A DNA stretch of 64,000 bases from Takakia lepidozioides (Eukaryota > Plantae > Bryophyta): assembly GCA_030704615.1 (NCBI GenBank), contig CM060732.1, positions 59,148,001-59,212,000 of the forward strand. The letters are read 5' to 3'. The notes below the pieces were generated by a model that did no database searches, was not told the DNA's origin, and saw nothing but the letters and a program-made list of their open reading frames with translations. Below are positions 1 through 64,000 of this stretch, one piece after another. Position numbers and translations under genes: made by a program. Numbering within the stretch: the stretch's first letter is position 1; every line of letters starts with the position of its first letter.

Positions 1-331
1 GTGCATGTTATTTTTTGCTCTTAATTTCTGTTTTGTCCATGTACATTTGGATCAATTCCCTGTAAAACCACGATGCCACATTTAGTGAAAGGCGATTACA
101 CCACCCCAGCGGTTTAGGTATTCGAACCCTCGTCCGTAGCGGTCCAAATACATGGAGAAAAAAAGAAAAACAGAAATTAGGAGCAAAAAAGAACATGCAG
201 GGAAATGCATGTCGCTCGCCTCCCATCCTCCCCCGAGCCACCAACTTGTGCGCTATTTCAGAATTTATAGCAGCAAGTCAAAACGATGCAAACGATATGG
301 GATAATATTGACCAAAAGAATTGCCCTAAAC
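1..331. repeat. Partial copy of the ~480-bp foldback/MITE-like inverted repeat (end of left arm, spacer, right arm)
   Basis: Matches 51013-51343 and 56932-57260. Confidence 0.7.
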
Positions 332-2107
332 TGGGTACTTGTGGCTTGGTTGTTCGAATAAGTAATTAAAATGACCGATCAGGATTATTGTGGCGAGTTA
401 TGGAAGCGACAAGGGGGCTGTCTGCCCTGCATTTCTGAAACACTGGGGGCTCTGGGGGCTCGGATATACATCGGTGGGAGAAAGAGAGATCAGGTCCGTG
501 CAGGAATGGACAGTGAGGGTCAACAAGGGGAAATTTGATAAGATTGAAGCATACTTGCAATTTGTGGAGTTGTTCGTCTTTTGCGAAGGCTGGGTAGTGT
601 GCGAAGGAAGGATGCCTGCATGACCACCATCATAGTCTGGTGCATTGACGCAGGATCCTTACTACGCTTCCCTGCAACAATATGATAAGGGGAGCAGGCT
701 GACTATTCAATGGAGCATCTCTGGATGTGCTTCCACCAATCACCATCCACTTCTCCTCCTATGTCATCCTACAATGTGAATTTCTGGCTAGGGTTGCTCA
801 CCCTTTACAATTGTAGTCCAAGTACTTCGGCTATAAGAAGTATTGTCCTAAGCTCGAAGAGCTCATGCCCTGTCTAGAAGTGTGATGTTGATGGATGCGA
901 TCATGTGTGCGTGCAGCCTTTCAGAGGACAGGACAGGACAGCTTTGGGAAGGGTGTCACCAAGTAATTGATGAATGCTATGGATTGGATTCAGATGTGAA
1001 CTAGAATGTAGAAAACTAGACTGTTTATAATGAACACTGAATGGGATGCCTTTCATGCTCAATATCATAATAATTCTTGTGTCAATCTTGAGCTTCAAAA
1101 TTAATTAGTATGTGATCTGGAAGATAATGCCCATTCTGTCCTCAATGCATCTTCATTTCCTCCATTTGCACTATATGGCAATGCACTAATGTCGAGCCAC
1201 AACTCTGGTGACCATGGTTCTTTACAAGGTACAGCCTTCCAACATTGTGAGTTCAAAAGTGTGTTTGACAAACGAAAGCTTCAATGTCCAAACCAATTTT
1301 TGCAATTTGAGGGTTCATCTTGCTTCCAGGGTAAACTGTTGATAATTGCCCGGCCCTTTCAACTTGTGAAAGTTTTGAAAGATGGTTTCTCTATGTAATC
1401 AGGGATGAAAGTCTTACTTAAAATGACTTCTATCTAGAACTTCCCTCAACAGCAAAACCACTTTCTTCCTCAGCGGCTCTTCGATCAACAATGGGCATCT
1501 CGGTATCATGCACAGAGCGATTGAGAGAGAGCCGTCGCTATGTCCCTAGATATACTCTTTGGTATTGTGACACAAATCTGTACACAAATACTAGGATCTT
1601 AGTGGGCTGCATTGTAGGCAGCCCTTAATGCCTCGCCATTAGGATCTCTTGGTCATTCCTGGTGGCACTTTTGAAGTTTCGGACTAACAGGGAAGGCGGG
1701 GTCCATAGTGGTAGCTAACATGCATGAACAAGTCCACAGGCACCAAGGCGGGTGGTTATGATGATATGAGAAATGCATTCAGATTACAAGCAAGACCCAA
1801 TTTGGCTCATACCTTGCGAGGCTCTATGATGTCACACCAAACCATTTCTGCTTTCAGTCATGACCTGAAATAAGATTCTTCACACCTGCAGTTTTAAGTA
1901 GAATCAGAGAAGATGCTATTTTGGGCATAATAGGTAGAAGACTTGGCTCAATTGATGATCTAGAATATTGGATGGCATATTCAAGATGATCTCTGGATAT
2001 TCTTCTGAATCAACCCAACAAATAGTTCAACTTACTATAACTCCTCTATAACTGATCATATTCCAAATTAATTACAGCAGAAGTTTCTACAGATCACACA
2101 CGATCTC

Positions 2108-2643
2108 TACCACCGAGCTCCTTCTTTCCCACCAAGCTGGCTCCTACCTTCATATATGCCACCGAGGCTCCTTCTCTCTCATGCTTCTCTCCCACCGAGG
2201 GCTCCTTCCATTATAGCACACTGTGTATATATACGCCGCCGAGCCTCCTTCTCTCTCATCCTTCTCTTCCACCGAGGCTACTTCCTTCACATCACACTGT
2301 ATATATATGCCCCTCCTCCCTCTCTCTAGCTCCTTCTCTCTCATGCTTCTCTCCCAACGAGGCTCCTTCCATTACAGCACAGTACACTGTGTATATATAC
2401 GCCACCGAGGCTCCTTCTCTCCCATCCTTCTCTCCCACCGAGGCTACTTCCTGTGCACTGTATATATATGCCCCTCCTCCCTCTCTCTCCGACATCTCTC
2501 TTAGCGTTTGCGGCCTCCATCAGTAGTTGTTTTGTGCTGCTATTTTTGGCTCCGCTCTTTGGTTCTTGTTCCTTCTTGTTTCCTGCTTTCCTTTTGTTCC
2601 ATAAGCTCTTTGAGCTTTCTGCAGAAGTTTGAAGCTCCATTTG
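2108..2643 (+). repeat. Degenerate CCACCGAGGCTCCTTCTCTC-type tandem array ending in a LINE-3'-tail-like segment
   Basis: Motif CCACCGAGGCT recurs about 9 times. 2592-2643 resembles LINE tail 48049-48101. Second copy at ~59038-59572. Confidence 0.6.
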
Positions 2644-2748
2644 TGGGGCCCCAAGTGTTGAGCGGCACCAGCTAGTTGGTGGAGCTGTGAGGTGGTGAGT
2701 AACTGCAGGATCAGGAGGATCAGGAGGACGAGAGAGACGAAGGGAACC

Positions 2749-3225
2749 ATGAGTATAGGCCTGGTGGTACTGGTGGTGGGTCTGATGCTGCTAGCCATGG
2801 TCAACCATGTGTAGGGTGCTGTTCTGTACAGCAACGAAGTGACCATTACCATCGTAAACAAGATCACAGATGGGTTCATGAGCCAGCCCATGGAACCATA
2901 TTCGCCTGAACCATTGTCGGATGTCTCAGTTAATTGCTATTCTGATTTGTTGCAGCCGGATCCCCATGGGGTGCAAGTGATTCATTACGACAATACATAT
3001 TCGTGGACCTTTGCGCCGATAGACTTGCATCACGTGGCATCGTGGACCTGTAGCTTCACATGGATGGACCATAAGGCTCAATTCATCATCTGGAATGGGG
3101 TGCTAAGCAACTTCGACGCACTAGCTTGCGAACAGTGCTTTTGGGAGGTCCGTCAAGGAGGATTCATGTGGACCCAGTATGCCGTCACAAACCAATATGA
3201 ATTCTACACAGGCTGGGATCCTTGA
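2749..3225 (+). pseudogene. S-protein homolog (SPH, plant self-incompatibility S1 family) with in-frame TAG at codon 22
   Basis: ATG 2749, signal peptide MSIGLVVLVVGLMLLAMVNHV, TAG at 2812-2814, then VTITIVN..VNCYS..YSWTF..WTCSFTW..CEQCFWEVRQGG, which fits the S1/SPH Cys/aromatic pattern. Intronless. Confidence 0.8.
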
Positions 3226-4852
3226 TCAGCCCTCACTCTTCTTCGCCGCTTAACACCAGGTTTGTCCATTTGCTGATTGTGCCTTGTTGATGAGGGTTCA
3301 AAGTTATCATGCAAGTGAAGTTTGATTTTGCATATTGTATGACTGTTTTCAATCAGATAATGGCGCTGAGGAGTTTGGGGCGAACTTTTCAAAATAAAGT
3401 TCTCAAATAGATATCACTAACAAGTCTGGATAGACAGGTAGAAACATGTAGCCATGTGGATTCATTTCATTGCTATGTGCACAGAAGTGGATGACATTGT
3501 GATATATTATGCCAGCTGAAGATTGCATTGTGCTGGTCATTAATAAAGTTCATATTTTATGGCATTCCCAATTGTCTGGGAAGTCATCTACAGTGGGTTG
3601 CAGTCCATATCAATGCACATACAGTATATATCACTTGTAGCCAAGATTCAATAGTTCGTCACTAGGACCTGCGGACCCTTCAAGTGTGAACACAACAAGT
3701 CTGTTAAATAACCGGATTTGTGTGAACAACATAAGATGGGAAGGTAATGTCTAAACCTCTTCTATATGAATTCGTGTGCGCATGACGGTGTTGGGTCCGG
3801 GGCTGGGTCATCTAGGTCCTACTACTATGCATGAAAGCTTTTGAATGGTATATTTTCATTGTCAATGAAGATTAGTAGTTGGAGTGTTGTGTCCCAGTCA
3901 GCTGATGGGGGACGTTGAGGCATGCCACCTTGAGCCTCAACCAGTATCCACAGCTGTCTGTAGCCACAGTATCAACCATTTCATTTAACAATCCCCGATA
4001 CGGTTGTGAAGCATTTGATGGTTTGGATTTCAATTTCCATTCCATTTGAAATACTGAATTGTGTGTACAGGCACTGCTTGTTGTATATTCTAATAGGGGC
4101 CTATGACGAGTTCCCTCATGGAGGGGATTGCAAAATGAAGCGTTTTCCCTTGTGGATCAAGGGACCTATACCTAAGAATCTCGGGGTATGTGGTAAAAGA
4201 AATAATATTCACGTCCAAGGGGAAGCATGTGTATTCCAAAGGGGGAAAACAAAAGTTTTTCCCACTCCACATCCAAAAGGGAAACTTTGAGTTGTGGGAA
4301 AAATGATTTTATTCACACCTCACATCCAAAGAGGGAAATTTTGAATTGTGGGAAAAAGGATTTCATTCACACCTTTTGAATTGTGGGAATCACCATTTCT
4401 CTTACATTGTATGTCTGCACCCGACCTCTTCTCCACTTAATTGTTAGAATCTCTTCCCTACAACATAGCTCATCATGGTGGACCTGTAACACATGAGAAG
4501 CTCTAATGTATACATGATTTCCAACTGTGTTGCAAATGCATAGTGGTAGCCATGTCACCCTGTGATCGGATTCTGTGTTTGCTAGAGCTGAATTCCATAT
4601 AAGTCGTGTATTTTGATACTACTACCAAAGTAAGTTAAGTCCCCTTCTGTTATGATTCAGGTCCTGTTCTTTTCCAACATTTTTGCACTACTGAGGAATC
4701 CATCCAGAGGGGTGATCCCACAATCTTGCACTGCACATCTCAAGATTATACATGATGCAATAATATCAATGACTGCCAAGGCCATGCCCAGTTAGCAAAC
4801 GAGAACCAGTATTCGATCTCTCTTGAAGTTCTCTTGCAACAAGAGAGGGCTT

Positions 4853-5778
4853 TGTTAGAGGACTGTCTGGGACTTAGGCACTTTTACGGGATCTGTGGGG
4901 TACCCTTAATTTTTGCACAGACTGAGACCAACAGGAGCCTTAAGGGTGACAGCAGCGCACTTTAGGGGGAGGTTACACAGCCCGTCACAGTCCGACACAG
5001 CCCGTCACAGCCAACACAGCTCGTCATAGTCCAACACAGCCCGTCACAGTCCGACACGGCCCGTCACAGTCCGACACAGCCGACACAGCCAGACACAGCC
5101 GTCACAGCCAGTCACAGCTTGACACAGCTGTCACGACCATAGGGAACGGATAGCAGGACAGGGAACGACTGTGGGGAACAACATCTGCGAATGGAACATG
5201 TTAGTTCACAGATGACGGTTAGTGAGAGAAACGGTTAGAACAACGGGTAGGAAGATAAAGCCAGGAGCAAGGACTGGAAAATGATCACTTCTTGGGGGGA
5301 CTTCGGACATCACTGGGAGGAAATGAGGCAGAGAGGCATCTCTGAGCAGAAAGAGGGAGAGCACGGAGTAGGAGGAGGACGATCTGTTGATGCTTGATGA
5401 ATGCAGGCAGTAGAGTTGTAATGTAGAGCAGATTAGAGACTCCATGGCTTCAGCCTGATACTTGATAGATATTAATCTGATACATACTTCATACTCACAC
5501 TGTGTAGAGAGATCTGAGTGAAGCTGTGGAATGAATGGATGAGTTGATGGAATCTGATAGATTGCTGAAGCAAACTGATACTTAATTACCAACAGTAAGG
5601 TAACTAGCTAACATGAATGCGGGAAGGAAAACAAATAGGAAACACCCCCATGATACACTAGCTGTAGGTCATGACTGATTGTTCTGAGCGGGCTGAGTGC
5701 TTAGAGATTCCCAACTCTTCTATCTTGGAGTTTCCGCCTCGGATAGCGAAGGGATGGGTGAGTAAAAGCCGCGCGACA
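4853..5778 (+). repeat. 5' LTR of element A (926 bp) with internal CACAGCC-type minisatellite (~4975-5133)
   Basis: TGTTAGAGG...CGCGACA; direct repeat of 17108-18062. Confidence 0.95.
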
Positions 5779-6367
5779 TTTGGCGACCATACTTGGGAAC
5801 TGGGTCATGAACAACCAGATGTGACAGGCATCTAGTGGGATCATGGTGGTTGGAGAATTAAAGAATTTGATGTGAATCAAATTCCTTGTGAAACTGAGAA
5901 GGAAAGATTGTCCAAACGATTCTTTCAAAGGTTCTTGGAATTGCCAGACGGTTGTAAAGAAAACATTCTTAAGAGAGTGCATGATGCTGACCCTGAATGG
6001 GGTCTGGAGAAAGGAGTGATAAAGATTTATCAGGTGGCCTGTAGAGGAAGAGCACGTTGGTTACCAACACTGGTTTATGTGATAGCATTGCTATCCATTA
6101 AGCGAGTAGAGTTTGAAGGCTGGGAGGAAAGAAAGGTGAATGTTTTTTACTCATATGCACAAAGAGCTTGTACTGGTAAAGAATTGGATTCCAAAGGATA
6201 TTTTGTGGATCAAACTCACACCAAGAACAGCTTTCCAGACTTGTTTGCCATATGGTTATATGGTAACGGAGACTTCTAGTATAGCCAAGGGTGCATTGAA
6301 GCTTGAAAGAAACCCAGGCATATACGAGAGATATTACAGAAGAGAGTTTTGGTTATTGCCACATTAA
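5671..6367 (+). pseudogene. Accessory ORF0 of A (disrupted copy)
   Basis: Collinear with the intact 231-aa ORF at 33948-34643; TGG>TAG at 5833-5835 and a frameshift in the T-run near 6145. Confidence 0.8.
5781..5798 (+). promoter_or_regulatory. Primer binding site of A, tRNA-Arg-like
   Basis: TGGCGACCATACTTGGGA 2 nt after the LTR; resembles the Ogre-type tRNA-Arg PBS (TGGCGAC...ACTGGGGA). Confidence 0.8.
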
Positions 6368-6388
6368 AAGAAATGAAAGACATGGGAC

Positions 6389-9300
6389 ATGAGTGATGAA
6401 AGAGAAGCTAGACGCCAGAGATAACAACAAAAAGAGAAAGCTATCTGAAAGCTAATTATCCATATCTCTGGGAGAGAGGAATAGACATAGGGGAATCATC
6501 TGGACCTCTCACACCATTAAGATCAGAGAGTACATCACCCATACCGGAAGAACTAGAGTCAGATGCCACTCCTTCTTTTTCTTTGCAAGAAAGATTAAGG
6601 GAATTGGTACGGGAAGAAGATCAATCACGAGGTGAAAGATCTGAGGTACATCCCTGGATAAAAGATTTGACAGAAATCTTTGATAAGAGTTGGCATGGAA
6701 CACCAAAAGCAGGAACTCCAGTTTCTGAAGCGGAAGGTGAAGAAGGAGGAGAGGATGTGGCAGAGCCAACGGAGAGTTCAAACTCTCCAACACCATTGCA
6801 GTTGAGTTACATGAGTGAAGAAGAAACCCAAGGGCAGAACTTGGAGGATGAAAATAGAGAGAAGAAATTGGAAGAGGAAGAGTATGAAGAAGTAGACCCA
6901 ACAGCTGAGGTTGAGACTACAACCAGGACATCCCAACCCGTTGGACCTGGATCAAGTTGAGCACTTGGATCACAGGCCAACGAAGGTGTCGGCTCAGGGG
7001 GATCAGGCGGGCTGCCTGGATCTGGCTCTGGGGGGACAGGGAGTGTGGGAAGTAGTGCAACTGGAGCTGGGAATACTGTGAATATCGTGGGGCCAGTAGC
7101 AGGGAGTGCTCAAGGGCCACCACTTGGTGGAAGATCCACCACAACAACAACAGGTCCTGAAGGACCAGCACCAACAAGGGTGCAAGCACCTGTCAGTGGG
7201 CAGAAGGTAGGGCCACAGATGGCATTACAACCAACACGGGCAAAACCACATTTTCCAATATATTCAGGAAAAGGGAATCCCGATATACACATTAGCCAAT
7301 TTGAGCACATGTGTATAGCGAACAATGAGAATGGCGATGATGCCAAGATGAGATTGTTTCCTTGTTCACTTATCAAGAAAGCAAGTGAATGGTATGCAAG
7401 ATTCCCTGATAATCATTTCCTAACCTGGAATGGCTTGAATACAGCATTCCGAAATAGGTTCAGGACAAGTAAAACTGAGGATGAAGTGTATGGAAGTTCA
7501 CAACAGTTAAAGCAAAAGAAGCATGAAACTGTTGAGGAGTATATGGAAAAGATGGAATTGATGATGAAAAAGCTGGCTGCTGTACCAGCACCAGGTTTAC
7601 AGAAGACTTGGTTTGTGAGTGGACTAAGACCAGAGTTGCAGAAGAAAGTGGATATGTTACCCCATAATACAGTGGAGGAGGCATTTGAAACTGCAAACAG
7701 AATTGAGCAATTGGGAATGCTCAGGAGAGAGAAAATGGATCATGAGGACTCTGAGGATGAGTCAGATGAAGAAGAAGAGCAAGAACTGAAAAAAAAAAGT
7801 AAGAGAAATGAGAAGTTGAAGAGGGATAACTATGAGAAAGATTAGAAGAAATCTTGAAGAAGTATGCCACAGAGGCTGCAACACATTGGAGGAAGGGTGT
7901 TTGGTGTGCAAAGTGCCAGAATGAAGGCCATACCACCACTGAATGCCACATGAAGGAGAAACACTGTACTATCTGTAAAATGGATAACCATTCTATTAAG
8001 AATTGTTACTACAACAGAAGGACAGCAGCTAGAGAACCTAGGCAAGTAAGGGTGCATCAAGTGCAGCCCCAGCCAAGAAGAAACAGTAATCAGGACCACT
8101 ATGGTAGGCCTGGTGGTTATAACAATGGCATGGAAAGGAGAGGTAATTCAAGAGGGAATTACCAAGGAAATTCCAGAGGCAACTATCAGGGTAATCCAAG
8201 GGGGAATTACCAGCCCGGGAATTAGGATTACAGAAATAATCCAAGAGCAGACCAATGGCGAGGACCCAACGGTGAAGAACTATGTTACTATTGTAATCAG
8301 CCAGGACATCGCAAGGCAGCCTATTCATTCTGGATTAGACACCAGAATGAGATGAGAGCTCCTGTGAGTGAGGGCCCAGTGGTGGCAGCTCACATGGTTA
8401 GGCCATGTGTTGTACCAGAAGTAAATACAATGATAGTAACAAGAAGCAAAGCCAAACTAATACCTCCAGTAGTTGAGGAAGATGATGATAATGAAGGTGG
8501 CAGTGATATGCCTGAAGATGATGAGGCTTGAAGAGATGAGAAGGAACTGCACAAGGAAGTGGCAGATACCATAAGGGAAATGCAGAAGAGTACTGATATT
8601 CCTGTGGCAGATTCCTCTGATTCTGATAGAGAAGAAGAAGTGAGTGAGGATGAAAGGAAGAAAGAAGATGCAGACATGCAAAGTAATGAAGGGACTTTGG
8701 CTGAAGTAATATGCCAGACCAAAGCAGAGATTACCATTGGACAGCTATTGGCTGTGGCACCTTATTGTAGACACAGGCTGTATCAAGCAATCAATCGAAT
8801 TGCCCAGGAGACAGGAAACACAGACCTGAACAGCAAGGTGACCAGTTATAATGTGAAGCCGGAAGGGCGAGAAACAGTCATGGACTTTGATGATTCTATG
8901 CCAGTAATCCAATTGAGAATTGGAAGCACAGAACTAACTGATGTACTGATAGATGGAGGCTCTGGAGTAAATATCATGACAGACCAATTAAGAAAGAAGC
9001 TTGGTCTAAGTAACATGAAACCAGCCCCATTTACAGTAACAATGGCAGATCAAAGGAGTGTACAGCCATTGGGATTAATAAGAGGAGTTAAGATACAGAT
9101 ACAGAAGATGATCTTTATGATCACGGTAACTGTGTTGAAGATGGATGAAGTCATGGAGGCTTACTCCTTATTATTGGGACGTCCGTGGCTGAAACAGACC
9201 AGGGTATTCCATGACTGGAATTCTCAGTTACTAACCGTGCATAATGGGATGCACGAGATACAAATTACCACAAAGAAATCTAGTAGATTACCTGCTACGA

Positions 9301-12300
9301 GAAGACCTCGAGGGGTCAGAGAGTATGACTGGAGAGGAGGACTGGATGAGGAGCAGGAAGCTACCTTGTTTGCTGCACACCCAGAGTGGGAGCAGGTTGC
9401 AGAGATGCGGCTGGAAAGCCTAAGTTGTTTAAGAGGTATCTGCTGTGGTGTAGTGTCAGCAACACCAATAGAAGAGGAAACCAGCAGTTACCCATCACAT
9501 TTCTATGAAGAAAGAGAAGGAGAAATGGAAATCCTAGAGGAACCAGCCACTGTGAGTTTACAGGATGAAGTGGTGACTGGTTGGACAATCACAGCTGATG
9601 AGCAGGTGAGGGAAGTGAATGTGGGAACTAAAGAGGAACCGAGGATGGTGAAGGTAGGAGCTGATTTGGAGCCAGAATTCTTTGAAGAAGCTAAGAGTTT
9701 GTTCATCAAATACAGAGATGTATTTGCTTGGAGCTATGAGGATCTAAAAGGGATACCACCTGAAATCTGTCAGCATAAGATTGAATTGGAACCAGGGTCA
9801 GTACCAATCAAGCAGGCAAGGTACAGAATGAATCCAACTATGCACAGAAGGTTGGAGAAGAGATCAAGAAGTTGGCTGAGGCTAAGTTTATATACCCAAT
9901 AGAGTATACAACTTGGTTGTCACCCATTGTGATAGTTCCCAAGAAGAATGGTAAACTAAGAGTTTGTGTGAACTACAAGAAGCTGAATGCTTGTACGAAG
10001 AAAGATCCTTTTCCTTTGCCATTCACAGAAGCAGTATTGGACACTGTGGCAGGCCATGAGATGTACTCATTCATGGATGGCTTCAGTGGTTACAATCAAG
10101 TGCAAGTGGCAGAAGAAGACCAAGGAAAGACAGCTTTCATCACAGATTGGGGTGCTTATGCATACAAAGTCATGCCCTTTGGACTTTGTAATGCACCAGC
10201 AACCTTTCAGAGAGTGATAAGTGAATCTTTTCATGAGTATCTGGATGATTTCATGCAGGTGTTCTTGGATGATTTCAGTGTGTACAGCTCTAAGAATGAG
10301 CACTTGCATAAATTGGAGTTATGTTTGGCCAGATGCAGGATGAGAGGTCTGGGCCTGAATCCAGAGAAATGTACTTTCTGTGTGAACTCAGGCGTGCTTC
10401 TGGGACACATTGTGTGTAAGAGGGGACTTCTTGTGGATCCCAGGAAGACAGAGGCCATTAAAGCCTCTCCACCACCAACAAATGTTAAGAGTCTAAGGAG
10501 ATTCCTTGGGCAAACTAGTTATTACAGAAGATTTGTCAAAAGGTATGCACAAATAGCAGCACCATTGAGCAAGCTTCTGAAGAAAGATGCAGTGTTTGCA
10601 TGGACAGCTGAATGTCAACAGGCTTTTGAGGAACTTACATTGTCAGTAACAACTACACCTGTGCTGATTAACCCTCACTGGCATGTAGTATTTCATGTTC
10701 ACTGTGATGCCTCAGGAGAAGCGTTGGGAGCGGTGTTAGCCCAGAATGTTACAGGAAATATAGATTCACCTGTGTACTATGCTAGCAAGGTTGATGAACA
10801 GTGCTGAAATGAACTATAGCACAACTGAAAGAGAAGCACTGGCAATGATTTATGCAGTCAAGAAATTCAGGCATTACCTATTGGGAAGAAAGTTTATGTT
10901 TTATGTGGATCACCAGGCTCTGATATATCTGGTGAACAAACCTTTGATAAGTGGAAGGATAGCGAGGTGGTTAATAATCTTGCATGAGTTTGAGTTCGAA
11001 GTTGTTTACAAGCCTGGCCGTTTGCATCTTGTGGCAGATCATTTGTCACGACTAACAACAGGAGAGGCCGCCACAGGAGTAGACGATCAGTTACCTGATG
11101 CGAGTTTATTTGTAATGGAGGTGCAAGGAAGTGCAGATGAATGGTTAGATTGGCAGTGGCCAATCATATACTACCTTACTCATGGTCAATGCCCACCTAG
11201 TTATGGTAAGGAGCAAAGGAAGAGAATTGCTATCAAGGCTTTGCCTTATACTATGGTAGGAAACAGAATGTATAAGCTAGGACCTGATGGAGTACTTAAA
11301 CGATGCTTGTACCACCATGAAGTAAATAAGGTTTTGGAGGAAGTTCATAAAGGAGTGGCTGGAGGTCATTTTGGAGAAGAGACTACCAGTAAGAAGATAC
11401 TACTCGCAGGTTACTGGTGGCCTACTTTGTTCAAAGATGTACACAAGTATTGTCAGAGTTGTGATGAATGTCAGAGGCTAGGACCTTTGCAGAGATCTGG
11501 AAAGATGGCCTTGCATCCTACAATGCCTACGGAACCATTTTAGAAATGGGGACTAGACTTTGTTGGACCAATTAACCCACCAGCCAAGAATACACGGAAC
11601 AGGTACATAATTACAGCCACTGATTATACTACGAAGTGGGTGGAAGCTAAAGCTTTGAGGGACAACACAGCCAAGTCCACAGCAAGGTTCCTGTATGAGA
11701 ACATACTTACACGATTTGGCTGTCCCTTGGAATTTATCAGTGATCAGGGAAGTCACTTCATTAATGAGACCATTGAATTATTGACTAAAGAGTTCATGAT
11801 TGTGCATAGGAAAAGTACAATATATTACCCACAGGATAATGGACAGGCAGAGGCTACCAACAAAATACTATGTACTATCTTGGCTAAGATAGTCAATGCA
11901 AATAGAACGGATTGGGATACAAAGTTGCTGACAGCTTTGTGGTCATACAGGACTTCATATAAAGTCACCACTAAGTATACACCATTCCAATTAGTTTATG
12001 GTATGGAAGCTTTACTTCCAGTGGAATTCCTGTTACCTACCATGAGAACGGAATGGGGAAAGAGAATGGAATTGCAAGATTCAATTAAGGTCAGGAAACA
12101 TGAATTATACCATGTGGAAGAAGTACGTGCTGATGCAGCTGATAACATGACTAGAATTCATATGAAGAGAAAGAAACAGTTTGATGAAGGCAAGATAAAG
12201 ATTTTTAAGACGGGAGATTTGGTTCTTTGGTTGCAGAAGAAGGGAAAGATTAAAGCTTCTAAGCTTAAATCACCATGGAAAGGACCTTACGTCATACAGA

Positions 12301-12737
12301 AGATGTATGATAACAACACCGCCATGTTACAAACCATTAACAAAGAGATGCTGGGAAGAGTCAATGCCAATAAGTTGAAGGGGTACAGTGGTATCCATGA
12401 CAAACCATTGCAGCATGATTTGCATGTTGAAACGCAAAAACAGTCACGGGCTGCGCCAGTGATACCAACGGAGTATGGAGCACTTGTCGCTAAGCCGAGC
12501 ATATATGACCAGGGCGGGCAGAACAAGAGCGACACAGCCTATCACAGCCCATCACGGCGTGACACAGCCTATCACAGCCCAACACGGCGCGACACAGCCT
12601 ATCACAACCCAGCAAGACGTGACACAGCCTATCACAGCCCAGCACGGCGCGACACAGCCTATCACAGCCCAGCACGGCGCAATACAGCCTATCACAAACT
12701 ACCACAGCGTGTCACAGCCTATCACAGCTTACCATAG
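6389..12737 (+). pseudogene. gag-pol of A, disrupted
   Basis: Gag with 3 CCHC-type knuckles, protease LIDGGSG, RT FLDD, RH, INT HHCC/DDE/GPY. Relative to B there are frameshifts at ~6423, ~7838, ~9837 and ~10787, and stops at 6958, 8223, ~8529, 11541 and 12735. Confidence 0.95.
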
Positions 12738-12799
12738 TGCAACACAGCCTATCACACGTACCACAGTATGACACAGCCTGTCACAGCTCAACACAGCCT
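12531..12799 (+). repeat. 30-bp coding tandem repeat (DTAYHSPARR) at the integrase C-terminus
   Basis: GACACAGCCTATCACAGCCCAGCACGGCGT-like units, about 8 copies. Confidence 0.9.
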
Positions 12800-13667
12800 A
12801 CTAGGGTTACACAATCCATAGAATCAGTGACTGGTGGACGCAGGATAACTTCAGGGAAATGGCTGGCGGAAGAAAGGACGGAAGCCAGTTTAGAAAGGGA
12901 CACGTGGAAGTCAGGGCGCAACACACAGCTGAGAAGGAAGTGCAAGAACAGGTGTCATCAAGAAAGAGGACAAGAATGGCCGTAAAAAATACCTACTTAG
13001 CACGTCAATTCGGATGAATGGCGGGCCCATTAATGAATACGGAAAAAGGGCAACAGAACAAACGGCAAGTACAGAAAAACGAAATTCTTGTCACATGTGT
13101 TATCCTAGTGGACAGTCCAGCAGAGAAAGTCCACTAAAGAAAATTAAATCTAAAATCCAGTCACAGCGGTTACAGCCAATCGAAAGCCAGAAAAGGAATC
13201 AAGAAATTGAAGGGAATTTAAGCGCAAGAGTCGGCGTCGTTCTAAGTAACGGGCGTCTCGACGGGACAAACCATCAATGCTATAGCTTTGAAGCTATGGA
13301 GGAACTAACAAACTATACGCTCGCAATATTACTCACGCAGTGGCATAGGGACGGAAGAACAGAGCGAATTTTTTCTCTTAATCGATGCTTGCAAGCCCCG
13401 CAGGCTTACAAGAAATTACCCATAGCTTTTTGTGGCAACCATACGTTTATGCTTTGTGCCCTGCAGGCATTTCTTCAATTGTTACAGCCAAAACCTTTCT
13501 GTGGGTCTAGAATGAAGAGAGTGAGAGGAATGGAAGAAATCAGGGTGAAGAGCACCACAATCCTGCAAAAACAAACAATTGCTACTCCACAGGCGGTACA
13601 GTTACTGAAGGAGCTGCGATTGGAAGGATTGCAAAGCAAAGATTGGACATTGCACCATAGATAGTAC

Positions 13668-16600
13668 ATGTTACAATTCTTGCAGAACTTTGAGCCTAGG
13701 ACAGGAGCAACAACGGTGAAGGGAGTTGAATTAGAAATTACTCCCCTATACCTACAGCAATTGTTTCAATTGCCAGCAGGTCAGGTGCATGTGGAAGAGC
13801 ACAGGGTAAGACTGCAAATAGGGGACTTATTCCAAGAAGGGAGTTTCTTTAAAACTCAGGGTTATGCTTGTACCAAGGCCGTGTACCCAGGGCTAAGGGA
13901 GGTAGGCCAGGTATTGAACGTTCTGTTTGCCATGAAACAGAACCAACAGTATTTGAGCAGATCCTTCACAGAGGAAATACTCAAAGCCCTGAGAGGAGAA
14001 GAGGTAGAATGGGCGGACATAATGTACAACGCACTGATAGAGGAGATGAAAAGATTACAGGGCACTGCCGCAAAGTCTCCTATTATAGTGTCTGGCCCAA
14101 TCATTGCTCAAATAATTCTTGATTCTGGCATACTTGATGCTCGAGAAAGAAAGGAGATGGGAGTGTTTGAGACTGAAACCACTGCAATGGAAGAGCAAGG
14201 CTCTTCACACAGTGAGGGTGGACTGGCAGGGCAACCCCAGACTAAGAGACAGAGGCGGGGAAAGACTGTAGTGGCGGATCCACTAGCTTCACGGAAACCG
14301 CATGATAATGTTTCCCAAGCTCTTGTACAGGAAGGGGCACAGCAGCATAGAGAACTGCTATTATTGGAAGGAGGACCTTCCGAGAGGGAAGAGGAAGTTA
14401 CTTCAGTATCACAGCCATCACAGCCAGATAATTGGCTTGTCACAAAGTTACCACAAGTTGTCCATGCAGTTCCACCAGAAATAATTGATTTGGAGAAAGA
14501 AGGGTTAGACATTCCCACTACAGAACAGGTGGTGGCAGAAATTGAGAAGGGAGACCTTCTCTATGAATATTCTGGTCTGGTCAAGGACACAGTGATTCCG
14601 GAGGTGCAACAGTTGTACAGGGGAAACCTTGCGGTGCATATAATACACAAACCTGTGACGGAGGTACCACAGGTAGAATGTCAAGACACTGCAGCACCGG
14701 TGACGGATGAAGCGGTTCAGGAAGAAAATCTGGTGGGGCAATGGCCTGAGTGGTTCGTGAGGCATCACACTGTTGAGGATCAGGGAGAACAGCAGCAAGC
14801 TCACCATGATGACCCTCAACAGGCCATGCTTATGAGTTCCATAAGCAGGACACTTAATTTGTTGGGGACTTATGTCAAATCCCATGTTCCAACTACCCAA
14901 TTGGCAGCTTTGAGGGAGGAACTCAGGAAGGAGTTTGAGGCTCGACTTGCCACTGAGTGTGCAAACAAGGTTGATGAAGAGGTCACTCTCAAGATGCAGC
15001 AAGACTTGGAGAGTACAGAAGCGGCTTTGCAATTGGCCAAGGAACAATTGATTGAGGCAGGCCTCGCGCAAGACCAGTTGCACGAAGCACATAAGCAACA
15101 GCTATACCAAATGCAAGTGAAGCATGAAAGCAAGTTGCAAGAAGTGAATGCACTACATACGGAGTTGCAGACAGTGCATGACAGGATGGCCATACAATGC
15201 GCTACACTCACAATTATGCTTGACCAAGCTACAATAGAAATAAACAGTCAAGCGGAAAGATGTACGAAGGCAGAGACAGAGAATGTTGAGCAATTGAAAC
15301 TCATTGTCGATATGAAGAATACAATCTGTCGCAATGAGAATACTTTCAAACAATACAGGCAGGTTGAAGCTGACCAAGAGAGGTACATCCTGGAGTTGCA
15401 ACAAACGCTCATGGTAAATAGAAATGAACTCTCTGTGGCTAACAAGGCTTGGAAGGAAGCCAATAATCTAGCTGCTGCCTATGCGAGTTTGGTTGAACCT
15501 CATGCGAAGCGCATGGAGGCTTTACAGCAGCAGATAGATGTGTACAGGCTCACAGAGGAGAAAACTCTAAGGGGTGCCACAAGCAACTTGGTGGATAACC
15601 ACCTTATGCAGGTCTGGTTAACACAAGGGCCGATAGAGGGCAAAGCACCAAGAAAGCTCACCCAAAGCGAGATGAATGAGCTCAGAGTGCAAGTGCAGAA
15701 CATTGCCACAACTACTATAGACAATGTCTATAGTAGGATAGCAGAGTTACAGGAGGATGTAGACGGCCTGCAGACTCAAGTGGAGGACCTCACTTCAAAT
15801 ATCGACAAAAGAGTCTGTATACCTGAGGAACAGCTAATGGCTTCTTATTTACAAGCGAGAACTTTGGCTTTTCAGTCTTCTTCACAGGGGGTGCAGGAGA
15901 TGCCAATGGTACAAGAGCCAGTGCCACCAACACCACAACAAGTCATTGTGCCAGTAGCTGACCTTGTTGTTACTACAGCCACACCACAGCCACCACAGCC
16001 TGAGGTATGGGGGAATGCTGCTTTTAACCCACCTAAAACTCCAGCTGCAAGGGAGTACAGTCGGGCTATGATTATGCCCTTCAACCAAATTCCCATTGTG
16101 TTGGATTTGGCTTGGAAAGAATTTAGTCCTCCGCAGTCATTGGCACATTACTATCAAATCATGCGCATTTGGCTGCCAGTGGCCACTAGGACTAAAGTTC
16201 TTCCGAACAATCGACCAATTGAGGATCATCACTTTGCGCAGTACTGGCATGAGGCAAGTACCATGTTGAAGGAATTAATTGTCTTCCAAGTTGTACATGG
16301 ATTCATTTATACCAAGACCAAAGAGATAGCAAGTATTGTCATGGGCTGCGGGTTATACTACGCTGCTTGTTTTCTGGTACGTTATCACATTGAGCAACAG
16401 AAGATGCAAACGCGCTTTCTGAATTATTCCAGTGGGGATCATTGGGTCTTCCCTTCAGTGCCACCTCATATGTACCTATATGAGGCAAAAGTTATGATGC
16501 AAAAGGATTCTCAGATTCGTTCATGGTTTCATGCGGCCTGGAACAATTTGTCAACACAGAAATTCGGGCCTGACGATATTTTCTTTAAGGGACATGAGAC

Positions 16601-17069
16601 ATGGAAATATTTGCACAATTCACAAGTCATTGGTACACCACTCACCTGGACAGACAAGGAGCTCAGGGTCTTCACCAATTTTGCAATTCAGCGCTTACAA
16701 CAAGTTTTACAATTTAAACTTCCAGACATGGTGGGACAACATTGTATGCCCCAGAGAATTCCAGTTAAAGTTCGACAGTTAAAACACCTCAGGGGGGACG
16801 AGGATTCTGATACAACTGTTTCTTCAGCGGACTCTTTTGACATGGCAGAGGACTATGCAATTCAGATGGCAGAGAAGAAGAGACGGGGGTCTCCTATGCC
16901 TGAAAGATTACCTCGATATCAGCCTCCAGAGGGACTGACATATCCAGGTAGTGTTCAATCATCTCCCTCAACCAGTGACAGAACACGGGCTCGCACACGG
17001 AGTCCTTCACGAGACTCTAATCGTCAGAAGGGTGCTCGCTCACAAAGGGTTACAAATCCCAAACAGTAA
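13668..17069 (+). CDS. Accessory 3' ORF of A (1133 aa), env-position; Athila-ORF/plant-transposon-like N-terminus, long coiled coil, basic SR-rich tail
   Basis: Uninterrupted ORF between pol and PPT. In frame with ATG 13512 across one TAG (13662). The N-terminal pattern FLQNF..TVKGVELEITP..LFQLP..VEWADIMY resembles 3' ORFs of plant retroelements. Confidence 0.8.
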   Translation: MLQFLQNFEPRTGATTVKGVELEITPLYLQQLFQLPAGQVHVEEHRVRLQIGDLFQEGSFFKTQGYACTKAVYPGLREVGQVLNVLFAMKQNQQYLSRSFTEEILKALRGEEVEWADIMYNALIEEMKRLQGTAAKSPIIVSGPIIAQIILDSGILDARERKEMGVFETETTAMEEQGSSHSEGGLAGQPQTKRQRRGKTVVADPLASRKPHDNVSQALVQEGAQQHRELLLLEGGPSEREEEVTSVSQPSQPDNWLVTKLPQVVHAVPPEIIDLEKEGLDIPTTEQVVAEIEKGDLLYEYSGLVKDTVIPEVQQLYRGNLAVHIIHKPVTEVPQVECQDTAAPVTDEAVQEENLVGQWPEWFVRHHTVEDQGEQQQAHHDDPQQAMLMSSISRTLNLLGTYVKSHVPTTQLAALREELRKEFEARLATECANKVDEEVTLKMQQDLESTEAALQLAKEQLIEAGLAQDQLHEAHKQQLYQMQVKHESKLQEVNALHTELQTVHDRMAIQCATLTIMLDQATIEINSQAERCTKAETENVEQLKLIVDMKNTICRNENTFKQYRQVEADQERYILELQQTLMVNRNELSVANKAWKEANNLAAAYASLVEPHAKRMEALQQQIDVYRLTEEKTLRGATSNLVDNHLMQVWLTQGPIEGKAPRKLTQSEMNELRVQVQNIATTTIDNVYSRIAELQEDVDGLQTQVEDLTSNIDKRVCIPEEQLMASYLQARTLAFQSSSQGVQEMPMVQEPVPPTPQQVIVPVADLVVTTATPQPPQPEVWGNAAFNPPKTPAAREYSRAMIMPFNQIPIVLDLAWKEFSPPQSLAHYYQIMRIWLPVATRTKVLPNNRPIEDHHFAQYWHEASTMLKELIVFQVVHGFIYTKTKEIASIVMGCGLYYAACFLVRYHIEQQKMQTRFLNYSSGDHWVFPSVPPHMYLYEAKVMMQKDSQIRSWFHAAWNNLSTQKFGPDDIFFKGHETWKYLHNSQVIGTPLTWTDKELRVFTNFAIQRLQQVLQFKLPDMVGQHCMPQRIPVKVRQLKHLRGDEDSDTTVSSADSFDMAEDYAIQMAEKKRRGSPMPERLPRYQPPEGLTYPGSVQSSPSTSDRTRARTRSPSRDSNRQKGARSQRVTNPKQ

Positions 17070-17090
17070 ACCGTGAGGACACGGCTTTTT

Positions 17091-17104
17091 GAGAGGGGAA
17101 GGGG
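17091..17104 (+). promoter_or_regulatory. Polypurine tract of A
   Basis: GAGAGGGGAAGGGG just before the 3' LTR. Confidence 0.9.
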
Positions 17105-17107
17105 TAA

Positions 17108-18062
17108 TGTTAGAGGACGGTCTGGGACTTAGGCACTTTTACGGGATCTGTGGGGTACCCTTAATTTTTGCACAGACTGAGACCAACAGGAGCCTTAGGG
17201 GTGACAGCAACGCACTTTAGGGGGGGGTTACACAGCCCGTCACAGTCTGACACAGCCCGTCACAGCCAACACAGCTCGTCACAGTCCAACACAGCCCGTC
17301 ACAGTCCGACACAGCCCGTCACAGCCAACACAACTCGTCACAGTCCAACACAGCCCGTCACAGTCCGACACAGCCGACACAGCCAGACACAGCCGTCACA
17401 GCCAGTCACAGCTGTCACGACCATAGGGAACGGATAGCAGGACAGGGAACGACTGTGGGGAACAACATTTGCGAATGGAACATGTTAGTTCACAGATGAC
17501 GGTTAGTGAGGGAAACGGTTAGAACAACGGGTAGGAAGATAAAGCCAGGAGCAAGGACTGGAAAAGGATCACTTCTTGGGGGGACTTCGGACATCACTGG
17601 GAGGAAATGAGGCAGAGAGGCATCTCTGAGCAGAAAGAGGGAGAGCACGGAGTAGGAGGAGGACGATCTGTTGATGCTTGATGAATGCAGGCAGTAGAGT
17701 TGTAATGTAGAGCAGATTAGAGACTCCATGGCTTCAGCCTGATACTTGATAGATATTAATCTGATACATACTTCATACTCACACTGTGTAGAGAGATCTG
17801 AGTGAAGCTGTGGAATGAATGGATGAGTTGATGGAATCCGATAGATTGCTGAAGCAAACTGATACTTAATTACCAACAGTAAGGTAACTAGCTAACATGA
17901 ATGCGGGAAGGAAAACAAATAGGAAACACCCCCATGATACACTAGCTGTAGGTCATGACTGATTGTTCTGAGTGGGCTGAGTGCTTAGAGATTCCCAACT
18001 CTTCTATCTTGGAGTTTCCGCCTCGGATAGCGAAGGGATGGGTGAGTAAAAGCCGCGCGACA
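17108..18062 (+). repeat. 3' LTR of element A (955 bp)
   Basis: About a dozen substitutions by eye versus the 5' LTR, plus minisatellite copy-number difference. Confidence 0.95.
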
Positions 18063-18123
18063 GGCTTGAGGAGAGAATATACTCAAAAAAATATGCTTGC
18101 TCTAACGTTTTGACTAGAGTTAC

Positions 18124-18903
18124 CTCCTTGTTATCAAACAGGGCAACTGCACGGATGCAACTCTCATCAGCCAAGGATTCAGTATCCCCACAAGTATCTA
18201 ACAGGACATGCAGTGCACAGAAGGATGATGGCAAATTATCAAGCCTGACCGAAAAAATGAACTCTTTGCGAGCACCCCCAATGCAGCTTGGTTGTGTGTC
18301 ACACACATTTAACTCAAAGTCCACAATCTCCTCCTCGGCACAATCCAGTTGTTCTGCTAGCACCTGAATGAATGCCACTGTGTTAGAGAAATGACACAAA
18401 AATTGGAGGGCAGTAGAAGCGGGTAAAACATAGAATGTACTCATAAGATGGCCTTTGTCGTGGCCGTGTGGCCCCAGTTTGGGTGGAACAAGAGGGAACA
18501 AACACTACCTTTGTGAGGGTTTCACTCCAGTAGTGGGACTTACCTTGATATGAACAATTTGTTCAGGCTTTCCACTCTAGAATGCCCTCATCAATCTGCT
18601 GCGTGTGATCTGCCCATCAATTAGACCCCAACAGAGTCAGGGCTTTAGGCTCAGTCTCAAGATTTTGAAAGATGGTGAACAGAGGTGCAGGGACTATGTT
18701 CTTGAATATAGCCTGATGACGGTCGCTCTTTGATGAGAATACCCTGTACATTGTGTCAGAAAATGGATAGTGTCTTAAGGCCGCCCGCACATTGACAATC
18801 TCCCTTTCCTCTCTGCATCTGTTTTTTTGTTCGAAGTTAGACTCCCCACCCTCAGTCAAAAGAGAGAGAGAGAATGTACTCATAAGACGTTGATTGCCGT
18901 AGT

Positions 18904-18979
<76 letters not shown>

Positions 18980-19741
18980 TTGCAGCAGAAGTGAATGATG
19001 AGCCTTGTTCATTGTGTAAAGGGCACCATTGCCACCCTCAGTGTGGCCAGACAACTCGGACTTGATTTTGGTTGCCAATACTGGTGCTAAATGTGTCTCC
19101 AAATTTGGCTTGAACCCATCAGTATTTACAGTCCTGTATCATGGGTCAACCAAGAAATATGAGAGCTGGTCATGCAGTTTCACCCTCCAACTTATGAATA
19201 TATCCCCATAATCATCTTAATGCAGGCTGCTTGAGTGTTGATTAAGGGTTAGCCTTGAATGTCGTACTAAAAGAAATGAGTTTATTCTGGCACAACTTTT
19301 GAAGCTCTCGGCCTAAGATGGATATGTCCTCCATGTGGGACATGAGATCTAAAGGGAAACTAATTAACCTTGGCTTGCCCAAGCCTTCCAACCATAGATC
19401 TTGCACTGGTTTGAATCAAGTGGGATGTGACAGGTAACGAGTGAAAATGAGAGATTGGGAAAGTAAGGACCTGTCAAGGTGGATGGCCAAGGTAGGGATG
19501 TGCAGGATAGGATGCTCCACCTTCACAAGCTCGTGCATAATACCCTTTCCTTTTCTCAAAGAGGACACGCCCCACCACAAAGAGGTCACGATCAAACCAA
19601 GTGTACCACAACCCACCCCCATATGTCTGACCTCCCACATTCAAAAAACCTGCTTTGGTTGAAGCTGACACTGGCTTCAGCTTTGGACAAGGGCTGTCCG
19701 TATGTGCCGCAATCACATGAAAGCCATTTCCTGCTTGATAT
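18124..19741 (-). pseudogene. Aspartyl aminopeptidase (peptidase M18) gene fragment, 3 exons
   Basis: Exons 19741-19471 (IAAHTDSPCPKLKP, TWFDRDL, IPTLAIHLDR; frameshift), 19133-18980 and 18363-18124 (DTQPS, RLDNL, ALFDNKE), all with GT-AG borders. The catalytic EE pair is altered. N- and C-terminal exons were not found. Confidence 0.9.
18908..18976. repeat. (GA)n microsatellite followed by a poly-G run, intronic
   Basis: Seen directly. Confidence 0.95.
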
Positions 19742-20374
19742 CTGCTTGGTGCATCACACAATCCTCATTGATCTACATATGCCATTCACCAGTCACACAA
19801 ACATAAATTGATAGGGGCCCGACCAGCTGAGAATCTTAAGAGGTGTGGAGGGAAAAATGTGCTCCTTGGCGGTTCCCTATTTGTAGTAGCTGTGACAAAT
19901 CCTTGACAGCATGAGCTACACAGACACCCACATTTACTAAGCTGCTTGTGGGTACAAGATCCACCAGAGTATGAAAACTCAATGTAATTTGTTGCTAATA
20001 AAATTGTAGTTGGAGGGACTAGGTGTTGATGAACGGTTGGCACTGACATCATAATCAAGAGCATAAAGTTGTTTCGACCACTATTACTGTAGGCCCCTCC
20101 CTTACTGCACCAAGGTCACACGGTAGAAAGTAAAGGCAGAAAACAGTGAAAGAGATGAACAATAACAAAAAGCTTGAAATAATTGAAATGGATGTCCAAT
20201 TTCACACCATATCAAGAAGACGCCCCTTTGCTTCCTGCTATTGATCAAAATTGGGGACGGTACTATCCAAAGTGCTCTTATCATAGCAATAAGGCATATA
20301 CAAAGCAGAGCCCATTATTCATTGCAGTATTCAGCATGAATATATGTACCAGCAGAAACACTGGCACCCTGTTT

Positions 20375-21250
20375 TCACCTATTGGTGCAAACCAAACTGT
20401 CTCGCCATGCCCACTCAATAGGTTCCCCATTGTGACGACGTGTAACTTGGGCATTGTGCAACACTCTTTCAAGAGAGTGCCAAGATCTTGTGCTGATGAT
20501 TCGAGAGGGCTTGTACCGCTTGAGGATGCCAGTCCGTCGGCCAACAACCTCCAGCATGCCTAAATCCACCTCACCAACAAAATAATCCTGCTCCACAAAT
20601 GGCCCTGCTACAATTTCTCTCCTCATACTCTCTTCTTCAGCTGGAGAGACTATTGTGAACCTGGGTCCAGACACACTCCTCACCACAGCCGCCGAGAACG
20701 ATTGGGAACCACTATTCCTGACCATCACTATATCCCCTGTTTCGGGGTAAGGAGGGCAGCGGCCGGGCATTCCTGGTTGGCACAGATGCTCCCGGGGTGA
20801 AATATCCTCCAACTCATATGCAACAATATGCCCCCTATTTTGCACTACTATAGGGAGTGGGATGAATTTGTGCATTAGGAGGTGCGTGGGTCTGATGTCA
20901 TTACCAGGCCACCTCTGTGGACATGGTTGCAAGACAACCATACTAGTACGGCTGTCCTTGAGAGCCACAGCAGATGATGACGACGACATTGCTATATTGT
21001 AGTACTCACCTTGGAAGAAAACCCTCTTGTCACCATAGAATTCGTGAATGAAGAATCGGGTGATCTTTGCCTTCCATGTCCATGAGTGGCCTTCATAAGC
21101 CTCATCAGGCTCAACAACCACTGAATCACCAACTCGATATTCCTTCCCATTGAGCATCAGAAATGTGAATCCTTGCACTGAACTTTGAAAGAGTAGCGAG
21201 TTCTCATTAGACATAATGCCAAGGCTGCTCCAGAATTGCCGCAAGTACAA
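20375..21250 (-). pseudogene. C-terminal part of the CACTA-type transposase locus (BAH-like segment)
   Basis: NGKEYRVGDSVVV..WKAKITRFF pattern; same strand as, and separated by element C from, the core at 39123-41999. Confidence 0.55.
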
Positions 21251-21255
21251 ACTCG

Positions 21256-23286
21256 TGTTTTCCAGGATTGGTGTTGGAAGTGCTTTCTTTCGTGGCCTGG
21301 CCCTATGATCACGGCGCCAACAGTGTTGGCGTGATCTTTTCTGTGATGCAAGCAGCCCAATGGCAGCGGTAAACAGGACCCTTTGTGTGAAGCCCCCTTG
21401 AGCAGTGACACGTCGGAAATCCCCTTTTGTAATGGTGACACAGATTTAGGAGAAGGCAGCTCAGGTCTTCTTGAACTGCAGAGGCACTGATTTCATTCAG
21501 GGTTCAGGTTTTCTTCATCTCATCTCCCCAAATTGGCCATCCCCCCCATCAGCCCTTTTGCTGAACAGCTCTCTCATTTCCCAAATCCCCTTTTCTCTCT
21601 CTCTCTCTCTCTTCCCTTTTTCGTCTGTTTCTCTATCTCTGTCTATGTCTACAGGCTCCTCACTTCTTCACAGCAGCACATCTATCATGTAATGCAAATG
21701 CACACTCTGCCAAGCATCCAGTGCAGCCAGTCTTGAAGTCATCCTCGGTCTCTCAAGACACAACCATCCTCTTCATCAGTCTCTCTCTCCCTCTCTCCCT
21801 CTTGTCCCTTTCTTCTCTGTTTCTCTCTCTCTCTCTCTGTCAATGTTCAGCCCTTCACACTACCTTTTTCCAAAGAACCCATTGCCCAAACAGCTCTCAT
21901 CCCTTCTTCAGGTTTCAACCAAATACCCCAACACCCCTCTTTTCCCTTCAACTGTGTCACGCAATTGTTCATATCCTGACACCATACTTAGATCACCTTA
22001 TCCTTTCTATGTTTTCAACAGTTCCAGCTAACCCTCATTTGATCTCTCCAGGCAAACAAGCTAGATTTACATTGGTTTCAGTGCATCACTACCCACGGCA
22101 GCATTGTGTGCAGGTTTATAACACTGAAACAAGATTCAAGAATGAAGACAACAGTGACCATTCTGATTTCAGTGACAAACAATCTCTCTCTCTCTCTCTT
22201 CACTCATTTCTCTTACTAACACCACAACATCAGGTGCATCCATCCTTTCCATGTTCTGGTTTGAAGTCCAGAGTCTCCATTCCATTTCCAAAAATCTTTT
22301 CCTCTATCACATGTCTCCACCATTTCTCTTCTACCAAGATGCAGTCCTAAATCTACCAAAAGCAATTTCTAAGTTTCAACAAAAAAAGGCCAACAGTCCA
22401 CAGACTTATCTGTTTTTATCCTCTAGTGAAGCGGTGGGTCTGCCTGTCAAGGTGGCACCTCGCCATCGCCTGTCAGCAGCCACTTCAACCTTTTCTCCTT
22501 GTCTTGATTCCAGTCTTTATCATGCCATGATGGCTCCTCTTCATCCCTTGGAACATCCTGTGGCTTGCCCACTAAATTGCTCTATGCAATTCCTTCTTAC
22601 GAATCGACCTGGTCCTATAACAAGAAGACACAAAAGTAGCTAGAAGCTTGATGACAGAGAACGTGAGATGCCATACAGCCAGCACTCCACATGTTTTATC
22701 CCCCCCATTGATTGTGCCCAGACTCTCTTCCTTGTGCTTCCAGCAGCTGGCCGTTTTCCTTGCTTGCTCATCTGCCCATAACTGTCATCTTCAAGGCAAT
22801 GGCGGCAGCGGTGGTGCGCCGCTCTCCTTACATGCTCCTATCTCCTGGAATTGATCATCACTCCGAGAGAGGCGGCACCGCTTCCCTTTACACAGAATAC
22901 CAAGCAGAGGCACTTAATGCCGCTTCCTAAACCAAGCAAAATCCCACAGCGTAGGTACAACCTCCCAACAACAGGCTGCCCTGCCAACACCACTGCTCGC
23001 AGCAGCTGCTACGAGTCACCCGTCATCTTCCTCTTTGTTTTTCTCAACCCGTGATTTTAGGTTAAGCACCAGTGATGAAAACGTTCATCGCATGGATGAA
23101 AATACGCACTGTCATGACTTAGCCATTTTTTCTCCTGGCAAAGCATAAGCTCAGTGTGCCCATGAAATTATCTGCATGCAGGGATACATCCCTCCTGTAG
23201 TTGGGATAACGGGCACTCCTATTATGTGATGTAGGTCTTAACGGTAAAACAAAGATGTAATGTCACTCCCCTGCATTCACACTACA
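21256..23286 (-). repeat. 3' LTR of element C (~2.0 kb)
   Basis: Begins TGTAGTGTG (minus strand) after the PPT; 1.3 kb is shared with 37834-39122; putative CA end at 21256. Confidence 0.7.
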
Positions 23287-23306
23287 TATGTAGTGTGTCC
23301 CCCTTT

Positions 23307-25800
23307 TTAAGTGTCAGGGTCCTCACTGACCACCTTCACTGGCTGATCACCCACTGGTGGTATGGAGGGTTTCAAGTCCCTCCTACTTCTTACCCATTCT
23401 TTGTTTGCCCCATCTCTTAGCCTGCATCTGCGTGCAGCTTCCCCTGTCCTTGTGGTGTTTCCCGCATCTTTGTACCCCAAAAAGTCATAGGGTCCCTCCC
23501 ATGGAGATGTCATGGAAGACTTCTTCCCAGGCCTCATCATCATCACCTTGTTGTTCTCCATCAACCTGCAGTAGCTGTGCCTTGTTTGATGTTTCCTTGC
23601 ATAATCTCTTGCCTGCTGATGCTGCGCTTTCTTCACATTTTTTCGCAGCTTAGCTTTTATCTCTGAGAGGAGCTGGATTTTTTTTTGCATCATAAGTGTG
23701 ACCTCTGCAACAGATCCATCAAGATTTACTGTTGTTGTGAGAAAGTGCAACCTGTTATCGATCCCCAGTCTTGGAATCCTACCAGTCAGCACTTGAAAAG
23801 GTGAGAATCTTGTTGAAGCATGAATACCCATTCTGTAACCAAACAAGGCTTTGTATAGGTTCTGATCCCACTCAGTGTCGTTTCCAACTCCCAAGGTGGT
23901 GATGCTCTGCTTGAGTGACTTAATCACTCTTTCCACCATACCATTACACTGCGGCCAGTAGGGAGCGCTATGCTCTCTTTTTATACCATATTCGCGGCAC
24001 GTATCTTCAAACTCACCTCCCCACTCTGTGCCATTGTCAGTGAGCAATGTGTGGGGGCAGCTATACCTGTTAATGACTTCCTCCTCAAGAAAGCGGGCAG
24101 TAAGTGCTGTTGTATGATCTGCCACTGGTGCAGCCTCTATCCATTTTGAGAAGTGATCTATTGCCACTAGAAAGTACTGATTTCCCCTGCTGGTTATAGG
24201 TAATGGTCCTGCCGTGTCAATTGCAACTCTGAAAAACAGATCCACTATTGGAATACTGTGCAGTTTTGAGCTACCTGAGCGCAACACTCCGTTCTGTTTA
24301 GCCATCTGACATTCGCCACAGCCTTTGAGTACTTGCCTGATGAGTTTTGTTCTGTCATGCCAGAAATACCGTCGGCATATCTCCTCTTGTGTTCTTCGGA
24401 CTCCAAAATGGCCCGTGGCCTTATGCACTTCAGTGATTATTGCCTCTCTGTCCGTTCTTGGTGGAACTACCCTTCCCTCAAAGTAGACCTCACCCTTGAG
24501 ATAGGAGTACTGCCTTGCCCGCCTGTTGGCTCTTTTGCTCTCCTCCTTTGTCAGATAGTCATTGACTTCTCCAAAACATAAGAGATGCATAACTTCCACA
24601 TCATCAAGTACATCAAGTTGCCTTTCCTCCTTAACAGCCACTGTATGATTGTCAGAGCTGATGAGAGACCTTTTCCCCCATCTTTCAGCTTCGCGTAATA
24701 GTGACATCTGAGTGGCCTTGGTGGGTGTGCTCCATGGCACCCAGTCCCCTTCATCATCCTTGTTATAAGAAGAAATGTCTTGTTCGGAACAATGTGGCCC
24801 ATCACTGTCTGAAGAATAAAATGTCTTGGTGGAACACTCACCCCCCATGTTCTCTTCAACTGGCCATTCTGACGAGGTAGTCACCCGAGTTTTTCTTGTT
24901 GTTTCTGTGCTTGTAGATTGTTGAAGGAAGGGTGTTTCTTGCAAGCTCCCCTCTTCATCGTTTGATCGTTCCTTCACAATTTTGCAGGCTGGCTGTACCT
25001 TGCTTAGCTCCTGATCACGAGCATATCTTTCCAAATACCCTCCCTGACCAGATTGATAGGACCTGATTGATCAATTCCCTTTCCTTGTTTCTTGGCAACC
25101 AAAGTCTGTGCAGCAAAAGTCACCCTTTTTTCCTCCCCATTTGGCATTGTACCTGGTTTCAGTCCTCCTTTCAATACAGCCTTGGTCAACCTTCCACCTG
25201 TGGAAGAGCTATCTATTCCAGGAACGAACTCAAATGAAAAGTCACCAAGCAAATCTATTCCTATGTGGTGCTCTGAGTACAGCCACCAATATGGGTCCAG
25301 ATATGTTTCTAAAGAAAAATGACTTCCCAACAGTGTTTTTTTTAAATGCCAAAGACCCCACACACATGCATAGTATTCTTCTCTTTTGCAGATCATTTCC
25401 CCTCTTTCACTGCTATACCCCACTTGCCTATGAGCATCTTCTCTCAACTCCTTCTTACCCTCCTTAAATTGAAATAGATAAGCCTTGATGGCACCCCTAT
25501 CCCACTCTAGTTTAAGAAGATAGGCTCCATCCCTCTTCCTTCCTTCCCTTTTCTGTCTGTATAAAGAAGTAGAGTATACCTCGATTTCCTCGGTTTCCTC
25601 TGCTGGTCCCACTGGATACCTGCTTAGCACATCTACGTTAGCATGCCTAGCACCTGCCCTATGAACAATTTTAAACTCAAAATCTTGTAACATCATGATC
25701 CATCTACCCCTGCGTCCATATGCGTCACTTACCGTTGCCAACCACTCCAGTGGTTTGTGATCAGTCCTGATTACAAAAGGGGTTCCATACAGGTACTGCC
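23307..25800 (-). pseudogene. pol of C, 3' part: end of RNase H, linker, integrase
   Basis: YLYGTPFVIRTDHKPLEWL, HFG..C..C, IDHFSKW, LTDNG, NGMVER, GPY; frameshift near 25030; no chromodomain. Confidence 0.92.
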
Positions 25801-26873
25801 TGTCGCGCGGCTTTTACTCACCCATCCCTTCGCTATCCGAGGCGGAAACTCCAAGATAGAAGAGTTGGAAATCTCTAAGTACTCAGCCCGCGCAGAACAA
25901 TCAGTCATGACCTACAGCTAGTGTATCATGGGGGTGTTTCCTATTTGTTTCCCTTTTCGCATTCATCTTGGCTACCTTACCATTGATAATTACGTATTAG
26001 TTTCCTTCACTCCTCCATTCAATCCACAGCTTCACTCAGATCTCTCTACACAGTGTGATTGTATCGTATAAATATCAGATTATGATTTATCAGGTATCAG
26101 GCCGAAGCCATTGTATCTCTATTCTCCTCTACAATATCCCTACGGCTTTGCATCTAACAAGCATCTACTAATCCTCCTTCATCGTGCTCTCCGATCTCCG
26201 CTTCCGCCTGACTCCCAAGTCCTCCCCCGAATAATGATCTCATCATAATCCCCGTTCTTCCCTTTATCCTCCTATCCGCGGTTCTAACCGTTTCCCTCTC
26301 TAACCGTCGTATGTGAACTAACATGTTCCCTTCTCTGGTGTTGTTCCCCACAGTCGTTCCCTGTCCTACTCTTCGTTCCCTATTATCGTGACAGCTGTGT
26401 CAAGCGGTGACTGGCTGTGTTTGGCTGTGTCGGGCTGTGACTGGCTGTGTGGCTATGCCGGGCTGTGACTGGCTGTGTGGGCTGTGTCTGCTGTGACGAC
26501 TGTGACGGGCTGTGTGGGCTGTGTGGGCTGTGTCGGCTGTGTGGGCTGTGTGGGCTGTGTCGGCTGTGTCGGGCTGTGTGGGCTGTGTGGGCTGTGACGG
26601 GCTGTGTGGGCTGTGACGGCTGTGTGGGCTGTGTGGGCTGTGTCGGCTGTGTGGGCTGTGTCGGCTGTGTGGGCTGTGACGGCTGTGTGGGCTGTGTCGG
26701 CTGTGTGGGCTGTGACGGCTGTGACGGCTGTGTGGGCTGTGTGGGTTGTGTAACCCCCTTCTACAGTGCTCTGCTGTCACCCCTAAGGTTCCTGTTTGTC
26801 TCAGTCTGTGCAAAAATTAAGGGTACCCTACAGATCCCGTATAAGTGTCTAAGTCCCCTACAGTCCTCTAACA
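25801..26873 (-). repeat. 3' LTR of B with ~360-bp GGCTGTGT minisatellite (26393-26752)
   Basis: Near-identical to 34536-35608; only one difference seen by eye (25810 G vs 34545 T). Confidence 0.95.
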
Positions 26874-26945
26874 TTACCCCTTCCCCCCTCAAAAAGCCGT
26901 GTCCTCACGGTTTATTGTTTTCGAGTAGCAAACCTTTGTGAGTGA

Positions 26946-29900
26946 TCACTTTGTTGACGTTGAGAGTTTCGTGGTGGGCTGTGGCCGCTGTGACTGGATT
27001 TTAACTTTTATCTTCTTTAGTGGACTTTCCCTGTTGGATAGTCCACTAGGATCACACATGCGACATGAATTCGGCTTTTCTGTACTTGCCGTTCGTTCTG
27101 TTTCCCTTTTTCCGTAATCATTAATGGGTCCGCCTTTCATCCCTTTTGACGGCCGTTCTTGTCCTCTTTCTTTTTGACACCTGTCCTTGCACTTCATTCT
27201 CTGCTGTGTGTCGCACCCTGACCTCCACGTGTCTATTTTTAAATTAATTTCCGTTTCTTCTTCCTTCAGCCATTTTACTGAAGTTTTTATGTGTCCACTT
27301 GTCACTGATTCTATGGATCGTGTAACTTTAGTAGGCTGTCTTGAGCTGTGATAGGCTGTGTTGCACTGTGGTAAGCTGTGATAGGCTGTGACACGCTGCG
27401 GTAGGTTGTGATAGGCTGTGTCACGCCTTGCTGGGTTGTGGTTGGCTGTGTCACGCCTTGCTGGGCTGTGATAGGCTGTGTCACGTCGTGACGGGCTGTG
27501 GTAAGCTGTGTTGCGCCTTGCTGGGCTGTGGTTGGCTGTGTCACATCGTGATGGGCTGTGATAGGCTGTGTCACGCCGTGATGGGCTGTGATAGGCTGTG
27601 GTGCGCCTTGCTGGGCTGTGGTTGGCTGTGTCACGTCGTGATGGGCTGTGATAGGCTGTGTCACGCCGTGATGGGCTGTGATAGGCTGTGGTGCGCCTTG
27701 CTGGGCTGTGGTTGGCTGTGTCACGTCGTGATGGGCTGTGATAGGCTGTGTCACGCCTTGATGGGCTGTGATAGGCTGTGTCACGTTTGTTTTGCCCACC
27801 CCGGTCATATATACTGGGCCTAGCGACAAGTGTTCCATACTCCGTTCGTAACACTGGTGCAGCCCGTGACTGCTCTTGCGGTTCAACATGCAAATCATGT
27901 TGCAGGGGTTTGTCATGGATACCACTGTACCCCTTCAACTTATTTGCATTGACTCTTCCCAGCATTTCTTTGTTAATGGTTTGTAACATGGCTGTGTTGT
28001 TATCATACATCTTTTGTATGACATAAGGTCCTTTCCATGGTGATTTAAGCTTAGAAGCTTGAATCTTTCCTTTCTTCTGCAACCATAAAACCAAATCCCC
28101 CGTCTTAAAAGTCTTTAATTTACCTTTATCAAACTGTTCCTTTCGCTTCATCTGAATTCTGGTCATATTATCAGCTGCATCAGCACGTACTTCTTCCACA
28201 TGGTATAATTCATGTTTCCTGACCTTGATGGAGTCTTGCAATTCCATTCTTTTTCCCCACTCTGTTCTCATGGTAGGTAACAGGAATTCCACTGGAAGTA
28301 AGGCTTCCATACCATAAACTAATTGGAATGGTGTATACTTAGTGGTGACTTTATATGAAGTCCTGTATGACCACAAAGCTGTCAGCAGCTTTGTATCCCA
28401 ATCCGTTCTGTTTGCATTGACTATCTTAGCCAAGATAGTACATAGTATTTTGTTGGTAGCCTCTGCCTGTCCATTACCCTGTGGGTAATATGTTGTACTC
28501 TTTCTATGCACAATCATAAACTCTTTAGTCAATAACTCAATGGTCTCATTCATGAAGTGACTTCCTTGATCACTGATAAATTCTAAGGGACATCCAAATC
28601 GTGTAAGTATGTTCTCGTACAGGAACCTTGCTGTGGACTTGGCTGTGTTGTCCCTCAAAGCTTTAGCTTCCACCCACTTTGTAGTATAATCAGTGGCTGT
28701 AATTATGTACCTGTTTCGTGTATTCTTGGATGGTGGATTAATTGGTCCAACAAAGTCTAGTCCCCATTTCTGAAATGGTTCCGTAGGCATTGTAGGATGC
28801 AAGGCCATTCTTCCAGATCTCTGCAAAGGTCCTAGCCTCTGACATTCATCACACTTCTGACAATACTCATGTACATCTTTGAACAACGTAGGCCACCAGT
28901 ATCCTGCGAGTAGTATCTTTCTACTGGTAGTCTCTTCTCCAAAATGACCTCCAGCCACTCCTTTATGAACTTCCTCCAAGACTTTATTTACTTCATGGTG
29001 GTACAAGCATCGTTTTAGTACTCCATCAGGTCCTAACTTATACATTCTGCTTCCTACCATAGTATAAGGTAAAGCTCTGATAGCAATTCTTTTCCTTTGC
29101 TCCTTACCATAACTAGGTGGGCACTGACCATGAGCAAGGTAGTATCTGATTGGCCATTGCCAATCTAACCATTCATCTGCACTTCCTTGCACCTCCATTA
29201 CAAATAAACTCGCATCAGGTAACTGATCGTCCACTCCTGTGGCGGCCTCTCCTGTTGTTAGTCGTGACAAATGATCTGCCACAAGATGCAAACGGCCAGG
29301 CTTGTAAATAACCTCGAACTCAAACTCATGCAAGATTATTAACCACCTCGCTATCCTTCCACTTATCAAAGGTTTGTTCACCAGATATATCAGAGCCTGG
29401 TGATCCACATAAAACATAAACTTTCTTCCCAATAGGTAATGCCTGAATTTCTTCACTGCATAGATCATTGCCAATGCTTCTCTTTCCGTTGTGCTATAGT
29501 TCCTCTCAGCACTGTTCATCAACCGGCTAGCATAGTACACAGGTGAATCTATATTCCCTGTAACATTCTGGGCTAACACCGCTCCCAATGCTTCTCCTGA
29601 TGCATCGCAGTGAACATGAAATACTACATGCCAGTGAGGGTTAATCAGCACAGGTGTAGTTGTTACTGACAGTGTAAGTTCCTCAAACGCCTGTTGACAT
29701 TCAGCTGTCCATGCAAACACTGCATCTTTCTTCAGAAGCTTGCTCAATGGTGCTGCTATTTGTGCATACCTTTTGACAAATCTTCTGTAATAACTGGTTT
29801 GCCCAAGGAATCTCCTTAAACTCTTAACATTCACTGGTGGTGGAGAGACTTTAATGGACTCTGTCTTCCTGGGATCCACAAGAAGTCCCTTCTTACACAC

Positions 29901-31709
29901 TATGTGTCCCAGAAGCACCCCTGAGTTCACACAGAAAGTACACTTCTCTGGATTCAAGCCCAGACCTCTCATCCTGCATCTGGCCAGGCATAACTCCAAT
30001 TTATGCAAGTGCTCATTCTTAGAGCTGTACACACTGAAATCATCCAAAAACACCTGCATGAAATCATCCAGATACTCTTGAAAAGATTCACTTATCACTC
30101 TCTGAAAGGTCGCTGGTGCATTACAAAGTCCAAAGGGCATGACTTTGTATGCATAAGCCCCCCAGTCTGTGATGAAAGCTGTTTTCCCTTGGTCTTCTTC
30201 TGCCACTTGCACTTGATTATAACCACTGAAGCCATCCATGAATGAGTACATCTCATGGCCTGCCACAGTGTCTAATACTGCTTCTGTGAATGGCAAAGGG
30301 AAAGGATCTTTCTTCGTACAAGCATTCAGCTTCTTATAGTTCACACATACTCTTAGTTTGCCATTCTTCTTGGGAACTATAACAATGGGTGACAACCAAG
30401 TTGTATACTCTATTGGGTATATAAACTTAGCCTCAGCCAACTTCTTTATCTCTTCTCCAACCTTCTGTGCGTAGTTGGGATTCATTCTATACCTCGCCTG
30501 CTTGATTGGCACTGACCCTGGTTCCAGTTCAATTTTATGCTGACAGACTTCAGGTGGTATCCCTTTTAGATCCTCATAGCTCCAAGCAAATACATCTCTG
30601 TATTTGATGAACAAGCTTTTAGCTTCTTCGAAGAATTCCGGCTCCAAATCAGCTCCTACTTTCACCATCCTTGGTTCCTCCGGAGTTCCCACATTTACTT
30701 CTCTCACCTGCTCATCAGCTGTGATTGTCCAACCAGTCACCACTTCATCCTGTAAGCTCACAGTGGCTGGTTCTTCTAGGATTTCTATTTCTCCTTCTCT
30801 TTCTTCATAGAAATGTGATGGGTAAATGCTGGTTTCTTCTTCCGTTGGTGTTGCTGTCACTACACCACAGCAGATACCTCTCAAACAACTTAGGCTTTCC
30901 AGCCGCATCTCTGCAACTTGCTCCCACTCTGGGTGTGCAGCAAATATGGTAGCTTCCTGCTCCTCATCCAGTCCTCCCCTCCAGTCATACTCTCTGACTC
31001 CTCGAGGTCTTCTTGTAGCAGGTAATCTACTAGATTTCTTTGTGGTAATTTGTATCTCGTGCATCCCATTATGCACAGTTAGTAACTGAGAATTCCAGTC
31101 ATGGAATACCCTGGCCTGTTTCAGCCACGGACGTCCCAATAATAAGGAATAAGCCTCCATGACTTCATCCATTTTTAATACAGTTACTGTGATCAGAAAG
31201 ATCATTTTCTGTATCTGTATCTTAACTCCTCTTATTAATCCCAATGGCTGTACACTTCTTTGATCTGCCATTGTTACTGTAAATGGGGCTGGTTTCATGT
31301 TACTTAGACCAAGCTTCTTCCTTAATTGGTCTGTCATGATATTTACTCCAGAACCACCATCTATCAGTACATCAGTTAGTTCTGTGCTTCCAATTCTCAA
31401 TTGGATTACTGGCATAGAATCATCAAAGTCCATGACTGGTTCTCGCCCTTCCGGCTTCACATTATAACTGGTCACCTTGCTGTTCAGGTCTGTGTTTCCT
31501 GTTTCTTGGGCAATTCGATTGATTGCCTGATACAGCCTGTGCCTACAATAAGGTGCCACAGCTAATAGCTGTCCAATGGTAATTTCTGCTTTGGTCTGAC
31601 ATATTACTTCAGCCAAAGTCTCTTCATTACTTTGCATGTCTGCATCTTCTTTTCTCCTTTCTTCCTCACTCTCCTCTTTTTCTCCATCCGAATCAGAGGA
31701 ATCTGCCAC
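26946..31709 (-). CDS. pol: Pol of B (PR-RT-RH-INT plus repeat-rich tail), 1587 aa open
   Basis: LIDGGSG, FLDD, DAS/EREAL, HHCC-DDE and GPY motifs, no stops. Confidence 0.95.
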   Translation of the reverse strand: MADSSDSDGEKEESEEERRKEDADMQSNEETLAEVICQTKAEITIGQLLAVAPYCRHRLYQAINRIAQETGNTDLNSKVTSYNVKPEGREPVMDFDDSMPVIQLRIGSTELTDVLIDGGSGVNIMTDQLRKKLGLSNMKPAPFTVTMADQRSVQPLGLIRGVKIQIQKMIFLITVTVLKMDEVMEAYSLLLGRPWLKQARVFHDWNSQLLTVHNGMHEIQITTKKSSRLPATRRPRGVREYDWRGGLDEEQEATIFAAHPEWEQVAEMRLESLSCLRGICCGVVTATPTEEETSIYPSHFYEEREGEIEILEEPATVSLQDEVVTGWTITADEQVREVNVGTPEEPRMVKVGADLEPEFFEEAKSLFIKYRDVFAWSYEDLKGIPPEVCQHKIELEPGSVPIKQARYRMNPNYAQKVGEEIKKLAEAKFIYPIEYTTWLSPIVIVPKKNGKLRVCVNYKKLNACTKKDPFPLPFTEAVLDTVAGHEMYSFMDGFSGYNQVQVAEEDQGKTAFITDWGAYAYKVMPFGLCNAPATFQRVISESFQEYLDDFMQVFLDDFSVYSSKNEHLHKLELCLARCRMRGLGLNPEKCTFCVNSGVLLGHIVCKKGLLVDPRKTESIKVSPPPVNVKSLRRFLGQTSYYRRFVKRYAQIAAPLSKLLKKDAVFAWTAECQQAFEELTLSVTTTPVLINPHWHVVFHVHCDASGEALGAVLAQNVTGNIDSPVYYASRLMNSAERNYSTTEREALAMIYAVKKFRHYLLGRKFMFYVDHQALIYLVNKPLISGRIARWLIILHEFEFEVIYKPGRLHLVADHLSRLTTGEAATGVDDQLPDASLFVMEVQGSADEWLDWQWPIRYYLAHGQCPPSYGKEQRKRIAIRALPYTMVGSRMYKLGPDGVLKRCLYHHEVNKVLEEVHKGVAGGHFGEETTSRKILLAGYWWPTLFKDVHEYCQKCDECQRLGPLQRSGRMALHPTMPTEPFQKWGLDFVGPINPPSKNTRNRYIITATDYTTKWVEAKALRDNTAKSTARFLYENILTRFGCPLEFISDQGSHFMNETIELLTKEFMIVHRKSTTYYPQGNGQAEATNKILCTILAKIVNANRTDWDTKLLTALWSYRTSYKVTTKYTPFQLVYGMEALLPVEFLLPTMRTEWGKRMELQDSIKVRKHELYHVEEVRADAADNMTRIQMKRKEQFDKGKLKTFKTGDLVLWLQKKGKIQASKLKSPWKGPYVIQKMYDNNTAMLQTINKEMLGRVNANKLKGYSGIHDKPLQHDLHVEPQEQSRAAPVLRTEYGTLVARPSIYDRGGQNKRDTAYHSPSRRDTAYHSPSRRDTANHSPARRTTAYHSPSRRDTAYHSPSRRDTANHSPARRTTAYHSPSRRDTAYHSPSRCDTANHSPARRNTAYHSPSRRDTAYHSPARRDTANHNPARRDTAYHNLPQRVTAYHSLPQCNTAYHSSRQPTKVTRSIESVTSGHIKTSVKWLKEEETEINLKIDTWRSGCDTQQRMKCKDRCQKERGQERPSKGMKGGPINDYGKRETERTASTEKPNSCRMCDPSGLSNRESPLKKIKVKIQSQRPQPTTKLSTSTK
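27345..27785 (-). repeat. 30-bp coding tandem repeat (DTAYHSPSRR/DTANHSPARR), about 14-15 units
   Basis: Seen directly; a 3-unit (90-bp) higher-order period is visible. Confidence 0.9.
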
Positions 31710-33925
31710 AGGAATATCAGTACTTTTTGCATTTCCCTTATAGTATCTGCCACTTCCTTGTGCAGTTCCTTCTCATCCTTCCAAGTCTCTTCCTCTTCAG
31801 GCATATCATTGCCACTTCCAGTCTCATCTTCTTCCTCTTCTACTGGAGGTATTAGTTTAGCTTTACTTCTTGTTACTATCATTGTACTTACTTCTGGTAC
31901 AACACATGGCCTAACCATGTGAGCTGCCACCACTGGGCCCTCATTCACAGGAGCTCTCATCTCATTCTGGTGTCTTATCCAGAATGAACAGGCTGCCTTG
32001 CGATGTCCTGGCTGATTACAATAGTAACATAGCTCTTCACCATTGGGTCCTCGCCCTTGGTCTGGTCTTGGATTATTTCTATAATCCTGATTCCCGGGCT
32101 GGTAATTCCCCCTCGGATTACCCTGATAGTTGCCTCTGGAATTTCCTTGGTAATTCCCTCTTGAATTGCCTCTTCCTTCCATGCCATTGTTATAACCACC
32201 AGACCTACCATAGTGGTCCTGATCATTGCTTCTTCTTGGCTGGGGTTGCACCTGATGCACCCTCACTTGCCTAGGTTCTCTGGCAGCTGTCCTTCTGTTG
32301 TAGTAACAATTCTCAGTAGAATGGTTATCCATTTTACAGATAGTACAGTGTTTCTCCTTCATGTGGCATTCTGTAGTGGTATGGCCTTCATTCTGGCACT
32401 TTGCACACCATACACCCTTCCTCCAATGTGTTGCAGCCTCTGTGGCATACTTCTTCAAGATTTCTTCCAATCTTTTCTCATAGTTATCCCTCTTCAACTT
32501 TTCCTTTCTCTTACTCTTTCTTTTTAGTTCTTGCTCTTCTTCTTCATCTGACTCATCTTCAGAGTCCTCATCTTCCTTTTTCTCTCTCCTGAGCATTCCC
32601 AATTGCTCAATTCTGTTCGCAGTTTCAAATGCCTCCTCCACTGTATTATGGGGTAACATATCCACTTTCTTCTGCAACTCTGGTCTTAGTCCACTCACAA
32701 ACCAAGTCTTCTGTAAACCGGGTGCTGGTACTGCAGCCAGCTTTTTCATCATCAATTCCATCTTCTCCATATACTCTTCAACAGTTTCATGCTTCTTCTG
32801 CTTCAGCTGTTGTAAACTTCCATACACTTCATCCTCAGTTTTACTTGTCCTGAACCTATTTCGAAATGCTGTATTCAAGCCATTCCAGGTTAGGAAATGA
32901 TTATCAGGGAATCTTGCATACCATTCACTTGCTTTCTTGATAAGTGAACAAGGAAACAGTCTCATCTTGGCATCATCGCCATTCTCATTGTTCACTATAC
33001 ACATGTGCTCAAATTGGCTAATGTGTACATCGGGATCCCCTTTTCCTGAATATATTGGAAAGGGTGGTTTTGCCCGTGTTGGTTGTAACGCCATCTGTGG
33101 CCCTACCTTCTGCCCACTGACAGGTGCTGGCACCCTTGCTGGTGCTGGTCCTTCTGGACCTGTTGTTTTTGTGGTGGATCTTCCACCAAGTGGTGGCCCT
33201 TGAGCACTCCCTGCTTCTGGCCCCACGATATTCACAGTATTCCCAGCTTCAGTTGCACTACTTCCCACACTCCCTGTCCCCCCAGAGCCAGATCCAGGCA
33301 GCCCGCCTGATCCCCCTGAGCCGACACCTTCGTTGGCCTGTGATCCAAGTGCTCCACTTGATCCAGGTCCAACGGGTTGGGATGTCCTGGTTGTAGTCTC
33401 AACCTCAGCTGTTGGGTCTACTTCTTCATATTCTTCCTCTTCCAATTTCTTCTCTCTGTTTTCATCATTCAAGTTCTGCCCTTGGGTTTCTTCTTCACTC
33501 ATGTAACTCAACTGTAATGGTGTTGGAGAGTCTGAACTCTCCGTTGGCTCTGCCACATCCTCATCTCCTTCTTCATCTTCTGCTTCAGAAACTGGAGTTC
33601 CTGCTTTTGGTGTTCCATGCCAACTTTTATCAAAGATTTCTGTCAAATCTTTTATCCAAGGATGTACCTCAGATCTTTCACCTTTTGATTGATCTTCTTC
33701 CTGTACCAATTCCCTTAATCTTTCTTGCAAAGAAACAGAAGGAGTGGCATCCAACTCTAGTTCTTCCGGTATAGGTGATGCACTTTTTGATCTTGATGGT
33801 GTGAGAGGTCCAGATGATTCCCCTATGTCTATTCCTCTCTCCCAAAGATATGGATAATTAGCTTTCAGATAGCTTTCCCTTTTTAATGAATATCTTTGTC
33901 GTCTAGCTTCTCTTTCATCACTCAT
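31604..33925 (-). CDS. gag: Gag of B (773 aa)
   Basis: Retrotransposon gag core (LKQKKHETVEEY, FVSGL), three CCHC knuckles, GNSRGNYQ repeats. Confidence 0.93.
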   Translation of the reverse strand: MSDEREARRQRYSLKRESYLKANYPYLWERGIDIGESSGPLTPSRSKSASPIPEELELDATPSVSLQERLRELVQEEDQSKGERSEVHPWIKDLTEIFDKSWHGTPKAGTPVSEAEDEEGDEDVAEPTESSDSPTPLQLSYMSEEETQGQNLNDENREKKLEEEEYEEVDPTAEVETTTRTSQPVGPGSSGALGSQANEGVGSGGSGGLPGSGSGGTGSVGSSATEAGNTVNIVGPEAGSAQGPPLGGRSTTKTTGPEGPAPARVPAPVSGQKVGPQMALQPTRAKPPFPIYSGKGDPDVHISQFEHMCIVNNENGDDAKMRLFPCSLIKKASEWYARFPDNHFLTWNGLNTAFRNRFRTSKTEDEVYGSLQQLKQKKHETVEEYMEKMELMMKKLAAVPAPGLQKTWFVSGLRPELQKKVDMLPHNTVEEAFETANRIEQLGMLRREKKEDEDSEDESDEEEEQELKRKSKRKEKLKRDNYEKRLEEILKKYATEAATHWRKGVWCAKCQNEGHTTTECHMKEKHCTICKMDNHSTENCYYNRRTAAREPRQVRVHQVQPQPRRSNDQDHYGRSGGYNNGMEGRGNSRGNYQGNSRGNYQGNPRGNYQPGNQDYRNNPRPDQGRGPNGEELCYYCNQPGHRKAACSFWIRHQNEMRAPVNEGPVVAAHMVRPCVVPEVSTMIVTRSKAKLIPPVEEEEDETGSGNDMPEEEETWKDEKELHKEVADTIREMQKVLIFLWQIPLIRMEKKRRVRKKGEKKMQTCKVMKRLWLK

Positions 33926-33947
33926 GTCCCATGTCTTTCATTTCTTT

Positions 33948-34643
33948 TTAATGTGGCAATAACCAAAACTCTCTTCTGTAATATCTCTCGTATATGCCTG
34001 GATTTCTTTCAAGCTTCAATGCACCCTTGGCTATACTTGAAGTCTCCGTTACCATATAACCATATGGCAAACAAGTCTGAAAAGCTGTTCTTGGTGTGAG
34101 TTTGATCCACAAAATATCCTTTGGAATCCAATTCTTTACCAGTACAAGCTCTTCATGCATATGAGTATAAACATTCACCTTTCTTTCTTCCCAGCCTTCA
34201 AACTCTACTCGTTTAATGGATAGCAATGCTATCACATAAACCAATGTTGGTAACCAACGTGCTCTTCCTCTACAGGCTACCTGATAAATCTTTATCACTC
34301 CTTTCTCCAGACCCCATTCTGGATCAGCATCATGCACTCGTTTAAGAATATTTTCTTTACATCCGTCTGGCAATTCCAAGAACCTTTGAAAGAACTGTTT
34401 GGACAATCTTTCTTCCTTCGTTTCACAGGGAATTTGATTCACTTCAAATTCTTTAATGGTCCAACCACCATGATCCCACCAGATGCCTGTCACATCTGGT
34501 TGTTCATGTCCCAGTTCCCCAGTATGGTCGCCAAATGTCGCGCGTCTTTTACTCACCCATCCCTTCGCTATCCGAGGCGGAAACTCCAAGATAGAAGAGT
34601 TGGAAATCTCTAAGTACTCAGCCCGCGCAGAACAATCAGTCAT
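33948..34643 (-). CDS. Accessory ORF0 of B, 231 aa, unknown function, F-box-like motif
   Basis: Open from an ATG inside the LTR through the PBS; differences from the A copy are mainly synonymous; motif FLELPDGCKENILKRV. Confidence 0.75.
   Translation of the reverse strand: MTDCSARAEYLEISNSSILEFPPRIAKGWVSKRRATFGDHTGELGHEQPDVTGIWWDHGGWTIKEFEVNQIPCETKEERLSKQFFQRFLELPDGCKENILKRVHDADPEWGLEKGVIKIYQVACRGRARWLPTLVYVIALLSIKRVEFEGWEERKVNVYTHMHEELVLVKNWIPKDILWIKLTPRTAFQTCLPYGYMVTETSSIAKGALKLERNPGIYERYYRREFWLLPH
34516..34533 (-). promoter_or_regulatory. Primer binding site of B, tRNA-Arg-like
   Basis: TGGCGACCATACTGGGGA on the minus strand, 2 nt after the 5' LTR. Confidence 0.8.
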
Positions 34644-35608
34644 GACCTACAGCTAGTGTATCATGGGGGTGTTTCCTATTTGTTTCCCTTTTCGCATTCA
34701 TCTTGGCTACCTTACCATTGATAATTACGTATTAGTTTCCTTCACTCCTCCATTCAATCCACAGCTTCACTCAGATCTCTCTACACAGTGTGATTGTATC
34801 GTATAAATATCAGATTATGATTTATCAGGTATCAGGCCGAAGCCATTGTATCTCTATTCTCCTCTACAATATCCCTACGGCTTTGCATCTAACAAGCATC
34901 TACTAATCCTCCTTCATCGTGCTCTCCGATCTCCGCTTCCGCCTGACTCCCAAGTCCTCCCCCGAATAATGATCTCATCATAATCCCCGTTCTTCCCTTT
35001 ATCCTCCTATCCGCGGTTCTAACCGTTTCCCTCTCTAACCGTCGTATGTGAACTAACATGTTCCCTTCTCTGGTGTTGTTCCCCACAGTCGTTCCCTGTC
35101 CTACTCTTCGTTCCCTATTATCGTGACAGCTGTGTCAAGCGGTGACTGGCTGTGTTTGGCTGTGTCGGGCTGTGACTGGCTGTGTGGCTATGCCGGGCTG
35201 TGACTGGCTGTGTGGGCTGTGTCTGCTGTGACGACTGTGACGGGCTGTGTGGGCTGTGTGGGCTGTGTCGGCTGTGTGGGCTGTGTGGGCTGTGTCGGCT
35301 GTGTCGGGCTGTGTGGGCTGTGTGGGCTGTGACGGGCTGTGTGGGCTGTGACGGCTGTGTGGGCTGTGTGGGCTGTGTCGGCTGTGTGGGCTGTGTCGGC
35401 TGTGTGGGCTGTGACGGCTGTGTGGGCTGTGTCGGCTGTGTGGGCTGTGACGGCTGTGACGGCTGTGTGGGCTGTGTGGGTTGTGTAACCCCCTTCTACA
35501 GTGCTCTGCTGTCACCCCTAAGGTTCCTGTTTGTCTCAGTCTGTGCAAAAATTAAGGGTACCCTACAGATCCCGTATAAGTGTCTAAGTCCCCTACAGTC
35601 CTCTAACA
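34536..35608 (-). repeat. 5' LTR of B
   Basis: Direct repeat of 25801-26873. Confidence 0.95.
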
Positions 35609-37833
35609 CTGCCTAAAGTGTAATACTCCCCACACCAGGGCATAGCATTCACCTTCCATAGGGTGATATTTGCGCTGAGCATCAGATAGTACCTTACTGG
35701 CATATGAATGACCCAATGACCCCCCTTTTATACTCCTTTTGTGACAATACTGCCCCTACTCCTTTGATGGACCAGTCAACATCCAAGACGAACGGTCTTG
35801 AGAAATCTGGTCTTGCTAGGATGGGAGCAGTTACCAACTTCACTTGTAAGGCAGAAAAGGCGTTTTGTGCCTCTGCACTCCAGATAAACTTCACATCTTT
35901 CTTGGTTAGAGTGAACAAGGGTACTGCCACTCCAGCATATCCTTTGACATAGGGCCTATAGTACCCTGTCATGCCCAAGTAGCTTTTGAGAGCAGTGTGG
36001 TTTTTGGGCAAGGGAAACCTTTCAATAGCAGCTATCTTATCTGGATCAGGCCACGTTCCCTCTTCAGAGATCACATGCCCAAGGAATACCAACTGTAAGT
36101 TGGCAAAGTAACACTTGTCCGGATTGAGCCTAAGATTGGCCTTTCTAACCTTTCTCAGTACTTTCTTTATATGCCCCACGTGATCTCCCCAGTCCTTGCT
36201 ATGGATATTGACGTCATCTACAAAAACTTTAGCGCAATCTTTGATTTCTTCTCTGAGCACCCTATTCATTGTTCTCTGAAAGGTAGCAGTGGCATTTTTC
36301 AGCCCGAATGGCATGACTAGCCATTCATACAATCCCTTCTTTGTGATCACTGCTGTTTTGCCTATGTCTCGGTCGTCCATTTTGATCTGCCAAAAACCAG
36401 ATTGTAAATCCAGCGCAGAAAACCACTTGGCTTTCCCCAACTGGTTTAAAACATCCTGAATTAATGGCATAGGGTAAGAGTCCCTTCTGGTTAAACGGTT
36501 TACTGGCCTAAAATCACCACAAAACCGCTTGGATCCATCCTTTTTTGGTGGAAGGGTAACTGGACACGACCATTCTGAACTACTCTCTCTCATCTTGCCT
36601 TGTGAGATCAAAGTCTCAATTTGTCCTTGTACCTCGTTTTCCTCCCACTCTGATAGGCGGCTGGGACGACTTCTGCAAGGGGGAAAGCCTTGAGTATCAA
36701 TTGTATGTTCCACCTCACTGCAATATCCTAAGTCAGCCTTGCTAAGAGCAAAACATTCCTGATTTGCTTTTAGCTCTTGCTCCAGCTCTTTCCTTTGTTC
36801 TGGAGCGAGCTCTGGGTTGATGTGTAGTCTGGATTTCAGACTTCTCCAACGACTCTCCATTTCTTCCTCTTGACTGGGTTCTAAACTCTTTCCCTCCACC
36901 TGGCTTACAGAGTTAGCTACTCTCTGTCTTTCCTCCTGTGTGACAACCTGATTCCAATCATGGAAATCATCCTCTATTTCTACGTTGTTGTTCCCTAGTT
37001 CTCCATCCCAAGCCTTCTGGTGAGCTTCCTGAATTATAGCGGCAGCCATGCTACGTTGGGTCTCTTCCTGAAGGAGTTCAGACATCCCTTGGTCTTCGAA
37101 CAGGTCCTCCCAGCTGACATCATCTATTATCTCCTCAACATCCTTCAGTACTGTATCTACCTCCTCACTCTCTTCAGAACCTCCCATCTCCTCATCCTTA
37201 TCAGATTTAGAGGTGTCAGAACCTGAGGATCCTTCCTCCGTGTCCTCATACTCTTCCTCTGGCTTTCTTTCTTTCTCCCACAAGCCTAGGTACTGCTCAT
37301 CTGACGTCAGGGTTAAGACATTACCTGTTGACGTACTGCCTGCATACCGCACTCTGCTCTCGACCCCTCTATGGCAGGCTGTTCTAGTAACTGCAGGCTC
37401 ATTGTAATTTATGGTGTGCAAAGGGAAGTGAGCAAAATCCTTTCCTGGCCCATAGCGCACACGAATTGTTTCAGCTTCGGTGTCAACTACAGCGCCAAAC
37501 TTTTTGAGAAAGTCTAATCCCAGCAGCATGTGATATGTATCCGTGTTCACCACCATAAAGGACAAACGATTGGTCAGCTCTCCTACTTTGACCTTGATGT
37601 CCTCAAGTCTGCCCATTGCAGTCTCAAGAGCACCAGAGGCTACTCTGTAATTTACATCCTTACTAGTAATGACAGATCCCATCAGACCAAGATCCCTTAC
37701 AATACTCGCGGATATTACTGAGAGCATGGCACCTGTGTCAATCTGGCCTAATACTTGGTAATCTCCCATTGTAATCATCACATGAAGTGCCTTTACTTTA
37801 CCAGTATAAGCATATGAGATTGTGGGTTCAGCG
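35609..37833 (-). pseudogene. pol of C, 5' part: protease, RT, start of RNase H
   Basis: IDTGA, LLGLDFL, LDLQSGFWQI, MPFGLKNA, FVDD; frameshift near 35710; joins HFRQ|YLYG across element B. Confidence 0.93.
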
Positions 37834-39122
37834 TTAGATCACCTTATCCTTTCTATGTTTTCAACAGTTCCAGCTAACCCTCATTTGATCTCTCCAGGCA
37901 AACAAGCTAGATTTACATTGGTTTCAGTGCATCACTACCCACGGCAGCATTGTGTGCAGGTTTATAACACTGAAACAAGATTCAAGAATGAAGACAACAG
38001 TGACCATTCTGATTTCAGTGACAAACAATCTCTCTCTCTCTCTCTTCACTCATTTCTCTTACTAACACCACAACACCATCCTTTCCATGTTCTGGTTTGA
38101 AGTCCAGAGTCTCCATTCCATTTCCAAAAATCTTTTCCTCTATCACATGTCTCCACCATTTCTCTTCTACCAAGATGCAGTCCTAAATCTACCAAAAGCA
38201 ATTTCTAAGTTTCAACAAAAAAAGGCCAACAGTCCACAGACTTATCTGTTTTTATCCTCTAGTGAAGCGGTGGGTCTGCCTGTCAAGGTGGCACCTCGCC
38301 ATCGCCTGTCAGCAGCCACTTCAACCTTTTCTCCTTGTCTTGATTCCAGTCTTTATCATGCCATGATGGCTCCTCTTCATCCCTTGGAACATCCTGTGGC
38401 TTGCCCACTAAATTGCTCTATGCAATTCCTTCTTACGAATCGACCTGGTCCTATAACAAGAAGACACAAAAGTAGCTAGAAGCTTGATGACAGAGAACGT
38501 GAGATGCCATACAGCCAGCACTCCACATGTTTTATCCCCCCCATTGATTGTGCCCAGACTCTCTTCCTTGTGCTTCCAGCAGCTGGCCGTTTTCCTTTCT
38601 TGCTCATCTGCCCATAACTGTCATCTTCAAGGCAATGGCGGCAGCGGTGGTGCGCCGCTCTCCTTACATGCTCCTATCTCCTGGAATTGATCATCACTCC
38701 GAGAGAGGCGGCACCGCTTCCCTTTACACAGAATACCAAGCAGAGGCACTTAATGCCGCTTCCTAAACCAAGCAAAATCCCACAGCGTAGGTACAACCTC
38801 CCAACAACAGGCTGCCCTGCCAACACCACTGCTCGCAGCAGCTGCTACGAGTCACCCGTCATCTTCCTCTTTGTTTTTCTCAACCCGTGATTTTAGGTTA
38901 AGCACCAATGATGAAAACGTTCATCGCATGGATGAAAATACGCACTGTCATGACTTAGCCATTTTTTCTCCTGGCAAAGCATAAGCTCAGTGTGCCCATG
39001 AAATTACCTGCATGCAGGGATACATCCCTCCTGTAGTTGGGATAACGGGCACTCCTATTATGTGATGTAGGTCTTAACGGTAAAACAAAGATGTAATGTC
39101 ACTCCCCTGCATTCACACTACA
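37834..39122 (-). repeat. Truncated 5' LTR of C
   Basis: Near-identical to 21988-23286; fused directly to protease-proximal sequence. Confidence 0.85.
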
Positions 39123-41999
39123 GTACAACCACCACACAGTCTTCATGCCATGATTCACACACTGTTAAATCCTCACCCATCACACGGCGTACATCCATGG
39201 GAACTTGAAGGTATTGGTGCACGTGTTTCAATGCTCTCCGATCCAGGAACAATCCATCATGGTCCAAATGGACTGCCTTGTGAACCGTTGTGAAGCATTT
39301 CCTGGCATAGTAATTGGTGTAAGTGACCTCACTGTTCAACTGGTTGGATGAGATGTTCACAACCCTAGAAACTTCGTTCTCAAATGAGTAGCACCAAAAA
39401 ATGTCGTGGCATCCATGCCTTTCCACATCATCCAATAGCTCTCCGCTCCCTATACAAGGGCATATCACATATTAGATGACTCGTGCATTCTTCAAGCTCT
39501 GAGTTGTCCAACCATACCTTCGACTGTGTGTGTAAAACAACCTTCCAATCTCAGTGAGGATCATACCTATCCCACCCAAAATAGAGTCCAATCCCAGATT
39601 AAGATGATCCAACACGTGTGGCAAGCACCACATGACGAAGATCTAGTACTCCTCTGCCTTGTAGAATCCCAATGATTCTATACTCCTCGGCCACCTTGCC
39701 CCAAGTCCTGCAGGTCTCATGCATTACAGCTTCTATATCTTTCATCTTCCGATTTTCTTCGGCATATTTTACCAGCATATGAACGTACTTCTTGAATATA
39801 CACAACGCCAAGGTGTGCATGACATCGTACGTCAAATCACGAGATACATCGAAGCCGTATAAATCATACAATCTCCAAAGACATGAATTCCCTGAAATGC
39901 CTGCTTCACGAGCAACTTCTTCCTTTCTTCTGCCATCAGGTAGTTTCTGCCATTCTCTCACGGAAAGTGCCATGTTTTCCGCAAGCCACATGTCATGTGG
40001 GTGTCTCATCTGCAATCTGTTGTCATGGTACTGAGTACTCCACCAAACCCCTGTTGGTAGATCTAGCCCGCCACCTGGATGCCATGTAGTGGCGTCAACA
40101 ACCTGAGTAGCCCCCACTCTTCACTCCACCCACCTTGCACTGAGCAGGGTGGTCACCAGTCCAAACCATTAGCATGGCCCTCAAGGTAATTGAATCGGCA
40201 TTGGAAAGGTGCTCGCTAATGAATCCCACAGGATATGAGTAGTGGACTGGGAATCCATCCACAAACATACGTTCCAAATCTGTCATCAGAGGCTCCAAGA
40301 ATGTTGTCAACACGTTGCCATCATCTTGTTGGATTAACTTTTCTGAGCTCGTAGGAATGAACATGACAGGCAAAGGATCCATTGTGTTGTCTTTACCAAA
40401 ATTCTATATCATCACGTCCACAGTCCAGCAGCTCTTGGGACTTGTCTTTGCTGTCGAAAAACCATCCCAATGCAGCATCGATCCGAAATTGCGTGGATCA
40501 AACAAGATTAAAATTGGACCTGGAAACATTTCAAAGAACCAAAGATACATATTAAATAAGGACACACCTACGGCTTGGAAGCAAAGAAATATATACCAAT
40601 ATGAACTGCAAATGACTTACCTTCAACATGCGCCTTGGGACATGAATCTGACTGGCACACTCCGAGCACGCGAAGGTGTAGTGGTCTGTCTCTGAATCCC
40701 AATGTTGAATTACTTCCTTGCACTTTTTAGATGCAGGAAATGTCCTGAACACATAGGAACAATTCTTATTGGGACATATTACAGGGGCCTCCCACTCTGC
40801 CTCTGGGTTCCAGAAGGCCTGGTATTCACGAAACTTGCTCCCATCAAAATGCTCTTTGATATGCTCTGGCGAAAAACTAGAATCTTTTCCCAACCATCTA
40901 TCCCTGGCCCTCCACGTACTCAACATCTTTTCACAAATGGTCCTACTTTTGCATAGGCTTGCTAGCAGCGGTCCAATAGGTATGTAGTCAAAAGCTAGGA
41001 TGTCTTTCCTCATCTGTGAGCAGATTGGACACCTGTCAGAATATCTTGCGCAGTCCCTTTTAAATTTCTTTCCAGAAGTAGGCTCACACCTACAAGGCAC
41101 CATCTCAGAGCCTTCGTATGAATCCTCATCACTAGGTGGCATGAGGTGGGGAGCATGTGGTGTTTCTGTGTCCCCAGGTTACAAACGCCACCTCTCTCTC
41201 ACTACCAACCCAACCCTTTATACAAGTGACGAAGTTTTTTCCATGAAGTCGGTGGTACAAACCCCCTGAATCCCTCTGAACCAACCATTGTCAACAATCT
41301 GCCAGTTGATAAGGCACTGTAATCGACACTTCCATCTTCGAGAACTTTGGGCTCTTCCTGCAATGAGCCAAATAATTCGTGTAACATGAAGTCTTGCAGA
41401 TTATGGGGTACGTGACTCTCGTCCCACTTGTCGTGAAGCTCTACGATTTTGTTGGTAAGGGCTTCTTCCAGGGTTAAAGCTCGAGCTTCACAAGATGGAG
41501 GTGCCTTACTAGAAGAAGGGTCAAGTGAACCTGAGGACATGCTCCCTTGAAGGTCGAATTCGCAAGATGGATGTTCCTCACTAGAAGAAGGGCCATGTGC
41601 ACCTTCTGAAGATGTGTTGTCTTGAGGGTCAAGAATTGGTGCTGTGAGGGCTTCCTCTTCCAACTCATTCACGAATACGTCTTCAGAATTCATATGCTTG
41701 TATATAGTCCTCTTTGACATATGAGCCCCTTTGCACCTTGCACAATAGCATGGAAATTTTTGTCCAGAGCTTGTTGCAGGCGTACCCTCTTCAACCACCT
41801 CTCGATGCACCCCTGCATCTGCAATCATGTGCCCCAGCCTGTTGGGCACTTGTGCAGCATCTTGGACTGGAGTGGATGATGGTTCCGGTACTCTTTGAAG
41901 CCTCCTCACTATCGCATGGACCTTACCTGTCTTTGAGCATTGCTCATGGTTGTAGAACGTCCTTTCAGGCACCCATGCAAATCCAGGAGGGAAATGCAT
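39123..41999 (-). pseudogene. CACTA/En-Spm (TnpD-like) transposase, disrupted
   Basis: Motifs FDYIPIGPLL, HFDGSKF, LHWDGF, FLEPLMTDL, WTGDHPAQCKV, DVMHTL, FWCYSFENE; stops and frameshifts; TIRs not identified. Confidence 0.85.
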
Positions 42000-42589
42000 G
42001 CACTTGTAGGAGCACCGACATACTACATTTTAGCTTGAGCTTCTGTCATGGTATCACTCAATATGATGACCAAAGATATTCAAGGCCGGTCTAGTTGTTC
42101 AGAAAATAAAAGGGATCAGAGGTCGTTCTTAGAGGACAGTCATCCCCAGGAATTTTGCAGTTTGGGTAGCAGCCATCACCTAAGGTCACATGACTTCTGT
42201 GATGTGATAGATACAGTCATTAGAGAGCGAAATAAACAGGTGGGGACAGGTCCTCAAATCATGGAAATTGAAGGATCACTTCTGTAGAAGACTCTCTCGC
42301 ACACGCACATCACGGAAATCAATCCCTCTCTTCCCTCTTGCCATTTTCCCAACAGTTATTTTCCCAAGGTAAAAGGGCTGCATTTCACAACCAATCCCAC
42401 CCAACAAATTATGCCACGCATAGCATTCCTAACATGTGCACTGGCCGGTCCATCTCCAGATGTATATGGGAAGTTGAGCCCTTGCAGTTCCATGGGTGCG
42501 ATTGGGGGTCTATTGTAATGATGATCACCCACCTTTCTATATGTTCATGTTCATCATACTCATGGAAGTTTCTGGAAAGGTGCGAGTCA

Positions 42590-43705
42590 AGAACGAAGAC
42601 AACCCTCCTCCCAACAAGAGCGCTCCGCTGCATCCACAACACCAAAAAGTTTAAGCGATACGGAAGGGATCAAGCTTCATCTACCCACCTTCCAATTGGA
42701 TTGCTTACTCAACAAATATTATACCAAAGCATTAATTAAAAGCAACATCACAATAAGGTTACTTCCTTTGAACGGTACATATATCTTACCAATTTTTTTG
42801 ACATTGCAAGAAAGTGTATGAGAGAGAGATCTTACCTGGAGGGCACTAGCAAATGAGGCTGCAACCAAAAGTGGTGCTACATAGCCTATTGCATATGCCA
42901 ATAGGAGAGTTCCCCCACAAGTGGATCCTGTAATTTGAGAGTACCCCTATGTCAGTCCCTATTATCCCCCATCATACAGACTTAAAACGCTCTGGACCTG
43001 GGCGCCCAAGGCAACTATCCATTCACTACAAGCCATCACAGAGGTTGAAGTTTCTTGCACGACAGGGGTTCAAAAAAAATGGGTCTGACAATGAGCAAAA
43101 CTCCTCCAATCTGCCTGGCCAATAAAATGAAACATCTTTTTGAGCATGATACAACTTTCATTGGGTCTGTTTTACTATAATTCAGGCACTACTTCCTAGA
43201 CTGGCAGAATACCAAAAATATGTTGGACACTGCAAACAAGGATACTGAGTTCGTACTTGAGGGAAGGCTAGCTGCAGCAGCTTGCGCATCAAAGTTGCCA
43301 AAGAAACATGGCAGTTGATTTGCCAAAAGACCTCATTAGTATTGAAAGCAAAAGTTGTATCTTACCTCTCCAGCTTGTACACATAATTTTTATTCAGTTT
43401 CTCTTGTTGCTCCAGTGTAATGTATCTGATGTACAAAATTCCTGGTGGTATTGCCCACAGCCCCCCACTTGTCAATCAAGGTCACATCTGTGCTTGTTGC
43501 TACCTCAAGTTATTGTCAAGGGGTTGTGGTGCGAAGGCTTCTACAGCACCACGTCGCTCTTTCCACCTTCCCAATTTGCCTTCATTTGTGAGCGGTACAA
43601 TACATACCTCAAGCAGGTTCAGACCCATAAGCATAGCCACACATGACACGCCGATTGGAAAGCCTGCCCAATGCCCATATGCGTTCTCTGCCAACGATGC
43701 GCCGC
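42590..43705 (-). pseudogene. ccdA: Cytochrome c biogenesis protein CcdA, degenerate 3' exons
   Basis: Exon remnants ASLAENAYG..MGLNLLE (~43700-43608), QLPCFFGNFDAQAAAASLPS (~43320-43256), DPLVGG/LLLAYAIGYVAPLLVAASFASALQ (~42928-42836) and SGALLLGGG (~42630-42603); frameshifts. Confidence 0.88.
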
Positions 43706-44170
43706 CCGGCGGTTTCCATGCCCAACACTTAGTGCACCAACACTCAATCCTGTCGAGAACATGCCATAGATCTGTTTGGAAAGGGGTCAGGACTACTGCC
43801 CAAAGATGAGAGACCAACTAGAGATCAACCATATACACTTGAAGAATGGAATATATAGAAGGAAATGAAATACCTAGAAGACCTTGAAAACATTGAAACA
43901 TTGAAACATTGAAAACATTTCAGCAATAAATTTCAAAATTGCATCACTCTAATGTATGTAAACGTCCCAGCAAACATCCTACCATTGAAAACATCCCACC
44001 ATTGAATAATGTAAAACATTTCAGCATTGCATAATTTGAAATTTCCTAGTAGTGCATAGGCTGTAATATTACATACAATTAAGGCATCAAAATTGCCACA
44101 TTAATTAAGGGGCCCTAGCTTCATGTTGAGTTATAAGGGACTGTGCCATTTGGCAGTGATTACCATGTCA

Positions 44171-47100
44171 AGGGGAGCACATCCAACAACAGTCCTCACT
44201 CTCTGGAGGAGACAGTCTCGGCTACCTTGCGAGAGGAACAGCAACGGGCTTTCAAAGCCCTTAACATCAGGGTCACTGGGAAGCTAGGGGGCCTTGCTGA
44301 GGGGGACCCTCTTGACGCTGCCACCAGCCTTATTCAGCAAAACCTTGCTCTCCCACGGGGCGCGAGTGGCATTGAAAGGGCTTGGCGTGCATGATCTTCA
44401 GAGCACAAAGTCCTCTTCATTAGATTCAAGGACAAGGGTGCTCGGGATAGAGTCCTCAGGCAGAGGCCTCAATTGAGAGGTCAGGGTATGTATCTCAACG
44501 ATGACTTGACCCCTTTGCAATACAACGCCATGCGGGCGCAACTCTTGCAGGTTAAGCAAGCTCGAGCTCAAGGGCACTATGCCGTGTACCGAGATGGGAG
44601 GGTAATTGTCCGGGAGCACGAACGTCGCCCCTCTAGCTCTAAATAGGGGTTGGGGCACCATGAGACCAACGCACGCTCACATCTACACATTGGCTCATGG
44701 AACTGTAATGGCTCGTTGTGGAGCCACCCTCAAGGGCTTCTAGATATTCTTTCCAAGTGTGATGTTCTTTTTCTTTTGGAAACTCATGCGTATGAAGGAA
44801 ATGACCCCCCTTTTATTCTCGGGTATAGCTTTCAGTCAGTGATTCGTCCACGTACAGGTCTCAAAGGATCTGGAGGTGTGGCTTGTTACTTTGCTGACTG
44901 GCTTCTCCCACTTATCTCCTTCCCATACAAAGACCCACTGGCAAGGTACATTTGGTGTCACATCAAAGGCTACAACATCCTGCTAGCGGGATGTTATTTT
45001 GCTCCGGCCGCATCTCCGCACAACGGCCTACATATTCGAACAGATTCACCATATGTTCCATTGGAAGACGATATGGCCCGTTTCCGTACCCCACAAACGG
45101 ACATTTTCTTGGTTGGAGATTTCAACGCCCGTACAGGAACACTACAGGCCCCCATCTTCGACCACACAGATCCTCTACACATCCAATGCTCGCATACGGA
45201 ATTGGAGAGGCAAAGTGCAGATTCCTCTTGCGAAATCACAAGTTACGGTCACCATCTACTCAAGTTTTGTGAAACTCAGGGGCTGTCCATTTACAATGAA
45301 ACAACCAACTTCAAATCCTCCAGCCAGTTCACTTGCCACATGTACAAGGGCCAAAGCGTGGTTGACTATCTCTTGGGGAGCCCCAACAAGCCTGATAGAA
45401 TAAGCTCCTTTTACATCACGAGGTACCCAGATTCTGATCACTCTTGCCTTTCCTTTGCATTTCCTTCCATCTCCCTCCCCGTGAGGATCCCCTCTGCGTC
45501 TCTTCCCTTACACCCACGTATCCACTTTAATACCCCTTTCTCTCACTTACACGACGCCGAGTATGAAACATACCTAGCGTCAACCCTCCCTTCCATTCTA
45601 CATCTATCATCTCCTAACGACAAGGCTACACATCTTACTCAAGCCCTTTGGGACTCAGCCCTGCGATCCTTTCATGTCACCCTTCCATCTACCTCCTCAC
45701 CCTTCTCCACTCGTCGTTACGCACCATTTTATGATGAGGAATGCAAGACTGCTAGACGTCGCATCAAATTTTTACTACTTGATACCAATTCTTCTCCAGA
45801 GTCCACTAATCTTGCTCTTAAGCACTATAAGTCCCTCATTAGATCCAAAAAGCAAGCCTACACTATCAAGCTGCAATCTTCTTTCCTTGCTAAAATCAGA
45901 TTTTCTCCTCGATCTTTTTGGTCCCTCCTTAAACCTCATAGAGATCCCCCCCAATCACTGACATTCATGTCTGGCATGAGTATGCACAGTCTTTGTACCA
46001 TTCCCCAACCCAAACTCCTTCTCCTATAACCTCTAAACCCCTTCACTTCTCTCTCTTTACTATAGCCAATGTCAGTAAGGCAATGCAGAAGCTGCAAAAT
46101 GGCAGAGCGGTGGACATTTCAGGACTTCAGAGTGAATTCATCAAGCATGCTGCACCTACTTTAGCCCCTTTTATAGCTAACCTCTTCAATGAGGTGGTGC
46201 AATGGGGCTTCCCAACAGAGTGGACAAAGAGCATCATCCACCCACTTTTTAAGAGCGGTGACAGGCTCGCACTGACAAACTATCGTACTATCATGGTGTC
46301 CTCATTACTTGCTAAACTGTTTGGGGCAGTAGTGGCCATGGAACTGGATGATTGGGCTGAGCACTCTCGCATTCGTGCTGAGGGACAGGCTGGTTTCCGT
46401 CGAAACCGATCCACTATTGACCACATCTTCACTCTTCAAGTTATGGTGGAAAGTGCACGCTATGACAAAAGAATGGTCTATGTTTGCTTCGTGGACTTTC
46501 ACAAAGCCTTTGATTCAGTTCCTCGGGACCTTCTCTTCCAACGGCTCCATAGAGTGGAAGTCCCTCCAGACATCCTTTGTGCCATCTCTTCTATGTATGA
46601 GATTGTCACTGGCATGGTCAACGTCGCTGGTGAATTCTCAGCCGAGATCCACAGCAACATTGGAGTCAAACAGGGCTGCCCCCTTTCACCTACCCTGTTC
46701 GGGATCTACATTGACGGCTTGGAGAATTACATATCAAAAAACCATGGGGTTGGGGTCCCATTGGATGGGGGACCAACCCAATCAGATCTCCTCTATGCTG
46801 ATGATGTTGCCCTTTTGGCACAATCCCCGGTCTTTCTGCAACGCCATCTCAAAATTTTGGAACAGTTCTGCAAAGACTATGGGATGCAGGTCAATCTTAG
46901 CAAGACCAAGATCATGGTCTTCAATGGCCAGGCTGATCGTAGATTCATCTTCAACCAGCAGGAAATTGAGATTGTGAAATCATACCGGTACCTAGGTCTG
47001 GTTATCCACTCCCCCAAGTTTCACTTTGCAGCCACTGCCTTGGACAGGTTGACTAAAGGTAAGGTGGCCTCCGTCCGCCTTCAGGCCAAATGCAAGCAAA

Positions 47101-48108
47101 TACATCTGCGGCATCCCCCGACCAAAAAGTGGCTGTTTGACACCGTCGTCAGCCCTGCTACCATCTATGGTTGTGAGTTCTGGGCACCTGGTGTCCCTGT
47201 CTCCTGGTGGGAAAAGAATTTGGAACCATTACAGTCATCTTTTCTCCAAGCAATGCTTGGCGCCGGGAGCACAACTCCATCTCAGATCCTAGGTGCAGAG
47301 TTCGCATGTGTACCATTGCAATCCGAGGCCCTCTTCACGCTTACAATCTTTCTCCATAGATTGCAGGCCCTTCCACCCAAAGGGCTAGTGGCTAGGGCCC
47401 TCACAACATCTATGAGGCTCAAAGCTGCAGGTTTCAGGAACTCCTGGTATGCTCGAGTGGATTTCAACGTAACGGACTTTCTAATGCTTTCCTATTACCA
47501 ATGAACCCAGATGAGGTGGACATCACATCCAGACATGACCGCAACATACTCATTCGGAGAGAGCTTATGGAATTACATGTCAAGAGAACTTGGATGCTAC
47601 CCAATCTCACGACAAAGCTCCACTTCTATCGAGAGACATTCTTGGTGCTCCGCGATGATAGAATCTTGAGACCAAATTACCTTTCAGCACCCTTATCTCC
47701 TTCCCTCTTGAGGGCATTGGGGCGGTTCAGGGTGGGTTCCCACAACCTACGGATAGAGACTGGCAGATGGGAAAACCTGCAACCGGAGGACCGCCTATGT
47801 CCAGCTTGCATAGGGCGCAGCAAGGAAATTGAAACTGAAGAACACTTCTTCTTCTACTGCCCTCTATACTACGAGATCCGTGGGAGATTCCACTGTTTAT
47901 TCAGTGGAACCCAAACTCTCACTGATGTCTTTCACTATGAGGATAAAAAATGCTTGGCAGCCTACCTACACGAGGCCTTCACCCTTAGACAATCGCTAGA
48001 ACATTAATTGTGGTTTCTGGATTTGTTCCTCTCTCATGTTTTCTTCCATTTTGTCCCATAAGCTCTACGAGCTTTCCGCGGACGTTATAAAGCACCATTT
48101 CATTTCAT
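44171..48108 (+). mobile_element. 5'-truncated non-LTR retrotransposon (APE + RT + CCHC; RTEX/L2-like, not a typical poly-A L1)
   Basis: ORF1 remnant (YLNDDLT); APE motifs SWNCNG/ETH/GDFNAR/SDH; RT motifs KAFDSV/QGCPLSP/YADD; C-terminal CPAC..EEHF..C; (CATTT)n tail; candidate TSD CATGTCA at 44164-44170 and 48106-48112; two frameshifts. Confidence 0.92.
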
Positions 48109-48190
48109 GTCAGTGCTAATTGTCAAGGAAGCTGGGTGGTAAAGTATATGGCTTTTGCATTATTTGAATGATTCACATGCCCCTTGTGAA

Positions 48191-51100
48191 TTGTCGCCCA
48201 GTACTGGTACTCCGCAAGGAGGATCGAGATGATGAGGACACTGCCCATGTGAAGGAAGTCACTCTCCACTTTCTGCAAGAGGTAAGTAGCGGCTAAAACA
48301 ACTTGCATGCATGTCGTTGAAAGAGGTGGGACAGACGAGAGCAGATGCCTGCGCCGTGAGCGCCATAGCCGTGGAGTTCTGGTCTACATGTGCTATCCTC
48401 ATCGTGTTGCAATCTTTCACGCCAACTTTGCTTTCTGAGTTCCTCTTAGGAAGCTTTGTGCATCGGACGTGGTTTGTACGTTGTACTTTTGTTACGTCTT
48501 TTCAGGTGAATACTTGATCATTTCCATTGATTTCCATAGCTGTCTAGGTCTGCGATGTGCACTACTGTCATGAATCATGAGTGTCCCAAACAGTGAGAAT
48601 GTACTGGACTATCTTGAGGAGAGGAAGCTCCAGTACGACAACGTTGGTAAAACTATCAAGCCACAGTCACTCGCACTGATGATGCGCTGATGCGTGAGGC
48701 AAATTAGCTGAAATTCCACGAGGACTGTCCACCCATGAAGCAGACAATGGGGGTGCATTTTCAGTGACAAACGGCTCTTTCGGTTTTGTTGACGGAATGG
48801 ATGGAATGTGATATGACAGAGTGCTACAACTTCAAGTCAGCAGATGAATGCCTCGCGAGGGTCCAAGGTTTCATGCCATGAATCAACAAGATGTTGCGTT
48901 CCTTAAGAGGTGTCTACCTTTTCTGCTCCTTCAGTCGTTGCCCATGCCATCAGCACACACGGGTAGCGTTGCCTGGTCCTTCCTGCCCACAGACATCTGC
49001 ACTTGCTGGTCACAAAAGAAAACCATGTGACTTGATACAAAGGATTGACAAACACGGTCCAAGGGTCGTCAGAAGAGAAATTAATTTAGCAGAAAGTTGA
49101 GCAGACGTAACAGCAACAGATCAACACAATCAACTATACTTGCAGCTGGGGATCACTGCTCAAGCAATAACACATGGCATCCCAAGCCTGGGTAGCCACA
49201 GCAATTCATTCCGCCTTATTGAAACAGCTCAGTTACAGTCCAGTCACAAGAACTGGTGGAGGTATGCGACCTCTTCTTTCTTTAGTGTCTGTGGCAAACG
49301 TTCTAGTGGTGGGTGTAGGTATTCCACCCTCGGAAGAAAAAAGCAAAACACAAATTAGTCCTAGCAAAAAATAACATGCACGTACGGCGTAAATGCATGT
49401 CGCTCACCTCCCATCCTCCCCCGAGCTTTTTATTTTTATGTCTCGCAAGAGACAACTACTTGTGCCCTATTGCAGTATTTATATACGACAAGTAAAACAA
49501 TACAAAGGATATGGGATTATTACAATTAACTGGGAGGAGTGAATATGGTTCATTAAAAGATGGTTTCCATTTACTGTCCCCATTTGATTTTCTTAGACAT
49601 AACCAACCCTAGGTCTACTCATCATATTCCTCCCTCTGCCAAGTTGACTATCCAAATGTAAAATAATACCTACATTCCCCCGCCCAGGTGGGTATCTAGT
49701 ATCTACATATAGTGCAGAGAATACGTAGACAGAAGTTGGTTATGAAAATGAGGTCATGCGATCCTGCGATCCTGCGTCATCTGCTCTTCTCTTTCACTCG
49801 CATCCTACTTTCCTGGCGACATGCAAACTCATTTCTTCGCCTTTTGAGAACCTGCGGTGATTGGCGCCCCTGAAGATTAGGTAGTCAACTTTTGAAGTTT
49901 TTTGCCATACACGAGGAGTTCCCCAGGATTTGGGAGCGGAAAGTGATATGCAGATGGTTAAACTGAAAGCGCATGTTATACTTGTGGGTGGGTAGATCGC
50001 AGATTTCGCTTTGGCAGACTGTAACCGCCACAGCGAAACGACCCAGAAAACGGGAGACAAACAAGGAAAAGATGGAAGATTTGCTAGATAATTAACCGGG
50101 GATCTTCGTTCCTCTGCATACATAGATTTCCCGAGAAGATTTCCTGCACTGCTAGATAATTATCCGCGCGCTAGGGGGACCTTCGTTCATCTGCATACAT
50201 AGATTTCCTGAGAAGATTTCCTGCAGTGCCCATGCCGAGCTTGTAGAGGATACCTGAAGGAACACACAGGGACAGATAGAACGAGTCCGTTTCAGAGAGA
50301 GAGGTCTTCCGTACCATACATTGGAGATTTCTGAGAGTTTTGCATAGACTGTAAATCCCATTGTGCTGTTAGAACAGTTACTTTCCTATCAGCGAAGAGA
50401 CAGCGAGGGAAAGGGAGTTGGCAAGGTTTTGAGAATTTTGAAATCTAGATGGGTCCTTCAATGGAAATCTACAAGAAAATCAACGTCGCACGCTGTGTAT
50501 GTGTCATTTATTGGCAGTTTGCGTAATTATTTTGGACGGGACTGATCAGGAAGAAAAACAAAAGAAGAACAGATGTGGACAATGATATCCGAAGATCACC
50601 AGCTGGTAATACCTGATTGTGTACACTGATCTATGACGCGAGAGAGTGTTTGTTATAGAAACAATCCAGTCACAAGAATTACTGGAGGTACGTGACCCAC
50701 CCTGTTCATTCCGATCTGTGGCAAACATTCTAACTGCGAAGCTCTTATGGTGGGTGTAGGTATTCCAACCCTCGACCGTCCACACCAAGAAGAAACCAAA
50801 ACAGCACAAAGTGAAATGCATGTGGCTCACCTCCCATCCTATCTATCATCCATCTACCAGGTCGGTTTAGGGCAATTGTTTTAATCAGGATTATCCCATA
50901 TCGTTTGTATTGTTTTTACTTGCTTCTATAAATACTGAAATAGGGCACAAGTTGGTATCTCTTGCGAGACATAAAAGTAAAACGCTCGGGGGAGGATGGG
51001 AGGTGAGCCACCGTGCATGTTATTTTTTGCTCTTAATTTCTGTTTTGTCCATGTACATTTGGATCAATTCCCTGTAAAACCACGATGCCACATTTAGTGA

Positions 51101-51856
51101 AAGGCGATTACACCACCCCAGCGGTTTAGGTATTCGAACCCTCGTCCGTAGCGGTCCAAATACATGGAGAAAAAAAGAAAAACAGAAATTAGGAGCAAAA
51201 AAGAACATGCAGGGAAATGCATGTCGCTCGCCTCCCATCCTCCCCCGAGCCACCAACTTGTGCGCTATTTCAGAATTTATAGCAGCAAGTCAAAACGATG
51301 CAAACGATATGGGATAATATTGACCAAAAGAATTGCCCTAAACTGGGTACTTGTGGCTTGGTTGTTCGAATAAGTAAGTAAAATGACCGATCAGGATTAT
51401 TGTGGCGAGTTATGGAAGCCACAAGGGGGCTGTCAAGGCCCTGCATTTCTGAAACACTGGGGGCTCTGGGGGCTCGGATATACATCGGTGGGAGAAAGAG
51501 AGATCAGGTCCGTGCAGGAATGGACAGTGAGGGTCAACAAGGCCCCACAGATCTGCTTGAACCATTCATGCAGGGACAACATCATTTTGTATGTTTTTAT
51601 GTAGGAGATTGGAAGCAACCTCTGACTCCTTATATGTAGGCCCCCATGCTTGACAAAAACTGTGATGCTTTTGCTTTCTGTATGTTCTTCCCTAGCTTCC
51701 ATGGGAAATTTGATAAGATTGAAGCATACTTGCAATTTGTGGAGTTGTTCGTCTTTTGAGAAGGCTGGGTAGTGTGCGAAGGAAGGATGCCTGCATGACC
51801 ACCATCATAGTCTGGTGCATTGACGCAGGATCCTTACTACGCTTCCCTGCAACAAT
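48191..51856. repeat. Local duplication unit, rearranged copy at 54500-57605
   Basis: High identity. The second copy carries a LINE-tail insert and lacks 48651-49280 and ~51543-51702. Confidence 0.9.
50865..51343. repeat. Foldback/MITE-like imperfect inverted repeat (arms ~170-180 bp)
   Basis: 50865-51046 is the reverse complement of 51178-51343; an extra arm copy lies at ~49360-49530. Confidence 0.75.
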
Positions 51857-51878
51857 CACATGAATCTTTTTGTGCGTC

Positions 51879-52138
51879 CCCTGTAGGGGGAAATATGTCA
51901 AATCCCCTATCTACAGGAAGGGGATTCGACGGAAAAAGATAGTATGCAGGGTTTTTTTTGGTCATTGGGGAAAGTGGGACCACAGGGGATATTACACGTA
52001 GGGGATATGCAGGGGTATTACACACAGGGGATATGCACGTAGGGGATATGCAGGGGGTATTACAAGCAGGGGATATGCCCCAAGGGGATAAGGGCATATA
52101 TATCACCATAGGGATACGAAATAGGGATGCCTACACGG
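51879..52138. mobile_element. Possible small non-autonomous TIR element with AGGGGATAT subterminal repeats
   Basis: Ends CCCTGTAGG / CCTACACGG (one mismatch); several AGGGGATAT-like motifs; no clear TSD. Confidence 0.4.
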
Positions 52139-52484
52139 TTTGGGCTCTACACAGATATTCTTGGAGCACACACACTTTAGAAACCAGCTTTTCTGTTGAA
52201 CTCAAACCGTTTTTTTCACTGTCTTCCCTTCTAATGTCAAAATGGCAAGACACCAGATGTATCATATTAGCTCAAAAGGGCCAGAAAGGCATTTATCTGC
52301 AATGTGCCAACTGTTGAAACTCCACTAATAATTGCTGACAATTGTACTGCAAGAACCCTCAAGCGTTGAGGGTCAGCTGAATGTCATATACGTCCATGAC
52401 GCAAATCTCCACATCTGTTTAACTTATTGTCAACAAATTATAAACTTATAAACCACTCTCTAGCATTTCATTCAATAACAACTT

Positions 52485-52914
52485 CAATACCGTCTGGGGA
52501 CTTAGCTGACTTCATTTTCAACTTCTCAACAGTCATGCCTACAAGTTCTGCCACTTCTTCATCCCATGGTTGGCGGCCATGTTCCTGAATCAACATCTTC
52601 TTAGCTTTGTTGATCCGCGCTATTATCTCATAGACATGAATCTGCAAGGAACACCCACCATAACAATGGGTCCACTTTCACTTTTACAAAATGCAGAGCT
52701 ACAACTGTATTCATTCATGCGAAGTTCTTCAGATTAGTTTCATGCTGGTGTGACAAGCCAAAAGGCCACATATAGGCAAGCGGATGGTTCTTGACTGCTC
52801 AGCTATTGCATGCGTGATGGCCTGCCGAATCCACCAGAAAGCAAATGTGGAGAACTTGAACCCCTTCTTGGGATCAAACTTTTCATCTCCACGAATCAAA
52901 CCCAAGCTCCCTTC
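52485..52914 (-). pseudogene. Plastid sigma-70 factor fragment (regions 2-3), two exons
   Basis: 52914-52774 reads [47 protein letters not shown] (donor GT>AT). 52641-52485 reads IHVYEIIARINKAKKMLIQEHGRQPWDEEVAELVGMTVEKLK. Confidence 0.92.
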
Positions 52915-53137
52915 CTGCCAAAGAAAATGTACAGTTTTGAGTCAGATACGACAGGTGCATACGACAAGAACATGATGCTGACCACATCCGTTGATATTAC
53001 ATTTTGAACGAGTTGGACACAATGCAAAGTCTTTTGAGGCACTCAGATCTTCCGAGAGAAACACTGGATAACCATGTATTGACATTAAACACATTACAAC
53101 TAGCTGGTGTGCACGTTGGGAATAGAAGATCAACCCT

Positions 53138-53206
53138 CCTTTGAACCAGTCTTAAGCCTGTGAAACCTGTTGCTCCCTGTAATTGCCACAATCATCTTAT
53201 CTGTCT
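53138..53206 (-). pseudogene. NAD-binding epimerase (GC1/SulA-like) N-terminal exon remnant
   Basis: TDKMIVAITG/ATGFTGLRLVQR with one +G frameshift; GxxGxxG motif. Confidence 0.55.
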
Positions 53207-53298
53207 GCAACAACTCCAGTGCATTGAATCTATGAGAGGCCTGTCCAAACTCGACCTACTTCTGAATCAAACAGTATAAATGCCTCGTAGACATCAAA

Positions 53299-53685
53299 CA
53301 CAATTAATGTTCTAGCGATTGTCTAAGGGTGAAGGCCTCGTGTAGGTAGGCTGCCACGCATTTTTGATCCTCATAGTGAAAGACATCAGTGAGAGTTTGG
53401 GTTCCACTGAATAAACAGTGAAATCTCCCACGGATCTCGTAGTATAGAGGGCAGTAGAAGAAGAAGTGTTCTTCAGTTTCAATTTCCTTGCTGCGCCCTA
53501 TGCAAGCTGGACATAGGCGGTCCTCCCGTTGCAGGTTTTCCCATCTGCCAGTCTCTATCCGTAGGTTGTGGGAACCCACCCTGAACCGCCCCAATGCCCT
53601 CAAGAGGGAAGGAGATAAGGGTGCTGAAAGGTAATTTGGTCTCAAGATTCTATCATCGCGGAGCACCAAGAATGTCTCTCGATAG
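53299..53685 (-). mobile_element. Internal fragment of the LINE family (C-terminal zinc-finger region, no tail)
   Basis: Inverted near-identical copy of ~47626-48012. Confidence 0.9.
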
Positions 53686-54064
53686 CAAGACAAAGCAAGG
53701 TGCCCAATATCAAAACATTTCTGGGAGACTGCACTGCTTGAAACTCGGGACAAAGAACCCCTATCTGCAAATGCCTGTCAGTTGATCTGAGATTGAACTT
53801 TAATCTCGGTAAAAGTACCAGTTCAGATAATAGAGGGAGAGACCTCGCTGCCATAAATCTACAACAAGCCCACAGACAGTCGGTCCCAAGGTGAGCGTTG
53901 AGGCGAAATTTTTCCAAAATGTACAGTTGTGCAATTCCCGAAGGGTGTCAGTGATCGTTCACTGGGTGAGACGATGTCTACCACCCTTGCAGCAACTGCT
54001 AGAAAACAAGGCATAAATGAGGAATTGCATATGATGACTACCACGCAAGGATTAACCATCACAC

Positions 54065-54141
54065 ATGGCTTTTGTTGGGGGTCCAGCTCCAGGGCTCTGT
54101 CAAATTCCGCCTCCGACCCATCCCCCTGTGCGAACATGCCA
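54065..54141 (-). pseudogene. TPR protein exon remnant
   Basis: GMFAQGDGSEAEFDRALELDPQQKP, a TPR helix-B consensus (F.RALELDP). Confidence 0.55.
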
Positions 54142-54942
54142 TTAATCAAGATTATGATATACTGGGCAAAGACGGACACAATTGACCACGAACTCTCTAC
54201 TTCTGCCTCCCGTACCCACTTAACAGTGGATGACCCGAAAAGAGGTGGGGGTTGACCTGACAGTGGAGGAGACAGAACTAGAATACCATCGTTCACAAAA
54301 TCGACAGTCAACTGGCTGGCATTCCAGAAAAATCATAAAGTAACTCTCTTCGAAATGATGCACCTGCGCAAAAAGCTTCATGCCTCGTCGCGTTGCCAGG
54401 AGCTTCCTGTGGACATCCAACTGTGGTGGCCATAGCCCTCGCTGCAGCGACAGCTACAACAGCCGCCCCCACCCACAAGGCTGTGCCCACGACGACCACT
54501 TGTCGCCCAGTACTGGTACTCCGCAAGGAGGATCGAGATGATGAGGACACTGCCCATGAGAAGGAAGTCACTCTCCACTTTCTGCAAGAGGTAAGTAGCG
54601 GCTAAAACAACTTGCATGCATGTCGTTGAAAGACGTGGGACAGACGAGAGCAGATGCCTGCGCCGTGAGCGCCATAGCCGAGTAGTTCTCGTCTGGATTG
54701 TGGTCCTACATGTGCTATCCTCATCGTGTTGCAATCTTTCACGCCAACTTTGCTTTCTGAGTTCCTCTTAGGAAGCTTTGTGCATCGGACGTGGTTTGTA
54801 CGTTGTACTTTTGTTACGTCTTGTCAGGTGAATGCTTGATCATTTCCATTGATTTCCATAGCTGTCTAGGTCTGCGATGTGTACTACTGTCATGAATCAT
54901 GAGTGTCCCAAACAGTGAGAATATACTGGACTATCTTGAGGA

Positions 54943-55149
54943 GAAATGAAATGGTGCTTTATAACGTCCGCGGAAAGCTCGTAGAGCTTATGGGACAAAA
55001 TGGAAGAAAACATGAGAGAGGAACAAATCCAGAAACCACAATTAATGTTCTAGCGATTGTCTAAGGGTGAAGGCCTCGTGTAGGTAGGCTGCCAAGCATT
55101 TTTGATCCTCATAGTGAAAGACATCAGTGAGAGTTTGGGTTCCACTGAA
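54943..55149 (-). mobile_element. 207-bp 3' end of the LINE family
   Basis: Inverted copy of ~47900-48106 including the CATTT tail; empty site at ~48620. Confidence 0.9.
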
Positions 55150-56931
55150 GAGGAAGCTCCAGTACGACAACGTTGGTAAGATTTAGTGTCTGTGGCAAAC
55201 GTTCTAGTGGTGGGTGTAGGTATTCCACCCTCGGAAGAAAAAGCAAAACACAAATTAGTCCTAGCAAAAAATAACATGCACGTACGGCGTAAATGCATGT
55301 CGCTCACCTCCCATCCTCCCCCGAGCTTTTTATTTTTATGTCTCGTCTCGCAAGAGACAACTACTTGTGCCCTATTGCAGTATTTATATACGACAAGTAA
55401 AACAATACAAAGGATATGGGATTATTACAATTAACTGGGAGGAGTGAATATGGTTCATTAAAAGATGGTTTCCATCCATTACTGTGTCCCCATTTGATTT
55501 TCTTAGACAATAAACCAACCCTAGGTTCTACTCATCATATTCCTCCCTCTGCCAAAGTTGACTCTCCAAATATATAGATAATACCTACATTCCCCGCCCA
55601 GGTGGGTATCTAGTATCTACATATAGTGCAGAGAATGCGTGACAGAAGTTGGTTATGAAAATGAGGTCATGCGATCCTGCGATCCTGCGTCATCTGCTCT
55701 TCTCTTTCACTCGCATCCTACTTTCCTGGCGACATGCAAACTCATGTCTTCGCCTTTTGAGAACTGCGGTGATTGGCGCCCTGGAAGATTAGGTAGTCAA
55801 CTTTTGAAGTTTTTTGCCATACACGAGGAGTTCCCAGGATTTGGGAGCGGAAAGTGATATGCAGATGGTTAAACTGAAAGCGCATGTTATACTTGTGGGT
55901 GGGTAGATCGCAGATTTCGCTTTGGCAGACTGTAACCGCCACAGCGAAACGACCCAGAAAACGGGAGACAAACAAGGAAAAGATGGAAGATTTGCTAGAT
56001 AATTAACCGGGGATCTTCGTTCATCTGCATACATAGATTTCCGAGAAGATTCCTGCACTGCTAGATAATTATCCGCGCGCTAGGGGGTCTTCGTTCATCT
56101 GCATAAATAGATTTCCTGAGAAGATTTCCTGCAGTGCACATGCCGAGCTTGTAGAGGATATCGGGCCGAACGTAAATGCTACCTGAAGGAACACACAGGG
56201 AAGATAGAACGAGTCCGTTTCAGAGAGAGAGGTCTTCCGTACCATACATTGGAGATTTCTGAGAGTTTTGCATAGACTGTAAATCCCATTGTGTGCTGTA
56301 GAACAGTTACTTTCCTATCAGCGAAGAGACAGCGAGGGAAGGGAGTTGGCAAGGTTTTGAGAATTTGAATTTAGATGGGTCCTTCAATGGAAATCTACAA
56401 GAAAATCAAACGTCGCACGCTGTGTATGTGTCATTTATTGGCAGTTTGCGTAATTATTTTGGACGGGACTGATCAGGAAGAAAAACAAAAGAAGACAGAT
56501 GTGGACAATGATATCCGAAGATCACCAGCTGGTAATACTGATTGTGTACACTGATCTATGACGCGAGAGAGTGTTTGTTATAGAAACAATCCAGTCACAG
56601 AATTACTGGAGGTACGTGACCACCCTGTTCATTCCGATCTGTGGCAAACATTCTAGCTGCGAAGCTCTTATGGTGGGTGTAGGTATTCCAACCCTCGACC
56701 GTCCACACAAGAAAACCAAAACAGCACAAAGTGAAATGCATGTGGCTCACCTCCCATCCTATCTATCATCCATCTACCAGGTCGGTTAGGGCAATTGTTT
56801 TAATCAGGATTATCCCATATCGTTTGTATTGTTTTTACTTGCTTCTATAAATACTGAAATAGGGCACAAGTTGGTATCTCTTGCGAGACATAAAAGTAAA
56901 ACGCTCGGGGGAGGATGGGAGGTGAGCCACC

Positions 56932-59900
56932 GTGCATGTTATTTTTTGCTCTTAATTTCTGTTTTGTCCATGTACATTTGGATCAATTCCCTGTAAACCA
57001 CGATGCCACATTTAGTGAAAGGCGATTACACCACCCCAGCGGTTTAGGTATTCGAACCCTCGTCCGTAGCGGTCCAAATACATGGAGAAAAAAAGAAAAA
57101 CAGAAATAGGAGCAAAAAAGAACATGCAGGGAAATGCATGTCGCTCGCCTCCCATCCTCCCCCGAGCCACCAACTTGTGCGCTATTTCAGAATTTATAGC
57201 AGCAAGTCAAAACGATGCAAACGATATGGGATAATATTGACCAAAAGAATTGCCCTAAACTGGGTACTTGTGGCTTGGTTGTTCGAATAAGTAATTAAAA
57301 TGACCGATCAGGATTATTGTGGCGAGTTATGGAAGCGACAAGGGGGCTGTCTGCCCTGCATTTCTGAAACACTGGGGGGGGGGCTCGGATATACATCGGT
57401 GGGAGAAAGAGAGATCAGGTCCGTGCAGGAATGGACAGTGAGGGTCAACAAGGGGAAATTTGATAAGATTGAAGCATACTTGCAATTTGTGGAGTTGTTC
57501 GTCTTTTGCGAAGGCTGGGTAGTGTGCGAAGAAGGATGCCTGCATGACCACCATCATAGTCTGGTGCATTGACGCAGGATCCTTACTACGCTTCCCTGCA
57601 ACAATATGATAAGGGGAGCAGGCTGACTATTCAATGGAGCATCTCTGGATGTGCTTCCACCAATCACCATCCACTTCTCCTCCTATGTCATCTACAATGT
57701 GAATTTCTGGCTAGGGTTGCTCACCCTTTACAATTGTAGTCCAAGTACTTCGGCTATAAGAAGTATTGTCCTAAGCTCGAAGAGCTCATGCCCTGTCTAG
57801 AAGTGTGATGTTGATGGATGCGATCATGTGTGCGTGCAGCCTTTCAGAGGACAGGACAGGACAGCTTGGGAAGGGTGTCACCAAGTAATTGATGAATGCT
57901 ATGGATTGGATTCAGATGTGAACTAGAATGTAGAAAACTAGACTGTTTATAATGAACACTGAATGGGATGCCTTTCATGCTCAATATCATAATAATTCTT
58001 GTGTCAATCTTGAGCTTCAAAATTAATTAGTATGTGATCTGGAAGATAATGCCCATTCTGTCTCAATGCATCTTCATTTCCTCCATTTGCACTATATGGC
58101 AATGCACTAATGTCGAGCCACAACTCTGGTGACCATGGTTCTTTACAAGGTACAGCCTTCCAACATTGTGAGTTCAAAGTGTGTTTGACAAACGAAAGCT
58201 TTAATGTCCAAACCAATTTTTGCAATTTGAGGGTTCATCTTGCTTCAGGGTAAACTGTTGATAATTGCCCGGCCCTTTCAACTTGTGAAAGTTTTGAAAG
58301 ATGGTTTCTCTATGTAATCAGGGATGAAAGTCTTACTTAAAATGACTTCTATCTAGAACTTCCCTCAACAGCAAAACCACTTTCTTCCTCAGCGGCTCTT
58401 CGATCAACAATGGGCATCTCGGTATCATGCACAGAGCGATTGAGAGAGAGCCGTCGCTATGTCCCTAGATATACTCTTTGGTATTGTGACACAAATCTGT
58501 ACACAAATACTAGGATCTTAGTGGGCTGCATTGTAGGCAGCCCTTAATGCCTCGCCATTAGGGATCTCTTGGTCATTCCTGGTGGCACTTTTGAAGTTTC
58601 GGACTAACAGGGAAGGCGGGGTCCATAGTGGTAGCTAACATGCATGAACAAGTCCACAGGCACCAAGGCGGGTGGTTATGATGATATGAGAAATGCATTC
58701 AGATTACAAGCAAGACCCAATTTGGCTCATACCTTGCGAGGCTCTATGATGTCACACCAAACCATTTCTGCTTTCAGTCATGACCTGAAATAAGATTCTT
58801 CACACCTGCAGTTTTAAGTAGAATCAGAGAAGATGCTATTTTGGCATAATAGGTAGAAGACTTGGCTCAATTGATGATCTAGAATATTGGATGGCATATT
58901 CAAGATGATCTCTGGATATTCTTCTGAATCAACCCAACAAATAGTTCAACTTACTATAACTCCTCTATAACTGATCATATTCCAAATTAATTACAGCAGA
59001 AGTAGATATATCTTTTCTACAGATCACACACGATCTCTACCACCGAGCTCCTTCTTTCCCACCAAGCTGGCTCCTACCTTCATATATGCCACCGAGGCTC
59101 CTTCTCTCTCATGCTTCTCTCCCACCGAGGGCTCCTTCCATTACAGCACTGTGTATATATACGCCGCCGAGCCTCCTTCTCTCTCATCCTTCTCTTCACC
59201 GAGGCTACTTCCTTCACATCACACTGCATATATATGCCCCTCCTCCCTCTCTCTAGCTCCTTCTCTCTCATGCTTCTCTCCCAACGAGGCTCCTTCCATT
59301 ACAGCACAGTACACTGTGGATATATACGCCACCGAGGCTCCTTCTCCCCCATCCTTCTCTCCCACCGAGGCTACTTCCTATGCACTGTATATATATGCCC
59401 CTCCTCCCTCTCTCTCCGACATCTCTCTTAGCGTTTGCGGCCTCCATCAGTAGTTGTTTTGTGCTGCTATTTTTGGCTCCGCTCTTTGGTTCTTGTTCCT
59501 TCTTGTTTCCTGCTTTCCTTTGTTCCATAAGCTCTTTGAGCTTTCTGCTCCAGAAGTTTGAAGCTCCATTTGTGGGGCCCCAAGTGTTGAGCGGCACCAG
59601 CTAGTTGGTGGAGCTGTGAGGTGGTGAGTAACTGCAGGATCAGGAGGATCAGGAGGACGAGAGAGACGAAGGGAACCATGAGTATGGGCCTGGTGGCACT
59701 GGTGGTGGGTCTGATGCTGCTAGCCATGGTCAACCATGTGTAGGGTGCTGTTCCGTACAGCAACGAAGTGACCATTACCATCGTAAACAAGATCGCAGAT
59801 GGGTTCATGAGCCAGCCCATGGAACCATATTCGCCTGAACCATTGTCGGATGTCTCAGTTAATTGCTATTCTGATTTGTTGCAGCCTGATCCCCATGGGG

Positions 59901-61952
59901 TGCAAGTGATTCATTACGACAATACATATTCGTGGACCTTTGCGCCGATAGACTTGCATCACGTGGCATCGTGGACCTGTAGCTTCACATGGATGGACCA
60001 TAAGGCTCAATTCATCATCTGGAATGGGGTGCTAAGCAACTTCGACGCACTAGCTTGCAAACAGTGCTTTTGGGAGGTCCGTCAAGGAGGATTCATGTGG
60101 ACCCAGTATGCCGTCACAAACCAATATGAATTCTACACAGGCTGGGATCCTTGATCAGCCCTCACTCTTCTTCGCCGCTTAACACCAGGTTTGTCCATTT
60201 GCTGATTGCGCCTTGTTGATGAGGGTTCAAAGTTATCATGCAAGTGAAGTTTGATTTTGCATATTGTATGACTGTTTTCAATCAGATAATGGCGCTAAGG
60301 AGTTTGGGGCGAACTTTTCAAAATAAAGTTCTCAAATAGATATCACTAACAAGTCTGGATAGACAGGTAGAAACATGTAGCCATGTGGATTCATTTCATT
60401 GCTATGTGCACAGAAGTGGATGACATTGTGATATATTATGCCAGCTGAAGATTGCATTGTGCTGGTCATTAATAAAGTTCATATTTTATGGCATTCCCAA
60501 TTGTCTGGGAAGTCATCTACAGTGGGTTGCAGTCCATATCAATGCACATACAGTATATATCACTTGTAGCCAAGATTCAATAGTTCGTCACTAGGACCTG
60601 CGGACCCTTCAAGTGTGAACACAACAAGTCTGTTAAATAACCGGATTTGTGTGAACAACATAAGATGGGAAGGTAATGTCTAAACCTCTTCTATATGAAT
60701 TCGTGTGCGCATGACGGTGTTGGGTCCGGGGCTAGGTCATCTAGGTCCTACTACTATGCATGAAAGCTTTTGAATGGTATATTTTCATTGTCAATGAAGA
60801 TTAGTAGTTGGAGTGTTGTGTCCCAATCAGCTGATGAGGGACGTTGAGGCATGCCACCTTGAGCCTCAACCAGTATCCACAGCTGTCTGTAGCCACCGTA
60901 TCAACCATTTTATTTAACAATCCCCGATACGGTTGTGAAGCATTTGATGGTTTGGATTTCAATTTCCATTCCATTTGAAATACTGAATTGTGTGTACAGG
61001 CACTGCTTGTTGTATATTCTAATAGGGGCCTATGACGAGTTCCCTCATGGAGGGGATTGCAAAATGAAGCGTTTTCCCTTGTGGATCAAGGGACCTATAC
61101 CTAAGAATCTCGGGGTATGTGGTAAAAGAAATAATATTCACGTCCAAGGGGGAGCATGTGTATTCCAAAGGGGGAAAACAAAAGTTTTTCCCACTCCACA
61201 TCCAAAAGGGAAACTTTGAGTTGTGGGAAAAATGATTTTATTCACACCTCACATCCAAAGAGGGAAATTTTGAATTGTGGGAAAAAGGATTTCATTCACA
61301 CCTTTTGAATTGTGGGAATCACCATTTCTCTTACATTGTATGTCTGCACCCGACCTCTTCTCCACTTAATTGTTAGAATCTCTTCCCTACAACATAGCTC
61401 ATCATGGTGGACCTATAACACAGGAGAAGCTCTAATGTATACATGATTTCCAACTGTGTTGCAAATGCATAGTGGTAGCCATGTCACCATGTGATCGGAT
61501 TCTGTGTTTGCTAGAGCTGAATTCCATGTAAGTCGTGTATTTTGATACTACCAAAGTAACTTAAGTCCCCTTCTGTTATGATTCAGGTCCTGTTCTTTTC
61601 CAACATTTTTGCACTACTGAGGAATCCATCGAGAGGGGTGATCCCACAATCTTGCACTGCACATCTCAAGATTATACATGATGCAATAATATCAATGACT
61701 GCCAATGCCATGCCCAGTTAGCAAACGAGAACCAGTATTCGATCTCTCTTGAAGTTCTCTTGCAACAAGAGAGGGCTTGAGGAGAGAATATACTCAAAAA
61801 AATATGCTTGCTCTAACGTTTTGACCAGAGTTACCTCCTTGTTATCAAACAGGGCAACTGCACGGATGCAACTCTCATCAGCCAAGGATTCAGTATCCCC
61901 ACAAGTATCTAACAGGGCATGCAGTGCACAGAAGGATGACGGCAAATTATCA
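56932..61952. repeat. Segmental duplicate of 1-4852 + 18068-18241, without element A
   Basis: Collinear, high identity; single GGCTT at 61774-61778. Confidence 0.95.
59678..60154 (+). pseudogene. Second SPH/S1 copy with the same TAG at codon 22
   Basis: TAG at 59741-59743; near-identical to 2749-3225. Confidence 0.8.
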
Positions 61953-62452
61953 NNNNNNNNNNNNNNNNNNNNNNNNNNNNNNNNNNNNNNNNNNNNNNNN
62001 NNNNNNNNNNNNNNNNNNNNNNNNNNNNNNNNNNNNNNNNNNNNNNNNNNNNNNNNNNNNNNNNNNNNNNNNNNNNNNNNNNNNNNNNNNNNNNNNNNNN
62101 NNNNNNNNNNNNNNNNNNNNNNNNNNNNNNNNNNNNNNNNNNNNNNNNNNNNNNNNNNNNNNNNNNNNNNNNNNNNNNNNNNNNNNNNNNNNNNNNNNNN
62201 NNNNNNNNNNNNNNNNNNNNNNNNNNNNNNNNNNNNNNNNNNNNNNNNNNNNNNNNNNNNNNNNNNNNNNNNNNNNNNNNNNNNNNNNNNNNNNNNNNNN
62301 NNNNNNNNNNNNNNNNNNNNNNNNNNNNNNNNNNNNNNNNNNNNNNNNNNNNNNNNNNNNNNNNNNNNNNNNNNNNNNNNNNNNNNNNNNNNNNNNNNNN
62401 NNNNNNNNNNNNNNNNNNNNNNNNNNNNNNNNNNNNNNNNNNNNNNNNNNNN
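61953..62452. other. Assembly gap (500 N)
   Basis: Run of N. Confidence 1.
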
Positions 62453-64000
62453 GGAGCTAAGCAAGGTACAGCCAGCCTGCAAAATTGTGAAGGAACGATC
62501 AAACGATGAAGAGGGGAGCTTGCAAGAAACACCCTTCCTTCAACAATCTACAAGCACAGAAACAACAAGAAAAACTCGGGTGACTACCTCGTCAGAATGG
62601 CCAGTTGAAGAGAACATGGGGGGTGAGTGTTCACCAAGACATTTTATTCTTCAGACAGTGATGGGCCACATTGTTCCGAACAAGACATTTCTTCTTATAA
62701 CAAGGATGATGAAGGGGACTGGGTGCCATGGAGCACACCCACCAAGGCCACTCAGATGTCACTATTACGCGAAGCTGAAAGATGGGGGAAAAGGTCTCTC
62801 ATCAGCTCTGACAATCATACAGTGGCTGTTAAGGAGGAAAGGCAACCTGATGTACTTGATGATGTGGAAGTTATGCATCTCTTATGTTTTGGAGAAGTCA
62901 ATGACTATCTGACAAAGGAGGAGAGCAAAAGAGCCAACAGGCGGGCAAGGCAGTACTCCTATCTCAAGGGTGAGGTCTACTTTGAGGGAAGGGTAGTTCC
63001 ACCAAGAACGGACAGAGAGGCAATAATCACTGAAGTGCATAAGGCCACGGGCCATTTTGGAGTCCGAAGAACACAAGAGGAGATATGCCGACGGTATTTC
63101 TGCATGACAGAACAAAACTCATCAGGCAAGTACTCAAAGGCTGTGGCGAATGTCAGATGGCTAAACAGAACGGAGTGTTGCGCTCAGGTAGCTCAAAACT
63201 GCACAGTATTCCAATAGTGGATCTGTTTTTCAGAGTTGCAATTGACACGGCAGGACCATTACCTATAACCAGCAGGGGAAATCAGTACTTTCTAGTGGCA
63301 ATAGATCACTTCTCAAAATGGATAGAGGCTGCACCAGTGGCAGATCATACAGCAGCACTTACTGCCCGCTTTCTTGAGGAGGAAGTCATTAACAGGTATA
63401 GCTGCCCCCACACATTGCTCACTGACAATGGCACAGAGTGGGGAGGTGAGTTTGAAGATACGTGCCGCGAATATGGTATAAAAAGAGAGCATAGCGCTCC
63501 CTACTGGCCGCAGTGTAATGGTATGGTGGAAAGAGTGATTAAGTCACTCAAGCAGAGCATCACCACCTTGGGAGTTGGAAACGACACTGAGTGGGATCAG
63601 AACCTATACAAAGCCTTGTTTGGTTACAGAATGGGTATTCATGCTTCAACAGGATTCTCACCTTTTCAAGTGCTGACTGGTAGGATTCCAAGACTGGGGA
63701 TCGATAACAGGTTGCACTTTCTCACAACAACAGTAAATCTTGATGGATCTGTTGCAGAGGTCACACTTATGATGCAAAAAAAAATCCAGCTCCTCTCAGA
63801 GATAAAAGCTAAGCTGCGAAAAAATGTGAAGAAAGCGCAGCATCAGCAGGCAAGAGATTATGCAAGGAAACATCAAACAGGGCACAGCTACTGCAGGTTG
63901 ATGGAGAACAACAAGGTGATGATGATGAGGCCTGGGAAGAAGTCTTCCATGACATCTCCATGGGAGGGACCCTATGACTTTTTGGGGTACAAAGATGCGG
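62453..64000 (+). mobile_element. Integrase region of element-C family, inverted copy
   Basis: Reverse complement of 25011-23462 with few differences, including two 1-bp deletions. Confidence 0.92.

What the first reader, a model, noticed from the sequence alone, without database searches (positions are those of the whole stretch)
33948..34643. Selected, F-box-like accessory ORF that starts inside the LTR and reads through the PBS
Seen: a 231-aa ORF whose ATG (34643) lies 108 nt inside the 5' LTR, crosses the LTR end and PBS, and stops 22 nt before gag. Against the A copy, the stretch PDGCKENILKRVHDADPEW has six synonymous changes (GGT/GGA, AAC/AAT, AAG/AAA, AGA/CGA, GAC/GAT, CCT/CCA) and no amino-acid change, which points to protein-level purifying selection. 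Known: F-box motifs begin with (F)LxLPxExLxxIL, and polerovirus P0 uses an F-box-like motif to suppress silencing. Inference: FLELPDGCKENILKRV...VAC..RW may be an F-box, so the element could encode an SCF-hijacking or anti-silencing protein. This would differ from the 5' ORF of Ogre elements.
Basis: partly seen in the sequence, partly recalled or inferred. Interest (0 to 1): 0.85.

Follow-up and report, generated by a model that had tools for sequence, protein, structure and literature searches.

The report
Selected orphan pre-gag ORF in gypsy element
A young, very abundant plant Ty3/gypsy retrotransposon carries a real extra gene in front of gag; evolution preserves the last 148 amino acids, but nothing testable shows it is an F-box protein, and its function is unknown.

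Summary
A 231-codon ORF (33948-34643, minus strand) starts 108 nt inside the 5' LTR. It crosses the LTR end and a PBS-like TGGCGACC... site and stops 22 nt before gag.

Against copy A, dN/dS is 0.16 for the whole ORF, versus 1.2 and 1.6 in the other two frames, 0.30 for gag and 0.08 for pol. The constraint sits in codons 84-231: 14 synonymous against 2 non-synonymous changes, ω = 0.03, p = 3e-8. Codons 1-83, which overlap U5, the PBS and the leader, are only weakly constrained.

The F-box reading is not supported:
- Pfam gives no hit at E ≤ 10, even on the isolated motif.
- The P0-type LPxxL/I motif is not met (LPDGC).
- Searches of 1.84 billion representative proteins, PDB sequences, metagenome contigs and viral contigs find no homologue.
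- AlphaFold models are unusable (pLDDT 32-40).

The two relatives examined (55% and 56% pol identity) have no called ORF before gag.

Best reading: a lineage-specific orphan "extra ORF" (eORF-5'F type), a known and heterogeneous class in plant gypsy elements.

First-stage notes of this scan describe what appears to be the same 696-nt ORF at several other places in this genome.

The parts
34536..35608 (-). 5' LTR of copy B (1073 nt); the U3 part contains a CACAGCC-type tandem array at 35129-35486
   Evidence: Self-BLAST pairs it with 25801-26873 at 99.9% identity. There is a single difference, at 34545/25810. TG..CA ends and the target-site duplication were checked.
33948..34643 (-). ORF0: a 231-codon extra ORF (27 kDa) including its stop, placed 5' of gag in the sense orientation
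   Evidence: Length significance. Whole-ORF dN/dS of 0.158 against copy A.
34395..34643 (-). ORF0 codons 1-83: an acidic, weakly constrained N-terminal part that overlaps U5 (codons 1-36), the LTR end, the PBS and the leader
   Evidence: dN/dS about 0.49, not significant. The LTR part has 0 synonymous and 4 non-synonymous changes. pI 5.3.
33951..34394 (-). ORF0 codons 84-231: a basic C-terminal domain under strong purifying selection
   Evidence: 14 synonymous against 2 non-synonymous differences from copy A; dS 0.167, dN 0.0057, ω = 0.034, p = 2.6e-8. Substitutions by codon position are 3/1/12. pI 9.1.
34254..34382 (-).
   Evidence: The translation was checked. It is identical in amino acids between A and B, with six synonymous changes. 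No Pfam F-box match at E <= 10.
34517..34533 (-). PBS-like sequence TGGCGACCATACTGGGG, 2 nt after the LTR end and inside ORF0 (codons 37-43)
   Evidence: The primer tRNA was not identified, and the window contains no tRNA gene.
31604..33925 (-). gag (773 aa), a separate cistron in a different frame, with 22 nt and in-frame stops between it and ORF0
   Evidence: Pfam Retrotrans_gag, Ty3_capsid and zf-CCHC. The frame relation was read from the sequence.
26946..31709 (-). pol (PR-RT-RNase H-integrase) with a repetitive C-terminal tail
   Evidence: Pfam RVT_1, RT_RNaseH, Integrase_H2C2 and rve; no chromodomain and no second RNase H were reported.
25801..26873 (-). 3' LTR of copy B. It carries the same ATG plus 36 codons, which then run into flanking DNA.
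5671..6367 (+). ORF0 homologue in the older copy A (element 4853-18062), broken by an in-frame stop at 5833-5835 and a 1-nt insertion near 6143-6147
   Evidence: The ends of copy A are confirmed by an uninterrupted paralogous site at 61764-61790.

Best explanation
ORF0 is a real, lineage-restricted accessory gene of a young, very high-copy plant Ty3/gypsy LTR retrotransposon. In the terms of Neumann et al. 2019 it is an extra ORF of the eORF-5'F type.

Shown:
- It is a separate cistron from gag.
- Its last 148 codons evolve under purifying selection at least as strong as on pol.
- It has no detectable homologue or known domain.

Inferred:
- It is translated from the full-length element RNA. 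The AUG at 34643 in R/U5 is the only in-frame AUG upstream of the conserved domain.
- The variable N-terminal 83 residues are simply what U5, the PBS and the leader happen to encode.
- The conserved, basic C-terminal domain is the functional part and acts in trans in the element's own life cycle. This could be RNA or particle handling, or dealing with the host; the evidence does not say which.
- Gag, 22 nt downstream and behind 16 intervening AUGs, would then need reinitiation after ORF0 or a different (spliced or internally started) RNA.

It should not be called an F-box protein.
For: - The ORF is longer than any of 20,000 shuffles of the leader.
- Nei-Gojobori comparison of A and B: ORF0 ω = 0.158 (19.5 synonymous, 12.5 non-synonymous, p = 4.6e-7). 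The other two frames of the same DNA give 1.23 and 1.56. Gag gives 0.30 and pol 0.084.
- Codons 84-231: ω = 0.034, p = 2.6e-8. Their dS (0.167) is like that of pol (0.185), so the conservation is at protein level rather than nucleotide level.
- Substitutions by codon position are 7/6/20.
- Copy A's LTRs differ by only 12 substitutions in 916 aligned positions. Most A-B differences therefore arose while the lineages were still active, not by decay after insertion.
- U3 upstream of about 34690 is 18% diverged between A and B, while ORF0 is 4.75% diverged, like gag and pol.
- Contigs of the family in a DNA run break at 34709-34793. This fits a conserved block that begins just upstream of the ATG.
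- A stop lies two codons upstream of the ATG, and there is no other in-frame ATG before codon 163.
- Third-position GC of ORF0 (0.377) matches gag (0.378).
- The language-model recognition score of the C-terminal domain is 2349; about 9 in 100 shuffled proteins reach the reference value of 2300.
- About 35,600 contigs of one DNA run lie on the 2.8-kb stretch, evenly over ORF0 and gag. The tables show no common insertion or deletion inside ORF0.
- Extra ORFs in plant gypsy elements are common, heterogeneous and mostly without known domains (PMC6317226).
- A coding sequence that contains the PBS is known from yeast Ty1 gag (PMC4974528).
Against: - The selection test rests on two copies, one of them broken.
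- Codons 1-83 are not significantly constrained, so the true start is not proven.
- The transcription start is unknown. If it lies further upstream, five short upstream AUGs precede the ORF0 AUG.
- There is no RNA or protein evidence. The one run guessed to be RNA held only diverged, partial contigs.
- No homologue was found anywhere, and the structure predictions failed, so the function is a guess.
- How gag would be translated behind a 231-codon ORF is unexplained.
Confidence: 0.72

Rival explanations
1. ORF0 is an F-box or F-box-like adaptor that binds host SKP1 and recruits a host protein (for example a silencing factor) to the SCF ligase, as polerovirus P0 does.
For: The stretch FLELPDGCKENILKRV...VACRGRARW loosely recalls LPxE(I/L)L...VCKxW. 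It is perfectly conserved in amino acids between A and B despite six synonymous changes. Viral F-box-like motifs are often too short for Pfam to detect.
Against: - No F-box family matches at E <= 10 on the whole protein, the C-terminal part or the isolated motif.
- The P0 motif LPxxL/I (PMC4885075) is not met; the ORF has LPDGC.
- The distance from LP to the W is about 12 residues longer than in canonical F-boxes. That consensus is from my own knowledge, not from a tool.
- 69% of shuffles of this protein contain an LP dipeptide.
- The low-confidence models put beta strands after the first helix rather than three helices. This is weak evidence.
- The whole 148-aa domain is conserved, not the motif in particular.
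Confidence: 0.05
2. The conserved part is not translated as the 231-aa protein. It is an exon of a spliced product, or it starts at a non-AUG codon, and the LTR-encoded N-terminus is incidental.
For: - Codons 1-83 are weakly constrained and codons 84-231 very strongly.
- A consensus-like donor TGG|GTGAGT lies after codon 29 (34557|34556).
- CAG| lies after codon 83 (34395|34394).
- Together these would define an in-frame 162-nt interval that removes the PBS.
Against: - The interval is purine-rich before the CAG, a poor plant acceptor context.
- An in-frame coincidence has a 1 in 3 chance.
- No RNA data are available.
- First-stage notes on several other copies in the genome describe a 696-nt ORF with the same features. 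These notes are unchecked, and I could not compare their sequences.
Confidence: 0.12
3. It is a chance ORF in a conserved non-coding leader (packaging, dimerisation or priming signals), and the synonymous bias is a sampling accident.
For: Leaders are conserved for cis-acting reasons. Only two copies were compared. There are no homologues and no expression evidence.
Against: - Cis-acting RNA constraint does not favour third codon positions of one frame (3/1/12 in codons 84-231).
- p = 2.6e-8.
- The other two frames give ω above 1.
- dS equals that of pol.
- The ORF length was never reached in 20,000 shuffles.
Confidence: 0.06

Closest known systems
Extra ORFs (eORF-5'F) of plant Ty3/gypsy retrotransposons (Steinbauerova et al. 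2011; Neumann et al. 2019, PMC6317226), including Ogre ORF1
   Same: A sense-strand ORF between the 5' LTR and gag of a plant gypsy element. It is orphan or heterogeneous in sequence and of unknown function. The element also has tandem-repeat arrays, and a sister subfamily has a 3' extra ORF.
   Different: - No plant mobile domain, Transposase_28 or Athila ORF-1 domain.
- 231 codons, below the 250-codon working cut-off of that survey.
- It starts inside the LTR.
- pol shows no second (archaeal-type) RNase H, so it is not a Tat/Ogre element by that marker.
- Here purifying selection is measured directly.
Yeast Ty1 GAG, whose coding sequence contains the PBS (PMC4974528)
   Same: A translated ORF in the 5' part of the element RNA contains the primer binding site, so the same nucleotides serve both coding and priming.
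   Different: In Ty1 the ORF is gag itself, in a Ty1/copia element. Here it is an additional cistron in front of gag in a Ty3/gypsy element. That the Ty1 ORF also begins within the LTR is from my own knowledge and was not checked here.
Polerovirus P0 and other viral F-box-like silencing suppressors
   Same: A small orphan protein of a plant genetic parasite with an LP-containing conserved stretch.
   Different: The minimal LPxxL/I motif is not met. There is no Pfam match. SKP1 binding and silencing suppression are untested.

Membership tests
F-box (Pfam F-box / F-box-like families) | Significant match to an F-box profile | tested here: not met
   hmmscan against Pfam-A found no family at E <= 10 for the 231-aa protein, the 149-aa C-terminal part, or the 61-aa and 47-aa motif fragments.
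F-box (Pfam F-box / F-box-like families) | Three-helix fold of about 40-50 residues | tested here: inconclusive
   AlphaFold2 single-sequence models have pLDDT 31.7 (full length) and 40.3 (residues 84-231). Foldseek against the PDB gave no match at E <= 0.001. The models are too poor to decide.
F-box (Pfam F-box / F-box-like families) | Binding to SKP1 | not testable with these tools
Polerovirus P0-type F-box-like motif | Minimal motif LPxxL/I (PMC4885075) | tested here: not met
   ORF0 has LPDGC at 91-95. The other LP sites are LPTLV, LPYGY and LPH.
Plant LTR-retrotransposon extra ORF, type eORF-5'F (PMC6317226) | Sense ORF between the 5' LTR and the polyprotein, not part of the polyprotein in relatives | tested here: met
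   ORF0 lies upstream of gag and is separated from it by stops. Two relatives at 55% and 56% pol identity have no called ORF upstream of gag and no similarity to ORF0. In L001 gag starts about 68 nt after the LTR end.
Plant LTR-retrotransposon extra ORF, type eORF-5'F (PMC6317226) | At least 250 codons (working cut-off of that survey) | tested here: not met
   231 codons. This is a survey threshold, not a biological criterion.
Ogre/Tat 5' ORF with plant mobile domain | PMD (pfam10536) in the extra ORF and a second, archaeal-type RNase H in pol | tested here: not met
   No Pfam hit in ORF0. pol shows a single RNase H region.

The most novel reading that the evidence does not exclude
The conserved C-terminal domain is an element-encoded antagonist of host silencing or protein turnover. 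It could be a very divergent F-box-like adaptor, or an Argonaute-binding protein: ORF0 has four GW/WG dipeptides, which only 3.4% of shuffles reach. That would make this an LTR retrotransposon with its own counter-defence gene, translated from the LTR onward.
Probability: 0.08. Interest if true: 0.8.

Novelty: new member of a known kind. Interest (0 to 1): 0.35.

Why it matters
Extra ORFs are common in plant gypsy elements, but whether they do anything is an open question. Neumann et al. 2019 say this explicitly (PMC6317226).

Here an orphan pre-gag ORF in a currently or recently active, extremely abundant family shows purifying selection as strong as on pol. That argues it is needed for the element's spread. 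Such a family is a good place to test what these ORFs do and how a gag placed behind a long upstream ORF is translated.

It is not evidence for a retrotransposon-encoded F-box protein or silencing suppressor.

Tried and rejected
Homologue searches that found nothing usable:
- Word-indexed search of 5.8 billion protein clusters: nothing.
- phmmer against 1.84 billion representatives: two hits, both to internally repetitive proteins and judged spurious.
- PDB sequences at E <= 10: nothing.
- ESM Atlas by features: best score 0.83, within noise, hAT/ZBED1-like. No usable named hit for the C-terminal domain.
- Metagenome and viral contig scans: nothing.
- Exact-sequence look-up: not on record.
- tblastn against the window: only the two copies and their LTR stubs.
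- phmmer against 120 pol relatives, and BLASTP against the long N-terminus of P0014: nothing.

Other steps that led nowhere:
- The gag search was swamped by low-complexity words.
- The structure models were unusable, and the Foldseek result on them is therefore meaningless.
- Complex prediction with SKP1 was not run, because no plant SKP1 sequence was available.

Rejected readings:
- ORF0-gag fusion by frameshifting. The gag frame is closed by a TGA between the ORF0 stop and the gag ATG. The spacer also differs by 1 nt between subfamilies, so the relative frame is not conserved.
- Leaky scanning to gag. There are 16 AUGs in between.

The laid runs gave no expression evidence, because all four were contigs.

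Full report
**Anatomy**

Self-comparison of the window shows two copies of one Ty3/gypsy family.

- Copy B is on the minus strand at 25801-35608. Its LTRs are 1073 nt long and differ at one position. It has TG..CA ends, a 5-bp target-site duplication and a polypurine tract.
- Copy A is on the plus strand at 4853-18062. Its LTRs differ by 12 substitutions in 916 aligned positions, plus repeat-number indels. An uninterrupted paralogue of its insertion site lies at 61764-61790 and fixes its ends.
- B encodes gag (31604-33925) and pol with PR, RT, RNase H and integrase (26946-31709). Pfam reported no chromodomain and no second RNase H.
- A and B are 92.9% identical over 7.8 kb.

**The observation**

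The 231-codon ORF at 33948-34643 is real.

- Its ATG is 108 nt inside the 5' LTR.
- It crosses the LTR end (34536) and the PBS-like TGGCGACCATACTGGGG (34533-34517).
- It ends 22 nt before the gag ATG, in a different frame from gag.
- A stop lies two codons upstream of the ATG. The next in-frame ATG is at codon 163.
- None of 20,000 shuffles of the leader gave an ORF of 231 codons; the maximum was 156.
- In copy A the homologous ORF has an in-frame stop at 5833-5835 and a 1-nt insertion near 6143-6147.

**Selection**

Nei-Gojobori counts between A and B:

| Region | Synonymous | Non-synonymous | dN/dS |
|---|---|---|---|
| ORF0, its own frame | 19.5 | 12.5 | 0.158 (p = 4.6e-7) |
| ORF0 DNA, frame +1 | 5.5 | 26.5 | 1.23 |
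| ORF0 DNA, frame +2 | 4.0 | 22.0 | 1.56 |
| gag | 52.5 | 62.5 | 0.30 |
| pol | 131.8 | 46.2 | 0.084 |
| ORF0 codons 84-231 | 14 | 2 | 0.034 (p = 2.6e-8) |
| ORF0 codons 1-83 | 5.5 | 10.5 | about 0.49 (not significant) |

- In codons 84-231, dS is 0.167, like pol's 0.185, and the codon-position counts are 3/1/12.
- The 36 codons inside the LTR have four non-synonymous and no synonymous changes.
- Copy A's LTRs are only 1.3% diverged. Most A-B differences therefore arose in replicating lineages rather than by decay after insertion.
- At nucleotide level, U3 upstream of about 34690 is 18% diverged. ORF0 is 4.75% diverged, like gag and pol.

So the C-terminal 148 residues are a protein domain under strong constraint. 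The N-terminal part overlaps U5, the PBS and the leader and is loosely constrained as protein.

**Abundance**

One DNA run of the source organism, whose name is coded but which is a plant by the run labels, laid about 35,600 contigs on a 2.8-kb stretch. They lie evenly over ORF0 and gag. Two other coded organisms hold nearly identical pieces.

Among the best-supported variants shown inside ORF0, four are synonymous and four are not. All fall in codons 22-86. The tables show no common indel inside ORF0 (two indel rows are not shown). The variant table is truncated, so this is only suggestive.

All laid runs were contigs, so there is no evidence on transcription.

**What the protein is**

Nothing known matches.

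- Pfam gave no family at E <= 10 for the whole protein, the C-terminal part or the isolated motif.
- The 5.8-billion-cluster search found nothing.
- phmmer over 1.84 billion representatives gave two hits, both to internally repetitive proteins and judged spurious.
- PDB sequences, metagenome contigs and viral contigs gave nothing.
- Atlas feature scores were within noise. The C-terminal domain reached a recognition score of 2349, a value that only about 9 in 100 shuffled proteins reach.
- AlphaFold2 without an alignment gave pLDDT 31.7 and 40.3. The fold is therefore unknown, and the Foldseek result is not informative.

The closest pol relatives in the databases are only 50-56% identical. They come from metagenome contigs and liverworts. 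The two I examined have no called ORF upstream of gag and no similarity to ORF0. In L001, gag starts about 68 nt after the LTR end. ORF0 is therefore restricted to this lineage.

**The F-box idea**

No test that could be run supports it.

- There is no profile match.
- The P0-type minimal motif LPxxL/I (PMC4885075) is not met (LPDGC).
- An LP dipeptide occurs in 69% of shuffles of this protein.
- From my own knowledge of the consensus, the spacing from LP to the conserved W is about 12 residues too long.
- The perfect conservation of the motif is not special, because the whole 148-residue domain is conserved.
- SKP1 binding could not be tested.

I put this reading at about 5%.

**How it probably works (inference)**

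The conserved domain has to be translated from somewhere upstream of codon 84. The only in-frame AUG there is the one in the LTR, which has G at -3 and A at +4.

Two observations suggest that the conserved block begins just upstream of this AUG. One is the sharp drop in A-B divergence near 34690. The other is the set of contig break points at 34709-34793. If that block is R-U5, the AUG would be in the genomic RNA.

ORF0 and gag are separate cistrons.

- The gag frame is closed by a TGA between the ORF0 stop and the gag ATG.
- The spacer differs by 1 nt between subfamilies, so a fixed frameshift fusion is unlikely.
- Sixteen AUGs lie between the two starts, which makes leaky scanning unlikely.

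Gag would then need reinitiation after ORF0, whose stop is 22 nt upstream, or a different RNA. A donor-like TGG|GTGAGT at 34557|34556 is present but untested.

**Comparison with what is known**

Extra ORFs in plant LTR retrotransposons are well documented. They fall into hundreds of unrelated groups, and about four in five have no known domain. Their function is an open question (PMC6317226; PMC4408406). A coding sequence that contains the PBS is known from Ty1 gag (PMC4974528).

ORF0 is thus a new orphan member of a known class, with unusually clear evidence of constraint. It is not a new kind of system.

First-stage notes of this scan describe a 696-nt ORF with the same features at several other places in this genome. 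They also claim that two gypsy families share it. I could not check those notes, and they are not independent evidence.

**Limits**

- Only two copies could be compared.
- There are no RNA or protein data.
- No usable structure was obtained.
- The host species and the primer tRNA were not identified.

Noticed in passing
window 13178-17007 (ORFs 13014-13664 and 13668-17069, + strand): Copy A has about 3.8 kb between pol and the 3' LTR that copy B lacks. It includes an open 1133-aa ORF with no Pfam match, although gag and pol of the same copy are fragmented. So the two subfamilies share ORF0 but differ in having a 3' extra ORF.
   Followed up: partly
window 34551-34560 and 34390-34400 (- strand): A consensus-like splice donor TGG|GTGAGT lies in U5 after ORF0 codon 29, and a CAG| lies after codon 83. 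Together they would define an in-frame 162-nt interval that contains the PBS. Both are conserved in copy A. There are no RNA data to test this.
   Followed up: no
ORF0 residues 28, 60, 110 and 150 (window 33948-34643, - strand): There are four GW/WG dipeptides in 231 residues (10 Trp in all); 3.4% of shuffles reach this count. All four are unchanged in copy A. GW/WG motifs are Argonaute hooks in some viral suppressors. This is a weak lead only.
   Followed up: partly
window 33918-33950 (- strand): Between the ORF0 stop and gag there is an 8-codon mini-ORF (stop included) in the ORF0 frame that overlaps the gag ATG. The A-run just after the ORF0 stop is 1 nt shorter in copy A, in 31 contigs of one DNA run and in a related species, so the ORF0/gag frame relation varies.
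   Followed up: partly
window 35129-35486 and 26394-26751; 27275-27844: Tandem CACAGCC-type arrays lie in U3 of both LTRs. A 30-nt-period array inside the pol ORF encodes a repetitive RRDTAYHSPS-like C-terminal tail. Array length differs between copies A and B.
   Followed up: no
window 1-4852 plus 18063-18241 versus 56932-61952: Copy A sits inside one of two 98.7%-identical copies of a repeat of at least 5 kb. The other copy is uninterrupted, which gives an empty-site control for A's insertion and its GGCTT duplication.
   Followed up: yes
L001 7720-11893: The closest relative with flanking DNA (metagenome contig, 55% pol identity) has three further ORFs of 369, 672 and 317 aa between pol and its 3' LTR, none with a Pfam family on record. 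It has no ORF before gag.
   Followed up: no
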